Shown here piece by piece: positions 1 through 64,000 of a DNA stretch of 64,000 nt; the first letter of the stretch is position 1; each line of letters starts with the position of its first letter. The stretch is taken from positions 142,786,001-142,850,000 of the forward strand of contig JBNRSN020000012.1 in NCBI GenBank assembly GCA_051313645.2, given 5' to 3'. Below the pieces are notes generated by a model. That model saw nothing but the letters and a program-made list of their open reading frames with translations. It searched no databases and was not told the origin of the DNA. This DNA comes from Centroscyllium fabricii (lineage: Eukaryota). The position numbers and the translations under genes were made by a program.

Positions 1-529
1 CAAAGTTTTGACCTACTGAGCTGTTGAGACACAGAAATAATTACATTGTATTGAGTGTTCAAAAATATATCCAGGGTTCCTTGTTATTGTGAAAATAAAT
101 GCCCTTAATATTGGATGAATGTGATCTTCGAGACTGCTAAATGGGCATTTAATAGGATGTATGCATTGTTTGAATGCAAGAGGCACACGCTGCTATGCCA
201 TTTGATGTATGGCGCAATGCAATGGTTTGTAGAGGTTGTTACCCAGTGGATTGGAAGCAATCAAAGGCAACAGACACGATCTTGGCCGAAGGGGGTGGTT
301 TACAAAAATTATTTTGTAGAGTTTTAAGGTGAGGCTGGACGTAAAGGAGGCAAGGCTTTACCAGATGAGCAGTTAAGATGCTCTGTGGCTTGTTAGTTTG
401 GGACGGAGGCAACACCAGCTATAAATCTCACTAGCCTTTTTCTTATGTTAGATCATTTAGGAAAGGATTTTGACTAAGTTTAAATGTGCATGATCCATCT
501 TGGAGCTGTGGATCCGTGAAAGGTGCGAC

Positions 530-1487
530 AGCCACAAGGCTGCTGCCTCAGTCCTCAGTTGTACTCTCTGTTTACAAACGATTGTACAGCCCGACACAGC
601 AACAACCAGATAATAAAGTTTGCCGATGACACCACGGTAATTGCCCTGATTAGCAACGAAGATGAGACGGAGTACAGGGATGAGATAGTTCAGCTGATGA
701 GATGGTGTAATGATAACAACCTTGCCCTGAACGTCAGCAAGACTAAGGAACTAATCGTGGACTTCAGATGCCATCAAGAGAACCAACGACCAATTATCAT
801 AGGTGGGACACCGGTAGAAATAGTCAGCTGCTTCCGTTTCCTAGGTCTGCAGATCTCTGACAATCTGACTTGGAACTATAACACTGAGGCAATGCTGAAG
901 AAGGCACACCAGCACCTCTACCCTCTACGGTGCCTGAGGAAATGCGGCATAAGCACACAATGGCTTGTGAACTTTTACCGCGGCACCATAGAGAGCGTCT
1001 TGTCAGGTGGCGTCACTGTGTGGTATGGCAACACCACTGCTCAGGACAGGAAAGCCATTCAGAGGGTCGTGAGGACGGCAGAAAAAATTATTGGGTGTGC
1101 ACTTCCATCCATCGAGGAGATCTTCCAGACCAGATGTCGGAACAAGGCCCGCTCCATCATCAAGGACCCCAATCAACCTGGGCACGATCTGTTCTCCCTC
1201 CTGCGGTCCGGCCGTCGGTACTGCAGCATCCGAACCAGGACCAGCAGGTTCAAAAACAGTTTCTACCCACAGGCAGTGCGCCTACTGATCTGCTAACTGC
1301 ACTTGTTACTTATTTGTTTATTTGATTATTATTTTTTCTATATTTATACTTGTTTGGTTTTTTTCACTTTTTACTTTTTGCTTTTCTACATTTATAATTG
1401 TGGGAGTGAATGGGGAGTAAGCATTCCATTGTACGAGTTACACATGGCAATAAAATGATCTTGAATCTTGAATCTTGAATCTTGAAT
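530..1487 (+). mobile_element. Rex1/Babar LINE, 5'-truncated (RT C-terminal half, 3' UTR, (TTGAATC)n tail)
   Basis: ORF 523-1296 has PQGCCLSPQLYSLFTNDC, FADD and NVSKTKELIVDFR; AATAAA near 1449 is followed by TTGAATC repeats. Confidence 0.9.
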
Positions 1488-2673
1488 TTCTTATGATACT
1501 GCAGTGCTGGTTTGGAACAATTTGAGAGGGAGGAATTGGTGGGGGGGAGGAGGGGTGGAGAATGAACTTCCTAGTTCGCTCTAGATCTATATTTGCCAAG
1601 AGATTCTACAATTTGGGTATGGGCCTGATATTGAGATCAATTTTCTTTTGTGAAAATGTTGAGAGAGAGAAATTCTTGACACCTGTCTTAATTTCTGTGC
1701 TGTTCAAGGGATTGCTCAATCTGACATGTGCAGAGCCTGGAGCAGGAATGATGTATACAGTAAAATACAGAGCTGCTTTTCAGTGAAGTTATTTGCTGAT
1801 ATATTCTAGTTTGGGGGAAACTGTCCAGGTTTTGAAAGTCCAATGCAATGGCACAATAACGCCCCAAAGCAAAGCCTGTTCAAGAATCTCAACCCCCAGA
1901 CAAAGGCTAAATTTGTGAGCTTTCCCCTCCTTCTCTCTTATTTTTCTGCTGTCCCCTTTAATTTTATTCTTTCTTCACTGATTTATGTCCTCGTATTTTG
2001 CTTAATATTTTTAGTTCCTTTGCAATAGCCATGGTAGGTGAAAGGAAGAATTACTGTATGATGAGAAGGGTATGGCACAACTGATTATGGGAGATCCGGA
2101 AGAGTCAAGAAACCAATGGACCTTATTTTATTCCTCACACCATGGGGGGGATTTTAATGTCCCCATCAGGCGGGGTTTTGGGCGGCCGTGAGGTGAAAAA
2201 CGGAAAATTTTGGTTCCCACCCAAGGCCACCCATTCCCCGCCGGTTTTGAATTTTTGGGCGGCCTTTTTCCCCGCCCCGAATCTTTCCCGCCGGCGCCCA
2301 GCGGGGATGGTTGTTAAGGTCGTTAAGGGCCCTTAATTGCCAACTGTAATGCCATTTTAAGGGCCCTTACCCATTTTCAGGTGTTTCACACACAAAAGCC
2401 GCAAAGCTAAACCCCGTCAGGTGAAACCCTTGTGCGAACTCACTCGGACTGCTAAGTATCTGTGTCCGGTCACTCAATGAAGGCTCACATTTAATCAGCC
2501 ATCATTCGCTTCCGCAACCACATTGTTGTCTCAGTCCAGTGGATACTTGCAACAGGCTTCAGCACACCTGTGGAAGGTTGCATCATCAAACACTTCTGCA
2601 GTGTGACCTGGGAAAGCCCTCTCACTTACCCCCCTCAGTGAGTGCTTCCTCAGCCGAGGCTGCCAGCACAGCC

Positions 2674-3821
2674 ATGGGAGCCATTTTCTTCCTTCCCTTC
2701 TTGGGATTGCATGATCTCCACCAGGAGCAGATGCGGCTACAGCAGCAACAGCAGCAGCCAAACCAGGAGCCACCTCACCAGCAGCAGCCACACCAGGAGC
2801 CTGACGCTCCTGCGGGCCCTCTGGGGGCAGCATGGGCCAGAAGGCATCGGCGCATCGAATGCCGTCGCCGCAGAAGATACTCCCGAAACAGGGTCTACAG
2901 AGTCCGAGCCACGTACCTCAACATGAGTGAGCGGCGGTGCCAAAGGCGACTCCGACTTTCCCGAAAGGCAGTCACAGACATCTGCGCCATGCTGCAGCAA
3001 GAGCTGGAGCCCAGAACACCAGGTAGTCATGCCTTACCAGTGGCCCTCAAAGTCACCACCGCACTCAACCTCTTTGCCTCTGGCTCATTCCAGGTATCAG
3101 CAGCCGACATCAGCGGAATCTCCCAGTCAGCCGCACACTCCTGCATCACCCAGGTAACTGATGCCCTCTTTGCCCGTGCCCACAATTCCATCCATTTTAC
3201 CACGGATCACGCAAGTGTGAGGGCCCGAGCGATTAGAATGTCTGGCAGGCTTCCCAAGGGTGCAGGGCATCATTGACTGCACACATGTGGCCCTTAGGGC
3301 ACCCAACGACAACCCAGTAGTTTTTCTGAACCGCAAGGGCTTCCATTCACTCAATGTTCAACTGGTGTGTGACCACAGGAAGGAGATTTTGCATGTGTGT
3401 GCCAGGTACCCTGGCAGCTGCCATGACTCCTTCGTCCTGTGCCAATCAACCTTGCCTACGCTCTTCACACCACCGGACCAGCTTCCGGGGTGGCTACTTG
3501 GAGACAAGGGCTATCCCCTCAGGACTTGGCTCATGACGCCGGTCAGGAGGCTTGCTCAAGATGTGTTTCAGATGCTTGGACAGATCAGGTGGAGCCCTGC
3601 AATACTCCCCAGCCAGGGTCTCCAGAATGGTAGTGGTTTGCTGTCAACTTCACAACATAGCCCAGCGCCGTGGCTTGCAACCTCCTGACCAAGACCTGCC
3701 TCCTCGCATACCGTCCTCAGATGAGGAGGAGGAGGAGGAGGAAGCGGAGGAGGAGGAGGAAGAGGAGGAGGAGGAGGAAGAGGAGGATGAGGAGGAAGAG
3801 GATGGGGATGCTGCTGCTTGA
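2674..3821 (+). pseudogene. Harbinger DDE transposase (HARBI1-like), frameshifted
   Basis: [55 protein letters not shown] spread over three frames; Q-rich N-terminus and poly-E tail. Confidence 0.9.
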
Positions 3822-5370
3822 CCCAGCCAGCGCCACCATTACGCGAGAACGTTGCTGGCCAGCAAGCAAGGATGGAGCTCATCCTTGCAAGATTTTATTA
3901 GCCTACTCAAGCCAGCTTGTGCTACTCTCCTCATCCTAACAGCGCATCCTCACTGACACACTCCAATCAGTTCCACAGCTCATACCTGCATGAGTCCCAC
4001 TACTGTAAAGACATCTGTGTGGTGGGGGGGGGGGGGGCGTTGGGGGAGAGTGCTTCTGGGGCTGCCAAGTGCCTGTGACTGCTTTCTGCACTTGCGTATG
4101 CACCCACGCCCCTGACGCACCACACATTTCATTGATGCACATGGCCCCATCCAAACATCCATCCATCCATCACATGCAATAATGAACACAGAAACAATAA
4201 AGGTTGCAACTGCAACATGCTGTTTAATAACGACACTAAGCAAACATGGCCACATGCATGGTTGTTCAAGTGATGACCAGCACTTATGAATCACTGCATT
4301 AATGTTGTCCCAGCCATCTTAGCTGCAGACATGCAGGTATAAACGGTCAAAATGTCATTATCAGCAATGCTGAACCTCAGCCAGTCCAGTTTTGAACTTG
4401 CAAGTTCATATCCATTGTCAATCATGTTCCCCCCCCCCTCTCACGTGGTGCCCCTCCTTTTTCAAGAGTGGCACAGATTCTGACCAACCATCGACTCTGC
4501 TGTGGGGGTCACAGTGAAATCGGGGTCCCTGATCAGCCAATCGAAATGGACATCCCCCCTGAGGTCGTCAACGCCTTCATTTGAAAAACGGAGAACAACA
4601 GCAGCCATATACCGAAAAATTATGCAGGCGCTGTCGGGTTTCTTTATGCGGGTTGGGCTGCTATGCTTCAAACTGTGCTGGAGGTGCTTCAGGGCAGCGC
4701 ACCTGGACATGAGGCAGGAGCTATGGAGGATGCTGCGGGACAATGTCTGGTGGGTCTTCACCCACCTGATCTTGTTTGATGTGTGAGAGCTGAGGCATGC
4801 TGACACCATGGCTCCTTGGCCATTCTATCAGGGTCAGGTGCTGTGAGGGGCCAGCTGCAGCCAGATGATGTTGGATGCATGGGGACTTTGGCCAGTTGGC
4901 CCATCTTTTCCTTGCCCACCTCCATCACTTTAAAGTTTTGTTCGTGTTAAAGTTCAGTCCTGAGGCTTGTTTGCTGGTGTTGCGAAAACATCAGGTGGTT
5001 TGTTCAGTTAACCTGGTCATCGTTTGGACCACACATCGTTCATACAGTCCCTCTGTTCGCTGGTGTGCGTCACCATGAAGGTAGGCCGATTTCAAGGACC
5101 TTCACTCTTAACCATTGAGCTGCAGTCTGTTATTGAACCTCATGCGTCTTGCTGTAAGTCCTTCTGCCATGTTGCATCTCCATCCTTGCATATCTGTGAG
5201 GCCTGCCCGATTGCTGTCCAGCCTGCATAAGGCTTCAATGTGGAAGGGCCATCGCAAGATGTCAGACATGACAAGTGCATCAGGTGCCACCTGGAGTGGT
5301 CTGCTGTCTGACCAGTGCTATGGACACCTGAATGTCTGTTACACTAACACCCAAGTGACTCCCGTTGTGC

Positions 5371-7354
5371 CTAAGGGTGCTTAAGTTTTCTTTTGCGAGT
5401 CCTCCTACGTGGTGGTGGCCCTGTGGTGTCAGCAGGTGTGGAGGCCCCCTGCTGAGTGCCCTGCTGCTCCTGTCTGGACACCTTTAGCGGTCGTCCTCTG
5501 GGGCAGCGAGTCTGTGGGGGCTCGCCACCAGTCTGCTGCTCCTGCGGCTGGGCAGGGTATGAGACTTCCATCTCAGGTGCATAGGGACTCCGGCGGGCCT
5601 CTGACCGAGGGCTCTGTAGTGGTGTGGACGTGGGAGCACTTGGGGAGGAGCCCCCACTTCCTTCAGCTGCACCACCAACCTCCGTCTCATGGGTCACCTC
5701 CCCCTCAGCGCCAGCAAGTGGCTGGAGAGCACCTTGCTGCACTTCAGGGGGGCCATGGGGACCCGTTTCTGCAGTGGAAGGCCTACTGAGAGGTACTTCC
5801 ATGAAGGTCTGGTTCCTCTGCTCAATAGATGCCACTCGCTGCTCAAGTGATTTGAATGTATTGTGGACAGTGCCCATGTCTTCAAAAGACTGGCAACTTA
5901 TGTGCTCGATGACCATGGCCATCCTCTCCTCCACGGTCACTATCCTTTCCATGGTGGTTGCCATCCTTGCCATGGTGATGCGATCATGCGCCACTGACTC
6001 CACAAAGTAGCTTCTCATGCTTGCGACAGACTCCTCCATTCACATAACACTCGCAGCTACCTGGGAGAAAAAATTTGTCAGAGACGCCTGCATCGGTGTC
6101 TGGAGTCCCATCATGTGTCCTCTGCCTGATGGATCCAGAGGCACTGGGTCGACATGCAGCTCAGCGAACCTGGCAGAGTCCTGCGCCCTCCGACTAGGAC
6201 TCTGCAATGCTGTCCCTGTCTCCACAATCTGCTGAGGCTCACTTGTGTTGTCTGAATCACTTGGTGACAAATCAGATGGAGCTCTAGGGGGGCCCACCGA
6301 GGTACTAGTATCTGCGCTGGTGCCGGGTGGAGTCTGTGGTGCTGACGGTGCGCCCTCAGAGGTGGCAGGTTCCTCTGAGGACTGAACAGGGGCGGGCTCG
6401 TCATCAGCGGTGTTTGGGCATCCACCTACGGATGGGCCTGTGGGGCAGTAAAGGAAGAGGTTAGAGATATGTCAGCAAGGTTACATAGAGATAGCATTCA
6501 GGAGCTGAGCAGAGCTGCCTCTGCAGTGCTTTTACATTCATTGTGCCAGTCTCATGTGTTAGTTGTTAGAGAAAAAATGAAACCATGCTGTCACCAGCTT
6601 GACATTGCATGCCTGCCTCGCCGTCACCCACTCCCGCCACTTGCCCCTCCCCAACGAGGTCCAGAACAGCCTCCTCCCAGGTGGTGAGTTGCTGGATGGT
6701 GAGGGGGTCCTCCTCCGGTCCCGGCGCTGTGCCGCTTGTTGGCGGTTGTCGTTTCCTGCAATGAGGGAAAGAAGTGCAGGTTGAGTGAGAAGGAAGGAGT
6801 TGCTGCAGCGAGTGACCAGCAAAGTTTGTTGTAGGGTGACAAATATGTAGTGAGCCAGCAAGACGAAAGGCTCTCCCTGTGTGCTGCCAGATGTGCTGCA
6901 AGCATGAGAGTGAGAGGGAGTGTGAGGGCTGAATGGAGGGAAAGGACTGTGATTGTGAGCATAGATACAGAGGGAATGGGTAAGGTTGCTTGGATGTGAT
7001 GGGGAAGTGGGATGTGCAGGAAGGGAATGGTGAAGATAAGTTGTGGTGAGGAGAGGTGAGGGGATGAGATTGAGGGAAATGAATACTTACTCTCGCAGTG
7101 CGATGAAGGTCATGCAATCTCTTGCGACACTGGAGCCAGGACTGGGGTGTTGTGCCCAAAGAGCTGACCCCCTCAGCCACCTGCTGCCATGCAGCCTTGG
7201 TCTGGGAGGGAGATCTCTTCCTCCCTGAGGAGGGGAAGAGAACCTCCCTATGGTTCGTTGCCCCCTCAACTAATGCGTCGAGGGAGGCGTCATCAAATTT
7301 GGGGGCGGGTCATCCCCTCCCACTGCCCGATGCAGCACCCTCACGCTCTGCCAT
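5371..7354 (-). pseudogene. Harbinger Myb/SANT-like DNA-binding protein, 3 exons (about 7354-7091, 6756-6595, 6437-5371)
   Basis: Exon 1 reads APKFDDASLDALVEG...AWQQVAEGVS...WLQCRKRLHDL then GTAAGT donor; exon 2 has TGGGPP; basic C-terminus RRRTRKRK; in-frame stops present. Confidence 0.8.
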
Positions 7355-7649
7355 CCTACTGAAGGGTTGCAGAATGCTGAGCAGTGCAGGAGGCGAGCCA
7401 TGTTCATTAAAAGAAAGGCGGAATCTGACGTTATATTCTGCGAATTTCTGACTGGAAATCGGTGATTGAGAAGGCTTCCCACAGGCGGGGAATTAATTGG
7501 GTACTTAGACTAAAATCTCGTGGGAAACGCAGGCACTTTATCGGCGGGCCAAAAACCCGCCTCGACCAATCCCCGACAGTTCCCCGCCATTCTGGAAAAG
7601 TTCCGGCCGTTGGCTCAAAAAAATACCTGCAGTACAAGTTTTATGGCTT

Positions 7650-7924
7650 TGTAGAGGCATGCAGGCCTGAAGAACCACGCTGGACACAGAGAATTCGGAA
7701 AACAATCATTTAATGTTAACACAACTATGGCCAGGTAGCAAAGAGGCTGAGCCACCTGGAACCAGGGTATTTAAAGGACCCGCGGTTGGTGACGTCACTG
7801 CCGGGTGTCCACCTGGCGACGTCATCACGCCGGAAGTCGCGGTGATGTCATCACGCCGCCCGGCGGGGCCGTCTCGCAGTACTCCCGAGGCCGATTCGAT
7901 GGTCCTGGTGGGCGTGTCACCACA
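7650..7924 (-). repeat. 3' LTR of CsRn1-like element
   Basis: Direct repeat of 11945-12223; about 5 substitutions and one 4-bp indel by eye. Confidence 0.95.
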
Positions 7925-8021
7925 CAGCTCCCCCCCAGAATCTGTGAGGGAGAGCAGAGTTTAACCTAAAGTAGAAAGGAGCATAAAGTAAAATAAAAAA
8001 ATGGAGCATAAAAGTTGAGTC

Positions 8022-11000
8022 TCAGGCGAGGCATTGAGGTGGCCTGATGATGCGGCCAGCATGTGTCGTGCGCTGCTCCTTGTTCTGCGTGAGAGTGTGG
8101 GCGGGTTTTGGTGCGGTAGGGCGTCCGCGCTTTGGTGGCTGCGCGGGGACTGTTGTCTTGCCCGCCATTACGTGTGCCGGTTTGAGCCGGTCGATTGAGA
8201 CAGTCTCAGCTCTGTTGCCCATTTTTATCTGGAATGTTTTAGGTCCCGCCCGAAGCACTCTGTACGGTCCGTCGTACGGTGGCTGTAGTGGTGTTCGATG
8301 TGCTTCGTGGCGGACAAACACATACTTGGCATTCTCGATGCCATCTGGAACACGTGCTGCCGGCTCTCCGTGCCGGGCCACCGGAAGTGGTTTGAACGCC
8401 GCTGCCTGGTTATTGAACTCCTTGAGGCAGCGGTCGGCTGACCAGGGTTCGTTGGTATCCGCGACGAACTCGCCCGGTACGGTTAGAGGTTGGCCGTAGA
8501 GGAGTTCTGCCGCTGAGGCGTGCAGGTCTTCTTTGGCCGCTGAACGCAGGCCGAGCATTACCAAGGGCAGGCGGTCGGTCCAGGTCGCATCCTTAAGGCT
8601 GGCCCGCAGGGAAGCTTTGATGAAGCGGTGGAACCTCTCGCAGAGGCCATTGGCCTGTGGGTGGTAGGCGGTGGTTCAGTGCAGGGTTGCCCCGAGGTCG
8701 TGGGCGATGGTTGCCCATAGGGTTGAGGTAAATTGGGGGCCCCTGTCTGACGTGATGTCGGTGGGTCGCCGAAACGTACGACCCAGGTGGCAATGAAGGC
8801 CCTGGCCAGTTCCGCGGTGGTGGTAGCGGTGAGGGGGACCACTTCTGGCCAGCGGGTGCTGCGGTCGACCATGGTCATGACATGTGTATGTCCCCGTGAT
8901 GGTGGTAGTGGTCCGACCAGGTCAATATGGACGTGGCTGAAGCGTCTAGCTGGGATGGCGATCATTTCAAGTGGCGCCTTGATGTGCTTGTGCACCTTGG
9001 CGCGCTGGCAGGCATTGCAGGTGTTGGTCCAGGCGCGGACATCCTTGCGCAGGCCGCGCCAAACGAAACGCGCAGAGATCAGCTTTGTGGACGCGCGGAC
9101 GCCGGGGTGGGACAGGTCATGGAGGGTCTGGAAGATGTGTCGCCTCCATGTGTGGGGGACGACGGGTCTGGGCTGCGGGAGGGAGACGTCGCAGCGGACC
9201 TCTGTGGCTGTGGGCCCGTGTGCTACGGTGGCCAAGAGCAGGCCGGGGAGGTTGGTAGCTGGGTCGAGCAGATCGGGGTCGGTCAGTTGGTCGGCCGCCA
9301 GTTTGGCGTAGTCAACGGCCGTTTGAACGGAGTTGATGGTGGGGCGTGAGAGGCAGTCAGCGACCACGTTGTCGCGGCCGGCGATGTGCTGAATGTCGGT
9401 GGTAAACTCCGACACAGCCGCGAGCTGGCGCTGCTGCCTGGCCGACCAGGGTTCAGAGATCTTAGCCATTGCAGACACAAGTGGCTTGTGATCCACGAAG
9501 GCTGTAAAGTGGCGGCCCTCTAGGAGGAAGCGGAAGTGGCGCACCGCGAGGTAGAGAGCGAGTAGCTCCCTATCGAAGGCACTGTACTTGACCTCCAGGG
9601 GCCGGAGTTGTCGGCTGAAAAAGGCCAGGGGTTGTCAGGAGTCGCCTGTCCACTGCTCAAAGACTGCTCCGACTGCGCGGTCGGAGGCGTTGGTGGTGAG
9701 TGCTACTCTGGCGTTGGGCCTAGGGTGGGTGAGGAGCGTGGCGTTGGCCAGGGCGGTTTTGGTTGCGGTAAAGGCGGTGGTGGCTTCGGCCGTCCACTCG
9801 ACCGCAGCCTTGTAGGACTGGCCGCGGGTGGCGTGGTAGAGGGGGGCCATGAGGGCGGCTGCTCCAGGGATGAAGCGGTTATAAAAATTGACCATCCCGA
9901 GGAATTCCTGCAGCCCCTTGATGGAGTGCGGGCGGGGAAATTCCTGGACCGCCTGCACCTTGGAGGGCAGGGGTATGGCCCCGGTCTGGGAGATGTGGTG
10001 GCCGAGGAAATCGATCGTCTCGAGGCCGAATCGACATTTGGAGGGGCTTAATATGAGGCCGTGTTCGACCAGGCGGTTGAAAAGGGACTTGAGGTGGAGG
10101 AGGTGTTCCTGGGGGGAGGTGCTGGCCACGAGGATGTCGTCTATGTAGACGAACGTGAACTGCAAGTCCCGCAGGACTGAGTCCATGAGTCGTTGGAAGG
10201 CCTGGGCCGCGTTTTGAAGTCCGAAGGGCATTTGGGAGGAATTCAAAAAGGCCGAAGGGGGTAATGACGGCTGTCTTAGGGATGTCCGCCGGGTGCACTG
10301 GTACCTGGTGGTAGCCCCGTACCAGGTCGATCTTTGAAAAGATCGTGCAGCCGGCTAGCCTTGCTGAGAAGTCTTGGATGTGGGGGACGGGGTACCTGTC
10401 TGGGGTGGTAGCGTTGTTGAGGCGGCGGTAGTCTCCGCAGGGGTGCCAGCCGCCGCCGGGTTTGCGGGCAATGTGGAGGGGGGCGGCCCAGGGGCTGCTG
10501 GAGCGGCAGATTATGCCGAGTTGTTCCATGATGTGGAACTCGGCGCGCGCGATCTCCAGCTTGGCCGGGTCCAGCCTACGTGCGTGGGCATGGACTGGGG
10601 GGCCTGTGGTGGTGATGTGGTGCTCCACCCCGTGCTTGGCCGTACGGGCTGTGAAGGTGGGGTTGGTGAGGGCTGGGAACTCCGCGAGGAGCGTGGCGTA
10701 CGTGTCGGAGTTCCGGGCTCGGCAGTGGGATGCTGCGTGGGTCTGGTGTGCCGGCCCTGTGGAGCATGGGATGGTCGACATGTTGTAGATGTCGACCAGG
10801 CGGCGTCTGGTAACGTCGACCAGTAGGCCGTGGGCGCACAGAAAGTCGGCCCCGTGTAGGGGTATTTTGACTTGGGCTGTGATGAAGTCCCACTTGTACG
10901 TGTGGCCTGCCAGCTTGATGGTAAGCTGGCGGGTGCCGAACGTAACTATCTCGGAGCCGTTTGCGGCTTCGAGTGGTGGGCCTTGGGTGCCTTGCTTGGT

Positions 11001-11846
11001 TTCTGCGGGGGAGGCTGGCACAATGCTGTGCTGCGCGCCTGTGTCGCAGAGGAAGCGGAGGCCTGAGCCGCTGTCCGTGATGAAGAGCAGTGCTCCGGAG
11101 TGGCCTACGGACATGGTGGGGCTTGGGCTGGTTTGGAGTTTGAAGGTGCAGGGCTGGACGCAGCGCTGCGCTTTGTCTTCAAACCTGGTGTGGTAGTAGC
11201 ACCAGCCGGGGCCTGTGGTGCGTGGCTTTTTACGGGTACGCACTGGCCTGGGTTCGGACTTGGGGCCAGACCTGGGGTGCGCGTAGTACTGCTCCGGTGG
11301 AGCAGCAGTGGGTTGGCACGTGGCGGCTCGGGTGCGCTCGGCCCTCATCAGCTTGTCGGCCTCCTCAGCCAGTTGCTCTTTAGTGTAGTGATCAAGGACC
11401 GTCAGAGCCGGTCTGATGGAGGGGGGCAGTTTGAGGAGGAACAAGGCGCGCTTAATGGTGGCCGGGTCGCAGTTGAGCGCTTCCATTTTGGCCCAGAGGT
11501 CCGATGGGTCTGCGTCCCCGAGTTCGGGGAGGTTAATGAGCTGGCAGTCTCGCTCGAATTGGATGGGTGTGAATTTTTTTTGCAGCGTGGCCTTAAGCAA
11601 TTCGTACCTGCCAGCAGTTGGTTCGTGCTGTATCGATGACCACATTCGGTCGACCGTGGTCTGTGAAAGGGCCGCGAAGAGCAGGCTGTATCGATCGTCC
11701 CCCTGTATGCCATGGATGCGGTAGGTGTTCTCTGAGCTGAGGAACCAGGCCGCTGGACGTAGTTCCCAGAACTCTGGCAAGTTTGGAATTTGGCCGTAGT
11801 TCTGGCCCAGTCTGTGGAGTCGTGCTGTTTGGCTCCCTGCTGGCAT
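8022..11846 (-). pseudogene. gag-pol of CsRn1-like element, broken into four ORFs
   Basis: ORFs 9879-11846, 9635-10246, 8558-9544 and 8022-8564 give Gag-PR-RT-RH-IN in order. Confidence 0.9.
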
Positions 11847-11944
11847 GGTGGTTGTGATTCAACTGAGGCAGCTTGGCCCTCAGTCCTGCAGCAACTGCTT
11901 CATTATGTTCCCTTGGAATTCGTTCCAAGTATCGAGGTCACCAC

Positions 11945-12223
11945 TGTAGAGGCATGCAGGCCTGAAGAACCACGCTGGACACAGAGAATTCGGAAAACAA
12001 TCATTTAATGTTAACACAACTATGGCCAGGTAGCAAAGCGGCTGAGCCACCTGGAACCAGGGTATTTAAAGGACCCGCGGTTGGTGACGTCACTGCCGGG
12101 TGTCCACCTGGCGACGTCATCACGCCGGAAGTCGCGGTGACGTCATCACGCCGCCCGGCGGGCGGGGCCGTCTCGCAGTACTCCCAAGGCCGATTCGATG
12201 GTCCTGGTGGGCATGTCGCCACA
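11945..12223 (-). repeat. 5' LTR of CsRn1-like element
   Basis: Adjacent to the PBS (about 11930-11943); followed by TSD GCTT. Confidence 0.95.
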
Positions 12224-13388
12224 GCTTCACAAAGTTAAATGTAAATTCCATGGAATCCAACACCAGGGTCTCAAAAAGTTTAGCTGCTGAAGACTTTCTT
12301 TCTCTCTTCAACATTTGATTTGTTTTAAAATAATTCAGGTACAGCAATAAAAGAGAGTTGTTTACTTTAACAAGCATTCATCCACCAGAGAAAAAGAGAC
12401 CTGAATCAGAGGTAAGCACCAAAGAACTTGCTGGCCATGACTATATGCACTAAACATTTAAAGAACCCTATAGGGAGACCTTCAGTAAACAGCATCTTTA
12501 AATATATGCAGAAGATCAGTAGGCTCTTGCAAGTTTTTATCCTTTGGTTTATTTTTAAAAATGTATGATGTGCAAATCAAAATTCTGTTGAAGGTTCTGC
12601 AGCCAATGATGTTGCTGTGATGATTATACACCCAGTATGCTTGTAATAGAGAAGCCATGATATCCCCTGGTTCTATTTTGTAAGACTGATTGCTCCAGAA
12701 TACGGTATGTTAACTGCTGAATATCTTTTTAATGTGACTGAGTTTGAATGAAGTCTGAAAACATTCTAGCACTGTTGCACTTGAAATGTTAGAAGTCAAG
12801 TGGAATAAGCTGATCATACATCAAGTAATGAATTTATTGCCTTGTGTGGTTGTATGAAATAAATCAGAGCTGATATCTCTTGTTGAATCAAAAGGCAATA
12901 TCACAAACTGAGAGTTCGGATGATGAATCAGGAGAGCTTTACTTTCATGGTTTGGTATTTTCTGAGCCCTGAGAGATTTTTCATTTGAATGAGTTTTCCA
13001 TCTGCCTCTGTGTAGCCAACAGCAATTCAAGACACCTTGTATGAGTTACCTTTTGGGGATTACTTTACTCTTTTTTATGTAGAGATTTTTTATCTTCCAT
13101 GCTTCAGATTATTCTCTAAGATCAGCCTGAGCTCCCTATGTCCCAGAGAGTGTTTTCACTTGCCCAAATCAGTGAGGCTTGTAGCACGCCAAGGGAATGA
13201 ACAGGGAACCCTCTTCACTTTATTTCAGCTATTGGTTTTATCATCCACTCTCACCTCACCCTCCTTGTCTTCAGAAGATGACAAAATAACACAAGACTAG
13301 CCTTTGACTTGAGCTTTAACTGCTGTAAGAAAAGTAAAATAACAAGTGAATAGAAGCAGTAATATAACATTTTTACAGTAGTTGTTCA

Positions 13389-13952
13389 AGGCCCTGTCAC
13401 ACCTAGACGTTTTAGCCAGCCTATGCAAATGAGGCTAAAACGCTGAACTTTCGACACTTTGTTCAATTTTTGGAGTATTGGACGTATGCATAACGTATGC
13501 GTAACGTATTAGTAACGTACACAGAGCGTATCAATAACGAATGCTTAGCGTTCACAACTTATGCCCAACGATAGTCTAACGTATGCATAGCGCGCGGCAG
13601 CGTATCGCCGACGTTTTAGATAAATTTAGAAAAAATTGGAAAACGCTAGCTTTAAATCGTCAAGGTGTGACAGGGCATGACAGGGGCAAGGTAATGTGTG
13701 TTTAACGATCGCCTAACGTGCCTACAACGTATGTCCAGCGTATGCGGAACGTATAAATCGTAACATTTATACGTCGTGATTTTTTGTGCATGCACAAAAA
13801 ATCACGACTTATACGACTTATACAACTTATGGCCAGCGTATGCCAGCGTGCTCTTAACGTATGCATAATGTACCCATAACTTGTCCAACGTATACCAGCG
13901 TATCGGCCAAATTTGCATACGCAAGCTAAAACGTCAAGGTGTGACAGGGCCT
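13389..13952. mobile_element. MITE, TIR AGGCCCTGTCACACC (probably Harbinger superfamily), tandem copy A
   Basis: Terminal inverted repeats, flanked by TCA/TCA, internal palindrome, AACGTATGC-like microrepeats. Confidence 0.85.
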
Positions 13953-13955
13953 TCA

Positions 13956-14549
13956 AGGCCCTGTCACACCTAGACGTTTTAGCCAGCGCATGCAAATTTG
14001 GCTAAAACGCTGAACTTTTGACCTTTTTTTTCAGTTTTGGGCGTATAATAGCGTATTCATAACGTATTGGACGTATGCATAACGTATTAGTAACGTACAC
14101 AGAGCGTATCAATAACTTACAGATAACTTATACCAACGAATGCTTAGCGTTCACAACTTATGCCCAACGATAGTCTAACGTATGCATAGCGCGCGGCAGC
14201 GTATCGCCGACGTTTTAGATAAATTTTGATAAATTGGAAAACGCTAGCTTAAATCATCAAGGTGTGACAGGGCATGACAGGGGCAAGGTAATGTGTGTTC
14301 AACGATCGCCTAACGTGCCTACAACGTATGGCCAACGTATGTGGAACGTAGAAATTGTAACATTGATACGTCGTGATTTTTTGTGCATGCACAAAAAATC
14401 ACGACTTAAACGACGTATACAACCTATGGCCAGCGTATGCCAACGTGCTCTTAACGTCTGCATAACGTACCCATAACGTATCCGACGTAACCCGGCGTAT
14501 GAGCCAAATTTGCATACGCTGGCTTAATCGTCTAGGTGTGACAGGGCCT
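13956..14549. mobile_element. MITE, same family, tandem copy B
   Basis: Direct repeat of copy A, separated from it by TCA and followed by TAA. Confidence 0.85.
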
Positions 14550-15445
14550 TAAGGTTGGCTAATCCATGTAGTCGAACATAACAGTTTGCAACAGTTGTGC
14601 TGACCTATAATAAAAGCAATATTATTTTGTACAGGCTCTTTTCCTTTTCCCACCATCTCTGGAAGATATTTGGCGTGACTCACTCTGGTCAAAGGCTGCT
14701 TTCAAGGCAGGTGCCTCTGAAATGACCTTACCACTTGAACAATGACCCCATCCATGCAATGTGAGATAGGGTCACCAGTTTTTAGTGGTGGTGGGTGAGA
14801 GTTCTGCTCTGCCACACTTCTACGAGGGAGTGGGTCCTCTCTGGGAGGCTGGTCACTGAGAGCAATGGGACCAAAGTTGCTGGGCAAAGGTAATCCTGTT
14901 CTTTTTAACTGTAAGATCTTCAGTAGTTTGTTGCTTTTAACTGGGCTCCAGCATAAATGCCTTATTTTATTGATGACCTCATACTACACCTGCACTCCCC
15001 TTTCACAGCCAAATCTGCTTACTCCAACATCAACCTGGAGAGCAGGAAAAGCTCCAGACTCCTATTCACCACTGACCATTCTTCACCACAATCTCCATCC
15101 TCACTCTGATGAAAATTGAAAAATTTTGTTTGTATTTTATGGCTTCTCTCACCACTGCATTTTAGTTTAAGCAGAAAATCTAGGTTCTTATTTTTGATTT
15201 GTATTGGCTTCCTTGCGTAGGTCATTTAGAGTTTGGAGGAAAATTCTTCAGGTGCCAGCTCCCTGCATGCCACTGCCACTTCTGACATTTCTCGTCAAGA
15301 CTGATGGATGGCATAGAATACATCCACCCAAATATGGTTGGGTATATTCAAATACCATGGAAATATGACACATCAAATAATTTCCATCATTTGCCGCCTA
15401 GCAATGCTAGATTCAAGGACTGCCTGTATAGTCATTAGATAAAGC

Positions 15446-15806
15446 AATTCAATTCAATTCAATTCAAGTTTTATTGTCATTGCAGAGTACTAGTACAATA
15501 CAACGAGACGAAGACTCGACTCTCCCGAGAGTAGTGTAAACAAAATAAATAAATTACATAAATAAATTGCATACAGTAAAGTTCATTATCAGGCGTGCAG
15601 GTACCGGAGTTTCTTTTTAGAGTTCAGGAGGCTGACAGCCCTGGGGAAGAAGCTGTTCTGAAATCTAGTCGTGTGGGTGCAAATTGCTCTGTAGCGTCTC
15701 CCGGAGGGCAGAGGGGCAAACAGGCTGTGGCTGGGGTGTGTGGGGTCTTTTATAATGTTCATAGACCTCCGTAAGCAGCGTTTGAGGTAGATGCTTTCCA
15801 CTGAGG
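15446..15806 (-). mobile_element. Rex1/Babar LINE 3' fragment, (TTGAA)n tail
   Basis: ESIYLKRC...PSGRRYR...FFPRAV, near identical to the C-terminus of ORF 33886-35175. Confidence 0.9.
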
Positions 15807-16183
15807 GTGGTGGAAGGGCGATTTAAAAATTGAAGGGCTGTCGTAGCCTGTGCTAAGCTGGGAAGCTCACTTGAATTGTGTAAAAGAGCCTGATGCCAGA
15901 AAATTGGCCATGGTTGGAAGCATCTTTATAGCGGGCCATGACCAAGATACATTGGAATTTCACCAAAACGACAAATATTGGCAGGTACCTTTTAAGGAAA
16001 ATACTTAAAATGGCTTCTGCAGCTGCATGCTGGGAGAATGACTTCCATTCTTTTAGTTCTGCATGACATAGGTAAAATCACAGTTGATGATTATCTGATA
16101 CATGACCATGGGAAAGCGAGTTATCAAGCACACCCAAGTCATGGAAACAATTAACGGGCCTTTTAACTAATGACATTATCTAA

Positions 16184-16736
16184 AGGCCCTGTCACACCTA
16201 GACATTTTAGCCAGCGTATGCAAATTTGGCTAAAACGCTGGGTTACGTCGGATACGTTATGGGTACGTTATGCATACGTTAAGAGCACGCTGGCATACGC
16301 TGGCCATGAGTTGCATATGTCGTTGTACTTCGAGTAAGTCGAGAAATTTTGAGCATGCACAAAATTTCTCGACGTATCTTGCGTATGATTCACACGTTCC
16401 GCATACGCTGGCCATACGTTGTAGGCACGTTAGGCGATCGTTGACACACGTTACTTGTAAGTTAGTCATAAGTCAAAAGACGTCGAGATAATTTCTAAGC
16501 GTACCCGGAACTTATTTCTAACCTATGAGTAACGTGCTTTGAACCTATGTGTAACGTATCTCCAACGCATATTGACGACCACAGAACTTACTGAACGTGT
16601 TTGCTACCGTATAATACGTTTATGCATACGTCCAACTCGTTATGAATACGCTATTAAACGCCCAAAGTTCAGCGTAACCCAGCGTTTTAGCCAAATTTGC
16701 ATACGCTGGCTAAAACATCTAGGTGTGACAGGGCCT
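16184..16736. mobile_element. MITE, TIR AGGCCCTGTCACACC family (long TIR)
   Basis: About 60-bp terminal inverted repeats; related to 13389-14549. Confidence 0.85.
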
Positions 16737-16778
16737 TTAGCAGGTCTGCTTTAAGAAAGAACGCATTTGTTAGACACC

Positions 16779-17561
16779 GGGGGGGATTTTGCCGGAAGTG
16801 CAGGAACCTGGCGGGGATTGGTTGGGGCGGGTTCCTGTCCCGCCTGGCCAAGGTCCTGGGAACCCCACGCAATTTTCATTTAATTAAGCAATTAAATCCC
16901 CGCATGGGGGATCCGTTGGTAATTGACTCAATCGAGTCTGGCTCCAGCGGGCTGCAAGCATCTTGACAGACAGTTCCAGCACTAGTTGTTGACAGTTCCC
17001 ATGGAAACACTCCACTGTGACATCACAGTGAAGTGTACCCAATGGGAAAGGCCAAGTGCTGGTGACTGACAGGTGGGCGGGCGGGAACCGATTCTTTGAC
17101 AGCTAGCCAGCGGCTGTCAGCAAATCTGCAAAGGGTAAATTTCTGAGTTTTTGGGCACAGCTGGTGTTCACGCAATGGAGTGACTTATTCCTCCATGGTG
17201 TTGAAGGCGAGTGAAGCATTTTGCTGCAGGTCCTTCAGCACATTGAAGGAGAAAGTTATGTGCTCCCGCTGGGTTTTCACCAGCGGGGTTTTAGGATGGC
17301 GGGGTTTGGGTGGGAAGGGGGTGAAAATGGCTCAGGGCCTTTAAAATGGCATTACACATGCCAATTAAGGGCATGTAATGAGCTGACAACTCATCTCCGC
17401 CAGCCGCCGGCGGGAAGGTTTTGGGGCGGGGAGTCAGGGCAGGGGGAAAATGTCAAAGCGGCAGGGATACGGCGGGGGGGGGGTCGCGACCCGCCGGTTC
17501 CGCTATTTTGCCGGCTGACCCGCTGAAAACCCCGCCTCAAGGGGACATGAAAATCCCCCCC
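16779..17561. mobile_element. Non-autonomous Harbinger (MITE)
   Basis: TIR GGGGGGGATTTT/AAAATCCCCCCC; reverse-complement homolog of 53714-54501. Confidence 0.85.
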
Positions 17562-17619
17562 ATTATTGGAGGCCAGCTGATTATATTCTTGTAAAATCTT
17601 TTTTAATTTACAAAAACAT

Positions 17620-18387
17620 GGGTCATATTTTGCTGTCAATATAACAGCGAGGCTCACGGCGCTCGCTGTTATTTATGCGCAAATGGCACAGCAACTTTAG
17701 GCGAGGAGCAGATACGAGGTTAAACGTGAATATCCAAAAGTTGCTGTCTGAGTTGTGTCACTGCTCCATCAGCTTCATAAAAACAACATCCTGTTATCTG
17801 CCTCACCATTGAAATGCATTGAATAGCATGAAGTTGCTGTATTTGCACAGTAGATACGAACTAAACTTGCCACAGAAAGTTAAATCGAGTCCATTTCAAG
17901 GCTAAGTGCCATTTTAACGACATAATAAGTGTTAATTACTGCCAGTCAACCTCCCAGGCACTCAAAATTAACTATTACAAGTGTGGAGTCTCATTCTTTC
18001 AGGTGTTAATTGTTGTTGGAGATTTTAACAAAGTAAACATTTTTATTTACTTTTTTTAAAACTTTTCCTTGTCTCTTTTTTTCTCTCTCTTAATCCAATC
18101 TTTCTTTTCCTTTCTGTGCCTGATTTGACATTGAATTCGCCCACTCTCGTTTTCACTTCTTTCTCCCTCCTTGTGCTGTTTATTTCACAATCCTTCAAAC
18201 TGATTATTTAAGGAGATACACAGTTGCTAGCTCTGTTCACTCAGGTCCCAGATGCCCTGTTTCCCTCGCTGTGACATTATCAGCTCACACATTCAGCAAC
18301 TTGCCACACACAAAACCTAAACATGCAAAGGCAAGTCTAATTAATGGCAGATGCTGTTAGATTCACTTCTACAGCAAATTATGGCTC
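17620..18387. mobile_element. Old non-autonomous TIR element, about 770 bp, copy 1
   Basis: Colinear with 22056-22824; ends GGGTCATATTTTGCTGT / ACAGCAAATTATGGCTC. Confidence 0.75.
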
Positions 18388-19431
18388 CCACAAGGAAGAA
18401 AGTAGAAGGCATAAGGAGGTCCTCAAGGGCTAAAAACCTAAGGACTAATATTAAGAGATTTATCTTTCTGAATTTACATACCCAACATGAAAAACTGAAG
18501 TTTCAGAAGGTAGAGACCTATGATTATTTAATGTTCTATTGTGTGGGGACAGGAAGCATCGACTCCTAACAACTGCACTTAAACAATGCTGATACATAAT
18601 CCTGTTTCAGAAGTTACTTCAGTGCTTTGGAAATTAAATTAGAGTCACTTTACCATCCTTGGGTGAAATGCAGTCACTCGCAAGGCCAGACAAACAAACT
18701 TTCCGACTACTAATATTGGAAATCAACACTCCCTAGTGGCCCGCTGAAACATGAGTACAACTGACCCTCATTTTAGATTTCTAAAAGTGAGAATTGTAAT
18801 TCCTTTTAGCAAAACATTTTCAGTAAGACTCATCAGATAAAAAAAAGGGGACGGATCAGATCTCCAGAGAGTTGAATGAGCTCAAAAATCAGGTTACATT
18901 TCCTGGTAGTGCTTTGGAACTCATACTCGAGAAGATTGTCATTGTAAGGTTATTCAACGGACTGCAAATGATATTAATGCTGATGCATAAGAAAATAATA
19001 CTGACAAGCTCCAGTGTAGAATTAGGTAACACGCATCAAATTTATTCATTCTTTTCACACTGCTGGCAAAGCATTGTTCAGTAATACGCTCAAGGATCAT
19101 TATAAGATGCTAGGAACTGCAGTCCTTTCAATCGTAATTGGCTAAAAGTAGATAAGTACAGTCACTGGCAGAATAACCTTTAATTACACAGACTGAGTTA
19201 AGGGTGCTTCGTTTTGTGAGTTTGAAAACCCCGTAACTTTGGACTATCACAGGGATTCAGGAGTTACAAAAGCCTTTCAAAGCAGCGAGATAAAGTATGA
19301 AGCTCACTCTCAACAACAAGCCTGACATCAAAACTGCTCCCCATGCTGCTGAGACTGAAGTAATGCATTTGGACCTAAGCATTAGAAGTTCAAGGAGGTC
19401 TTTACTTTAGTTCCTAACAAGTATGCTGTTA

Positions 19432-19995
19432 GGTCACTAAACACCTCCTCTCTGGTTAAGAAGGCCCAACAGCGCCTGTACTTCCTAAGGAAGCTGAAGA
19501 AAGCCAGGCTGTCATCCGGCATCCTCTCCAACTTCTACCGCTGCACAATAGAAAGCATACTGACAAGCTGCATCACTGTCTGGTATGGTAATTGCACTAT
19601 CTCGGACCGGAAAACCCTGCAGCGGGTAGTCAAAACAGCTACCGTCAATGGAAAGCATCTACCTCAAACGCTGCTTACAGAGGTCTCTGAACATTATTAA
19701 AGACCCCACACACCCCAGCCACAGTCTGTTCGCCCCCCTGCCCTCCGGGAGACGCTACAGAGCAATTTGCACCCGCACGACTAGATTTCAGAACAGCTTC
19801 TTCCCCAGGGCTGTCAGCCTCCTGAACTCTAAAAAGAAACTCCGGTACCTGCACGCCTGATAATGTACTTTACTGTATGCAATTTGCATGTAATTTAATT
19901 GCACTACTCTCGGGAGAGTCGAGTCTTCGTCTCGTTGTATTGTACTAGTACTCTGCAATGACAATAAAACTTGAATTGAATTGAATTGAATTGAA
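19432..19995 (+). mobile_element. Rex1/Babar LINE 3' fragment with about 23-bp internal deletion
   Basis: Matches the reverse complement of 33732-34336; (TTGAA)n tail. Confidence 0.9.
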
Positions 19996-20557
19996 AGTAC
20001 TCAGATTATAGAGGTTTAATTACCTCTTAAAACTTCCTTAGAGCTTCAAACATGATCCAAAATATATTTCTAATACAAGTAGTGCTCTTACCTCATTTAT
20101 TGCAGGATGCTCTCCTAATGCTACTAAGTGGGTTTGAATGGATTTTTTCCCAATGTTTTTCGCCCTGTAGGATCATACCAAGCTTGCTCCAATTGGTCTA
20201 TCTTTCAATTGTCCTGCATCAATGATTAACACCAATTATTGTGCCAGTGCGATGTGCCCATTGTACAACTGGTTACATCTCAAAGACTATGCACCAGAAA
20301 TCCATCAGTTGGTTCAGCAAAGGGTGCAATTTCAAGATGCTGTTAGTGAGGTCTTATAAGAATATCTGACAGGATTTATTTGCAAACCAATGTAATTAAT
20401 AATTGACTGGGAGGTTGGATAGTTACTTTGGGAGTGTCGTCTTTTTTTTATTTAACAAGTACATATAATAACTCATCATTTTTAGTGTGGACATTTATAT
20501 CTTAACATGTTAGTTTTATTCTACAATAGGTGCCAAGTCAGATGAAGTGAGAGACTT

Positions 20558-21392
20558 GGGGGGGTGATTTCGCCAATGGGGGCACATTGGAGGCGGGACT
20601 GTTTCTGGAGGGTTGATTTCCCACCTCCATCGATTTGTAGCCAACCCACGCTATTTTCCCTTGATCGACCTTGTTCAGCCCGCCCAGTGGGCTTAGCAGG
20701 CCAATTAAGGGAAAGTCGGTTACAGAGAATGTCAGTGTATGACTTTTCATCTGTCAAAGATTTTTGATTGTTAAATTGTCATAATTTGACAGCTCTGCAA
20801 AACTGTCAAACAGTGACATTCTCTGTAGTTTAATGAGTTCTTGAATTCAAGACTCATCAAACCTCTTTCTTTAGCAGAAATTAGATGGTTGCTGTATTGG
20901 AGAATGCAACGGCCATCTGTCATCTCTGCCATGGAGGTGTGAGACTCTCCGCATACTCAACTCTTGAAGCCTGCAGGAAGAAACAAAGGTAAGTAAACTT
21001 TTGCTAACACTTTCCAATTAACTCACATATTCACTTTTCCACACTTGCACCCATCACTTACCTTCACAGCGCACATTTGCACCCCTCCGACCCCCGCAGA
21101 CCCACTACTTGCCTCGGTGACCCTAGTGGGGTTTCCCGACATCGGGAAGCGCGCACGTGTGTGGGTAAAATGGGGATAATCCTCTTATCTGTCTGTCAAC
21201 AGGCAGTTAAGTGGCTGTAATCCCCTCCTGCCTCCAAGGAGATGGGGCCCGGCACGAGTCAGCTACCCGCCTCCTGGCAAGATGGCACGGAGGCGGGTTG
21301 GGGGCGGGTTGGGCACCTGCCCCCAAATTCTGCCATTTTCCCAGCAGTCCCACCTCCATACCCACCTCCCCAGGGCTGGCACGATCACGTCC
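20558..21392. mobile_element. Probable non-autonomous Harbinger-type element
   Basis: Degenerate TIR GGGGGTGATTTCGCC / GGCACGATCACGTCC; GC-rich subterminal GGCGGG motifs like the other Harbinger MITEs. Confidence 0.55.
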
Positions 21393-22055
21393 TTGGTAAT
21401 GAATCTGTTGCATGCGTCAGTATGGTCAGCGATGCACGGCTGTAGTTTCCTTCACCTCTTCATATTTGTCTTCCCTCAGTTGTTACCCCCTTTATATTTT
21501 ACTGCTTCCCTAAGAACACAATCAGTCAGCTTTCAGTAACTCACCCAAGTGGCCATGCTTCATGTGTGGCCTTAGATAGTGAGCACTGCAGGCTAGTCCA
21601 CTATGTGAGGAGGGAAGGGGGTTTCAATCCCAGCAGATCCAGTCCTTTCCTCATCATAACAGACACCTACCCACACAGAGCAACCACACTTAGCATCAGC
21701 GGCTACACAAGTGCTCAGGAGCAGAAACTCTGGCTGATCTTGTTCGTCCTTCCATTGCAGTCAGTTGCAGTGCCTCAGTTCACATTTATAATGGAAACAT
21801 TTATGGAATAAAAATCATTTCAAGTGAAAGATTTTTAATCTAGAAGGCTGTTGATGGTGGAATCAAAACATTCACAACCCCACAGCCAAACATAAGAATG
21901 GTCAAATCCATATTTTGTTTAACAGCAGCTTAAAATAAACAAAATAAATAATTCTGTTGGAGATGCAATTGTTTTATGGCATTTGGAGGTTTTAAAAATG
22001 ACAAGAACATTTAGAAAAAAAACATTGCTGCAAGTCCATGATTGAAGAGCATACT

Positions 22056-22824
22056 GGGCCAGATTTTGCTGTCAAAATAACAAAAAATGGCATCCTCTGT
22101 TATTTATGCGCAAATGGTACAGCAATGAGGGCAAATGCGAGGTTAAACATGAATATCCAAAAGTTGCTGTCCGAGTTGTGTCACTCTGCTGTTAGCTTCG
22201 CGAAAATGGCATCTCGCTGTCTAGCTCCCCATTCAAATGCATGGAATGGCTTGAGGTTGTTGCATTTGCACAGTAGATGGGAACTAAATTTGGCATAGCA
22301 AGTTAAGTATTGTCCATTTCAAGTTCAGGTACCCTTTTAATGATGTGATGAGTGTTAATTACTGCCAAGCAATCTGTGGCACTGAAAAATAACTCTCACA
22401 GCTGTAGAGTCTCATTCCTTTAGTTTTTAATTGTTGTTAGAGATTTTTTAAATATCAAATGTTAAATTTAAAAAATTACTTATGTTTCATTTTCTCTCTC
22501 TCTCTTAATCCAATCTTTCTTTCCCTCTCTTTATTTCTCCTTCTGTACCTGATTTCACATTGAATTCGCCCACTCTAACTTACACTTCCCTCTCAGACCT
22601 TATGCTGTTACTTTCACAATCATTCAATCTGATTGGTTAAAGAGATAGACAGTTGCTTTCCCTGTTCACTCAGGTCCCAGATGCCCTATTTCCCTCTCTG
22701 TGGCATTATCAGTTCGCACTTTCAGCAATTTGCCATGCAAAAAAATTAAAAAGCTAAACATGCAAGGGCAAGTCTAACTAACGGCAGATGCTGTTGGATG
22801 CCCTGCTACAGCAAACTATGGCCC
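22056..22824. mobile_element. Old non-autonomous TIR element, about 770 bp, copy 2
   Basis: TIR GGGCCAGATTTTGCTGT / ACAGCAAACTATGGCCC. Confidence 0.75.
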
Positions 22825-22890
22825 AATATGAACTCTTCTCAGACACTCCCCAAGCTCCAATTCTGTGCAGAGGAACAGGACAAAAGCAAG

Positions 22891-25800
22891 TGACGTATCG
22901 TCAATAGTCTAATAAAACTAAAGACGCGTAGTTACCTTAACTAAAGGCTTTTATTAGCTTACAAAGGAGCTACGCTCCGATCGAACATCAGGTACAGAAT
23001 GGATGGGGGCAGGTCAGACCCCACCTATAAGGCACTCACCTGAGGGGAGGAGTTAGAGGTGTGGCTGACCTGACCCCACGACAGTGTCGCAATACAAAGC
23101 AGTGTATCATGCACCCGGCCGCTATACATACAGGTTAATATTGGGCAACAATATAATGGTGGTAAAAGAGTATATACAACAGTTACCACATTCACCCCTT
23201 CTTTGAAAATTAAGTCCGGCGGGGTGAATGGACAGAGCAGTTCATAATGAGTTTCTCCGGCAGTCGCGTCTGTCTTGAGGACCGCCGGGTCTCTGTCAGC
23301 GGCGCTGGTGCCAGTAGTGTCGGCGGCGCTGGTGCCGGTAGTGGCGGTGGGGCCGGGCCCTCCGGTTGCTGCTGTGCCTGCGGCGCGTCGTCCGAATCCT
23401 GGTCCTCAGCTGGTGGTGGCGGGGGCTCCGGTGTGTATGTTTGTAACGGCCAGCCTCCGGTGGGTTGTGGGCGGTGTATCGGCCAGTGGTCGAAATGTAG
23501 TGGCTGGACGGGTTGAGGCTCGTCCAGGGGCTCTGCTGTGGTGCTCCCGGCGGGCGCTAGGTCCCTGATGGAGACGGTGTCCTCGCGCCCGTCTGGGAAC
23601 TGCACGTATGCGTACTGTGGGTTGGTGTGCAGCAGCTGCACCTTGTCTACCAGGGGGTCGGTCTTATGGCCGCGAACATGCTTCCTAAGCAAGACCGGCC
23701 CCGGCATCGTGAGCCACGGTGGAAGGGCTGTCCCCGAAGTCGACTTCCTGGGGAAGGAAAAGAGCAATTTGTGAGGTGTGGCGTTGGTAGCCGTACACAA
23801 CAGAGAGCGGATCGAGTGCAGCGCATCTGGGAGGACTGCCTGCCAACGGGACACTGGAAGGCCTCTGGATTTCAAGGCCAGGCTGACCGCCTTCCAGATG
23901 ATCCCGTTCTCCCTTTCTAACTGGCCGTTCCCCTGGGGGTTGTAACTGGTCGTTCTGCTTGAGGCAACCCCTTTCTGAAGCAGAAGCTGACGCAGTTCGT
24001 CGCTCATGAACGACGACCCCCGGTCGCTATGGATGTAGCTGGGAGACCGAAAATGGCGAACAGCGTGGTGAAGTGTTTGATCACCGTTGCGCTCATCATA
24101 TCTGGGCAGGGGAAGGCGAAGGGGCAGTGGGAGAACTCGTCTACGACCGTGAGGAAGTACAAGTTGCGGTCGGTGGAGGGGAGGGGGCATTTGAAGTCCA
24201 CGCTTAGACGTTCAAAGGGGCGAGTGGCCTTAATGAGGTGCGCCGTGTCTGGCCTGTAAAATTGGGGTTTGCACTCGGCGCAAACAGGGCACTCTTGGGT
24301 CATAGCCTTGATCTCCGTGATGGAGTAGGGGAGGCTACGGGACTTAACGAAATGGGCAAGTCTGGTGATACCCGGGTGGCAGAGGCGATCGTGGAGTTCC
24401 TTCAGCCGGCCTAGCTGGGCACTGGCGCATGTTCCCCTGGACAGTGCGTCCGGGGGTTCATTGAGTTTGCCTGGTCGGTAAAGAATGTCGTACTCGTAAG
24501 TCGAGTGTTCGATCCGCCACCGCAGGATCTTATCATTCTTGATTTTACCCTTTTGTTTATTATTAAACATAAACGCGACCGACCGTTGGTCGGTGAGCAG
24601 GGTAAAACACTTACTGGCCAGGTAATGACGCCAGTAGCGCACGGCCTCCACGACGGCCTGGGCCTCCTTTTCCACTGCCGAGTGGTGAATTTCGGGTCCC
24701 TGTAGGGTGCAGGAGAAAAACGCTACGGGCCTGCCTGCCTGATTCAGGGTGGCGGCAAGGGCAAAGTCCGAAGCGTCACTCTCCACCTGGAAAGGGATGG
24801 ACTCATCAACGGCATGCATGGTCGCCTTGATAATATCTTCCTTTATCCGGGCGAATGCCGTTTGGGCTTCTACCGAGAGGGGGAAGACGGCAGCCTTGAG
24901 GAGCGGTCTGGCCTTATCCACGAACTGGGGAACCCATTGCGCGTAATAAGAGAAAAATCCCAGACATCTCTTCAGGGCCTTGGGGTTGTGAGGAAGGGGC
25001 AGTTCCTGTAAGGGGCGCATACGCTGTGGGTCGGGGCCGAGGACCCCGTTTTCCACCACGTATTCGAGGATGGCGAGCTGATCTGTACTAAAGATGCACT
25101 TATCTTTATTGTACGTGAGATCAAGCCGTTTCGCCGTGTGGAGAAATTTGGCCAGGTTGGCATCGTGGTCCTGCTGGTCATGGCCACAGATGGTCATGTT
25201 GTCCAGGTAGGGGAAAGTGGCCTGCAACCCGTTCTGGTCAACCATGTGGTCCATCTCCCTCTGGAATACCGACACTCCGTTGGTCACGCCGAAGGGGACC
25301 CGGAAGAAGTGGTAGAGCCGACCGTTCGCCTCGAAGGCGGTGTACGGGCGGTCGGCTTTCCGGATCGGGAGTTGGTGATACGCCGACTTCAGGTCGATTG
25401 TGGAGAACACCTTGTACTGGGCGATCTGGTTAACCATTTCCGAGATGCGGGGAAGGGGGTAGGCGTCGAGCCCGGTGTAGCGGTTAATGGTCTGGCTGTA
25501 GTCGATTACCATCCGCTGTTTCTCGCCAGTTTTAACCACTACGACCTGGGCCCGCCAGGGGCTGGTGCTGGCTTCAATTATCCCCTCCTTCAACATACGC
25601 CCGACCTCCGACCTGATAAATATCCGATCCCCTGCACTGTATCGCCGACTCGGGCTTGCAGTTGGGGTGGAGGTTGGCGAACAGCGAGGGGGGGTCGACT
25701 TTCAGGGTGGATAGGCCGCAGGGCGACCCAGCGACGGCCCGGGCCACTTTCCCCTACCTGGACAACGTGACCATCTGCGGCCATGACCAGCAGGACCACG

Positions 25801-26515
25801 ATGCCAACCTGGCCAAATTTCTCCGCTTTAGGAAGGGATTGTCCCGGCTATTGACGGTGAGGGGGGCCAGGGTCCCGCCGAACTCCATTGTCATGCTCTT
25901 AAGGTGGCACTGGAAATCCAGTCCCAGTAAGACTGGGGCGCACAACCGTTTGAGTATGTACAATTTAAAATTACGGTACACGCAGTCACTAACTGTGAGC
26001 GTGACGGAGCAGTAGCCGGTGATGTCCGCCGTGTGGGACTGTGAAGCAAGGGAGACTTGGTAGCGCGTGGGCAGGATCTGTAGTCCGTAGCGCCGCGCTG
26101 TATCGGGGTGGATGAAGCTCTCTGTGCTTCTGGTGTCGAACAGGCAATTAGTGGCATGGCCGTTGACTTTAATCCCCATCATGGAATTTGATAGGGTGTG
26201 CGGCCTAGCCTGGTCGACTGTGGCTGAGGCCAAAGTGTGTGTGTTTGTGCGGGAGCCCTCTGCTGGCCGGGGCCGTGCACAAGATGGCGGCGCCCGTGAT
26301 CCGCACATGATCGTCCGCTGTGGACAAAATGGCGGCGCCGGGGAGTCGCACATGGCTGGCCGCTGAAGACAAGATGGCGGCGCCGGGGGGTCGCACATGG
26401 CTGGCCACTGCGGGCAAGATGGCGGCGCCCGTGATTCGCACGCGGCGGGCCGCTGTGGACGCGGTGGCGGTGCCCGTGGTTCACACGCAGCGGGCCGCGG
26501 TGGCTGGGTTGGCGG
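22891..26515 (-). mobile_element. Gypsy element (YLDN family) left arm: Gag C-terminus, PR, RT, RH, IN and 3' LTR (22891-23190)
   Basis: ORFs 24004-25596 and 23210-24190 (one frameshift); PPT AAGAAGGGGTGAA; LTR TGTGGTAAC..CGTCA. Confidence 0.9.
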
Positions 26516-26763
26516 TGTGGTAACCGTTGTATGTATTGTAATTACCACCATAATATTGTATCCAATATTATCTGTACGTATAGCGGTCGGGTGCATGATG
26601 CAACTGTCCTGTGTTGCGACACTGTCGTGGGGCCAGGTCAGCCACACCTCTAACTCCTCCCCTCAGGTGAGTGCCTTATAGGTGGGGACTGACCGGCCCC
26701 CATTCATTCTGTACCTGATGTTCGATCGGAGCGTAGCTCCATTGTAAGCTAATAAAAGCCTTA
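26516..26763 (+). repeat. Gypsy LTR, precise TG start, truncated after AATAAA
   Basis: Homologous to 22891-23190 (reverse) and 29519-29796. Confidence 0.9.
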
Positions 26764-26831
26764 GGCTTGCAGTTGGGGTCGAGATTGGCGAACAGTGAGG
26801 GGGGGTCGATTTTCAGGGTGGAGAGGCCGTA

Positions 26832-29796
26832 ACCGTAACTTTAAGTTGTACACCCTCAAGCAGTTGTGCGCCCCAGCCTTACTAGGTCTGGATTTCCAGT
26901 GCCACCTCAAGAGCGTGACAATGGAGTTCGGCGGGACCCTGCCCACCCTCACCGTCAGCAGCCGGGACAGTCCCTTCCCAAAGCGGAGCCCGGCCTACGG
27001 CCTCTCCACCCTGAAAATCGACCCCCCCTCACTGTTCGCCAATCTTGACCCCAACTGCAAGCCTATTGCTACTAAGAGTCGGCGGTATAGTGTGGGGGAT
27101 CGCACGTTTATCAGGTCGGAGGTCGGGCCTATGCTGAAGGAGGGGATAATTGAAGCCAGCACCAGCCCCTGGCGGGCCCAGGTAGTAGTGGTGAAGACTG
27201 GCGAGAAACAGCGGCTGGTTATCGACTACAGCCAGACTATTAACCGCTACACCGGGCTCGACGCCTAACCCCTCCCCACATCTCGGACATGGTCAACCAG
27301 ATCACCCAATACAAGGTGTTCTCCATGATCGACCTTAAGTCGGCGTATCACCAACTCCTGATCCAGAAAGCCGACCGCCCGTACACCGCCTTCGAGGCGA
27401 ACGGTCGGCTCTACCACTTCCTCCGGGTCCCCTTCGGCATGACCAATGGAGTGTCAGTGTTCCAACGGGAGATGGACCGCATGGTTGACCAGAACGGGTT
27501 GCGGGCCACCTTCCCTTACCTGGACAACATGACTATCTGCAGCCATGACCAGCAGGACCACGATGCCAATCTGGCCAAATTCCTTGACACGGCGGAAAGG
27601 CTGGAACTTACGTATAACAAAGACAAATGTGTCTTTAATACAGATCGGCTCGCCATCCTCGGATACGTGGTGGAGAATGGGGTCCTCGGCCCCGACCCAC
27701 AGCGTATGCGCCCCTTACAGGAACTGCCCCTTCCTCACATCCCCAAAGCCTTGAGGAGATGCCTAGGATTTTTCTCCTACTACGCACAATGGGTCCCACA
27801 GTTCGCGGACAACGCTAGACCACTCCTCAAGGCTGCCGTCTTCCCCCTCTCAGTAGAAGCCCAAACGGCATTCGCCCGGATAAAGGAAGACATTATCAAG
27901 GCGACCATGCACGCCGTTGATGAATCCATCCCTTTCCAAGTGGAGAGTGACGCTTCGGACTTTGCCCTTGCTGCCACCCTGAATCAGGCAGGCAGGCCCG
28001 TAGCGTTTTTCTCCCGCACCTTACAGGGACCCGAAATTCGCCACTCTGCAGTGGAAAAGGAGGCCCAGGCCATCGTGGAGGCCGTGCGCTACTGGCGTCA
28101 TTATCTGGCCGGTAAGCGTTTTACCCTACTCACCGACCAACGGTCGGTGGCGTTTATGTTTAATAATAAACAAAAGGGTAAGATCAAGAATGATAAGATC
28201 CTGCGGTGGCGGATCGAGCTCTCGACTTACGAGTACGACATTCTTTACCGACCAGGTAAACTCAATGAACCCCCGGACGCACTGTCCAGGGGAATGTGCG
28301 CCAGTGCCCAGCTAGACCGGCTGAAGGATCTCCACGATCACCTCTGTCACCCGGGTGTCACCAGACTCGCCCACTTCGTTAGATCCCGTAGCCTCCCCTA
28401 CTCCAACACGGAGATCAAGGCTATGACCCGAGAGTGCCCTGTTTGCGCCGAGTGCAAACCCCAATTTTTCCGGCCAGACACGGCGCACCTCATTAAGGCC
28501 ACCCGCCCCTTTGAACGTCTAAGCGTGGACTTCAAAGGCTCCCTCCCCACCACCGACCGCAACTCATACTTCCTCACGGTCGTAGATGAGTTCTCCCGCT
28601 TCCCCTTCGCCTTCCCCTGCCCAGATATGACGAGCGCAACGGTGATAAAACACTTCACCATGCTGTTCGCCATTTTCGGTCTCCCCAGCTACATTCATAG
28701 CGACCGGGGGTCATCGTTCATGAGCGATGAGCTGCGTCAGTTTCTGCTCCAGAAAGGGGTTGCCTCGAGCAGAACGACCAGTTATAACCCCCGGGGGAAC
28801 GGCCAGGTAGAAAGGGAGAATGGGATCATCTGGAAGGCGGTCACCCTGGCTCTGAAGTCCAGAGGCCTTCCAGTGTCCCATTGGCAGGCAGTCCTCCCAG
28901 ACGCGCTGCATTCGATACGCTCTCTGTTATGTACGGCCACCAACGCCACCCCTCATGATTTAACGTTTTCCTTTCCCAGGAAGTCGACTTCGGGGACAGC
29001 TCTTCCTCCATGGCTCACGACGCCGGGGCCGGTCTTCCTTAGAAAACACGTCCGTGGCCATAAGACCGACCCCCTGGTGGACAAGGTGCAGCTCCTGCAT
29101 GCTAACCCACAGTATGCCTACGTGCAGTTCCCGGACGGGCGCGAGGACACCGTCTCCATCAGGGACCTAGCGCCCGCCGGGAGCACCACAGCAGAGCCAC
29201 TGGTCGGGCAGCAGCCCGCCCAGCCCCGGTATCTCGAACACCCCCTGCACCTACAGTGGCCACCGAGGTATCCAGAGCCCCAGCCGTGGCCAGCCCAAGA
29301 CCACCATTCCGATGGCTCGGATCAACCGATACCACCAGCATCTGAAGTTTCGGCACCAGCGCCACTGTCACCACCACCGGACCCGAGAGGGACGGACCAG
29401 AACGAACTTCTGCCAGAGCCCCGGCGGTCCTCCAGACAGACGCGACCGCCGGACAAACTTATAATGAACTGCTCTGTCCATTCACCCCACCGGACTTAAA
29501 TTTTCAAGAAGGGGTGAATGTGGTAACCGTTATTGTACATAGTTTTACCACTACAATATTGTTGCCAATATTGCCTGTATAAGCTAACCATGTTGCAACA
29601 CTGTCGTGGAGCCAGGTCAGCCACACCTCTAACTCCTCCCCCAGGTGAGGCCCTTTATAGGTGAGGACTGACCGGGCTCACTCATTCTGTTCCTGTTTGT
29701 TCGTTCGGAGTATAGCTCCAAAATAAGTCAATAAAAGCCTGTAGTTTAAGGTCACTACTCGTCTTTGACTTTATTGATTAAATTGACGATACGTCA
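26832..29796 (+). mobile_element. Gypsy element (YLDN family) right arm: end of PR, RT, RH, IN and 3' LTR (29519-29796)
   Basis: ORFs 26795-27268 and 27289-29499; PPT at about 29506-29518. Confidence 0.9.
27289..29499 (+). CDS. Gypsy Pol fragment RT-RNase H-integrase (736 aa open)
   Basis: IDLKSAYHQ, PFG, YLDN, SDASD, HHCC zinc finger, DDE core; preceded by a stop and frameshift near 27268. Confidence 0.85.
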   Translation: MVNQITQYKVFSMIDLKSAYHQLLIQKADRPYTAFEANGRLYHFLRVPFGMTNGVSVFQREMDRMVDQNGLRATFPYLDNMTICSHDQQDHDANLAKFLDTAERLELTYNKDKCVFNTDRLAILGYVVENGVLGPDPQRMRPLQELPLPHIPKALRRCLGFFSYYAQWVPQFADNARPLLKAAVFPLSVEAQTAFARIKEDIIKATMHAVDESIPFQVESDASDFALAATLNQAGRPVAFFSRTLQGPEIRHSAVEKEAQAIVEAVRYWRHYLAGKRFTLLTDQRSVAFMFNNKQKGKIKNDKILRWRIELSTYEYDILYRPGKLNEPPDALSRGMCASAQLDRLKDLHDHLCHPGVTRLAHFVRSRSLPYSNTEIKAMTRECPVCAECKPQFFRPDTAHLIKATRPFERLSVDFKGSLPTTDRNSYFLTVVDEFSRFPFAFPCPDMTSATVIKHFTMLFAIFGLPSYIHSDRGSSFMSDELRQFLLQKGVASSRTTSYNPRGNGQVERENGIIWKAVTLALKSRGLPVSHWQAVLPDALHSIRSLLCTATNATPHDLTFSFPRKSTSGTALPPWLTTPGPVFLRKHVRGHKTDPLVDKVQLLHANPQYAYVQFPDGREDTVSIRDLAPAGSTTAEPLVGQQPAQPRYLEHPLHLQWPPRYPEPQPWPAQDHHSDGSDQPIPPASEVSAPAPLSPPPDPRGTDQNELLPEPRRSSRQTRPPDKLIMNCSVHSPHRT

Positions 29797-30607
29797 CCAG
29801 GGTAGCCATCGGGGGGAGAAGGACAGGACAACGAACGTTCTTTCCAGCAGCTCTTGTCTCGGGTTTGTCTGCCTCGGTTTATATCTCCTCGGTCCCATGC
29901 TGACGCCTTGGCCTCTGCCCGTGCCGCCGTCAAAGAAGAAGAAGTTTAAAAATCGGGCAGACACGGACATTTTACAGGCCAGGAGAAGTGAGATGAGTCG
30001 AGTCCAGGATTCACCCATGTTCTTCAACACACGGCGGGTTTCTTTCAAAAAGAACATCACTGTAAGGTGAGATACCCAAGCAGTAGCCATTAGCTTGAGG
30101 TACTTGAACTTGGACAACACCCCTGCAGCACCCGGAGACCACGTGACAACAGCAGACCTGAGAGAGGACCAAGAACGAACCCCAAACCCAGACGTAGTTT
30201 TGAACTGAGCAAAACTCTTTGGATTGGTGAGCATGTTCCTGACCCCTCATGATTCGATCCAGTTAGGTTTAGGAGGTGGGAATAAAGGAGATTAGTAATT
30301 TAGTTGTTTTTCCCTCGATGTGCCATGTGTTTCCCCATTCTTGTTAAGTTTGAATGAATTTATGCCTGTAGTGTAAAGCAGCAGTATTTTTCTCTTTTGT
30401 GTACACCATTATTATCCTTGTTTCTCTTTGGCAATAAAATTTTTAATTAGTTTGCACCAAACCAACTGTCTACACGAGTTTTCTCTGCATCGCTGTCTCT
30501 GCACCTAAGTCCGGTGTCGAGAACCCAGGGGGCAAGAGATTCGAATAGCTCAAGGAGGCAGTCAGAGCGAGCTGACCGACCAAACGTACCTGTGCCAACC
30601 CTCTATA
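29797..30607 (+). repeat. Possible 5'-truncated LTR of an unrelated retroelement
   Basis: CpG-rich block with TATA-like TTTAAAA near 29946 and AATAAA near 30433; no termini or TSD found. Confidence 0.3.
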
Positions 30608-31479
30608 TGGTAAATATTATTGCTGGATTTATGAGAATTAAAGCTGAGCACCACTTTCTGCTACACTCATGTGCTATTCAACTTTGAATTAAAACAATAG
30701 ATAGATTGTTGTGAATTGCAGAACTTGTGGTGCTAATAATAGTTGTTTAGATAGTTTTTGATATAGATGGTCTTTGATAAACGTACACTCTCTGGTCAGT
30801 GTGGAAATCTGTGAGGTGTGAAAATGCTCCTGTTTCACAAGTTGTAAATCTGATCCGCCATGGGCTAGTTACAACACACATCCACCATTCGTCACGCTCA
30901 GGCACATTCATTCCGATTGTCACAGCTCTTCGGATTAACTGAGGATCATGGGAATGGACACATATTTCATCACAGAGAGATTTCACATTCTTGATGAATT
31001 ACTTCTGCCAATAGCTTTAGGAAATTATATTTTCGTTAATGCATGGTGTGGATTAGTGTAAAAAACTCAATAAATTATTTTTTTACAACTCAAAAACATT
31101 CACAGTGTTCAATTTGGCCAAATCTCCTCCAGTTGGTTCCAATAAAAAATATATATGCTGCTTAAATTAAAAACACACACTCTTGAAAACCTCAAGTCCT
31201 TTATAGTTCCCAACACAAACGCCAATGCTCTTTTGATACTGCACAAGGCGGCAGTATTGATTCCATTTTCAACTGTGATACATCCCACACACTCATCCGT
31301 ACAAAGTTAGACAAGGCAAAGTATGTATGAAAAGTGGCTTAGTGACCTATGGCTTAAGGCTTTTCAAACTCTTATTCAGCAGATGCAGAGAAATTCCAGT
31401 CTCCATGAAAGGACTATTATATCCTCAGGTCACATACCAGGAGATTAAGCAAAACCTTATTACTGTAATAAAACTGATT

Positions 31480-31595
31480 GAAATATACATATACAGATAC
31501 ACATACAAATATATACACACAGATACACACACACATGTATGTATACACATACAGGCATATATACACACCCATTATATACACATACGTGTTTGTAT
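31480..31595. repeat. Degenerate (AT/AC)n microsatellite
   Basis: atacatatacagatacacatac... Confidence 0.7.
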
Positions 31596-31760
31596 ATTTG
31601 AATAATTACACAGGTACACAATCCTTTATCCGCAACTCCAAAAACTGAAAAGCTCCAAAAACCGAAGTCCAGGGTTGTGCCAAAATAACCATTTAAGGAA
31701 GTGACCAGCTGCAGCAAAAAAAAAAATTTTTTACCTTGAGTTCGTGCTGTTGATGACGTG

Positions 31761-31880
31761 CTGAGGAAGGAGCAGCACTCCGAAAGCTTGTGATTTCAAA
31801 TAAAACTGTTGGACTATAACCTGGTGTTGTGTGACTTCGTACATTTGTCCAGCCCAGTCCAACACCGGCACCTCCACATC
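31761..31880 (+). mobile_element. Penelope-like pseudo-LTR 3' fragment starting at the hammerhead core
   Basis: Matches 41265-41384, including the 3' extension. Confidence 0.8.
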
Positions 31881-31921
31881 AGGAAAAAAAACGGCCGATC
31901 TCCTGTTCCAAACAGCCGATA

Positions 31922-31997
31922 TGCCTGAAACGTCAACTCTGCTCCTCTCTCCATCAATGCTGCCTGGCCTGCTGAGTTTCTCCAGCATTTTCTGTTA
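31922..31997 (+). mobile_element. Penelope-like family 2 terminal fragment
   Basis: CCTGAAACGTCAACT...GCTGAGTTTCTCCAGCATTTTCTG matches 40141-40212. Confidence 0.7.
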
Positions 31998-33731
31998 TTG
32001 TGGCCGATATGCCATTCCCGCTTGTAGAGCGCGTGCACTCGCGCCACGTGAGCCGAGGCTATGCATCTCCCTGGCAACGATTGTCCCAGCTGCGTGGCCC
32101 ACATCACCAGTCCCGCTCACCACAACCCGCGGTTTCACTTGTGTAATCTTTCCACCAAGGTACGACACGGATATTCCTCCGAATGAATTGTCTATATTCC
32201 CGGGCCCACGGGAGAATCAGTACATAACTCTATGATTCCTCGCTTTGTTTAAAACTAATTGAAAAGGGACCGTCGTTGTATGTTGATAAATGTCATGTTT
32301 GGTAAAGTTATTTTCGTGGATATTTCATATATATTCCGACTGCGAACTGGGCCGCAAACACGGAAATGCGCATGTGCACTGGGCCAACTCTAAAAAACAA
32401 ATTTATCCGAAAACCAATAACCGCCCGGTCCCGAGGTTTTCGGATAAAGGGTTGTGTACCTGCATAAGTATTTTTAATACAAACACATGTATATTTTCAT
32501 TACGCATGGCTTTTGTCCATCACACTTAGACATCACATTTATCCATCTACACATTCGGTGACATGTGTAATATGAAATTTGAGCCAGTCAGATGCATAAC
32601 ATCAACCTCAGCCCTGAGGAAGCAAGCAATGTACTAAATGAACTCAAAAGAAAATATTTAGATAAAATTTCACTGAAAAACTAAGAAAGTATGAGGACAG
32701 TCAATCCAGAATGAACAGTCGGCCAAAGCTACTCATAAATCATGCAAATAAATTAAATTGCTCAAGTTATTTTTCAAAAATTATTTGGTCGCCATCTTAA
32801 TTTTGCAACTTGCTGCTGAAAATAAGGTTGCTACTTAATAAAAACTATCAGAGACCAATGTATCAATTAATCTTTATAAATTCTGGAATACACAAGAGGA
32901 ACACAGCTGTTCTAATTATTTAGACTATGTTTGTTTCTGAAAGAGAACTTAAAGAATGGAAACCTCTGGAAGGATTATTCATTAGGTAAGTTTGGAGGGA
33001 GGTTTGGAAAAAAAAGTTCAAAATGTAACATCTATTTTACATAGAATTACATAGGGCTCGATTTTAGTAGCCTTGAGGAGGTGGGTTTGGAGGCGTGTCG
33101 GCAGCGAAAACTGGAAAAAATAGCGTGGGCTGTGAACCCGCCTCCATCCCGCCAACACATGATTTTCGTGAGTGTCGGGTCAGGCGCTCCAAACTGACCC
33201 GAGGGGAAAGAGTGGGACAGGTAGTTGAGGCAGTTAAGAGCCTGTTAACTGCCTTGCTAATCGTATTTTCATAGTGGTTTCTGCTTTTTGTGCTTCTGGC
33301 TCCTGTTTCCTGTCTTGCCAGAAACAGGCCAGCTGCAAGGAGACAAGTCTCTCGAGGACACGATTTGTTGTCATTGGTGCAGCACTTTAAAAGTGCTCCT
33401 GTAACATGGCTGATATTCAGATACAACAACTTTGTTGTTGGAGGTTTGGTATAAAATTTTGCAAATCCACTGACCTTGAGACTGTTCAAGCTGACACCCA
33501 TCTGCAGTGTGACCTGATTGGAATAATTTCAGGCCACTCTGTGTGCTTGTAAGCTTCTAGCCTCAATTGAAATCTATAGCAACAGGATGGGAACCATTTA
33601 CACCTTCTCATCCTGGTCATCATCATCGGAGCCATGATGCGGAGGTGCCGGTGTTGGACTGGGGTGGACAATTGTAAGAAGTCACACAACACCAGGTTAT
33701 AGTCCAACAGTTTTATTTGAAATCACAAGCT

Positions 33732-35148
33732 TTCAATTCAATTCAATTCAATTCAATTCAATTCACGTTTTATTGTCCTTGCAGAGTACTAGTACAATAC
33801 AACGAGACGAAGACTCGACTCTCCCGAGAGTAGTGCAAATAAAATAAATAAATTACATGCAAATTGCATACAGTAAAGTACATTATCAGGCATGCAGGTG
33901 CCGGAGTTTCTTTTTAGAGTTCAGGAGGCTGACAGCCCTGGGGAAGAAGCTGTTCTGAAATCTAGTCGTGCGGGTGCAAATTGCTCTGTAGCGTCTCCCG
34001 GAGGGCAGGGGGGCGAACAGACTGTGGCTGGGGTGTGTGGGGTCTTTAATAATGTTCAGAGACCTCCGTAAGCAGCGTTTGAGGTAGATGCTTTCCATTG
34101 ACGGTAGCTGTGTACCGGTAATTCGTTGGGCAGTTTTGACTACCCGCTGCAGGGTTTTCCGGTCCGAGATATTGCAATTACCATACCAGACAGTGATGCA
34201 GCTTGTCAGTATGCTTTCTATTGTGCAGCGGTAGAAGTTGGAGAGGATGCCGGATGACAGCCTGGCTTTCTTCAGCTTCCTTAGGAAGTACAGGCGCTGT
34301 TGGGCCTTCTTAACCAGAGAGGAGGTGTTTAGTGACCAGGAGAGATCTTCCGAGATGTGGACCCCGAGGAACTTGAAGCTGGACACCCTTTCCACTTCAG
34401 CCCCTTGGATGAAGATGGGGGTGTGTCTTCTGCTTCCAGTCCTCCGGAAGTCCACTATGATCTCCTTGGTTTTCTTGGTGTTCAGTGCCAGGTTGTTGTC
34501 GGCACACCAACCCACAAGGCGCTGGATCTCATCCCTGTAGGCTGACTCGTCGTTGTTGGTGATCTGGCCAACCACCGTGGTGTCATCCGCGAACTTGATG
34601 ATCGTGTTGGAGCCATGGACAGCCGCACAGTCGTGAGTGAAGAGGGAGTAGAGGAGGGGGCTGAGCACACAGCCTTGTGGGGCCCCTGTGTTCAGGGTAA
34701 GGGGGGGGGAGGTGAGGTTGCCTAACTTCACAGACTGTGGTCTGTTGGTTAGGAAGTCCAGGGTCCAGTTGCAGAGGGAGGTGTTCAGGCCGAGGGTGAG
34801 GAGGTTGGTAGACAATTTGCTGGGGACGATGGTGTTGAATGCTGAGCTGTAGTCAATAAACAGCATTCTGATATATGTATCTTTGCTATCCAGGTGGTTT
34901 AGTGCAGAGTGAAGAGCCGTAGTGATAGCATCCTCTGTAGATCTGTTCCCACGGTAAGCGAACAGGTATTGGTCCAGGGCGGCGGGGATGCTGGCTTTGA
35001 TGTGGGCCAGGACCAGCCGCTCGAAACACTTCATGATAATGGGTGTAAGTGCAACAGGGCGGTAGTCGTTCAGGCACGTCACGGCCGTTTTCTTGGGCAC
35101 AGGGATGATGGTGGCGGTTTTGAAGCAGGTAGGGACAGCTGCTGTCTG
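33732..35148 (-). mobile_element. Rex1/Babar LINE, 5'-truncated, uninterrupted RT ORF
   Basis: ORF 33886-35175: [29 protein letters not shown]; (TTGAA)n tail. Confidence 0.93.
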
Positions 35149-35429
35149 GCGGAGAGTCATCCAGACTCGAATCATCTTGGCTTGTTCTGTGATTTTCAGT
35201 AAGAAAAATCCTTTTTTTTTTTTAAATCATTCTGTGGGATTTTCACAGACATGGGACTGTAACATTTGACCCTTTGTGACTGCACCCTTTGATCTCAGGC
35301 TGACTGATATGTTAGAACACCTTTGATTGCTTTGATGTCTCTCAGCTGAGGTGTGATGTGAAACAGCTGGAGAGACCACATTGTTCTCTCTCTCTATATA
35401 TATGCTATGTTTAAATGAATCTCGTCACT

Positions 35430-35466
35430 TCACCTGAGGAAGGAGCAGCGCTCCGAAAGCTTGTGA
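35430..35466 (+). ncRNA. Minimal type I hammerhead ribozyme motif
   Basis: TCAC-CTGAGGA-A-GGAGC agc GCTCC-GAAA-GC-TT-GTGA. Confidence 0.75.
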
Positions 35467-36909
35467 TTTCAAATAAAACTGTTGGACTATAACCTGGTGT
35501 TGTGTGACTTCTTACAATCATCATCGGAGGAAGAGCAGCCACAGCAGCTCCACAACCAGCCACAACAGCAACACCAGGATCGCCAACCTCCTCCTCACCC
35601 ACCTGATGATGCACAGGGCAGAGGCCCTCAGCACAGGGCTGCACCTTGCTGCAGGAGATGCCCCCAACACAGGGTTTACAGGCCGAGAATCAGCTTCCTC
35701 AGCATGACTGAGCAGCAGTGACAAAGGAGGCTGAGATTTTTACGAGAGGTAGTCGCTGACATCTGCGCAATGCTGCACCAACACCTGGAGCCCAGAGGAA
35801 TGGGTGGACACCCCTTACCAGTGGCTGCCAAAGTCATCACCACACTCAACTTCTTTGCTTCAGGCTCCTTCCAGGGATCAGCTGCAAACATCAGTGGCAT
35901 CTCCCAGTCAGCCTCACACACCTGCATCATGCAGATCACCGATGCCCTCTTTGCAAAGGCGCACAATTACATCCACTTCTCCCCGGATAGCCCAAGTATG
36001 ACCGCATTTGCGATTGGCTTTGCCAATATGGCAGGCTTCCCAAGGGTGTAGGCCATCATAGACTGCACACATGTAACCATTAGGGTCCCCTATCACAACC
36101 CAGCTGTATTTGTCAACCACAAGGAATTCCACTCCCTGAACGTCCAGCTGGTGTGTAACCACAGGAAAATCATCATGTATGTTTGCGCTAAGTACCCTGG
36201 CAGTTGCCATGACTCCTTCATCCTGCAGCAGTCTACTGTGCCTCAGCACTTCCATCCACCAACCCAGCGTTCCGGTGGCTTCTTGGCAACAAGAGCTATC
36301 CCCTGAAAAAAGTGGCTCATGACACCGATGAGGAGGCCATCAAACGAGGATGAGGAATGGTACATTTTCACCAGAAGCATCACCGAGCAAACCATCGGCT
36401 TGCTCAAAATGCGCTTCTGATGCCTGGACAGGTCTGGCAGAGCCTTGCAGTATGCACCAGCCAGGGTGTCCAGAATCATCGTGATCTGCTGTGCCCTGCA
36501 CAACATCGCACAGCAGCACAGCTTAGTGCTGCCGGATGAACAAGTGGCACAGCACACAGCCTCCTCTGAAGAAGAGGAAAAGGACGAGGATGAGGAGGAG
36601 AACAAGGAGGAGGATGAGGAGGACCGAGAGCAATGCCTTGCGGAACCGGATGTGGCCAATCCAGCAGCACGCAACCATATTGCTGGCCATCAGGCAAGGG
36701 ATGCACTCATCCATGCCAGATTTGAGTAAGCTTACGCTTCAACCACAGGTGGCTGGCACATAGAGATGAATATAAGTCCGACATTCTCAAAACTCCAGGC
36801 ATCATCTGTCCAATAAACGGTGATTTGCGCTCAGTGTCACCACCAACATTCTAAGTGGAATTCTCCCTGAGCCCTCACTCTTGAACTTCCATTTCCCAGA
36901 ACACAGAGA

Positions 36910-37150
36910 CCACACTTTAGATGATCTCAGCAGATCATTAAACATTTTTCCACACTGAACCCACATGTGTCTGCACACAGACCTCAAACTCACTTCCTCC
37001 ACAATTTGCAGCCATGCTGCCTTGCTTTGCTGAGGAGGCCTCCTCCTTCTGTTTCCAGGGAAGAGGGCCTCCTGACATCCTATAACTCCCTCCACAAGAA
37101 CATGGAGGGAACCCTCATTGAACCTTGGGTGCAGCCTTAGTTTTTGGGGC
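36910..37150 (-). pseudogene. Harbinger Myb/SANT exon 1 remnant
   Basis: PRFNEGSLHVLVEGV...AAWLQIVEEVS...WVQCGKMFNDL. Confidence 0.8.
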
Positions 37151-37388
37151 TTCCATTCCTGCAGCAGCCAGCAATTTAACAGAAGAAAGCTAATGCATCT
37201 GCAAAGGGGACATGGCCCCTTTAAATCTTCACTGAAACAACACGTCATCAGAGGTGAGAGTCTGACACTCTGCAAGCAATTGCCTGGAGGGACCCACACG
37301 TCGGGGTGGCGGCAACCGCGTAGTGGGTCCGGAAGATGCCGAGCAGCAGGCCCGCTGTCAACCCACCTCCTTCATTAAAATCAAGCCC

Positions 37389-37580
37389 ATAGTCTACAGC
37401 AAGAAAAAGGCCATTTAGCCCAACTGGTCTATGCCGGTGTTTATGCTCTATACGAGCCTCCTCCCGCCCCACTTCATCTCACCCTATCAGCATATCCTCC
37501 TGTTCCTTTCTCCCTCATGTGTTCATCCAGCTCCCCCTTAAATGCACCTATGCTATTCACCTCAACTACTCCTTGTGGTT
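37389..37580 (-). mobile_element. CR1 LINE 3' end; its tail continues at about 33035-33053
   Basis: CR1 3' UTR hairpin region GGCCATTTAGCCC; ATAGAATTAC tail split by the Harbinger. Confidence 0.6.
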
Positions 37581-37721
37581 CGATAATTGAGGTCACAAAG
37601 TACGGGACAATGATATGCACAGTTTATTCCATCAGTAAAATTGCCGTGTACCGCATGAAAGTTGCAAGTCAGCTCTGTGCTCCTTTTCACAAGAAGAACT
37701 ATATCGCACCCCGGCCCACTT

Positions 37722-38021
37722 AATAATAATAATAATAATAATTCAACTTTATTGTCATTATACAATGTACAAGTACATGAACAACGAAATGTGATCTTGC
37801 AAGCTCCCAAGAGTCCAGCAAAGCCGTTGCGTCTGTGCACGCCGCCATTCCATCTTTCCATCATTCCGACAATCTTCAGCCAACCGCCCCTCGCCGGGGC
37901 TCCTTTCGTGACCTTCTGCACCTGGCATTCCCTGGTGGTCGCCCCTCCAAGTATTAACCAGGCCTGGCTCTGCTTAGCTTCCAAGCCTTGCCAGTGACCC
38001 TGTCCCTAGTCCCAGGAACAG
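37722..38021 (-). mobile_element. 5S rRNA-derived SINE (SINE3-type) with Rex1/Babar-like 3' end and (TTA)n tail
   Basis: Minus strand GGAAGCTAAGCAGAGCCAGGCCTGGTTAATACTTGGAGGGGCGACC resembles the 5S A box, IE and C box; 9-bp TSD GGCCCACTT. Confidence 0.85.
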
Positions 38022-38341
38022 GGCCCACTTCAAGTATTACTCAATAGCTAAGGAAATCAGGAGTGATTATTTGGGTCTTACCAGTGTACAAACTCAGTGG
38101 GGTGGAATTGCCTGTTACATGCGTAACTCACTTGCTCCCAATTTTCCTCGATCTTTTACGCTGTGTATTTGCTTTATTCCCCGATTACGCATGTCTCTTA
38201 GCACAAATACACAGGAAATTCCATCCCACTTTATCAGACTCACTATTGTGCTTTCCATATGTCACAGATCAGACACAGAAATTAGCGCCTTTAAAAAAAT
38301 TATGTTTAGTGTTGAAACCACTTACATATTAAATACATATT

Positions 38342-39259
38342 GGGCCCTGTCTTCCTGTGCTCCAGAAGAGCTGCCCCCCCACGAAAATGCTTCGTGGGGA
38401 GGCAGCTCAGGTGCTTACCAGAAACGTGAACTTCCTGAGCTGATGGGCAAGGGGCTTCAGCTTCCTCCCCACGAAGCACTTTGAGCTGCAGACTTCCTGT
38501 ACTCTGCTGCTCAAAATTCAGGTGTACAACGTGGGGAAGCCGCCATTTTTCTGCCCACGTAAAAAGGAGTCGTAACAGAGTGCAGGCAGGTTTGAAAAGT
38601 GGAAAAAACAGGTTTAAAGTTTTTTTTAAATTATTCCTTTGGAGATATTTGTTTGTGGTCTTACAGCTTGTGATTGTGAAGGTTTATATATATTTTGGTG
38701 ATAGTTAAAAAAATCGGGAATTTGAACGCGATCTCAGATTTAAGTTTGTAGGAAGCTGGTCTTACAGCTTGTAAATCTGATGGTTTATATATTTTTTGGT
38801 GATAGTTCAAAAATCGGCGATTTCAACCCGCTCACAGCTCTCCGCTCACAGCTCTCCGCTCTCCGCTCACAGCTCTCAGCTGGCATCGCGTTGAAATCGC
38901 CGATTTTTTAACTATCACCAAAAAATATATAAACCATCAGATTTACAAGCTGTAAGACCAGCTTCCTACAAACTTAAAAAAAACAAAGAAAAAGTTGTTC
39001 CTAACCTGATCTTTTCTTTAGTTGAACACTTGATCTGTGCGTTCTGTGGGGGCGTGGTCTCAAAAAGCCGACCTCAGGGGGTGTGTCCTGCACCCGACCA
39101 ACGCACAAAGCACTACGCACGAAAAAAAAACAGACCCCTCCACACGAAAAAAAATCGACATTTCACACAGGAAGTCCAGCAGATAAAAATTTAAAAAATC
39201 TCGGACGGGTGCAAATCTGCACGCACCCGCAGCAATCAGGCCACAGGAAGACAGGGCCC
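38342..39259. mobile_element. MITE, TIR GGGCCCTGTCTTCCTGTG, with internal hairpin
   Basis: Perfect 18-bp TIR; related to 50576-51476. Confidence 0.85.
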
Positions 39260-39861
39260 AATATTCTGTTCTCTTTAAATAAATGTAGATGTACAGACTT
39301 TGTTTTATTTCTTATGATTCTCGTACTGTCTTATTTTGTTTCTTTTGTGACAATATTTCTGTCGCATCACCCACCAGCTTTAGATAAAATGAAGGGAAAT
39401 AAAGAATACATTTTCTATTGTTTTGTTAATATGTTACTGCAGCTAATATGGAACTTCTGAAAATAAATATCCCATACCTGTTGCCAAGGTAACAATGACC
39501 CTGTATATGTGAGGAGTCAGAGAAAATACATTTAGTAATAGCTGGTCTGTTGCCTTTATTTTCCAGAGTTGCCTAATTGTTGTAATTTTGTGATAGTATA
39601 TAATTGCGACACATGCATTACTTGGTAATTGTCCTGTACTTTCAAAATATTAGACGAGATGGGGTGGCAACCCTAGCCATCATAAACCACATATTTCTAT
39701 ATACATGACAATGGAATATATTTGTCTAGAGAAAAAGAACTTATATTTGTAGTGTGCTTGATCACGTGCTCAGGACATCAGCACTTCACAAACAACAAAC
39801 TACCCCTGAAGTACAGTCACTGTTATTATGCCAACAAATGCAACAGCCAATTTGCACACAT

Positions 39862-40215
39862 CAAGGAACAGCACCTCATCTTTGATTCAGCACTTTACAG
39901 CCTTCTGGACTCAACACTGAGTTCAACAATTTCAGACCATAACCTCTGCCCCCATTTTTTTCAGGCGGCAGCTGTTGATGATTCTGCCATCCCCATTTGC
40001 AACATTTAATCTCTCCTGCCTTCCACCCTATCACAGACCGGCCCTTCCATTCTTTCCTCCCCACCCCTTTCCCCGTCTCTGCACCTGCTTAAAACCTGTT
40101 ATATCCCTAACATTTTCCAGTTCTGATGAAGGGTCACAGACCTGAAACATTAACTATTTTTGTCTCTCCACGGATGCTGCCTGGCCTGCTGAGTGTTTCC
40201 AGCATTTTCTGTTGT
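39862..40215 (+). mobile_element. Penelope-like family 2 3' end (GIY-YIG C-terminus remnant plus pLTR)
   Basis: EQHLIF..TLQPSGLNTEFNNF-like coding remnant followed by a hammerhead motif. Confidence 0.75.
40119..40155 (+). ncRNA. Minimal hammerhead ribozyme motif (family 2)
   Basis: AGTT-CTGATGA-A-GGGTC aca GACCT-GAAA-CA-TT-AACT. Confidence 0.7.
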
Positions 40216-40325
40216 TATCCCACAAAAATAAACTGATTGACCAGTTAATCTGCTTTTGGTGGTGTTGGTTGGAGGAGGAATGGTGGTCCAGCACCACCAA
40301 AGGGTAGCATCAAAGATAAATAAAA

Positions 40326-40636
40326 GGGCGGCACGGTGGCATAGTGGTTAGCACTGTTGCCTCACAGCTCTGGAGACCCAGGTTCAAATCCGGCCTCGGG
40401 TGACTATCTGTGTGGAGTTTGCACATTCTCCCCGTGTCTGCGTGGATTTCAGCCGGGTGCTCCAGTTTCCTCCCACAGTCCAAAGATGTGCGGGTTAGGT
40501 TGATTGGCCATGATAAATTGACCCTTAGTGTTAGGGGGATTGAATATGTGGGGTTACGGGGATAGGGTGGGACATGTGTCGGTGCAGGCTCAATGGGCCG
40601 AAATGCCCTCTATCTACACTGTAGGGATTGTATGAT
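40326..40636 (+). mobile_element. tRNA-derived V-SINE (HE1-like)
   Basis: A box TGGCATAGTGG, B box GGTTCAAATCC, V-domain TGTGTGGAGTTTGCACATTCTCCCCGTGTCTGCGTGG. Confidence 0.85.
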
Positions 40637-40659
40637 TGGTAGGGGTGTATTACAGACCT

Positions 40660-40807
40660 CCAAATTGTGGGAAGGGAATCAAGGGATATGGTGATTAGGC
40701 GGGAAAGTGGAGTTGATGTAGAAGATCAGCAATGATCTTATTGAATGGTGGAGCAGGCTTGAGGGACCATATGGCCTACTCCTGCTCCTATTCCTTATGT
40801 TCTTATG
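40660..40807 (+). mobile_element. CR1 LINE 3' end
   Basis: TGGCCTACTCCTGCTCCTATT..TTATGTTCTTATG tail. Confidence 0.75.
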
Positions 40808-41034
40808 AAATGGAAGAGAAAACTTGCAGTCAGGTTGGAGCGATGAGCAGAAATAACAAAATTTTTCTTCTGGGAGATTTTAATTATCCACTTATCTATT
40901 GAGACAGAGAAAGAATTAATGGGAAAAGGGAATGGAATTCCTAGAATGTTTAAACAGAACCATTTAGTAATACTAAACAATGTAAGAAGTCACACAACAC
41001 CAGGTTATATATAGTCCAACAGTTTTATTTGAAA

Positions 41035-41071
41035 TCACAAGCTTTCGGAGCGCTGCTCCTTCATCAGGTGA
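41035..41071 (-). ncRNA. Minimal hammerhead ribozyme motif, consensus core
   Basis: Minus strand TCAC-CTGATGA-A-GGAGC agc GCTCC-GAAA-GC-TT-GTGA. Confidence 0.78.
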
Positions 41072-41260
41072 ATTGAAGAGATGCACATAGACACAGCATA
41101 TATAGTCAGAAAACAAAGCTAGATGAGTACAGGTAACTTTTCTAACTGCCCCTTATCACACCTCGGCAGAGAGATAATCACCGCAGTTAGAAAAATTACC
41201 TGTAATCATCTAGCATTGTTTTCTGACTATATATGCTGTGCCTATATGCATCTCTTCACT

Positions 41261-41297
41261 TCACCTGACGAAGGAGCAGCACTCCGAAAGCTTGTTA
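41261..41297 (+). ncRNA. Minimal hammerhead ribozyme motif, two stem mismatches
   Basis: TCAC-CTGACGA-A-GGAGC agc ACTCC-GAAA-GC-TT-GTTA. Confidence 0.65.
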
Positions 41298-41857
41298 TTT
41301 CAAATAAAAATGTTGGACTATAACCTGGTGTTGTGTGACTTCTTACATTTGTCCACCCCAGTCCAACACCGGCCCCTCCACATCATGGCTACTAAGCAAT
41401 GTGGCAAAGAGACCTGTCAAAGAACAAGAAGTTGGTTAATGTTTTTATTTTTCTTGGTCCTTACTGTATAAATGTACTCCCTAAAATATAGAAGATTATC
41501 TAGTTAATATTATAGGCAAGAACTTTGTAAAAGGCAGCATAATTTGTATTTTTTTTTACTTCAGTTATATATTACACTTCTACACTGGCCTCAATGAAAC
41601 CGCATCATTGGCCGACGAAAATGAAATTACACCCAGGAGAGAGTGAGGTGAGTGACAAAGAGGAAAGCACATCACAGAGTGAATTAGTAATGGAGTGAGC
41701 GCTTTCACCCGAGTCAGTAGGTTATGTGATCACACCCTGTTACAGACTTCAGCACATAAACTAGGCTGACACTTCAGTGCAATACTAAGGAAGTGTTGCA
41801 TTGGTGGAGGTGCCATCTTTCAGATCACGCATTAAACCGCAGACCCTGAAAAGATAC

Positions 41858-42119
41858 TGTGATAAACTGTATATCACTGTAATACCATGTAACACCTGTA
41901 TAGCACTGTAATACCATGTAACACCTGTATGAGATCCCAGGGACATACCTGGCGCCGCCCATGACTCCTCCCCCACTGGAGGAGGTATATAAAGGACTGT
42001 CCCCATCCCCCGCACTATTCTGGGGACAGTCAGCTCGGTTGTGTATCTCTAACGTAGTTAATAAAAGCCTGATTATTATAACCTACTATTCGACTCCGAA
42101 GACGTTATTGACGGTTACA
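41858..42119 (+). repeat. 5' LTR
   Basis: TG..CA, internal 28-bp tandem duplication, TATATAAA near 41987, AATAAA 42060-42065. Confidence 0.97.
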
Positions 42120-42138
42120 ATTTTATTAACTACTTGAA

Positions 42139-45100
42139 ATGGATACTTCAATGTTGAAACCATCAGTGTTCGAGGTTGACCCCCGATCGCCTGGAGCATC
42201 AAACGCTTTCTCACACTGGCGAAATGTACTGGAAGGATACATTAGAGCCAACGCAGCGGACATAATGACCGAGGAGCAAAAACGACGGCTCCTCCACGCC
42301 CGGGTGGGCCCGCAAGTATACTCGATGATAGTGGACGCCTCATCATTCCAAGAAGCCCTCAGGACCCTCGACGGGGAATACAATCGGGCGCCAAACAGAG
42401 TCCACGCGAGGCACATACTGGCCACCCGAAAACAACAGGACAACGAATCAAGTGTGCAGTTTCTAAGAGCCCTCAGAACCCTGGCACGGGACTGTGACTG
42501 CAGAGCGCAAACGGCCCTAGTACATATGGAGAGTCTTATCAGGGATGCCTATGTAACAGGCCTAAAATCGGACTATGCTAGACAAAGACTGCTAGAACAG
42601 AATGGCCAGGACTTACAGGCCACTATCGATTTGGGACATGCGCTAGATAGCGCCTCTACGGATTTATCATCCTATTCTACCAACTACACGGGCCCAGCCC
42701 CGCAATCTTGGACAGTACGGGCGCAAAGACCGTCAGAGGAACTTCTCACAGCGGCCCACGCTAAAGCGAAATGTTACTTCTGTGGTCAACCACAGCATCT
42801 AAGACGCAGCTGCCCCGCCAGAGAAGCGATCTGCTCCAAGTGTGACAAAAAGGGACACTATGCAAAGGTCTGCAAAGGCCCATATGTTAAATCAAGACTG
42901 GGCAGCGCTGCCTGTGGAACAAGGGAACAGCAGGCTCGCCCATCCCCCACCCAGCAGCTCTCAAGGCAGCAGCAGCACCCATCCCCCACTCAACAGTACA
43001 GCACATGGCGGCAGCCATCCCAGGAAACTGACCTGGAGGACTACTCTCCGGATCAAAATAACTACTCTCCGGACCAAGATAACTACTCTCCGGATCAAGA
43101 CTTTGGGGAGGACCCGGTACTAGCATCCATGAGCCTAGACCAGAAGACAATCCAGCCACTGGGGAGATCAATGATGCCGGTGGAAGTTAACGGTGAAGAG
43201 GTGGTGTGCCTGTTCGACAGCGGGAGCACAGTAAGTTTTGTCCATAAGAATACTGTTAAGCGCCTCTCTCTTAAAGTAATCCCTGCGCGCCAGAGAATAT
43301 CTATGGCGTCAAAGTCAGAATCCGCTGACGTCACCGGGCGCTGTAGTGTAACTCTAAACGTAAAGGGGGCAATCTTTAACAAGTTTAGTTTTTACGTGCT
43401 GCCGCAGCTCTGCGCCCCCCTACTCCTGGGACTGGATTTCCAGTGCCACCTTCAGAGCGTTACGATGGCTTTCGGTGGACCCCTCCCTCCCCTCACGGTC
43501 ACAAACCGCGGCTCAAAGCGGCATCCCCAGTATACTACCTGCGGCCTCTCAACCCTTAAGGTTGCCCCTCCATCCCTCTTTGCTAACCTCACCCCAGACT
43601 GTAAGCCCGTCGCCACCAAGAGTAGGCGCTACAGTGCTGGGGACAGGGCATTTATAAAATCCGAGGTGCAGCGCCTCCTAAAAGAAGGGGTCATAGAGGC
43701 CAGCAATAGCCCTTGGAGAGCACAGGTAGTCGTGGTGAAAACCGAGGAGAAGAATAGGATGGTAGTGGATTACAGCCAGACCATAAACCGGTTCACCCAG
43801 TTAGATGCCTACCCCCTCCCCCGGATAGCAGACATGGTGAACCAAATCGCACAGTTTAAAGTATTTTCAACCATCGACCTAAAATCTGCCTATCACCAGC
43901 TTCCCATCCGCCCACAGGACCGTCTGTATACTGCTTTCGAGGCTGACGGCCGCCTCTACCACTTCCTTAGGGTGCCGTTCGGAGTCACGAACGGGGTCTC
44001 GGTCTTCCAAAGGGAGATGGACCGAATGGTTGATCGGTACGGGCTGCGAGCGACCTTCCCGTACCTCGATAATGTGACCATCTGCGGCCATGACCAGCAG
44101 GACCATGACACCAACCTCCAAAAATTTCTCCACACCGCCAAAACCCTGAACCTCACGTATAATAAGGAGAAATGTGTGTTTAACACCGGCCGCCTCGCCA
44201 TCCTCGGCAACGTGGTGGAAAATGGAGTCATCGGTCCAGACCCGGACCGCATGCGCCCCCTCATGGAGCTTCCCCTCCCCCACTCCCCCAAATCTCTTAA
44301 ACGGATTTTGGGATTCTTCGCTTATTATGCCCAGTGGGTCCCCAATTATGCGGACAAAGCTCGCCCACTATTAAAATCAACCTCTTTCCCACTTTCTGCA
44401 GAAGCCAACTCGGCATTCTGCAGAATTAAAAAGGACATAGCCAAAGCCACGATGCACGCGGTGGATGAGTCCGTCCCATTCCAAGTGGAAAGTGATGCAT
44501 CTGACTTTGCCCTGGCCGCCACCCTTAACCAGGCGGGCAGACCTGTGGCCTTCTTTTCACGTACCCTCCAAGGCCCAGAAACCCGCCATTCCTCAATCGA
44601 AAAGGAGGCCCAAGCAATTGTTGAAGCAGTGCGGCATTGGAAGCACTACCTGGCCGGAAAGCGTTTTACCCTGCTGACTGACCAACGCTCAGTCGCTTTC
44701 ATGTTCAACAACAAAGAGCGGGGTAAGATCAAGAACGACAAAATATTAAGGTGGAGAATTGAACTATCAGCGTTCAATTATGATATTTTGTATCGGCCCG
44801 GGAAATTTAACGAACCCCCAGATGCCCTATCCCGCGGTACCTGTGCCAGCGCACAGGCTGACCGTCTCCAAACCCTTCACAACGACCTCTGCCACCCGGG
44901 GGTCACCAGGTTGGTTCACTTCGTGAAGTCCCGCAACCTCCCCTACTCCATCGAAGAAGTCAAGACCATGACTAGCAACTGCCAGGTCTGCGCGGAGTGC
45001 AAGCCGCACTTCTACCGGCCCGACCGGGCGCACTTAATCAAGGCCACCCGCCCCTTTGAACGACTCAGCGTCGATTTTAAAGGGCCCCTTCCCTCAGCCA

Positions 45101-45978
45101 ACAGGAACGTCTATTTCCTCAACGTTATAGATGAGTACTCCCGTTTCCCCTTCGCCATCCCCTGCCAGGACATGACCTCCGCCACTGTTATCAAAGCCCT
45201 CAGTAGCATCTTCTCCCTGTTCGGGTACCCGAACTATATCCATAGTGACCGGGGGGCCTCTTTTATGAGCGACGAGCTGCGTCAGTTTCTGCTAGCAAAA
45301 GGCATTGCAACTAGCAGGACCACCAGCTACAACCCCCGGGGGAACGGGCAGGTAGAGAGAGAGAACGCCACGGTCTGGAAAGCCATCCAGTTAGCCCTAA
45401 AGTCAAAAGACCTCCCAGTCACCCGATGGCAGGACGTTCTCCCTGAAGCACTCCACTCTATCCGGTCCCTATTGTGTACTGCCACTAACGCCACCCCTCA
45501 CGAAAGACTTTTTGCCTTCCCCAGGAAGTCAGCTTCCGGGACCTCGCTACCATCGTGGCTGCTATCTCCGGGACCGGTCCTGCTGCGGAAGCATGTGAGG
45601 GGACACAAGGCAGATCCCCTAGTCGAACGGGTCCACCTCCTGCACGCCAATCCCCAGTACGCTTACATAACGTACCCCGACGGGAGGGAGGACACCGTGT
45701 CCATAAAGGACCTAGCCCCAGCAGGGATCCCCAAAACCAGCCCGGCCAGGCAGCCCGAGCTCCCAAAACCCCCTGTGACGCCCCCCGAGCCACCGAAGTC
45801 GAAGTACACGCTCCGACACGTGGGCCCAGTACCCCAGTATGTCCACAAGGCACCTGCGCGCAGCACGACCCAGCCCCCAAGCCTGGATCCACAATGCGCT
45901 CCCCCTAGAGCCAGAGGACGAAAGAGAGAGCGCGCCCCCTGCTGTCGAAATAAGGGCATCACCGCCACCCGGAAGTGA
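42139..45978 (+). CDS. Gag-Pol polyprotein, 1279 aa (double CCHC, PR DSG, RT, RNase H, integrase)
   Basis: CYFC..H..C and CSKC..H..C, LFDSGS, YLDN, SDASD, HHCC, DDE; the conserved RRSAR..PPERL tail lies in another frame (to 46162). Confidence 0.95.
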   Translation: MDTSMLKPSVFEVDPRSPGASNAFSHWRNVLEGYIRANAADIMTEEQKRRLLHARVGPQVYSMIVDASSFQEALRTLDGEYNRAPNRVHARHILATRKQQDNESSVQFLRALRTLARDCDCRAQTALVHMESLIRDAYVTGLKSDYARQRLLEQNGQDLQATIDLGHALDSASTDLSSYSTNYTGPAPQSWTVRAQRPSEELLTAAHAKAKCYFCGQPQHLRRSCPAREAICSKCDKKGHYAKVCKGPYVKSRLGSAACGTREQQARPSPTQQLSRQQQHPSPTQQYSTWRQPSQETDLEDYSPDQNNYSPDQDNYSPDQDFGEDPVLASMSLDQKTIQPLGRSMMPVEVNGEEVVCLFDSGSTVSFVHKNTVKRLSLKVIPARQRISMASKSESADVTGRCSVTLNVKGAIFNKFSFYVLPQLCAPLLLGLDFQCHLQSVTMAFGGPLPPLTVTNRGSKRHPQYTTCGLSTLKVAPPSLFANLTPDCKPVATKSRRYSAGDRAFIKSEVQRLLKEGVIEASNSPWRAQVVVVKTEEKNRMVVDYSQTINRFTQLDAYPLPRIADMVNQIAQFKVFSTIDLKSAYHQLPIRPQDRLYTAFEADGRLYHFLRVPFGVTNGVSVFQREMDRMVDRYGLRATFPYLDNVTICGHDQQDHDTNLQKFLHTAKTLNLTYNKEKCVFNTGRLAILGNVVENGVIGPDPDRMRPLMELPLPHSPKSLKRILGFFAYYAQWVPNYADKARPLLKSTSFPLSAEANSAFCRIKKDIAKATMHAVDESVPFQVESDASDFALAATLNQAGRPVAFFSRTLQGPETRHSSIEKEAQAIVEAVRHWKHYLAGKRFTLLTDQRSVAFMFNNKERGKIKNDKILRWRIELSAFNYDILYRPGKFNEPPDALSRGTCASAQADRLQTLHNDLCHPGVTRLVHFVKSRNLPYSIEEVKTMTSNCQVCAECKPHFYRPDRAHLIKATRPFERLSVDFKGPLPSANRNVYFLNVIDEYSRFPFAIPCQDMTSATVIKALSSIFSLFGYPNYIHSDRGASFMSDELRQFLLAKGIATSRTTSYNPRGNGQVERENATVWKAIQLALKSKDLPVTRWQDVLPEALHSIRSLLCTATNATPHERLFAFPRKSASGTSLPSWLLSPGPVLLRKHVRGHKADPLVERVHLLHANPQYAYITYPDGREDTVSIKDLAPAGIPKTSPARQPELPKPPVTPPEPPKSKYTLRHVGPVPQYVHKAPARSTTQPPSLDPQCAPPRARGRKRERAPCCRNKGITATRK

Positions 45979-46291
45979 CATAACCACCACCAGCCAACCA
46001 GCAGAAAAGGAACAACCGACGCAACCAGCCACTCCACGACAACGAACACCACAGGCACCGCCAGCACGGCAAGCCACTCCACGACAACGAACACCACAGG
46101 CACCACCAGCGCTGCGAAGATCAGCGCGGACAACGAAACCGCCTGAAAGACTAAACATATAGTCAAAAGAACATTAATTGTATATATTTTGTTAATGAGC
46201 ACCGTGTAATTAGTTGTTTTTTCTTTTTCCTTTTTGTACCCCCCGTGTGTTGTTCACCCCACCGTACTTTGGTTTTTAAAGAAGGGGTGAA

Positions 46292-46553
46292 TGTGATAAA
46301 CTGTATATCACTGTAATACCATGTAACACCTGTATAGCACTGTAATACCATGTAACACCTGTATGAGATCCCAGGGACATACCTGGCGCCGCCCATGACT
46401 CCTCCCCCACTGGAGGAGGTATATAAAGGACTGTCCCCATCCCCCGCACTATTCTGGGGACAGTCAGCTCGGTTGTGTATCTCTAACGTAGTTAATAAAA
46501 GCCTGATTATTATAACCTACTATTCGACTCCGAAGACGTTATTGACGGTTACA
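46292..46553 (+). repeat. 3' LTR
   Basis: Copy of 41858-42119. Confidence 0.97.
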
Positions 46554-46566
46554 GATACCATGGCAC

Positions 46567-46972
46567 ATAGAAACATAGAAACATAGAAGATAGGAGCAGG
46601 AGTAGGCCATTCGGCCCTTCGAGCCTGCTCCGCCATTCAATGAGATCATGGCTGATCATCCAAACCCAGTACCCTGTCCCTGCCTTGTCCCCATATCCCT
46701 CGATCCCTATCGAGCCTGCACCGACACATATCCCACCCTATCCCCGTAACCCCATATATTCAATCCCCCTAACACTAAGGGTCAATTTATCATGGCCAAT
46801 CAACCTAACCTGCACATCTTTGGACTGTGGGAGGAAACCGGAGCACCCGGAGGAAACCCACGCCGACACGGGGAGAATGTGCAAACTCCACACAGATAGT
46901 ACCCGAGGCTGGATTTGAACCCGGGTCTCTAGTGCTGTAAGGCAACAGTGCTAACCACTATGCCACCGTGCC
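46567..46972 (-). mobile_element. V-SINE (HE1-like) with CR1-derived tail
   Basis: tRNA head at right, V-domain, (TTTCTATG)n tail; short GCAC duplication. Confidence 0.85.
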
Positions 46973-46984
46973 GCACTATTCAAA

Positions 46985-47625
46985 AGAACATAAGAACATA
47001 AGAAATAGGAGCAGGAGTAGGCCAATCGGCCCTTCGAGCCCGCCCCGCCATTCAATAAGATCATGGCTGATCTGATCCTAACAACCAACCGACTATCACA
47101 GAAGCATTTCCTGCATCCAACAGAATTCGACACAGGAAATAGGAGCAGGATCAGGCCCGCTCCAGTACCCACAGGGCCATGACCGATCTGAACCTAGACT
47201 CATGTCCAAGTTCCTGCCTGCTCCCCGTAACCTTTAATCCCTTTTTACTACTAGGAAACTGTCTATTTCTGTTTTAAATTTATGTAATGAAGTAGCTTCT
47301 TCAGCTTTTTGGGGCAGCATGTTCCATGGACCTACTACCCTCTGAGTGAAGTAGTTTCTCCTCATCTCAGTTTTGAAAGAGCAGCCCCTTATTCCAAGTT
47401 TATGCCCCCTAGTTCTAGTTTCACCCATCATTGGGAACATCTTCCCCGCATCCACCCGATCCAACCCCTTCATAATCTTATATGTTTCAATAAGATCTCC
47501 CTTCATTCTTCTGAACTCCAATGAGTAGAGTCCCAATCTACTCAACCTCTCCTCATATGTCCAACCCCTCATCCCTGGGATTAACTGAGTGAACCGTCTT
47601 TGTACTGACTCGATAGCGAGTATGA
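46985..47625 (-). mobile_element. CR1 LINE 3' fragments (two tails)
   Basis: YEERLSRLGLYSLEFRRMKGDLIETYKI...TRGH. Confidence 0.85.
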
Positions 47626-50254
47626 GCGAACATGAAGTTCTCCTGCTGTCCTAGCCAATACTCGTTCCTCGGCTAACATCACAAAATCAGGTTAGCTGAT
47701 TACTCATTTATTTTCTGTTTCGTCTGCATGGTTGATTGCATACCAACAGTTACTGCAATTTGAAAGTAATCTATTGCTTGTAAGACATTTTGCAATGTCC
47801 TGAAGAAGGTGCTATATGAATGCAATTTTTTTCTTTATCTACTGCATGGAAGGAACCTAACCAAAATCACTGAACATTACTGTGTTAAAATGCAGAGGTT
47901 TTATTTCCATAGTTACATAATCGAACCGCCATGGCTGCTATTGACATGAATGTTTCTGATTTGTTGTGGGGATTTTGAAATTGTCAATAATTTGTTTCAT
48001 TGTAAAACTGTGAAATTAGAATCTTAGGAACCATATCTGAGACAGCAATAAGCCCCTTATAGTGAACAGAACATCTGCTTGCTTGATGCAAACCTGGATT
48101 TATATGTCCACCTACAGACACAAGTTAAGCTGTTTCTTCTCTCTGTATGAATCACAAAGCCCTGGACTATAACAGGCCATTTTGAATTATGGCTGTCATT
48201 GTGCTATTCATGACATTTCAGCAAAATTTGAAAGAAAAGCCAAGCATGACACCTTAATTTCATTCCTGAACGATGACATCTTTATAGTGTGGAAGTCAGG
48301 ACATAAGTCAGTCATTGGCTCCAAGCAATCCTGAAGGCCACATGTTAGGCATACCTAGGAAGGAAGAAGATACCGCCAAACCACATTATAGGAGAATGTC
48401 AAGAACACTTGACATAACTGAGAAATGTAGTTGGAGGAAACAGCATGTCAAACTTTGTTGTTTCAAAAAATCTATAAAGAATCCCAACAACAAAACTTCA
48501 ATGACTGTTCATCCTGCCTGTTGAACTTTCCTAGACAATATCGTCACCCTTGCAATCAGCAGTTCGAAACAGGGTTAACCATTACCTCAAGTTGTTGCAG
48601 CCACTTCCATGATACATACCTTAACATACAATGTATATTTTAACATATGTATACACCTCAGCAAATCTTGTTAATAATACATAATTGACAATTGTTTCTT
48701 CTTTACCTCTCCTTTAACTAACATGTTAACATTTCAGGGTTGTTCTCTGACATTTTTGTATTCACAACAAAAGGGTTTCATAAATAGACCAAGCCTCCTA
48801 GAACCTGAAACTTTAAACATGCTGTATATGGAATAGTATGAAGGACGAGAAGAAAGAAGGAAATAAATAACTTGCATTTATATAGTGCCCTTCAAAGCCT
48901 CAGAATGTCACAAAGTGTTTTTCAAGACAAAGAGGTACTGTTGATGTGTCGTTACTGTTGTAATGTAGGAATTCACCCTGTGACTGGAGCATACTGTACA
49001 TTGGAAATTACATGCACTGCTCATTCCATTCTTCTGTCTTTCCCAAAAGGCAGAAAGCACCATGCTGACAGGCCAATGGATACAGGCTAAAATTACTAGG
49101 TCAGATTTAATTACAACTTGATTAACACAGAAGCCATTGATATTTAAATCGGCATAATATGTAAAACTGAAATCAGTCCTGAAGGGGTTATAATATGCTT
49201 TTTAAAATGTATTTTTTAAGAATCAGGTAAGTGATTAGTCATGCTTGTTTCATAGTAGGCCGTCCAATTGCAAGTGAATAATGCAATCCAGAGTTTGCAT
49301 TTCCTGCCAGCATTGTTGACTATTACTTATGGTTGTGGAACATGGAAGACGACTATGTGAGAATTCTGCTATACTTATTTTAGTCCAAAGTCATCCAAAG
49401 TCAGAGCTGTCAATCATCCATGATTAATGATAGAATGGTGCAAACCATTACAAAGAATACCAATCAGCAGCCTCTCACATTATTTGGTTTCCAAGTACAT
49501 GTTACTGCCTATGTAAACTTAATTAGCATGCAGAACAAAACCCCTGAATTCTAACTAATTTTCAGATCAATCAACTTGGTCCACTCCTGTAGACAATTTA
49601 TCCCAGCTTTCAATTTCAATATGGGTAAAAGAAGACACCTTCCATGTTTACACTAATTTAAAACTATTTGGTCTATTTTTTTAGGAAGCTCCTTATTCTG
49701 TTACTAGTCTTGTATCTAATAACCATGCCAAAAATCTTCTCTGATTTCTTTCAATAACTGCAACTGCTGTATTTGTTCCACCTTTTCCTACCACAAAATC
49801 TTTAACAATAACATTCTATTTGTTTAAATAGGTACAAATGCCTATTGATACAGATGTTGAACACACAACACTGGAGTACCCTTAGTAAAATGTATCAACA
49901 GAAGCACCGTCATTCGCTCAATTGAACAGCTGAGGGCTGCTGAATCTTTGGGGATTGAAATGTAAAATCACTTCAATCTGAATGAGCCCCGAGTTATTCT
50001 CACCATTGCGCACCGTGAGTGATATGAGGGAATCTCGTATTTGGAGAGTTTCAAAGCTCTGCTTCAGAACCTTGGAAGAATTGCTGCAGTTATTATTTGT
50101 TGAAAAATCATGATCACTTTCTTCCAACACCACCAAAATGGCTGAACTAATCATTTATTACTGTTTGTGGGATCTTGTTGTGCTCAAATTGACTGCTACC
50201 TTTGTCTGCATTAAAACAGTGCTGAGATTTTTTTAATTATGAGTTTTCTTTGCA

Positions 50255-51643
50255 GTTCAGAGAAGATTCACTGAGCTAATTCCTAAATTGAAGGGGTTGG
50301 CTTATGAGTAAAGGTTGAGCCTATGCATCGTTGGAGTTTAGAAGAATGAGAGGGGATCTTATTGAAACGTATAAGATTCTGAGGGGGCTTGACAGGGTAG
50401 ATGCACAGAGGATGTTTCCCCTCATGGGGGAATCTAGAACTAGGGGGCATAGTCTCAAAATAAGCGGTCACCCATTTAATACGGAGATGAGGAGGAATTT
50501 CTTCTCTCAGAGGGTGGTGAATCTTTGGAATTCTGTGCCCCAGAGAGCTGTGGAGGCTGAGTCAGTGAATACATTGGGCCCTGTCTTCCTGTGCTCCAGA
50601 AGAGCTGCACCCCCACGAAGGGGGGTCAGAAATGCCTCGTGGGTGTGCAGCTCGGGTGATTACCAGAAACGTGAACTTCCTGTGCTGATGGGCAAGGGGC
50701 TTCAGCTTCCTACCCAGGAAGACTTTGAGCTGCAGACTTCCTGTAGGCAGCTGCTCAAAATGCGGGTGTATCACATGGGGAAGTCTCTCTTTTGCTGCAC
50801 ATATAAAAAGCAGTCTTAAGAGGCTGCAGGCAGCTTTGAGAAGTGAAAAAAACACGTTTAAAGTTTTTTTTAAATTGATTCCTTTGGAGATATTTGTCTG
50901 TGGTCTTTCAGCTTGTAAATGGGTAGGGTTTTATATCTTTTGGTGAAAGTGAAAAAAAATCGGGATTTGAACGCGATGTCAGCCGCTCTGATGGGAATCA
51001 CAGCTGCTGACATTGCGTTCAAATCCCGATTTTTTTTCACTTTCACCAAAAGATATAAAACCCTACCCATTTACAAGCTGAAAGACCACAGACAAATATC
51101 TCCAAAGGAATCAAAAAAAAATTAACTTTAAACGTGTTTTTTTGACTGGAGCAGAAAAAAACCCTAACATCAGAAAAGGCAGAAACTTTAAAAAAACAGC
51201 TTCCTAGAAACTGAAAAAAACAAAAAAAAGGTGCTTCCCTTCCTGATATTCTTCATCCCGCAGGCCGATTCTGTGCTTCGTTCGGGGGGAAAGCCGACCT
51301 CAGTGGGCGTGGCTTGCACCCCGCACCAAAAAAAAGACGTCCCCTCCGCTGGAAAAAAACCCGGCATTTCCAACAGGAAGTTGCCGTCGGAAAAAAAAAA
51401 AAAAGTACGTGCGCGTGCGCCGCGGGTGCTCGGGAGCGCGCACCAGCGGCAAACGGGCCACAGGAAGACATGGCCCAATAAAGGTGGAGATAGATAGATT
51501 TTTGAAAGGGAAGGGAGTCAAGGGTTATGGGGAGCAGGCAGGAATCTGGAGTTGAGGCCAAGATCAGATCAGCCAAGATCTTATTGAATGACGGAGTAGG
51601 GGCCAAATGGCCTACTCCTGCTCCTATTTCTTATGTTCTTATG
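50255..51643 (+). mobile_element. CR1 LINE 3' fragment interrupted by MITE 50576-51476
   Basis: EFRRMRGDLIETYKIL...FFSQRVVNLWNS; resumes at 51477; TTATGTTCTTATG tail. Confidence 0.85.
50576..51476. mobile_element. MITE, TIR GGGCCCTGTCTTCCTGTG, with about 300-bp internal palindrome
   Basis: TIRs with one mismatch; inverted repeat about 50846-51142. Confidence 0.85.
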
Positions 51644-51755
51644 TTTTTACTAATTATCCATTGGTTGTGAAGCACTTTGGAATGCCTTGGGACTGCGAAG
51701 TTATTTCTTTTTTAATGCAGTGACAATGTTGCTACCCTTTACAACCAGAGCAATA

Positions 51756-52080
51756 CAGGTTGAGCATCGGTAATCCGGCACCCGATGGTTCGGCACCTTC
51801 AGTGGTTCGGCATGAATCGAAACCGGCGGTCTTCAGTTTGCGGAGCAGCCGCTCGGTGGCACCACCATTTCCCGCGAAGGGTGGGCGAGCACCAAAGGCA
51901 TCGGGCGTTTGGGTTTCTGCTTTCTAGTGTGCTATCCCCAGGCTCCTTCCCGGGGAGTGTTCTACCCGCGTTCTCCGAGCCCCAGGGAGTGTTCTACCCG
52001 CGCGCTCTGGGCCCCAGGGAGTGTTCTACCCCTGAACCTTCAGTGGTTCGGAATTTTCAATGGTCCGGCACCGGCATGGT
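51756..52080. mobile_element. Tc1/mariner-type MITE, one TIR lost
   Basis: TA+CAGGTTGAGCATCGGTAATCCGGCACCC; related to 55240-55948. Confidence 0.65.
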
Positions 52081-52943
52081 ACTTCCCATTGACCTTTTAA
52101 GGTCCCAGGGTCGGATCTTAGAACTGAAAAAATAAGAACATTTTCCAAAAACTATTGTCCTAGAATTGACACTCAGCATACGGCGTCATAAACCTTCTGA
52201 AAGGCCCCTCAGGTTCTGAGTTTCCGCACGCTGTGCATGCGTGAAAATCCAGAACTTGCGACCTGTCAAGATACGCCTTGACAGATCTAGTGAACCAACT
52301 GAGGCACAGAGTTGGGCTATTTGCCCAACTACTGCCCATCAAATGCCCACGAAACTCTTACAGCTGGTAGAAGCAGGCATTGGGCCTGATTTCACCAGTG
52401 CAAAGGTTAATATAAATCTTAAATTAAAAATTTGTAAATGATGCACAAGCTCTTAAAATTACTTTATGCAAATTTTGGCCCGGATTAAAATGTTTAAAAT
52501 TATTCTTCAAAAAATTTAACTTTTATTGTATTTGCTGTATTGAAGGGACTTTTGATTAAATTTGAAAATGAGAACATTTATTTTTATTAGAATTGTCTAA
52601 ATTCTTTAATTATTTGGGGAGTCCATTGCATGTCATTAGGGGATTCTGCTCGAAAACGATTGCAATGTAATCCTGCTTTCTCATTGGAGGAGCTGGTCAC
52701 TTGATCCCAGGGACTCTTCCGAACCAGCAGTACCCCTGGGATCCGTGGGTCTTTACGCAGGCCTACGCCTGGAGGCCCACGACCCAAACTCTCCATAGCT
52801 GTGGAGCCAGGAGGTGAGCTGGGAAATATTTTGCGGGTTGGAGGCATACTCCGGAGGTACACCTACGACCGTAAATTCAGGGCCATCAAAAACAATTATT
52901 TATCAGCCAAGTACTTGCGACATGGAAAACCCCAGAAGAATGG

Positions 52944-53348
52944 ATAGAAACATAGAAACATAGAAACTAGGAGCAGGAGTAGACCATTCGGCCCTTCGAG
53001 CCTGCTCCGCCATTCAATGAGATCATGGCTGATCATCCAAACCCAGTACCCTGTCCCTGCCTTGTCCCCATATCCCTCAATCCCTATCGAGCCTGCATCG
53101 ACACATATCCCACCCTATCCCCGTAACCCCACATATTCAATCCCCCTAACACTATGGGTCAATTTTATCCTGGCCAATCAACCTAACCCGCACATCTTTG
53201 GACTGTGGGAGGAAACCGGAGCACCCGGAGGAAACCCACGCAGACACGGGGAGAATGTGCAAACTCCACACAGATAGTACCCGAGGCTGGATTTGAACCC
53301 GGGTCTCCAGTGCTGTGAGACAGCAGTGCTAACCACTAAGCCACCGTG
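52944..53348 (-). mobile_element. V-SINE (HE1-like), same subfamily as 46567-46972
   Basis: Colinear and highly similar to 46567-46972. Confidence 0.85.
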
Positions 53349-53713
53349 TCTGGGACAATGGGCCAAATACCTTTGCTCATCCTTGACCTTTTCTTTCTTA
53401 CATTCTTATAAATTTTACCCAAGCCTCGATGGGAAAGCACATCACATTTGCTGCTCCTAACTTTATCACCACATATTTATTGGATTTAATCTCAGCTTTG
53501 AAGTCGCCAGCCCGGTCCAGATTTATAGCCTAACCTCAGATGTGACAAGGGCAGCATATGCACTAAAACCATTACTGCGTCAACAACAGCTGGAAGAGTG
53601 CAACTTGAAAAGTGGAAGCAACTGCAAGAGGCACTGCATGAAAGTGTCAGCCTTGATTGTTTGCTCAAGTCCCACAGTGGGACTGAATCATGGCCTCTGA
53701 CTCAGAAACTTGT

Positions 53714-54501
53714 GGGGGGGGAATTTCATGTCCCCGTAAGGTGGTGTTTTCGGCAGCCCGGCCGGCAAAATAGCGGAACCGGCGGGTCTCGACCTCTCTC
53801 GCCGTATCCCCACCGCTTTCTCATTTTCCCCGCCCAGATTCCCCGCCCCGAAACCTTCCCGCCGCCGGCCAGCGGGGATGGGTTGTCACCTCGTTAAGGG
53901 CCCTTAATTGGCATCTTTAATGCCATTTTAAGGGCCCTCAGCCATTTTGCCCTGTTTCCCGCCCTAACCACGTCACCTTAAACCCCGCTGGGTGAAACCC
54001 AGCGGAAGCACAGCGCTGGTTATTACTTTCTCCTTCAAAGTGTGAAGGACATGCTGCCAAATGCTTTGCATGCCTCCAGCACCTTAGAGGAGTAGGTTAC
54101 TCTGTGCTGGCTGCAGCAGCTGTGAGCAGAAACTGAGAAACCTCAGCTCTGCACATTTCCTGACAGCCGGTGCGAGCTGTCAAGGATTCTGGGCCCACCC
54201 GCCCACCTGTCAGTCACCAGCACTTGACCTTTCCCATTGGTTCCACTCGACTGTGATGTCACAGTGGAATGTTTCCATGGGAATTGTCAACAACCAGTGC
54301 TGGAACTGTCAATCAAACTCCTCGCAGCCCCGATGCAGCCTGACTCGATTGACTTAATTACCTCCCACTGCCGCCGGCGTGGATTTAACAACCCAATTAA
54401 ATTAAAATTGCATGGTCTTCCCAGCTGTTTGGGCAGGCAGGACAGGAAGCCGCCCAGACCAATCCCCGCCAGGTTCCCGCCCTTCTGACAAAGTCACCCC
54501 C
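53714..54501. mobile_element. Non-autonomous Harbinger (MITE)
   Basis: First about 280 bp resemble 2144-2420; inverse homolog of 16779-17561. Confidence 0.8.
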
Positions 54502-55239
54502 AAGAACACTACCTCTAAGTCAAACTAATACTTGGTTCATGAAAACTGTAATTCGCTGCAAACATGAATAAGAAGCAATTCTGGAGCCCAAAATGTAACC
54601 TCTCTCACTATAATATGCTTGTGCTTTTCTTTCCCGCAAATGGACTTCAGAAGAGTCGACTTTGCAGGTTTGCAATAATGTTTGGGAGATTTACAGTGGA
54701 AAATTGAGAAATATTTAAGGTAACGTGATATGATTGAACCTGGTTCCTGATAAATTAAAGCAGACTAAAGGATAGAAGCGAATGTGCTTAAATAGAAGTT
54801 TAAAGACTAGTTTTGGGATCACCAGACTACTTTCAAACTGTAAAAGGAATCCAGTCAACAGGAGGATTGTGTGAATTATTAAGACAAGTGAAATCACGTG
54901 AGGTTTAATGGGTGAACACATTAATATAACGTTTTTAAGGGATTCCGAATGGAATCAGAAAAGTTCAAGAAATTCCTCCTCATCTCAGTTCTAAAAGGAC
55001 GACCCTTTATTCTGAAACTATGCCCCGAATTCTGGATTTTCCCACGAGGGGAAACATCCTCTCTGCATCTACCTTGTCGAGCCCCCTCAGTATCTTATAA
55101 GTTTCAATAAGATCCCCTCTCATTCTTCTAAACTCCAAAGAGTATAGACCCAACCTGCTCAACCTTTCTTCATAAGTCAATCCCTTCATCTCAGGAATCA
55201 ACCGTGTGAATCGACTCTAAACTGCCTCCAATGCAAGTA

Positions 55240-55948
55240 TAGGTTGGGCACCGGTAATCCGGCACCCTCAGGACCAGGCCGGTGCTGGACCATTGAAATT
55301 GCCAGACCACTGAAGGTTCTGGTAGAATGCGTGGGTAGAACACTACCCGGGGATGGAACACTTAAACGGTGATTCAAAACCACGCAACCTTTGCTGAAAC
55401 CAATTAATATAAATTTCAGTGAAGACTATACAACCAGCACAGGGTTTTGTTCAGTGGAGGATTGGAGGGTAGAGCACACTGACCCTTTTTAGGGGCAATT
55501 CCACAAACCCCCACTTTAGGCGGAATTTTGCCAGCGCTCAGAGAACGGGTTTGGAGACGGGACCGCTGTCAAAATCAAAAAGATTGACAGCGGGCCGGTA
55601 TCCTGCTCTGAACCCGCCTCCTTGTCAGTTTCCCGAGTGCCGGTTCTGCCTGCGCTTTGCAGACACGGCACTGAGCGGCGGGTCATTCAATTGTGCTTGT
55701 TAGGAGGGTGTTTAAATTAACTAAATCCCCATTTTCCCAGCTCCAAAGCATTTTCCCAATTTTTCCATGAGGTTTCCATCACTCAGGGATCACGCCAGGT
55801 AAGTATGTCAGGATGTGTCTGTAGATGCAGGGCACTGTGTGCTTGCTTGAAAGCGTTGGACGCCGAGCGACTCCGCAAACTGAAGAATTCGTGCCAGACC
55901 ACTGAAGGTGCCGGAGAATCGGGTGCCGGATTACCAGTGCCCAACCTG
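55240..55948. mobile_element. Tc1/mariner-type MITE inserted in CR1
   Basis: TIR AGGTTGGGCACCGGTAATCCGGCACCC / GGGTGCCGGATTACCAGTGCCCAACCTG, TA/TA flanks. Confidence 0.85.
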
Positions 55949-57287
55949 TATATCCTTCCTTAAATAAGGAGACCAAAACTGTACACAGTATTCAAGGTGT
56001 GGTCTCACCAATAGCCTATGCAGTTGTAGCAGGACTTTCCTGTTTTTATACTCCAACCCCCTTGCAATAAAGGCCAACATTCCATTTGCCTTTTTGATTA
56101 CTTGCTGTACCTGCATGCTAACTTGTTGTGTTTCATGCACAAGGACCTCCTGGTCCCTCTGAACTGTAGCATTTTGTAATCTCTCTCCATTTAAATAATA
56201 ATTAGCTTTTTTATTTTTCCTGCCAAAGTGGATAACCTCGCACTTTCCCACATTATACTCCATCTGCCAAATGTTTGCCCGTTCACTTAGCCTGTCTATA
56301 TCCCTTTGCAGATTCTTTGAGTCCTCTGCACAACTTGCTTTCCCACCTATCTTTTTTTCATCCACAAACATGGCTACATTACACTTGGTCCCTTCATTCA
56401 AGTCATTAATGTAGATTGTAAATAATTGAGGCCCCGGCACCGATCCCTATGGCATCCCACTAGCTACCATTTGCCAACTGGAAAATGACCCATTTATCCT
56501 GGCTCTGCTTTCTGTTAGTTAGCCAATTCTCTCTCCATGCTAATATATTACCCCTAACTCCGTGAGCTCTTATCTTATGCAGTAACCTTCTATGTGGCAC
56601 CTTATCGAATGTCTTCTGGAAATCCAAATACACCACAACCACTGGCTCACCCTTATCCACCCTGCTCGTTACATCCTCAAAGAACTCCAGCAAATTTGGT
56701 AAACATGATTTCCCTTTCATAAAACCATGCTGACTCTGCTTGACTGTATTATGATTTTCCAAATGCCCTGCTACTGCTTCCTTAAAGAAGGACTCCAGCA
56801 TTTTCCCAACGACAGATGTTAGGCTAAACTGGTCTATAGTTTCCTGCTTTCTGTCTCCCTCCTTTCTTAAGTAGGCGTGTTATATTTGCGGTGTTCCAAT
56901 CCACTGGGACCTCTCCAGAGTCCAGGGAATTTTGGTATATTGCAACCAATGCATCCACTATCTCTGCAGCCACTTCTTTTAAGACCTTGGGATGCAGGCC
57001 ATCTGGTCCAGGGGACTTGTCGTCTTTCAGTCCCATTATTTTACCGAACACCTTTTCCCTTAGTGATAGTAATTGTCGTTAGTTCTCCCTTCCCTGTGGC
57101 CCCTTGATTATCAATTATTGGGATGTTGTTCGTGTCTTCTACCATGAAGACTGATACAAAATATTTGTTCAGAGTTTCTGCCATTTCCCCGTTCCCCATT
57201 ATTAATTCCCCATTCTCATCCTCTAAGAGAAAGCCATTTACTTTAGTTACTCTGTAGCTAAAGTACGCTAGCCACTGCGCCACCACT

Positions 57288-57403
57288 GCACGGTGACACA
57301 GTGGTTAGCACTGCTGCCTCGCAATAAGGAGCTCCTGGGTTCGAATCCTGCTTGGCCCAGGACCTCTCTGCGTGGAGTTTGCATGTTCTCCCCGTGTTCG
57401 TGT

Positions 57404-57434
<31 letters not shown>

Positions 57435-57667
57435 ACCACCCAAAGACATGCAGGTTAGGTGAATTGGAGATACTAAAAAAAAAAAATGCCCATGAGTATG
57501 TGTGTGAGATATAGTTCTTAGAGCTGGGGGTGTCGGGGGATATGGGGAGAGGGTAGGAGGGGGGTGCTGGGTTTGGATGATCAGCCATGATCTCATCAAA
57601 AATGGAGGAGCAGGCTCGAAGGGCCGAATGGCCTACTCCTGCTCCTACCTTCTGTGTTTCTGTGTTT
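57288..57667 (+). mobile_element. V-SINE (HE1-like) inserted in CR1
   Basis: B box GGTTCGAATCC, V-domain, CR1-type tail. Confidence 0.85.
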
Positions 57668-57764
57668 CTCTCTTCCTTTTTATATACCTGTAGAAGCTCT
57701 TACTATCTGTTTTAATATTTCATGCCAGATTACACTCATAATTCACCTTCTCTCTCTTTATTAT

Positions 57765-58036
57765 TGTGGTAAACCACTGTATGTTGTATATAGATATCTC
57801 CCCCTTGTGTCCCCTCCCTGTAACTGCACATAATGGCTCCTTGCCAGGGAGGACTCACCTGGGAGGACTCCGCTCCCCGGCTTCCTCGCCAGGCTCCGCC
57901 CACTGGGTATAAAAGTGAGAGCACACCTGAGTGCTCTCACTTTGGCTTGGAAGACCGTCAGACCTGTGTCATCTTCTATGTGAATAAAAGCCTCGATTAC
58001 ATCTAACCTCCGACTGGAGTAATTGATTGTGCATCA
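57765..58036 (+). repeat. Solo LTR related to the YLDN Gypsy family
   Basis: TGTGGTAAAC..GCATCA, 5-bp TSD ATTAT, TATAAAA, AATAAAAGCC. Confidence 0.88.
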
Positions 58037-58399
58037 ATTATGTTTTTAGTCATCCTTTGCTGGTTTTTAAAAATGTCCTAATCGTCTGGCCTCCCACCAA
58101 TCTTGGCAACATTGTATGCCTTCATTTTCAATTTGATTAAAATTTGAGTAAAATGCAGACAGTTTTTGAAATCAGCTTAAATTATATTTTTGAGCAGGTG
58201 AAAGGGTAAGCAGACAAACCAGTTGATTGAGTTTCTTTGAGCAGTCTTTCTTAGCAGACCCTTCAAGGAATAGATCATGGATTCTGCTTGGTAGCTACCA
58301 TCACTTGATCCCTACCTGTCTCATTTGGAATGACGTAGTTGCATATGCTGCTGCATCTGTTGTGGCTCGATCAGAATTACAACTAACTGGACTATTAAG

Positions 58400-60014
58400 A
58401 GGGTAATTTTCATTGAATCGTGGAGTTGGGATTGGAGGTGTGTGGGGGGTTAAAGTCTCGAATTCGGGGGTCCCGACACCATCCTGCACCTAACCCACCT
58501 CCATGTCAGTTTCAAAGGAGGCGGGTACCCGCCCCGCACTGGGACCTGCCTAACCGGTGGGAAGGGATTAGTGCCAATTAACTGCCTGTTAACAGTTAGT
58601 TAACAGGCAATTTTTAGCCTAATCCCTATTTTAAATGTTGAAGTGTGAGTTTCCCGACAGCTCCAAACCACGCCAAGTTAGAGGAGTCGGGCCGTCGGGT
58701 TGAAGGACTTGGAGGGGTTGAGATGTCAGTGTTCAGGTGAGTGATGTGTGCAGAAAACATAGAAACATAGAAGATAGGAGCAGGAGTAGGCCATTCGGCC
58801 CCTCGAGCCTGCTCCGCCATTAAATGCGATCATGGCTGATCATCCAAATTCAGTACTCTGTCCCTGCTTTCTCCCCATATCCCTTGATCCCTTTAGCCAT
58901 AAGAAATATACCCAACTCCTTCTTGAATATATTTAATGAATTGGCCTCTACTGCCTTCTGTGGTACAGAATTTCACAGGTTCACCACTCTCTGGGTGAAG
59001 AAATTCCTCCTCATCTTTGTGCTAATTGGCTTACCCCTTATCCTTAGACTGTGACCCCTGGTTCTGGACTCCTCCACCATCGGGAACATCCTTCCTGCAT
59101 CTAGTCTGTCCAGTCCTGTTAGAATTTTATAAGTTTCAATGACATCCCCTCTCATTCTTCTAAACTCCAGCAAGTACAAGCCCAATCGACCCAATCTCTC
59201 CTCATACGTCATTCCTGCCATCGCAGGTATCAGCCTGCTGAATCTTTGCTGCACTCCTTCCATGGCAAGAACATCCTTCCTCAGATAAGGCAACCAAAAT
59301 TGCACACAATACTCAAGGTGTGGTCTCACCAAGGCCCTGTACAACTGCAGCAAGACATCCTTGTTCCTGTACTCAAACCCACTCGCTACGAAGGCCAAAA
59401 TACCATTTGCCTTCTTAACCGCCTGCTGCACCTGCATGCTTACCTTCAGCAACTGGTGCATAAGGATGCCCAGGTCTCGTTGCACTTCCCCTTCTCCCAA
59501 TCTATTGCAATTCAAATAATAATCTGCCTTCTTGTTTTTGACACCAAAGTGGATCACCTCACATTTATTCATCTGTCATGCTTCTGCCCAATCACCCAAC
59601 CTGTCCAAATCATACTGGAGTTTCTCGGCATCCTCCTCACAGCACACATGCCCACCCAGATTTGTGTCGTCTGCAAACTTGTGCAAAGGAAAGTGTGTTT
59701 GGTGTGTCTAAAGTGATTAAATAAGTTTAACATACCTTTTCTTACCTTTTCAGCCTTCCTTCCTTTAGGCTTCAGGAGTGCCTCATCTAACTGGCACAGA
59801 AAGCAGAATGGCTGTGATCTTTCAAAAGTGCTGGTGAGATTTCTAACTGAGTCTGTGTAGAAGGACTCAGGTTAGAAGTAAGACTGTCAGTGTTTGACAG
59901 CTTAACCCTAACCCGCTGGGCGGGCTCAACAAGATCAATCGCGATGGAGGCGGTACTACAACCCCAAAAGTTGTAGTCCCGCCTCCTTCCCGACTTCACA
60001 ATGAAAATCACCCC
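58400..60014. mobile_element. Non-autonomous Harbinger-type element split by a CR1
   Basis: TIR AGGGTAATTTTCATTG / CAATGAAAATCACCCC. Confidence 0.7.
58753..59679 (-). mobile_element. CR1 LINE 3' fragment
   Basis: ORF 58973-59572 with KCEVIHFG and RPHLEYCVQFW; (TTTCTATG)n tail. Confidence 0.9.
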
Positions 60015-60729
60015 ATAATGTCCAAAATATATATTTCTCACAACCTTTGAAATGCAGCCTTATCATTTGAGACGTCAATTCGCCAGGGTACTCCCACAAT
60101 GTTCCCAGCTGCATTAACACATAAACAAAATGTGTGTCAAAGTTCAGGGAGGGCTGGGGTTGCTGATGAGAGCTATGAGGGCTGAGAACCATGACGTGGA
60201 AGAGAGATACTATAAGCCAAGTCCGCAATGTTAGCAGGCAGCAATGGGACCAGAACATGCTTCATCTCTCTCGATAAATGTTGATTCCTGATACTGACCA
60301 CACATTATCCAGCAGCTTTAAGAATGCTTGACAAATCCCTCCCAGCCAAGCTTTCTATCTTTGGAGATCTCAGCACAGAGGCAGAAGAGAAATGTCGGCT
60401 GGTAGGAGGAATTGATTTAGCACAGGAACACCAGAAAACAGCTGGCAAAAATTTCAGAAAATGCTGGGAATTCAGATCTTTCTGCATGGTTCACAGCACA
60501 AAAAGGCAAGAGAGACCCTGCAAATAGTCAAGCTCTTATCCAAGTGTCATGGGGTGCCTTTGACAGAAGGGAGGACCGGAGCAGATTGTTTAAAGCAGAG
60601 ACCTCGATTTTGCTCTGTGATACCAAAACACAATCCTTCAGGAGGGATCAAAACAAACATCTATGGCGACTGATATATTCAGAAAGTTGCCTTGGGATGC
60701 TGGGGTGTAGCTCACCAGCCGTCTTAGCT

Positions 60730-61207
60730 CCCCTCAAAACAACTTTGCAGCCGTTGTTTTGACCATTGGTGGTTGTGCCTTCAGCCGCCCAGGTCCTAAA
60801 CTCTGGAATTCCCTCCCTAAACTTCTCTGTGATGTTATTTAAGGATCAGATGGGAGGCCAACACTTAGTTCCAATGGAGCTTCTTTATTCAGGTCTCATA
60901 CACTGCCACTCCAAGCCTCAACTGAGGCGTGGCTTAAGATGGCGTCGGCTCCCGCCACTCGGGCGTGACGTCAGACGTAAGTCAAGCCGGAGCTGTCTTT
61001 ATGCCAGTCACAGCAATCCTTACATTCTCCACCTCTTTCTCCTCCTTTAAGAGGTTCCTTAAAACCTACCTCTTCATGGAAGATTTTGGTCACCTGCCCT
61101 AATATCTTCTATGTGGCTTGGTGTCAGATTTTGTCTGACAGCACTCCTCTGAAGCACCTTGTGACATTTTACAACATTAAAGGTGCTATATAAATTCAAG
61201 TTGTTGT
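60730..61207 (+). mobile_element. L2 LINE 3' end, split by a solo LTR
   Basis: GPKLWNSLP-like remnant, CTTAAAACCTACCTCTT, tail AAAGGTGCTATATAAAT. Confidence 0.7.
60828..61024 (-). repeat. Short solo LTR (197 bp)
   Basis: TG..CA termini, 5-bp TSD TTCTC, AATAAA on the minus strand. Confidence 0.8.
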
Positions 61208-61239
61208 TAACTAAGCTAAAATTATCCTGGATAGATTGT

Positions 61240-64000
61240 CATAGAGTCAGAGAGTCATAGAGTTTTACAGCACAGAAAGAGGCCCTTCGGCCCATCGTGT
61301 CTATGCCGACCATCAAGCCCTGTCCACTCTAATCCCATTTTCCTGCATTTGGTCCGAAGCCTTGTATGCTATGGCATTTCAAGTGCTCATCCAAATGCTT
61401 CTCGAATATTGTGAGGATTCCTGCCTCCACCACCCTTTCAGGCAGTCTTCTTCTTTCGTTTGCTTCAGTATCCCGTTGTCAGATCACCAGCTCGGTTGAG
61501 GAAAGCCATGCTAGCATTTCGTCGTCTAGAGCAGCTATGCCGGCTTCGCCGTTGGGTGGTCGATGTTTTAGACATGACTCGATGATGTGATCGACTGTCT
61601 GTTCAGGGTGACCACAGTCGCAGACAGCCGAGTCCCTGAGTCCCCATCCTTTCATGGTCGCGGCGAAACGGCCGACACCAGTCCTGAGGCGGTTGAGCAT
61701 TGTCCACTGCCGGCGAGGGAGGTCCATGCCCAGTAGTTCATCCGGCTCCTCCACAAATCTGTGCAGCCTTGATTGATCTGCTGCCTGCCATTCCTTCGTC
61801 CAGCGGCGTTTGAGCCAGGTTCGTTTTGTGACATCACCGGGTGTTGAATGCAGGAGCTGGTGGGCGTGCTCCGCGAATGGGCGTCGTGACTTCAGGCGAG
61901 CTCGTGGAGGGATCTCTGTGACGAACTTGTGGAGAAGGTGGTCCTCATCGTTGGTGGCTTTTCGGGACAGTGCAAGGACAGCTGCTTCACGGCGCAGGGT
62001 TGGTGGTGCGATGCCGGCGAGTATCGGTAGTTGGTTGACCGGCGTGGCGCGCAGGCAGCCAGAGACTGTGCGTAAGGCGGTGTTGAGCGTTGTGTCCAGC
62101 TTCTTGGTGTGGGAGCTCCTGCACCAGACTGGGGAGCAGTACTCGGCGGCGGAGAAGGCCAATGCCTGGGTGGAGATGCGCAGTGTCTTGGTCGAGGCAC
62201 CCCAGGTGGTACCAGCTAGGCGGCGTATTAGGGCGACGCGGGCCGATGTCTTGGCGGACAAGTTTTCCAGGTGTTGGCGAAACGTCAGCGTGCGGTCAAG
62301 CTTGACCCCAAGGTACGTCGGGGCAGCCTGGAACTGGAGTCTGTTGTTGTCAACCATGATGTTGAGCTCGTGGCTTGCCTCTCGGTTGTTTAGATGGTAT
62401 GCGGAAGACATGGTCTTGGCCACGGAGAGCTTAAGGCGCCAGTTTGTCAGGTAGCTTGACAGGATGTTCATATCAGCCGTAAGCCCCAGTTCGATCGTCT
62501 CCCAGCTCTTGTTGGACAGAAGAATGGCGAGGTCGTCAGCATATCCATATTTCTTGGACAGCATGTCTGGGAGGTCGTGGATGTAGATGTTAAACAACAT
62601 CGGGGCGAGTACGGAGCCTTGTGGGACGCCATTTTTGAGTCGTCGGAGCCTGCTATGTTGGCCGTTGCTGGTGTGAAGGGTGAAGCTGCGGTTGGTTAGC
62701 ATCTCCATGATGAAGCCCACCATTTCAGGCAGTGAGTTCCAGATTCCAAACACCCTCTGGGTGAAAAAGTTCTTCCTCAAATCACCTTTAAACCTCCCGC
62801 CCCTTACCTTGAAGCTATGTCCCCTTGTTATTGACCACCCTACCAAGGGAAAAAGTTCCTTTCTATTTACCCTATCTTTGCCCCTCATAATTGTGTACAC
62901 CTCAATCAGGTCCCCGCTCAGCCTTCTCTGCTCCAAGGAAAACAACCCCAGCCTGTCCAATCTCTCTTCATAGCTGAAGCACTCCAGCCCAGGTAACATC
63001 CTGGTGAATCTCCTCTGCGCCCTCTCCAAGGCAATCACATCTTTCCTATAGTGTGGCGACCAGAACTGCACACAGTACTCCAGCTGTGGCCTAACTAGTA
63101 TTTTGTACAGTACCATCATAACCTCCCTGCTCTTATATTCTATGCCTCGGCTAATGAAGGCAACTATCCCATATGCATTTTAATCACCTTATCTACCTGT
63201 CCTGCTGTCTTCAAGGATCTATGTACATGCACACCAAGGTCCCTCTGATCCTCTGTCTTTCCTAGGGTCTTACCATTCATTGTGTATTCCCTTGCCTTGT
63301 TAGTCCTTCCAAAATGCATCACCTCACACTTTTCAGGGTTAAATTCCATTTGCCACTGCTCTGCCCATCTGACCAACCCATCTATATCGTCCTGCAGACT
63401 GAGGCTTCCCTCCTCGCTATCCACCACCCCACCAATTTTCGTGTCATCAGCGAACTTACTGATCATACCCTTTACATTCATATCCAAATCATTAATATAG
63501 ACTACAAACAGCAAGGGACCCAGCACCGATCCCTGCGGTACCCTGCTGGACACAGGCTTCCAGTCACAAAAACAACCTTCAACCATCACCCTCTGCCTTC
63601 TGCCACTAAGCCAGTTTTGAATCCACTGTGCCAAGGTGCACTGGATCCCATGGGCTCTTACCTTCTTGACCAGTCTCCTATGCGGGACTTTATCAAAAGC
63701 CTTACTGAAATCCAAGTATACCACATCCACTGCACTACCCTCGTCCACACGCCTAGTCACCCCCTTGAAAAATTCAATCAAGTTGGTCAGATATGATCTT
63801 CCCTTGACAAAGCCATGCTGACTATCATTGATTAATCCTTGCCCCTCCAAGTGAATACTAATTCTATCCCTCAGATTTTTTTCCAATAATTTCCCTACCA
63901 CTGATGTTAGGCTCACTGGCCTGTAATTCCCTGGTTTATCCCTACTGCCCTTCTTGAACAATGGTACCACATTAGCTGTTCTCCAGTCCTCTGGCACATC
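61240..64000 (-). mobile_element. CR1 LINE ORF2 and 3' UTR, runs off the window, interrupted by Vingi
   Basis: ORF 63164-63997 RT (PQGSVLGP, FADD); frameshift near 63160; tail near 61240. Confidence 0.92.
61447..62716 (-). mobile_element. Vingi (Ingi-group) non-LTR retrotransposon, 5'-truncated, open ORF
   Basis: NGVPQGSVLAP, YADD, LAGTTWGA, LNRLRTGVGR, C-terminal CDCG..H..C, no RNase H, very short 3' UTR with (GAA)n tail; 17-bp TSD CCACC(C/A)TTTCAGGCAGT. Confidence 0.85.

Follow-up and report, generated by a model that had tools for sequence, protein, structure and literature searches.

Organization of the locus

The window, that is, the whole stretch of 64,000 nucleotides of Centroscyllium fabricii DNA that was analysed, contains a young LTR retrotransposon (Table 1). 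Pfam positions give it the gag-PR-RT-RH-IN domain order of Ty3/Gypsy elements (Metaviridae), and the TG..CA LTRs, polypurine tract and short target site duplication (TSD) of that group are all present, while no env was found in the element. The PDB sequence closest to its RT is that of Ty3 (E 2.7e-51), and the closest named proteins retrieved by the homologue search come from catsharks and rays. The ORF of the window copy is shorter than those of its siblings (1282 aa vs mostly 1334-1349 aa), and a change of frame occurs past the integrase core, at about 45.87 kb, within its C-terminal tail; in this copy, whose tail is out of frame, Pfam gave no match to a chromodomain behind the integrase. 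The RNase H carries the KIKNDK insertion and the TDQ that are typical of the clade. A search of the atlas returned generic Gypsy polyprotein clusters only, and a scan of viral contigs returned no relative of the element. The element family is present in other sequencing runs too (contigs of four runs).

Elsewhere in the window, a head-to-head rearranged pair of elements occupies positions 22888-29796, with short RT fragments at its junctions. The inner LTR of this pair is cut just behind its own poly(A) signal (26516-26762), and the pair looks like a product of template switching. A second, broken Gypsy element, which we take to be CsRn1-like, lies on the minus strand at 7650-12162; it has a YIDD motif, LTRs that are 99% identical and an ordinary TGG primer site. 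Judging from the translations, the ORF fragments at 2425-3688, 5371-7309 and ~35560-37370 presumably derive from a Harbinger-like transposase and a Myb/SANT-like protein, and non-LTR RT fragments with FADD/YADD motifs are found at 520-1296, 33886-35226 and 50319-63454.

Table 1. Features of the young element and other YLDN-bearing sequences in the window
Feature	Position	Strand	Remark
Ty3/Gypsy LTR element, young	41858-46553	+	identical LTRs, 5-bp TSD
TSD GATAC, left copy	41853-41857		5 bp
TSD GATAC, right copy	46554-46558		5 bp
5' LTR	41858-42119	+	262 nt, TG..CA, identical to 3' LTR
TATA-like box in LTR, predicted	41986-41993	+	from sequence
LTR segment with AATAAA signal	42054-42066	+	complements primer-site slot
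Primer-binding-site slot	42121-42133	+	no TGG; 13-nt perfect complement of 42054-42066
gag-pol, single ORF	42139-45978	+	1282 aa stop to stop from 42130
Aspartyl protease domain	43177-43440	+	Pfam
RT core (RVT_1)	43747-44202	+	Pfam
RT motif A catalytic Asp (TIDLK)	43876-43878	+	aligned to Ty3
RT motif C, YLDN	44062-44073	+	TAC CTC GAT AAT; Asn codon 44071-44073
RNase H domain	44470-44775	+	Pfam; catalytic D-E-D-D present
Integrase core, D-D(35)-E	45046-45336	+	Pfam; spacing counted from translation
Polypurine tract	46278-46291	+	from sequence
3' LTR	46292-46553	+	262 nt
YLDN, left arm of 22.9-29.8 kb structure	25198-25209	-	TAC CTG GAC AAC
RT fragment with YLDN, at rearrangement junction	25744-25824	+	81 nt, 100% identical to a stretch of locus L096
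YLDN in insert	25755-25766	+	TAC CTG GAC AAC
YLDN, right arm of 22.9-29.8 kb structure, another subfamily	27517-27528	+	TAC CTG GAC AAC

Asn and Asp counts in the genome

Motif C of the window RT reads YLDN in place of the canonical three-aspartate YxDD. It aligns column for column with the YLDD of Ty3 RT (PDB 4ol8), and a misalignment of the motif was rejected. The preliminary description had reported YLDN in the young element, in both arms of the rearranged pair and in the insert, and all four copies indeed read back as such. It had also argued that the Asn does not stem from the decay of individual copies. This was borne out by genome counts made with one degenerate 32-nt context around the motif, in which single-base variants were compared: YLDN gave 209,678 matches and YLDD 283, with both Asn codons in use. 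The genome-wide predominance of Asn rules out both chance and copy-specific decay as its source. A reversed-pattern control gave no genome match. That every copy carries YLDN is nearly true of this genome, where Asp accounts for ~0.13% of the motif matches, but it does not extend to the clade, about half of which has Asp (see below). The 209,678 matches in 7.2 Gb correspond to one per 34 kb; at 4.5-5 kb for a full-length element, the clade would total up to ~1 Gb if most of these sites belonged to complete copies.

Two control A-to-G changes within the same context gave 438 matches for YLDS (Ser, same codon) and 788 for YLGN (Gly at the first Asp). The Asp count is below both, so that Asp copies are no commoner than mutation noise; the deficit is not taken as selection, because CpG loss may depress the Asp count. 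A looser Asp pattern matched 264 genome sites. The Asp matches listed share their synonymous haplotypes with the Asn matches, and the nearest neighbour of 32 Asp copies, an uneven sample, was Asn in 13 cases and Asp in 19 (at most 97.2% identity).

Could the Asn copies have a dead RT and depend for their mobilisation on an Asp-type helper acting in trans? The genome does contain a small and divergent family of YLDD/YIDD elements that belongs to this clade (4 among the 100 matches listed, L231-L234), and the window holds other Gypsy elements with YIDD, but all four members of the small family are broken and they show only 49-60% protein identity to the query. When an Asp-type relative served as protein query, 28 of the best 30 genome loci had Asn and 2 had Asp. 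The YLDD and YLDN counts given above led us to reject a large family of Asp helpers; Asp was matched less often than either control change, though CpG loss may lower its count, and the genome gives no sign of a YLDD helper subfamily. The stronger constraint on RT than on gag and protease across the Asn subfamilies (see below) also speaks against such a helper, which we consider highly improbable.

The same counts bear on the idea that Asn is turned into Asp after transcription or translation, either by A-to-I editing of AAY or by deamidation. A single A-to-G change converts AAY to GAY, and Asn can deamidate. However, edited RNA would be reverse-transcribed and become fixed as Asp, and RNA editing was rejected on the 0.13% Asp share. 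As to deamidation, in 176 of 178 rows the motif is followed by Ile, Val or Leu, a context in which Asn is slow to deamidate. Either form of conversion has, in our estimate, scarcely any chance of being correct.

Signs of activity

Among the matches listed for an 80-aa query, a listing that favours identity, all 150 scored matches are identical to it, mostly in ORFs of 1334-1349 aa. Two LTRs were found in 19 of the first 20 siblings, 100% identical in 11 and 99.6% identical (one difference) in 8, and perfect TSDs flank each of these 19.

Constraint was estimated from 40 copies, taken from the first Asn-pattern matches, and the window copy. They fall into 12 subfamilies, with Asn encoded by AAC in 27 copies and by AAT in 13 as well as in the window copy. 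Since the pattern required Asn, its presence in 41 of 41 holds by construction, and copies selected in this way are informative on conservation in the surroundings of the Asn but not on how frequent it is. Between the 12 subfamilies, pS is 0.59-0.70, near synonymous saturation, and the median pN/pS is 0.20 for RT, 0.14 for RNase H and 0.26 for integrase, as against 0.41 for protease and 0.54 for gag. RT is thus more constrained than gag and protease, which argues against its being a dead domain carried by a helper. An active lineage with a natural two-Asp site, as the preliminary description had proposed, agrees with the copy number, the young intact copies, the purifying selection on RT and the lack of any sign of a helper; on this sequence evidence, the YLDN enzyme is most likely active and the family seems to be spreading still.

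Distribution of Asp and Asn across the clade

The motif is YxDN in 97 of the best 120 homologues, xxDD in 22 and neither in one, and the motif A catalytic Asp is kept in all 120. The 80 metagenome loci are divided into 63 DN, 16 DD and one with neither. Of 150 representatives at 50% identity, 148 cover the motif: those at least 50% identical have Asn in 22 cases, Asp in 21 and another residue in 2, those at 38-50% identity have 10 Asn and 28 Asp, and below 38% all 65 have Asp and none Asn. Searching with a deep Asp member as query brought in 109 further proteins, of which 83 have Asp and 26 have Asn. In the pooled set of 324 clade proteins, Asn is found in 165, Asp in 156 and another residue in 3, and the first Asp of motif C is present in 323. 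YxDN prevails among the best homologues, but not in the clade as a whole, with Asp in about half of its members.

A FastTree tree was built from 203 dereplicated rows, using 25 of 36 outgroup rows and leaving out the motif column. On this tree, the Asn label needs 21 changes, 13 of them forced by strongly supported branches. In a separate parsimony count, the last motif column undergoes 23 changes vs one at each of the other catalytic aspartates. A single Asn clade is rejected by the AU test with a p value of 1.7e-12, which is optimistic since the 50 rows used were hand-picked after the first tree. The deep branches are mostly Asp, which indicates that Asn is derived, and both gains of Asn and returns to Asp are likely to have occurred. 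Ser, which is mutationally as close, was not seen fixed; this is interpreted as meaning that the site is not free but restricted to Asp or Asn.

The strongly supported branch that unites the window copy with named shark and ray proteins has Asn in 9 of 9 rows. Among the named proteins that were checked, the 7 from sharks, rays and anemones all have Asn (P0001-P0009, P0066, P0067) and the 13 from arthropods and nematodes all have Asp (P0007, P0086, P0128, P0170, P0300-P0386), a host pattern that is confounded with the tree.

A probable two-aspartate active site

We estimate at about 0.75 the probability that YLDN is the family-wide form of the motif and that the enzyme is active with two catalytic aspartates, the third position needing only a side chain of the shape of Asp or Asn. 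The catalytic aspartates left would be that of motif A and the first of motif C; these two invariant residues would act as ligands of the two metals, and the third carboxylate would be made dispensable by a background that is common to the clade and older than the switch. An AlphaFold model (pLDDT 87) has an ordinary Ty3-like RT-RNase H fold, with Ty3 RT (4ol8) as the best Foldseek match, and the RNase H catalytic residues are all kept.

Laboratory mutants with the same substitution at the homologous position are available in two related elements. According to PMC2148107, Ty1 D211N retains polymerase activity and is processive, with kpol lowered 223-fold, but it loses transposition, which is partly rescued by suppressors in RNase H. 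Likewise, PMC5371799 describes Ty3 D214N as keeping polymerase activity, with low processivity, and as lethal in vivo, and D151N and D213N as dead. Together these data suggest that the third aspartate is the accessory one, the other two being essential. The earlier statement that a D-to-N change cripples replication thus applies to Ty1 and Ty3 transposition, which is lost, but not to polymerase activity in vitro, which is kept. By analogy, the loss of transposition would argue against an active two-aspartate enzyme here; unlike these mutants, the window lineage has amplified to ~210,000 motif matches.

The processive but 223-fold slower Ty1 mutant (PMC2148107) raises the question of whether the Asn enzyme is likewise active but slow, and tolerated with a short 4.7 kb genome and a long replication time, with no compensation at all. 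The co-variation analysis is in keeping with this: in 908 residue tests, no association with Asp/Asn survives tree correction among the rows listed (best sign-test median p, 0.125; the re-rooting was done with the subclade of 123 rows, not with that of 146). The compensating residue envisaged in the preliminary description did not emerge from these rows. In addition, the repeated returns to Asp in other branches could mean that Asp confers an advantage. On the other hand, Asp is only one transition away and does arise (the 283 matches), and a revertant with a much faster enzyme would be expected to spread. Yet the ~210,000 matches include no expanded Asp subfamily, and all nine rows of the window-copy branch are Asn. 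We therefore regard a slow, uncompensated enzyme as unlikely.

Returning to the active two-aspartate enzyme, several changes are common to Asp and Asn members of the clade, namely WRAQ and DYSQT in the fingers and KIKNDK and TDQ in RNase H. We infer from these sequences a permissive background rather than paired compensation, of which RNase H would be the first suspect because the Ty1 D211N suppressors map there. A more tentative proposal, which we hold to be rather improbable, is that in the shark/ray branch Asn would be the preferred residue, with a site of two carboxylates plus an amide working at full speed; Asp revertants would arise without ever spreading, and the repeated switches within the clade would track host conditions.

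The primer site

The primer slot starts one base past the LTR, and its sequence is complementary to the part of that LTR that carries the poly(A) signal. No TGG was found at the primer site of any of the 25 genome elements. The complement between slot and LTR has a mean length of 11.3 nt, compared with 6.6 nt in permuted pairs (none of 2000 permutations was as high), and reaches at least 11 nt in 17 of the 25 elements, 24 of 40 sampled loci having passed the LTR filter for this comparison; the letters of the slot and of the LTR segment co-vary across subfamilies. A self-complementary site is also found in 26 of 42 metagenome Asn loci (2 of them off-position) and in 3 of 9 metagenome Asp loci (L113, 16 nt; L145, 15 nt; L173, 11 nt), many of the misses being loci without a 5' LTR. 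The Asp-type genome locus L233 has a 12-nt LTR complement.

These complementarities suggest that minus-strand synthesis probably starts from a primer furnished by the element's own RNA. The stem between slot and LTR covers the AATAAA signal and can form only at the 5' LTR, where it could suppress premature polyadenylation besides or instead of priming. Self-priming is the likely function, with masking of the 5' poly(A) signal as its rival; neither depends on the Asn.

The preliminary description had linked the Asn to this unusual priming and proposed examining the co-occurrence of YLDN with a primer site without tRNA match. Both traits do occur in the same clade, and none of the 25 genome elements has TGG while 17 have the long LTR complement, as might be expected if Asn were an adaptation required by tRNA-less priming. 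But the same site exists in the Asp members L113, L145, L173 and L233, which contradicts such a requirement, and Asp prevails in the deep branches. Strict coupling was rejected since Asp members share the site, and we find an adaptation of this kind very unlikely. The tRNA-less primer site is a trait of the clade, Asp members included, and offers no explanation for the Asn.

In Tf1, the primer-site slot complements the element's own LTR and matches no tRNA. The window element resembles Tf1 and sushi in this respect: its primer site complements its own LTR, not a tRNA. It differs from them in that the slot is complementary to the poly(A)-signal segment, whose predicted position is ~35 nt downstream of the transcript start rather than at the start itself, and in that Pfam detects no chromodomain in the window copy, with its out-of-frame tail. 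Hairpin priming in chromoviruses is treated in PMC3601003.

Relation to known systems

An Asn in place of the last Asp of motif C also occurs outside reverse transcriptases. Mononegaviral RNA polymerases have a GDN motif; they are right-hand polymerases as well, but RNA-dependent RNA polymerases and not RTs. By its single ORF of ~1200 aa and its LTRs of ~250 nt, the window element presumably resembles Cigr-1, a Ty3/Gypsy clade of Ciona. No Ciona name occurs among the homologues listed. In PMC6238403 and PMC8556966 (see also PMC3670739), the Cigr-1 clade is reported beyond Ciona, including in molluscs and annelids; the descriptions in the accessible parts of the first two make no mention of YxDN or of the primer site.

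Natural YVDN motifs are reported, in PMC554778 and PMC9094657 (Bowen and McDonald as cited there), for nematode Bel/Pao elements, Cer7-Cer12 of C. elegans and the Atlas virus of Ancylostoma. These share with the window element a natural Asn at the last YxDD position, intact copies and identical LTRs (the last two as given in PMC9094657). The activity of their RT was named as an open question in 2005 in PMC554778. The same paper assigns to the Bel/Pao YVDN group an integrase D-E spacing of 45-53 and a triple Cys-His box; the window element has a D(35)E spacing and two CCHC knuckles in its translation. It also differs in having a Gypsy RT, whose best solved match is Ty3, a D-D(35)-E integrase and no env, and in the repeated Asp/Asn switching of its clade, of which none is described for nematodes in the accessible parts of PMC554778 and PMC9094657. 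No published case of YxDN in Gypsy was found in a search that left most subscription papers and Repbase/GyDB outside its reach, where such sequences may well have been deposited without comment. What the present lineage adds to known YxDN elements is a genome-scale case for activity and repeated switching between Asp and Asn.

Implications

Reverse transcriptases are taken to have an invariable active site of three aspartates, and this lineage bears on that view. The role of the third aspartate, whether in primer deprotonation, in binding of metal A, in pyrophosphate release or in translocation, has so far been argued from crippled laboratory mutants. With a vertebrate genome filled with Asn copies and with many independent Asp/Asn sister pairs among the relatives, both this role and the activity of the enzyme become testable in natural enzymes. 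A pipeline that scores YxDN copies as "dead" would go wrong on one of the most abundant elements of this genome.
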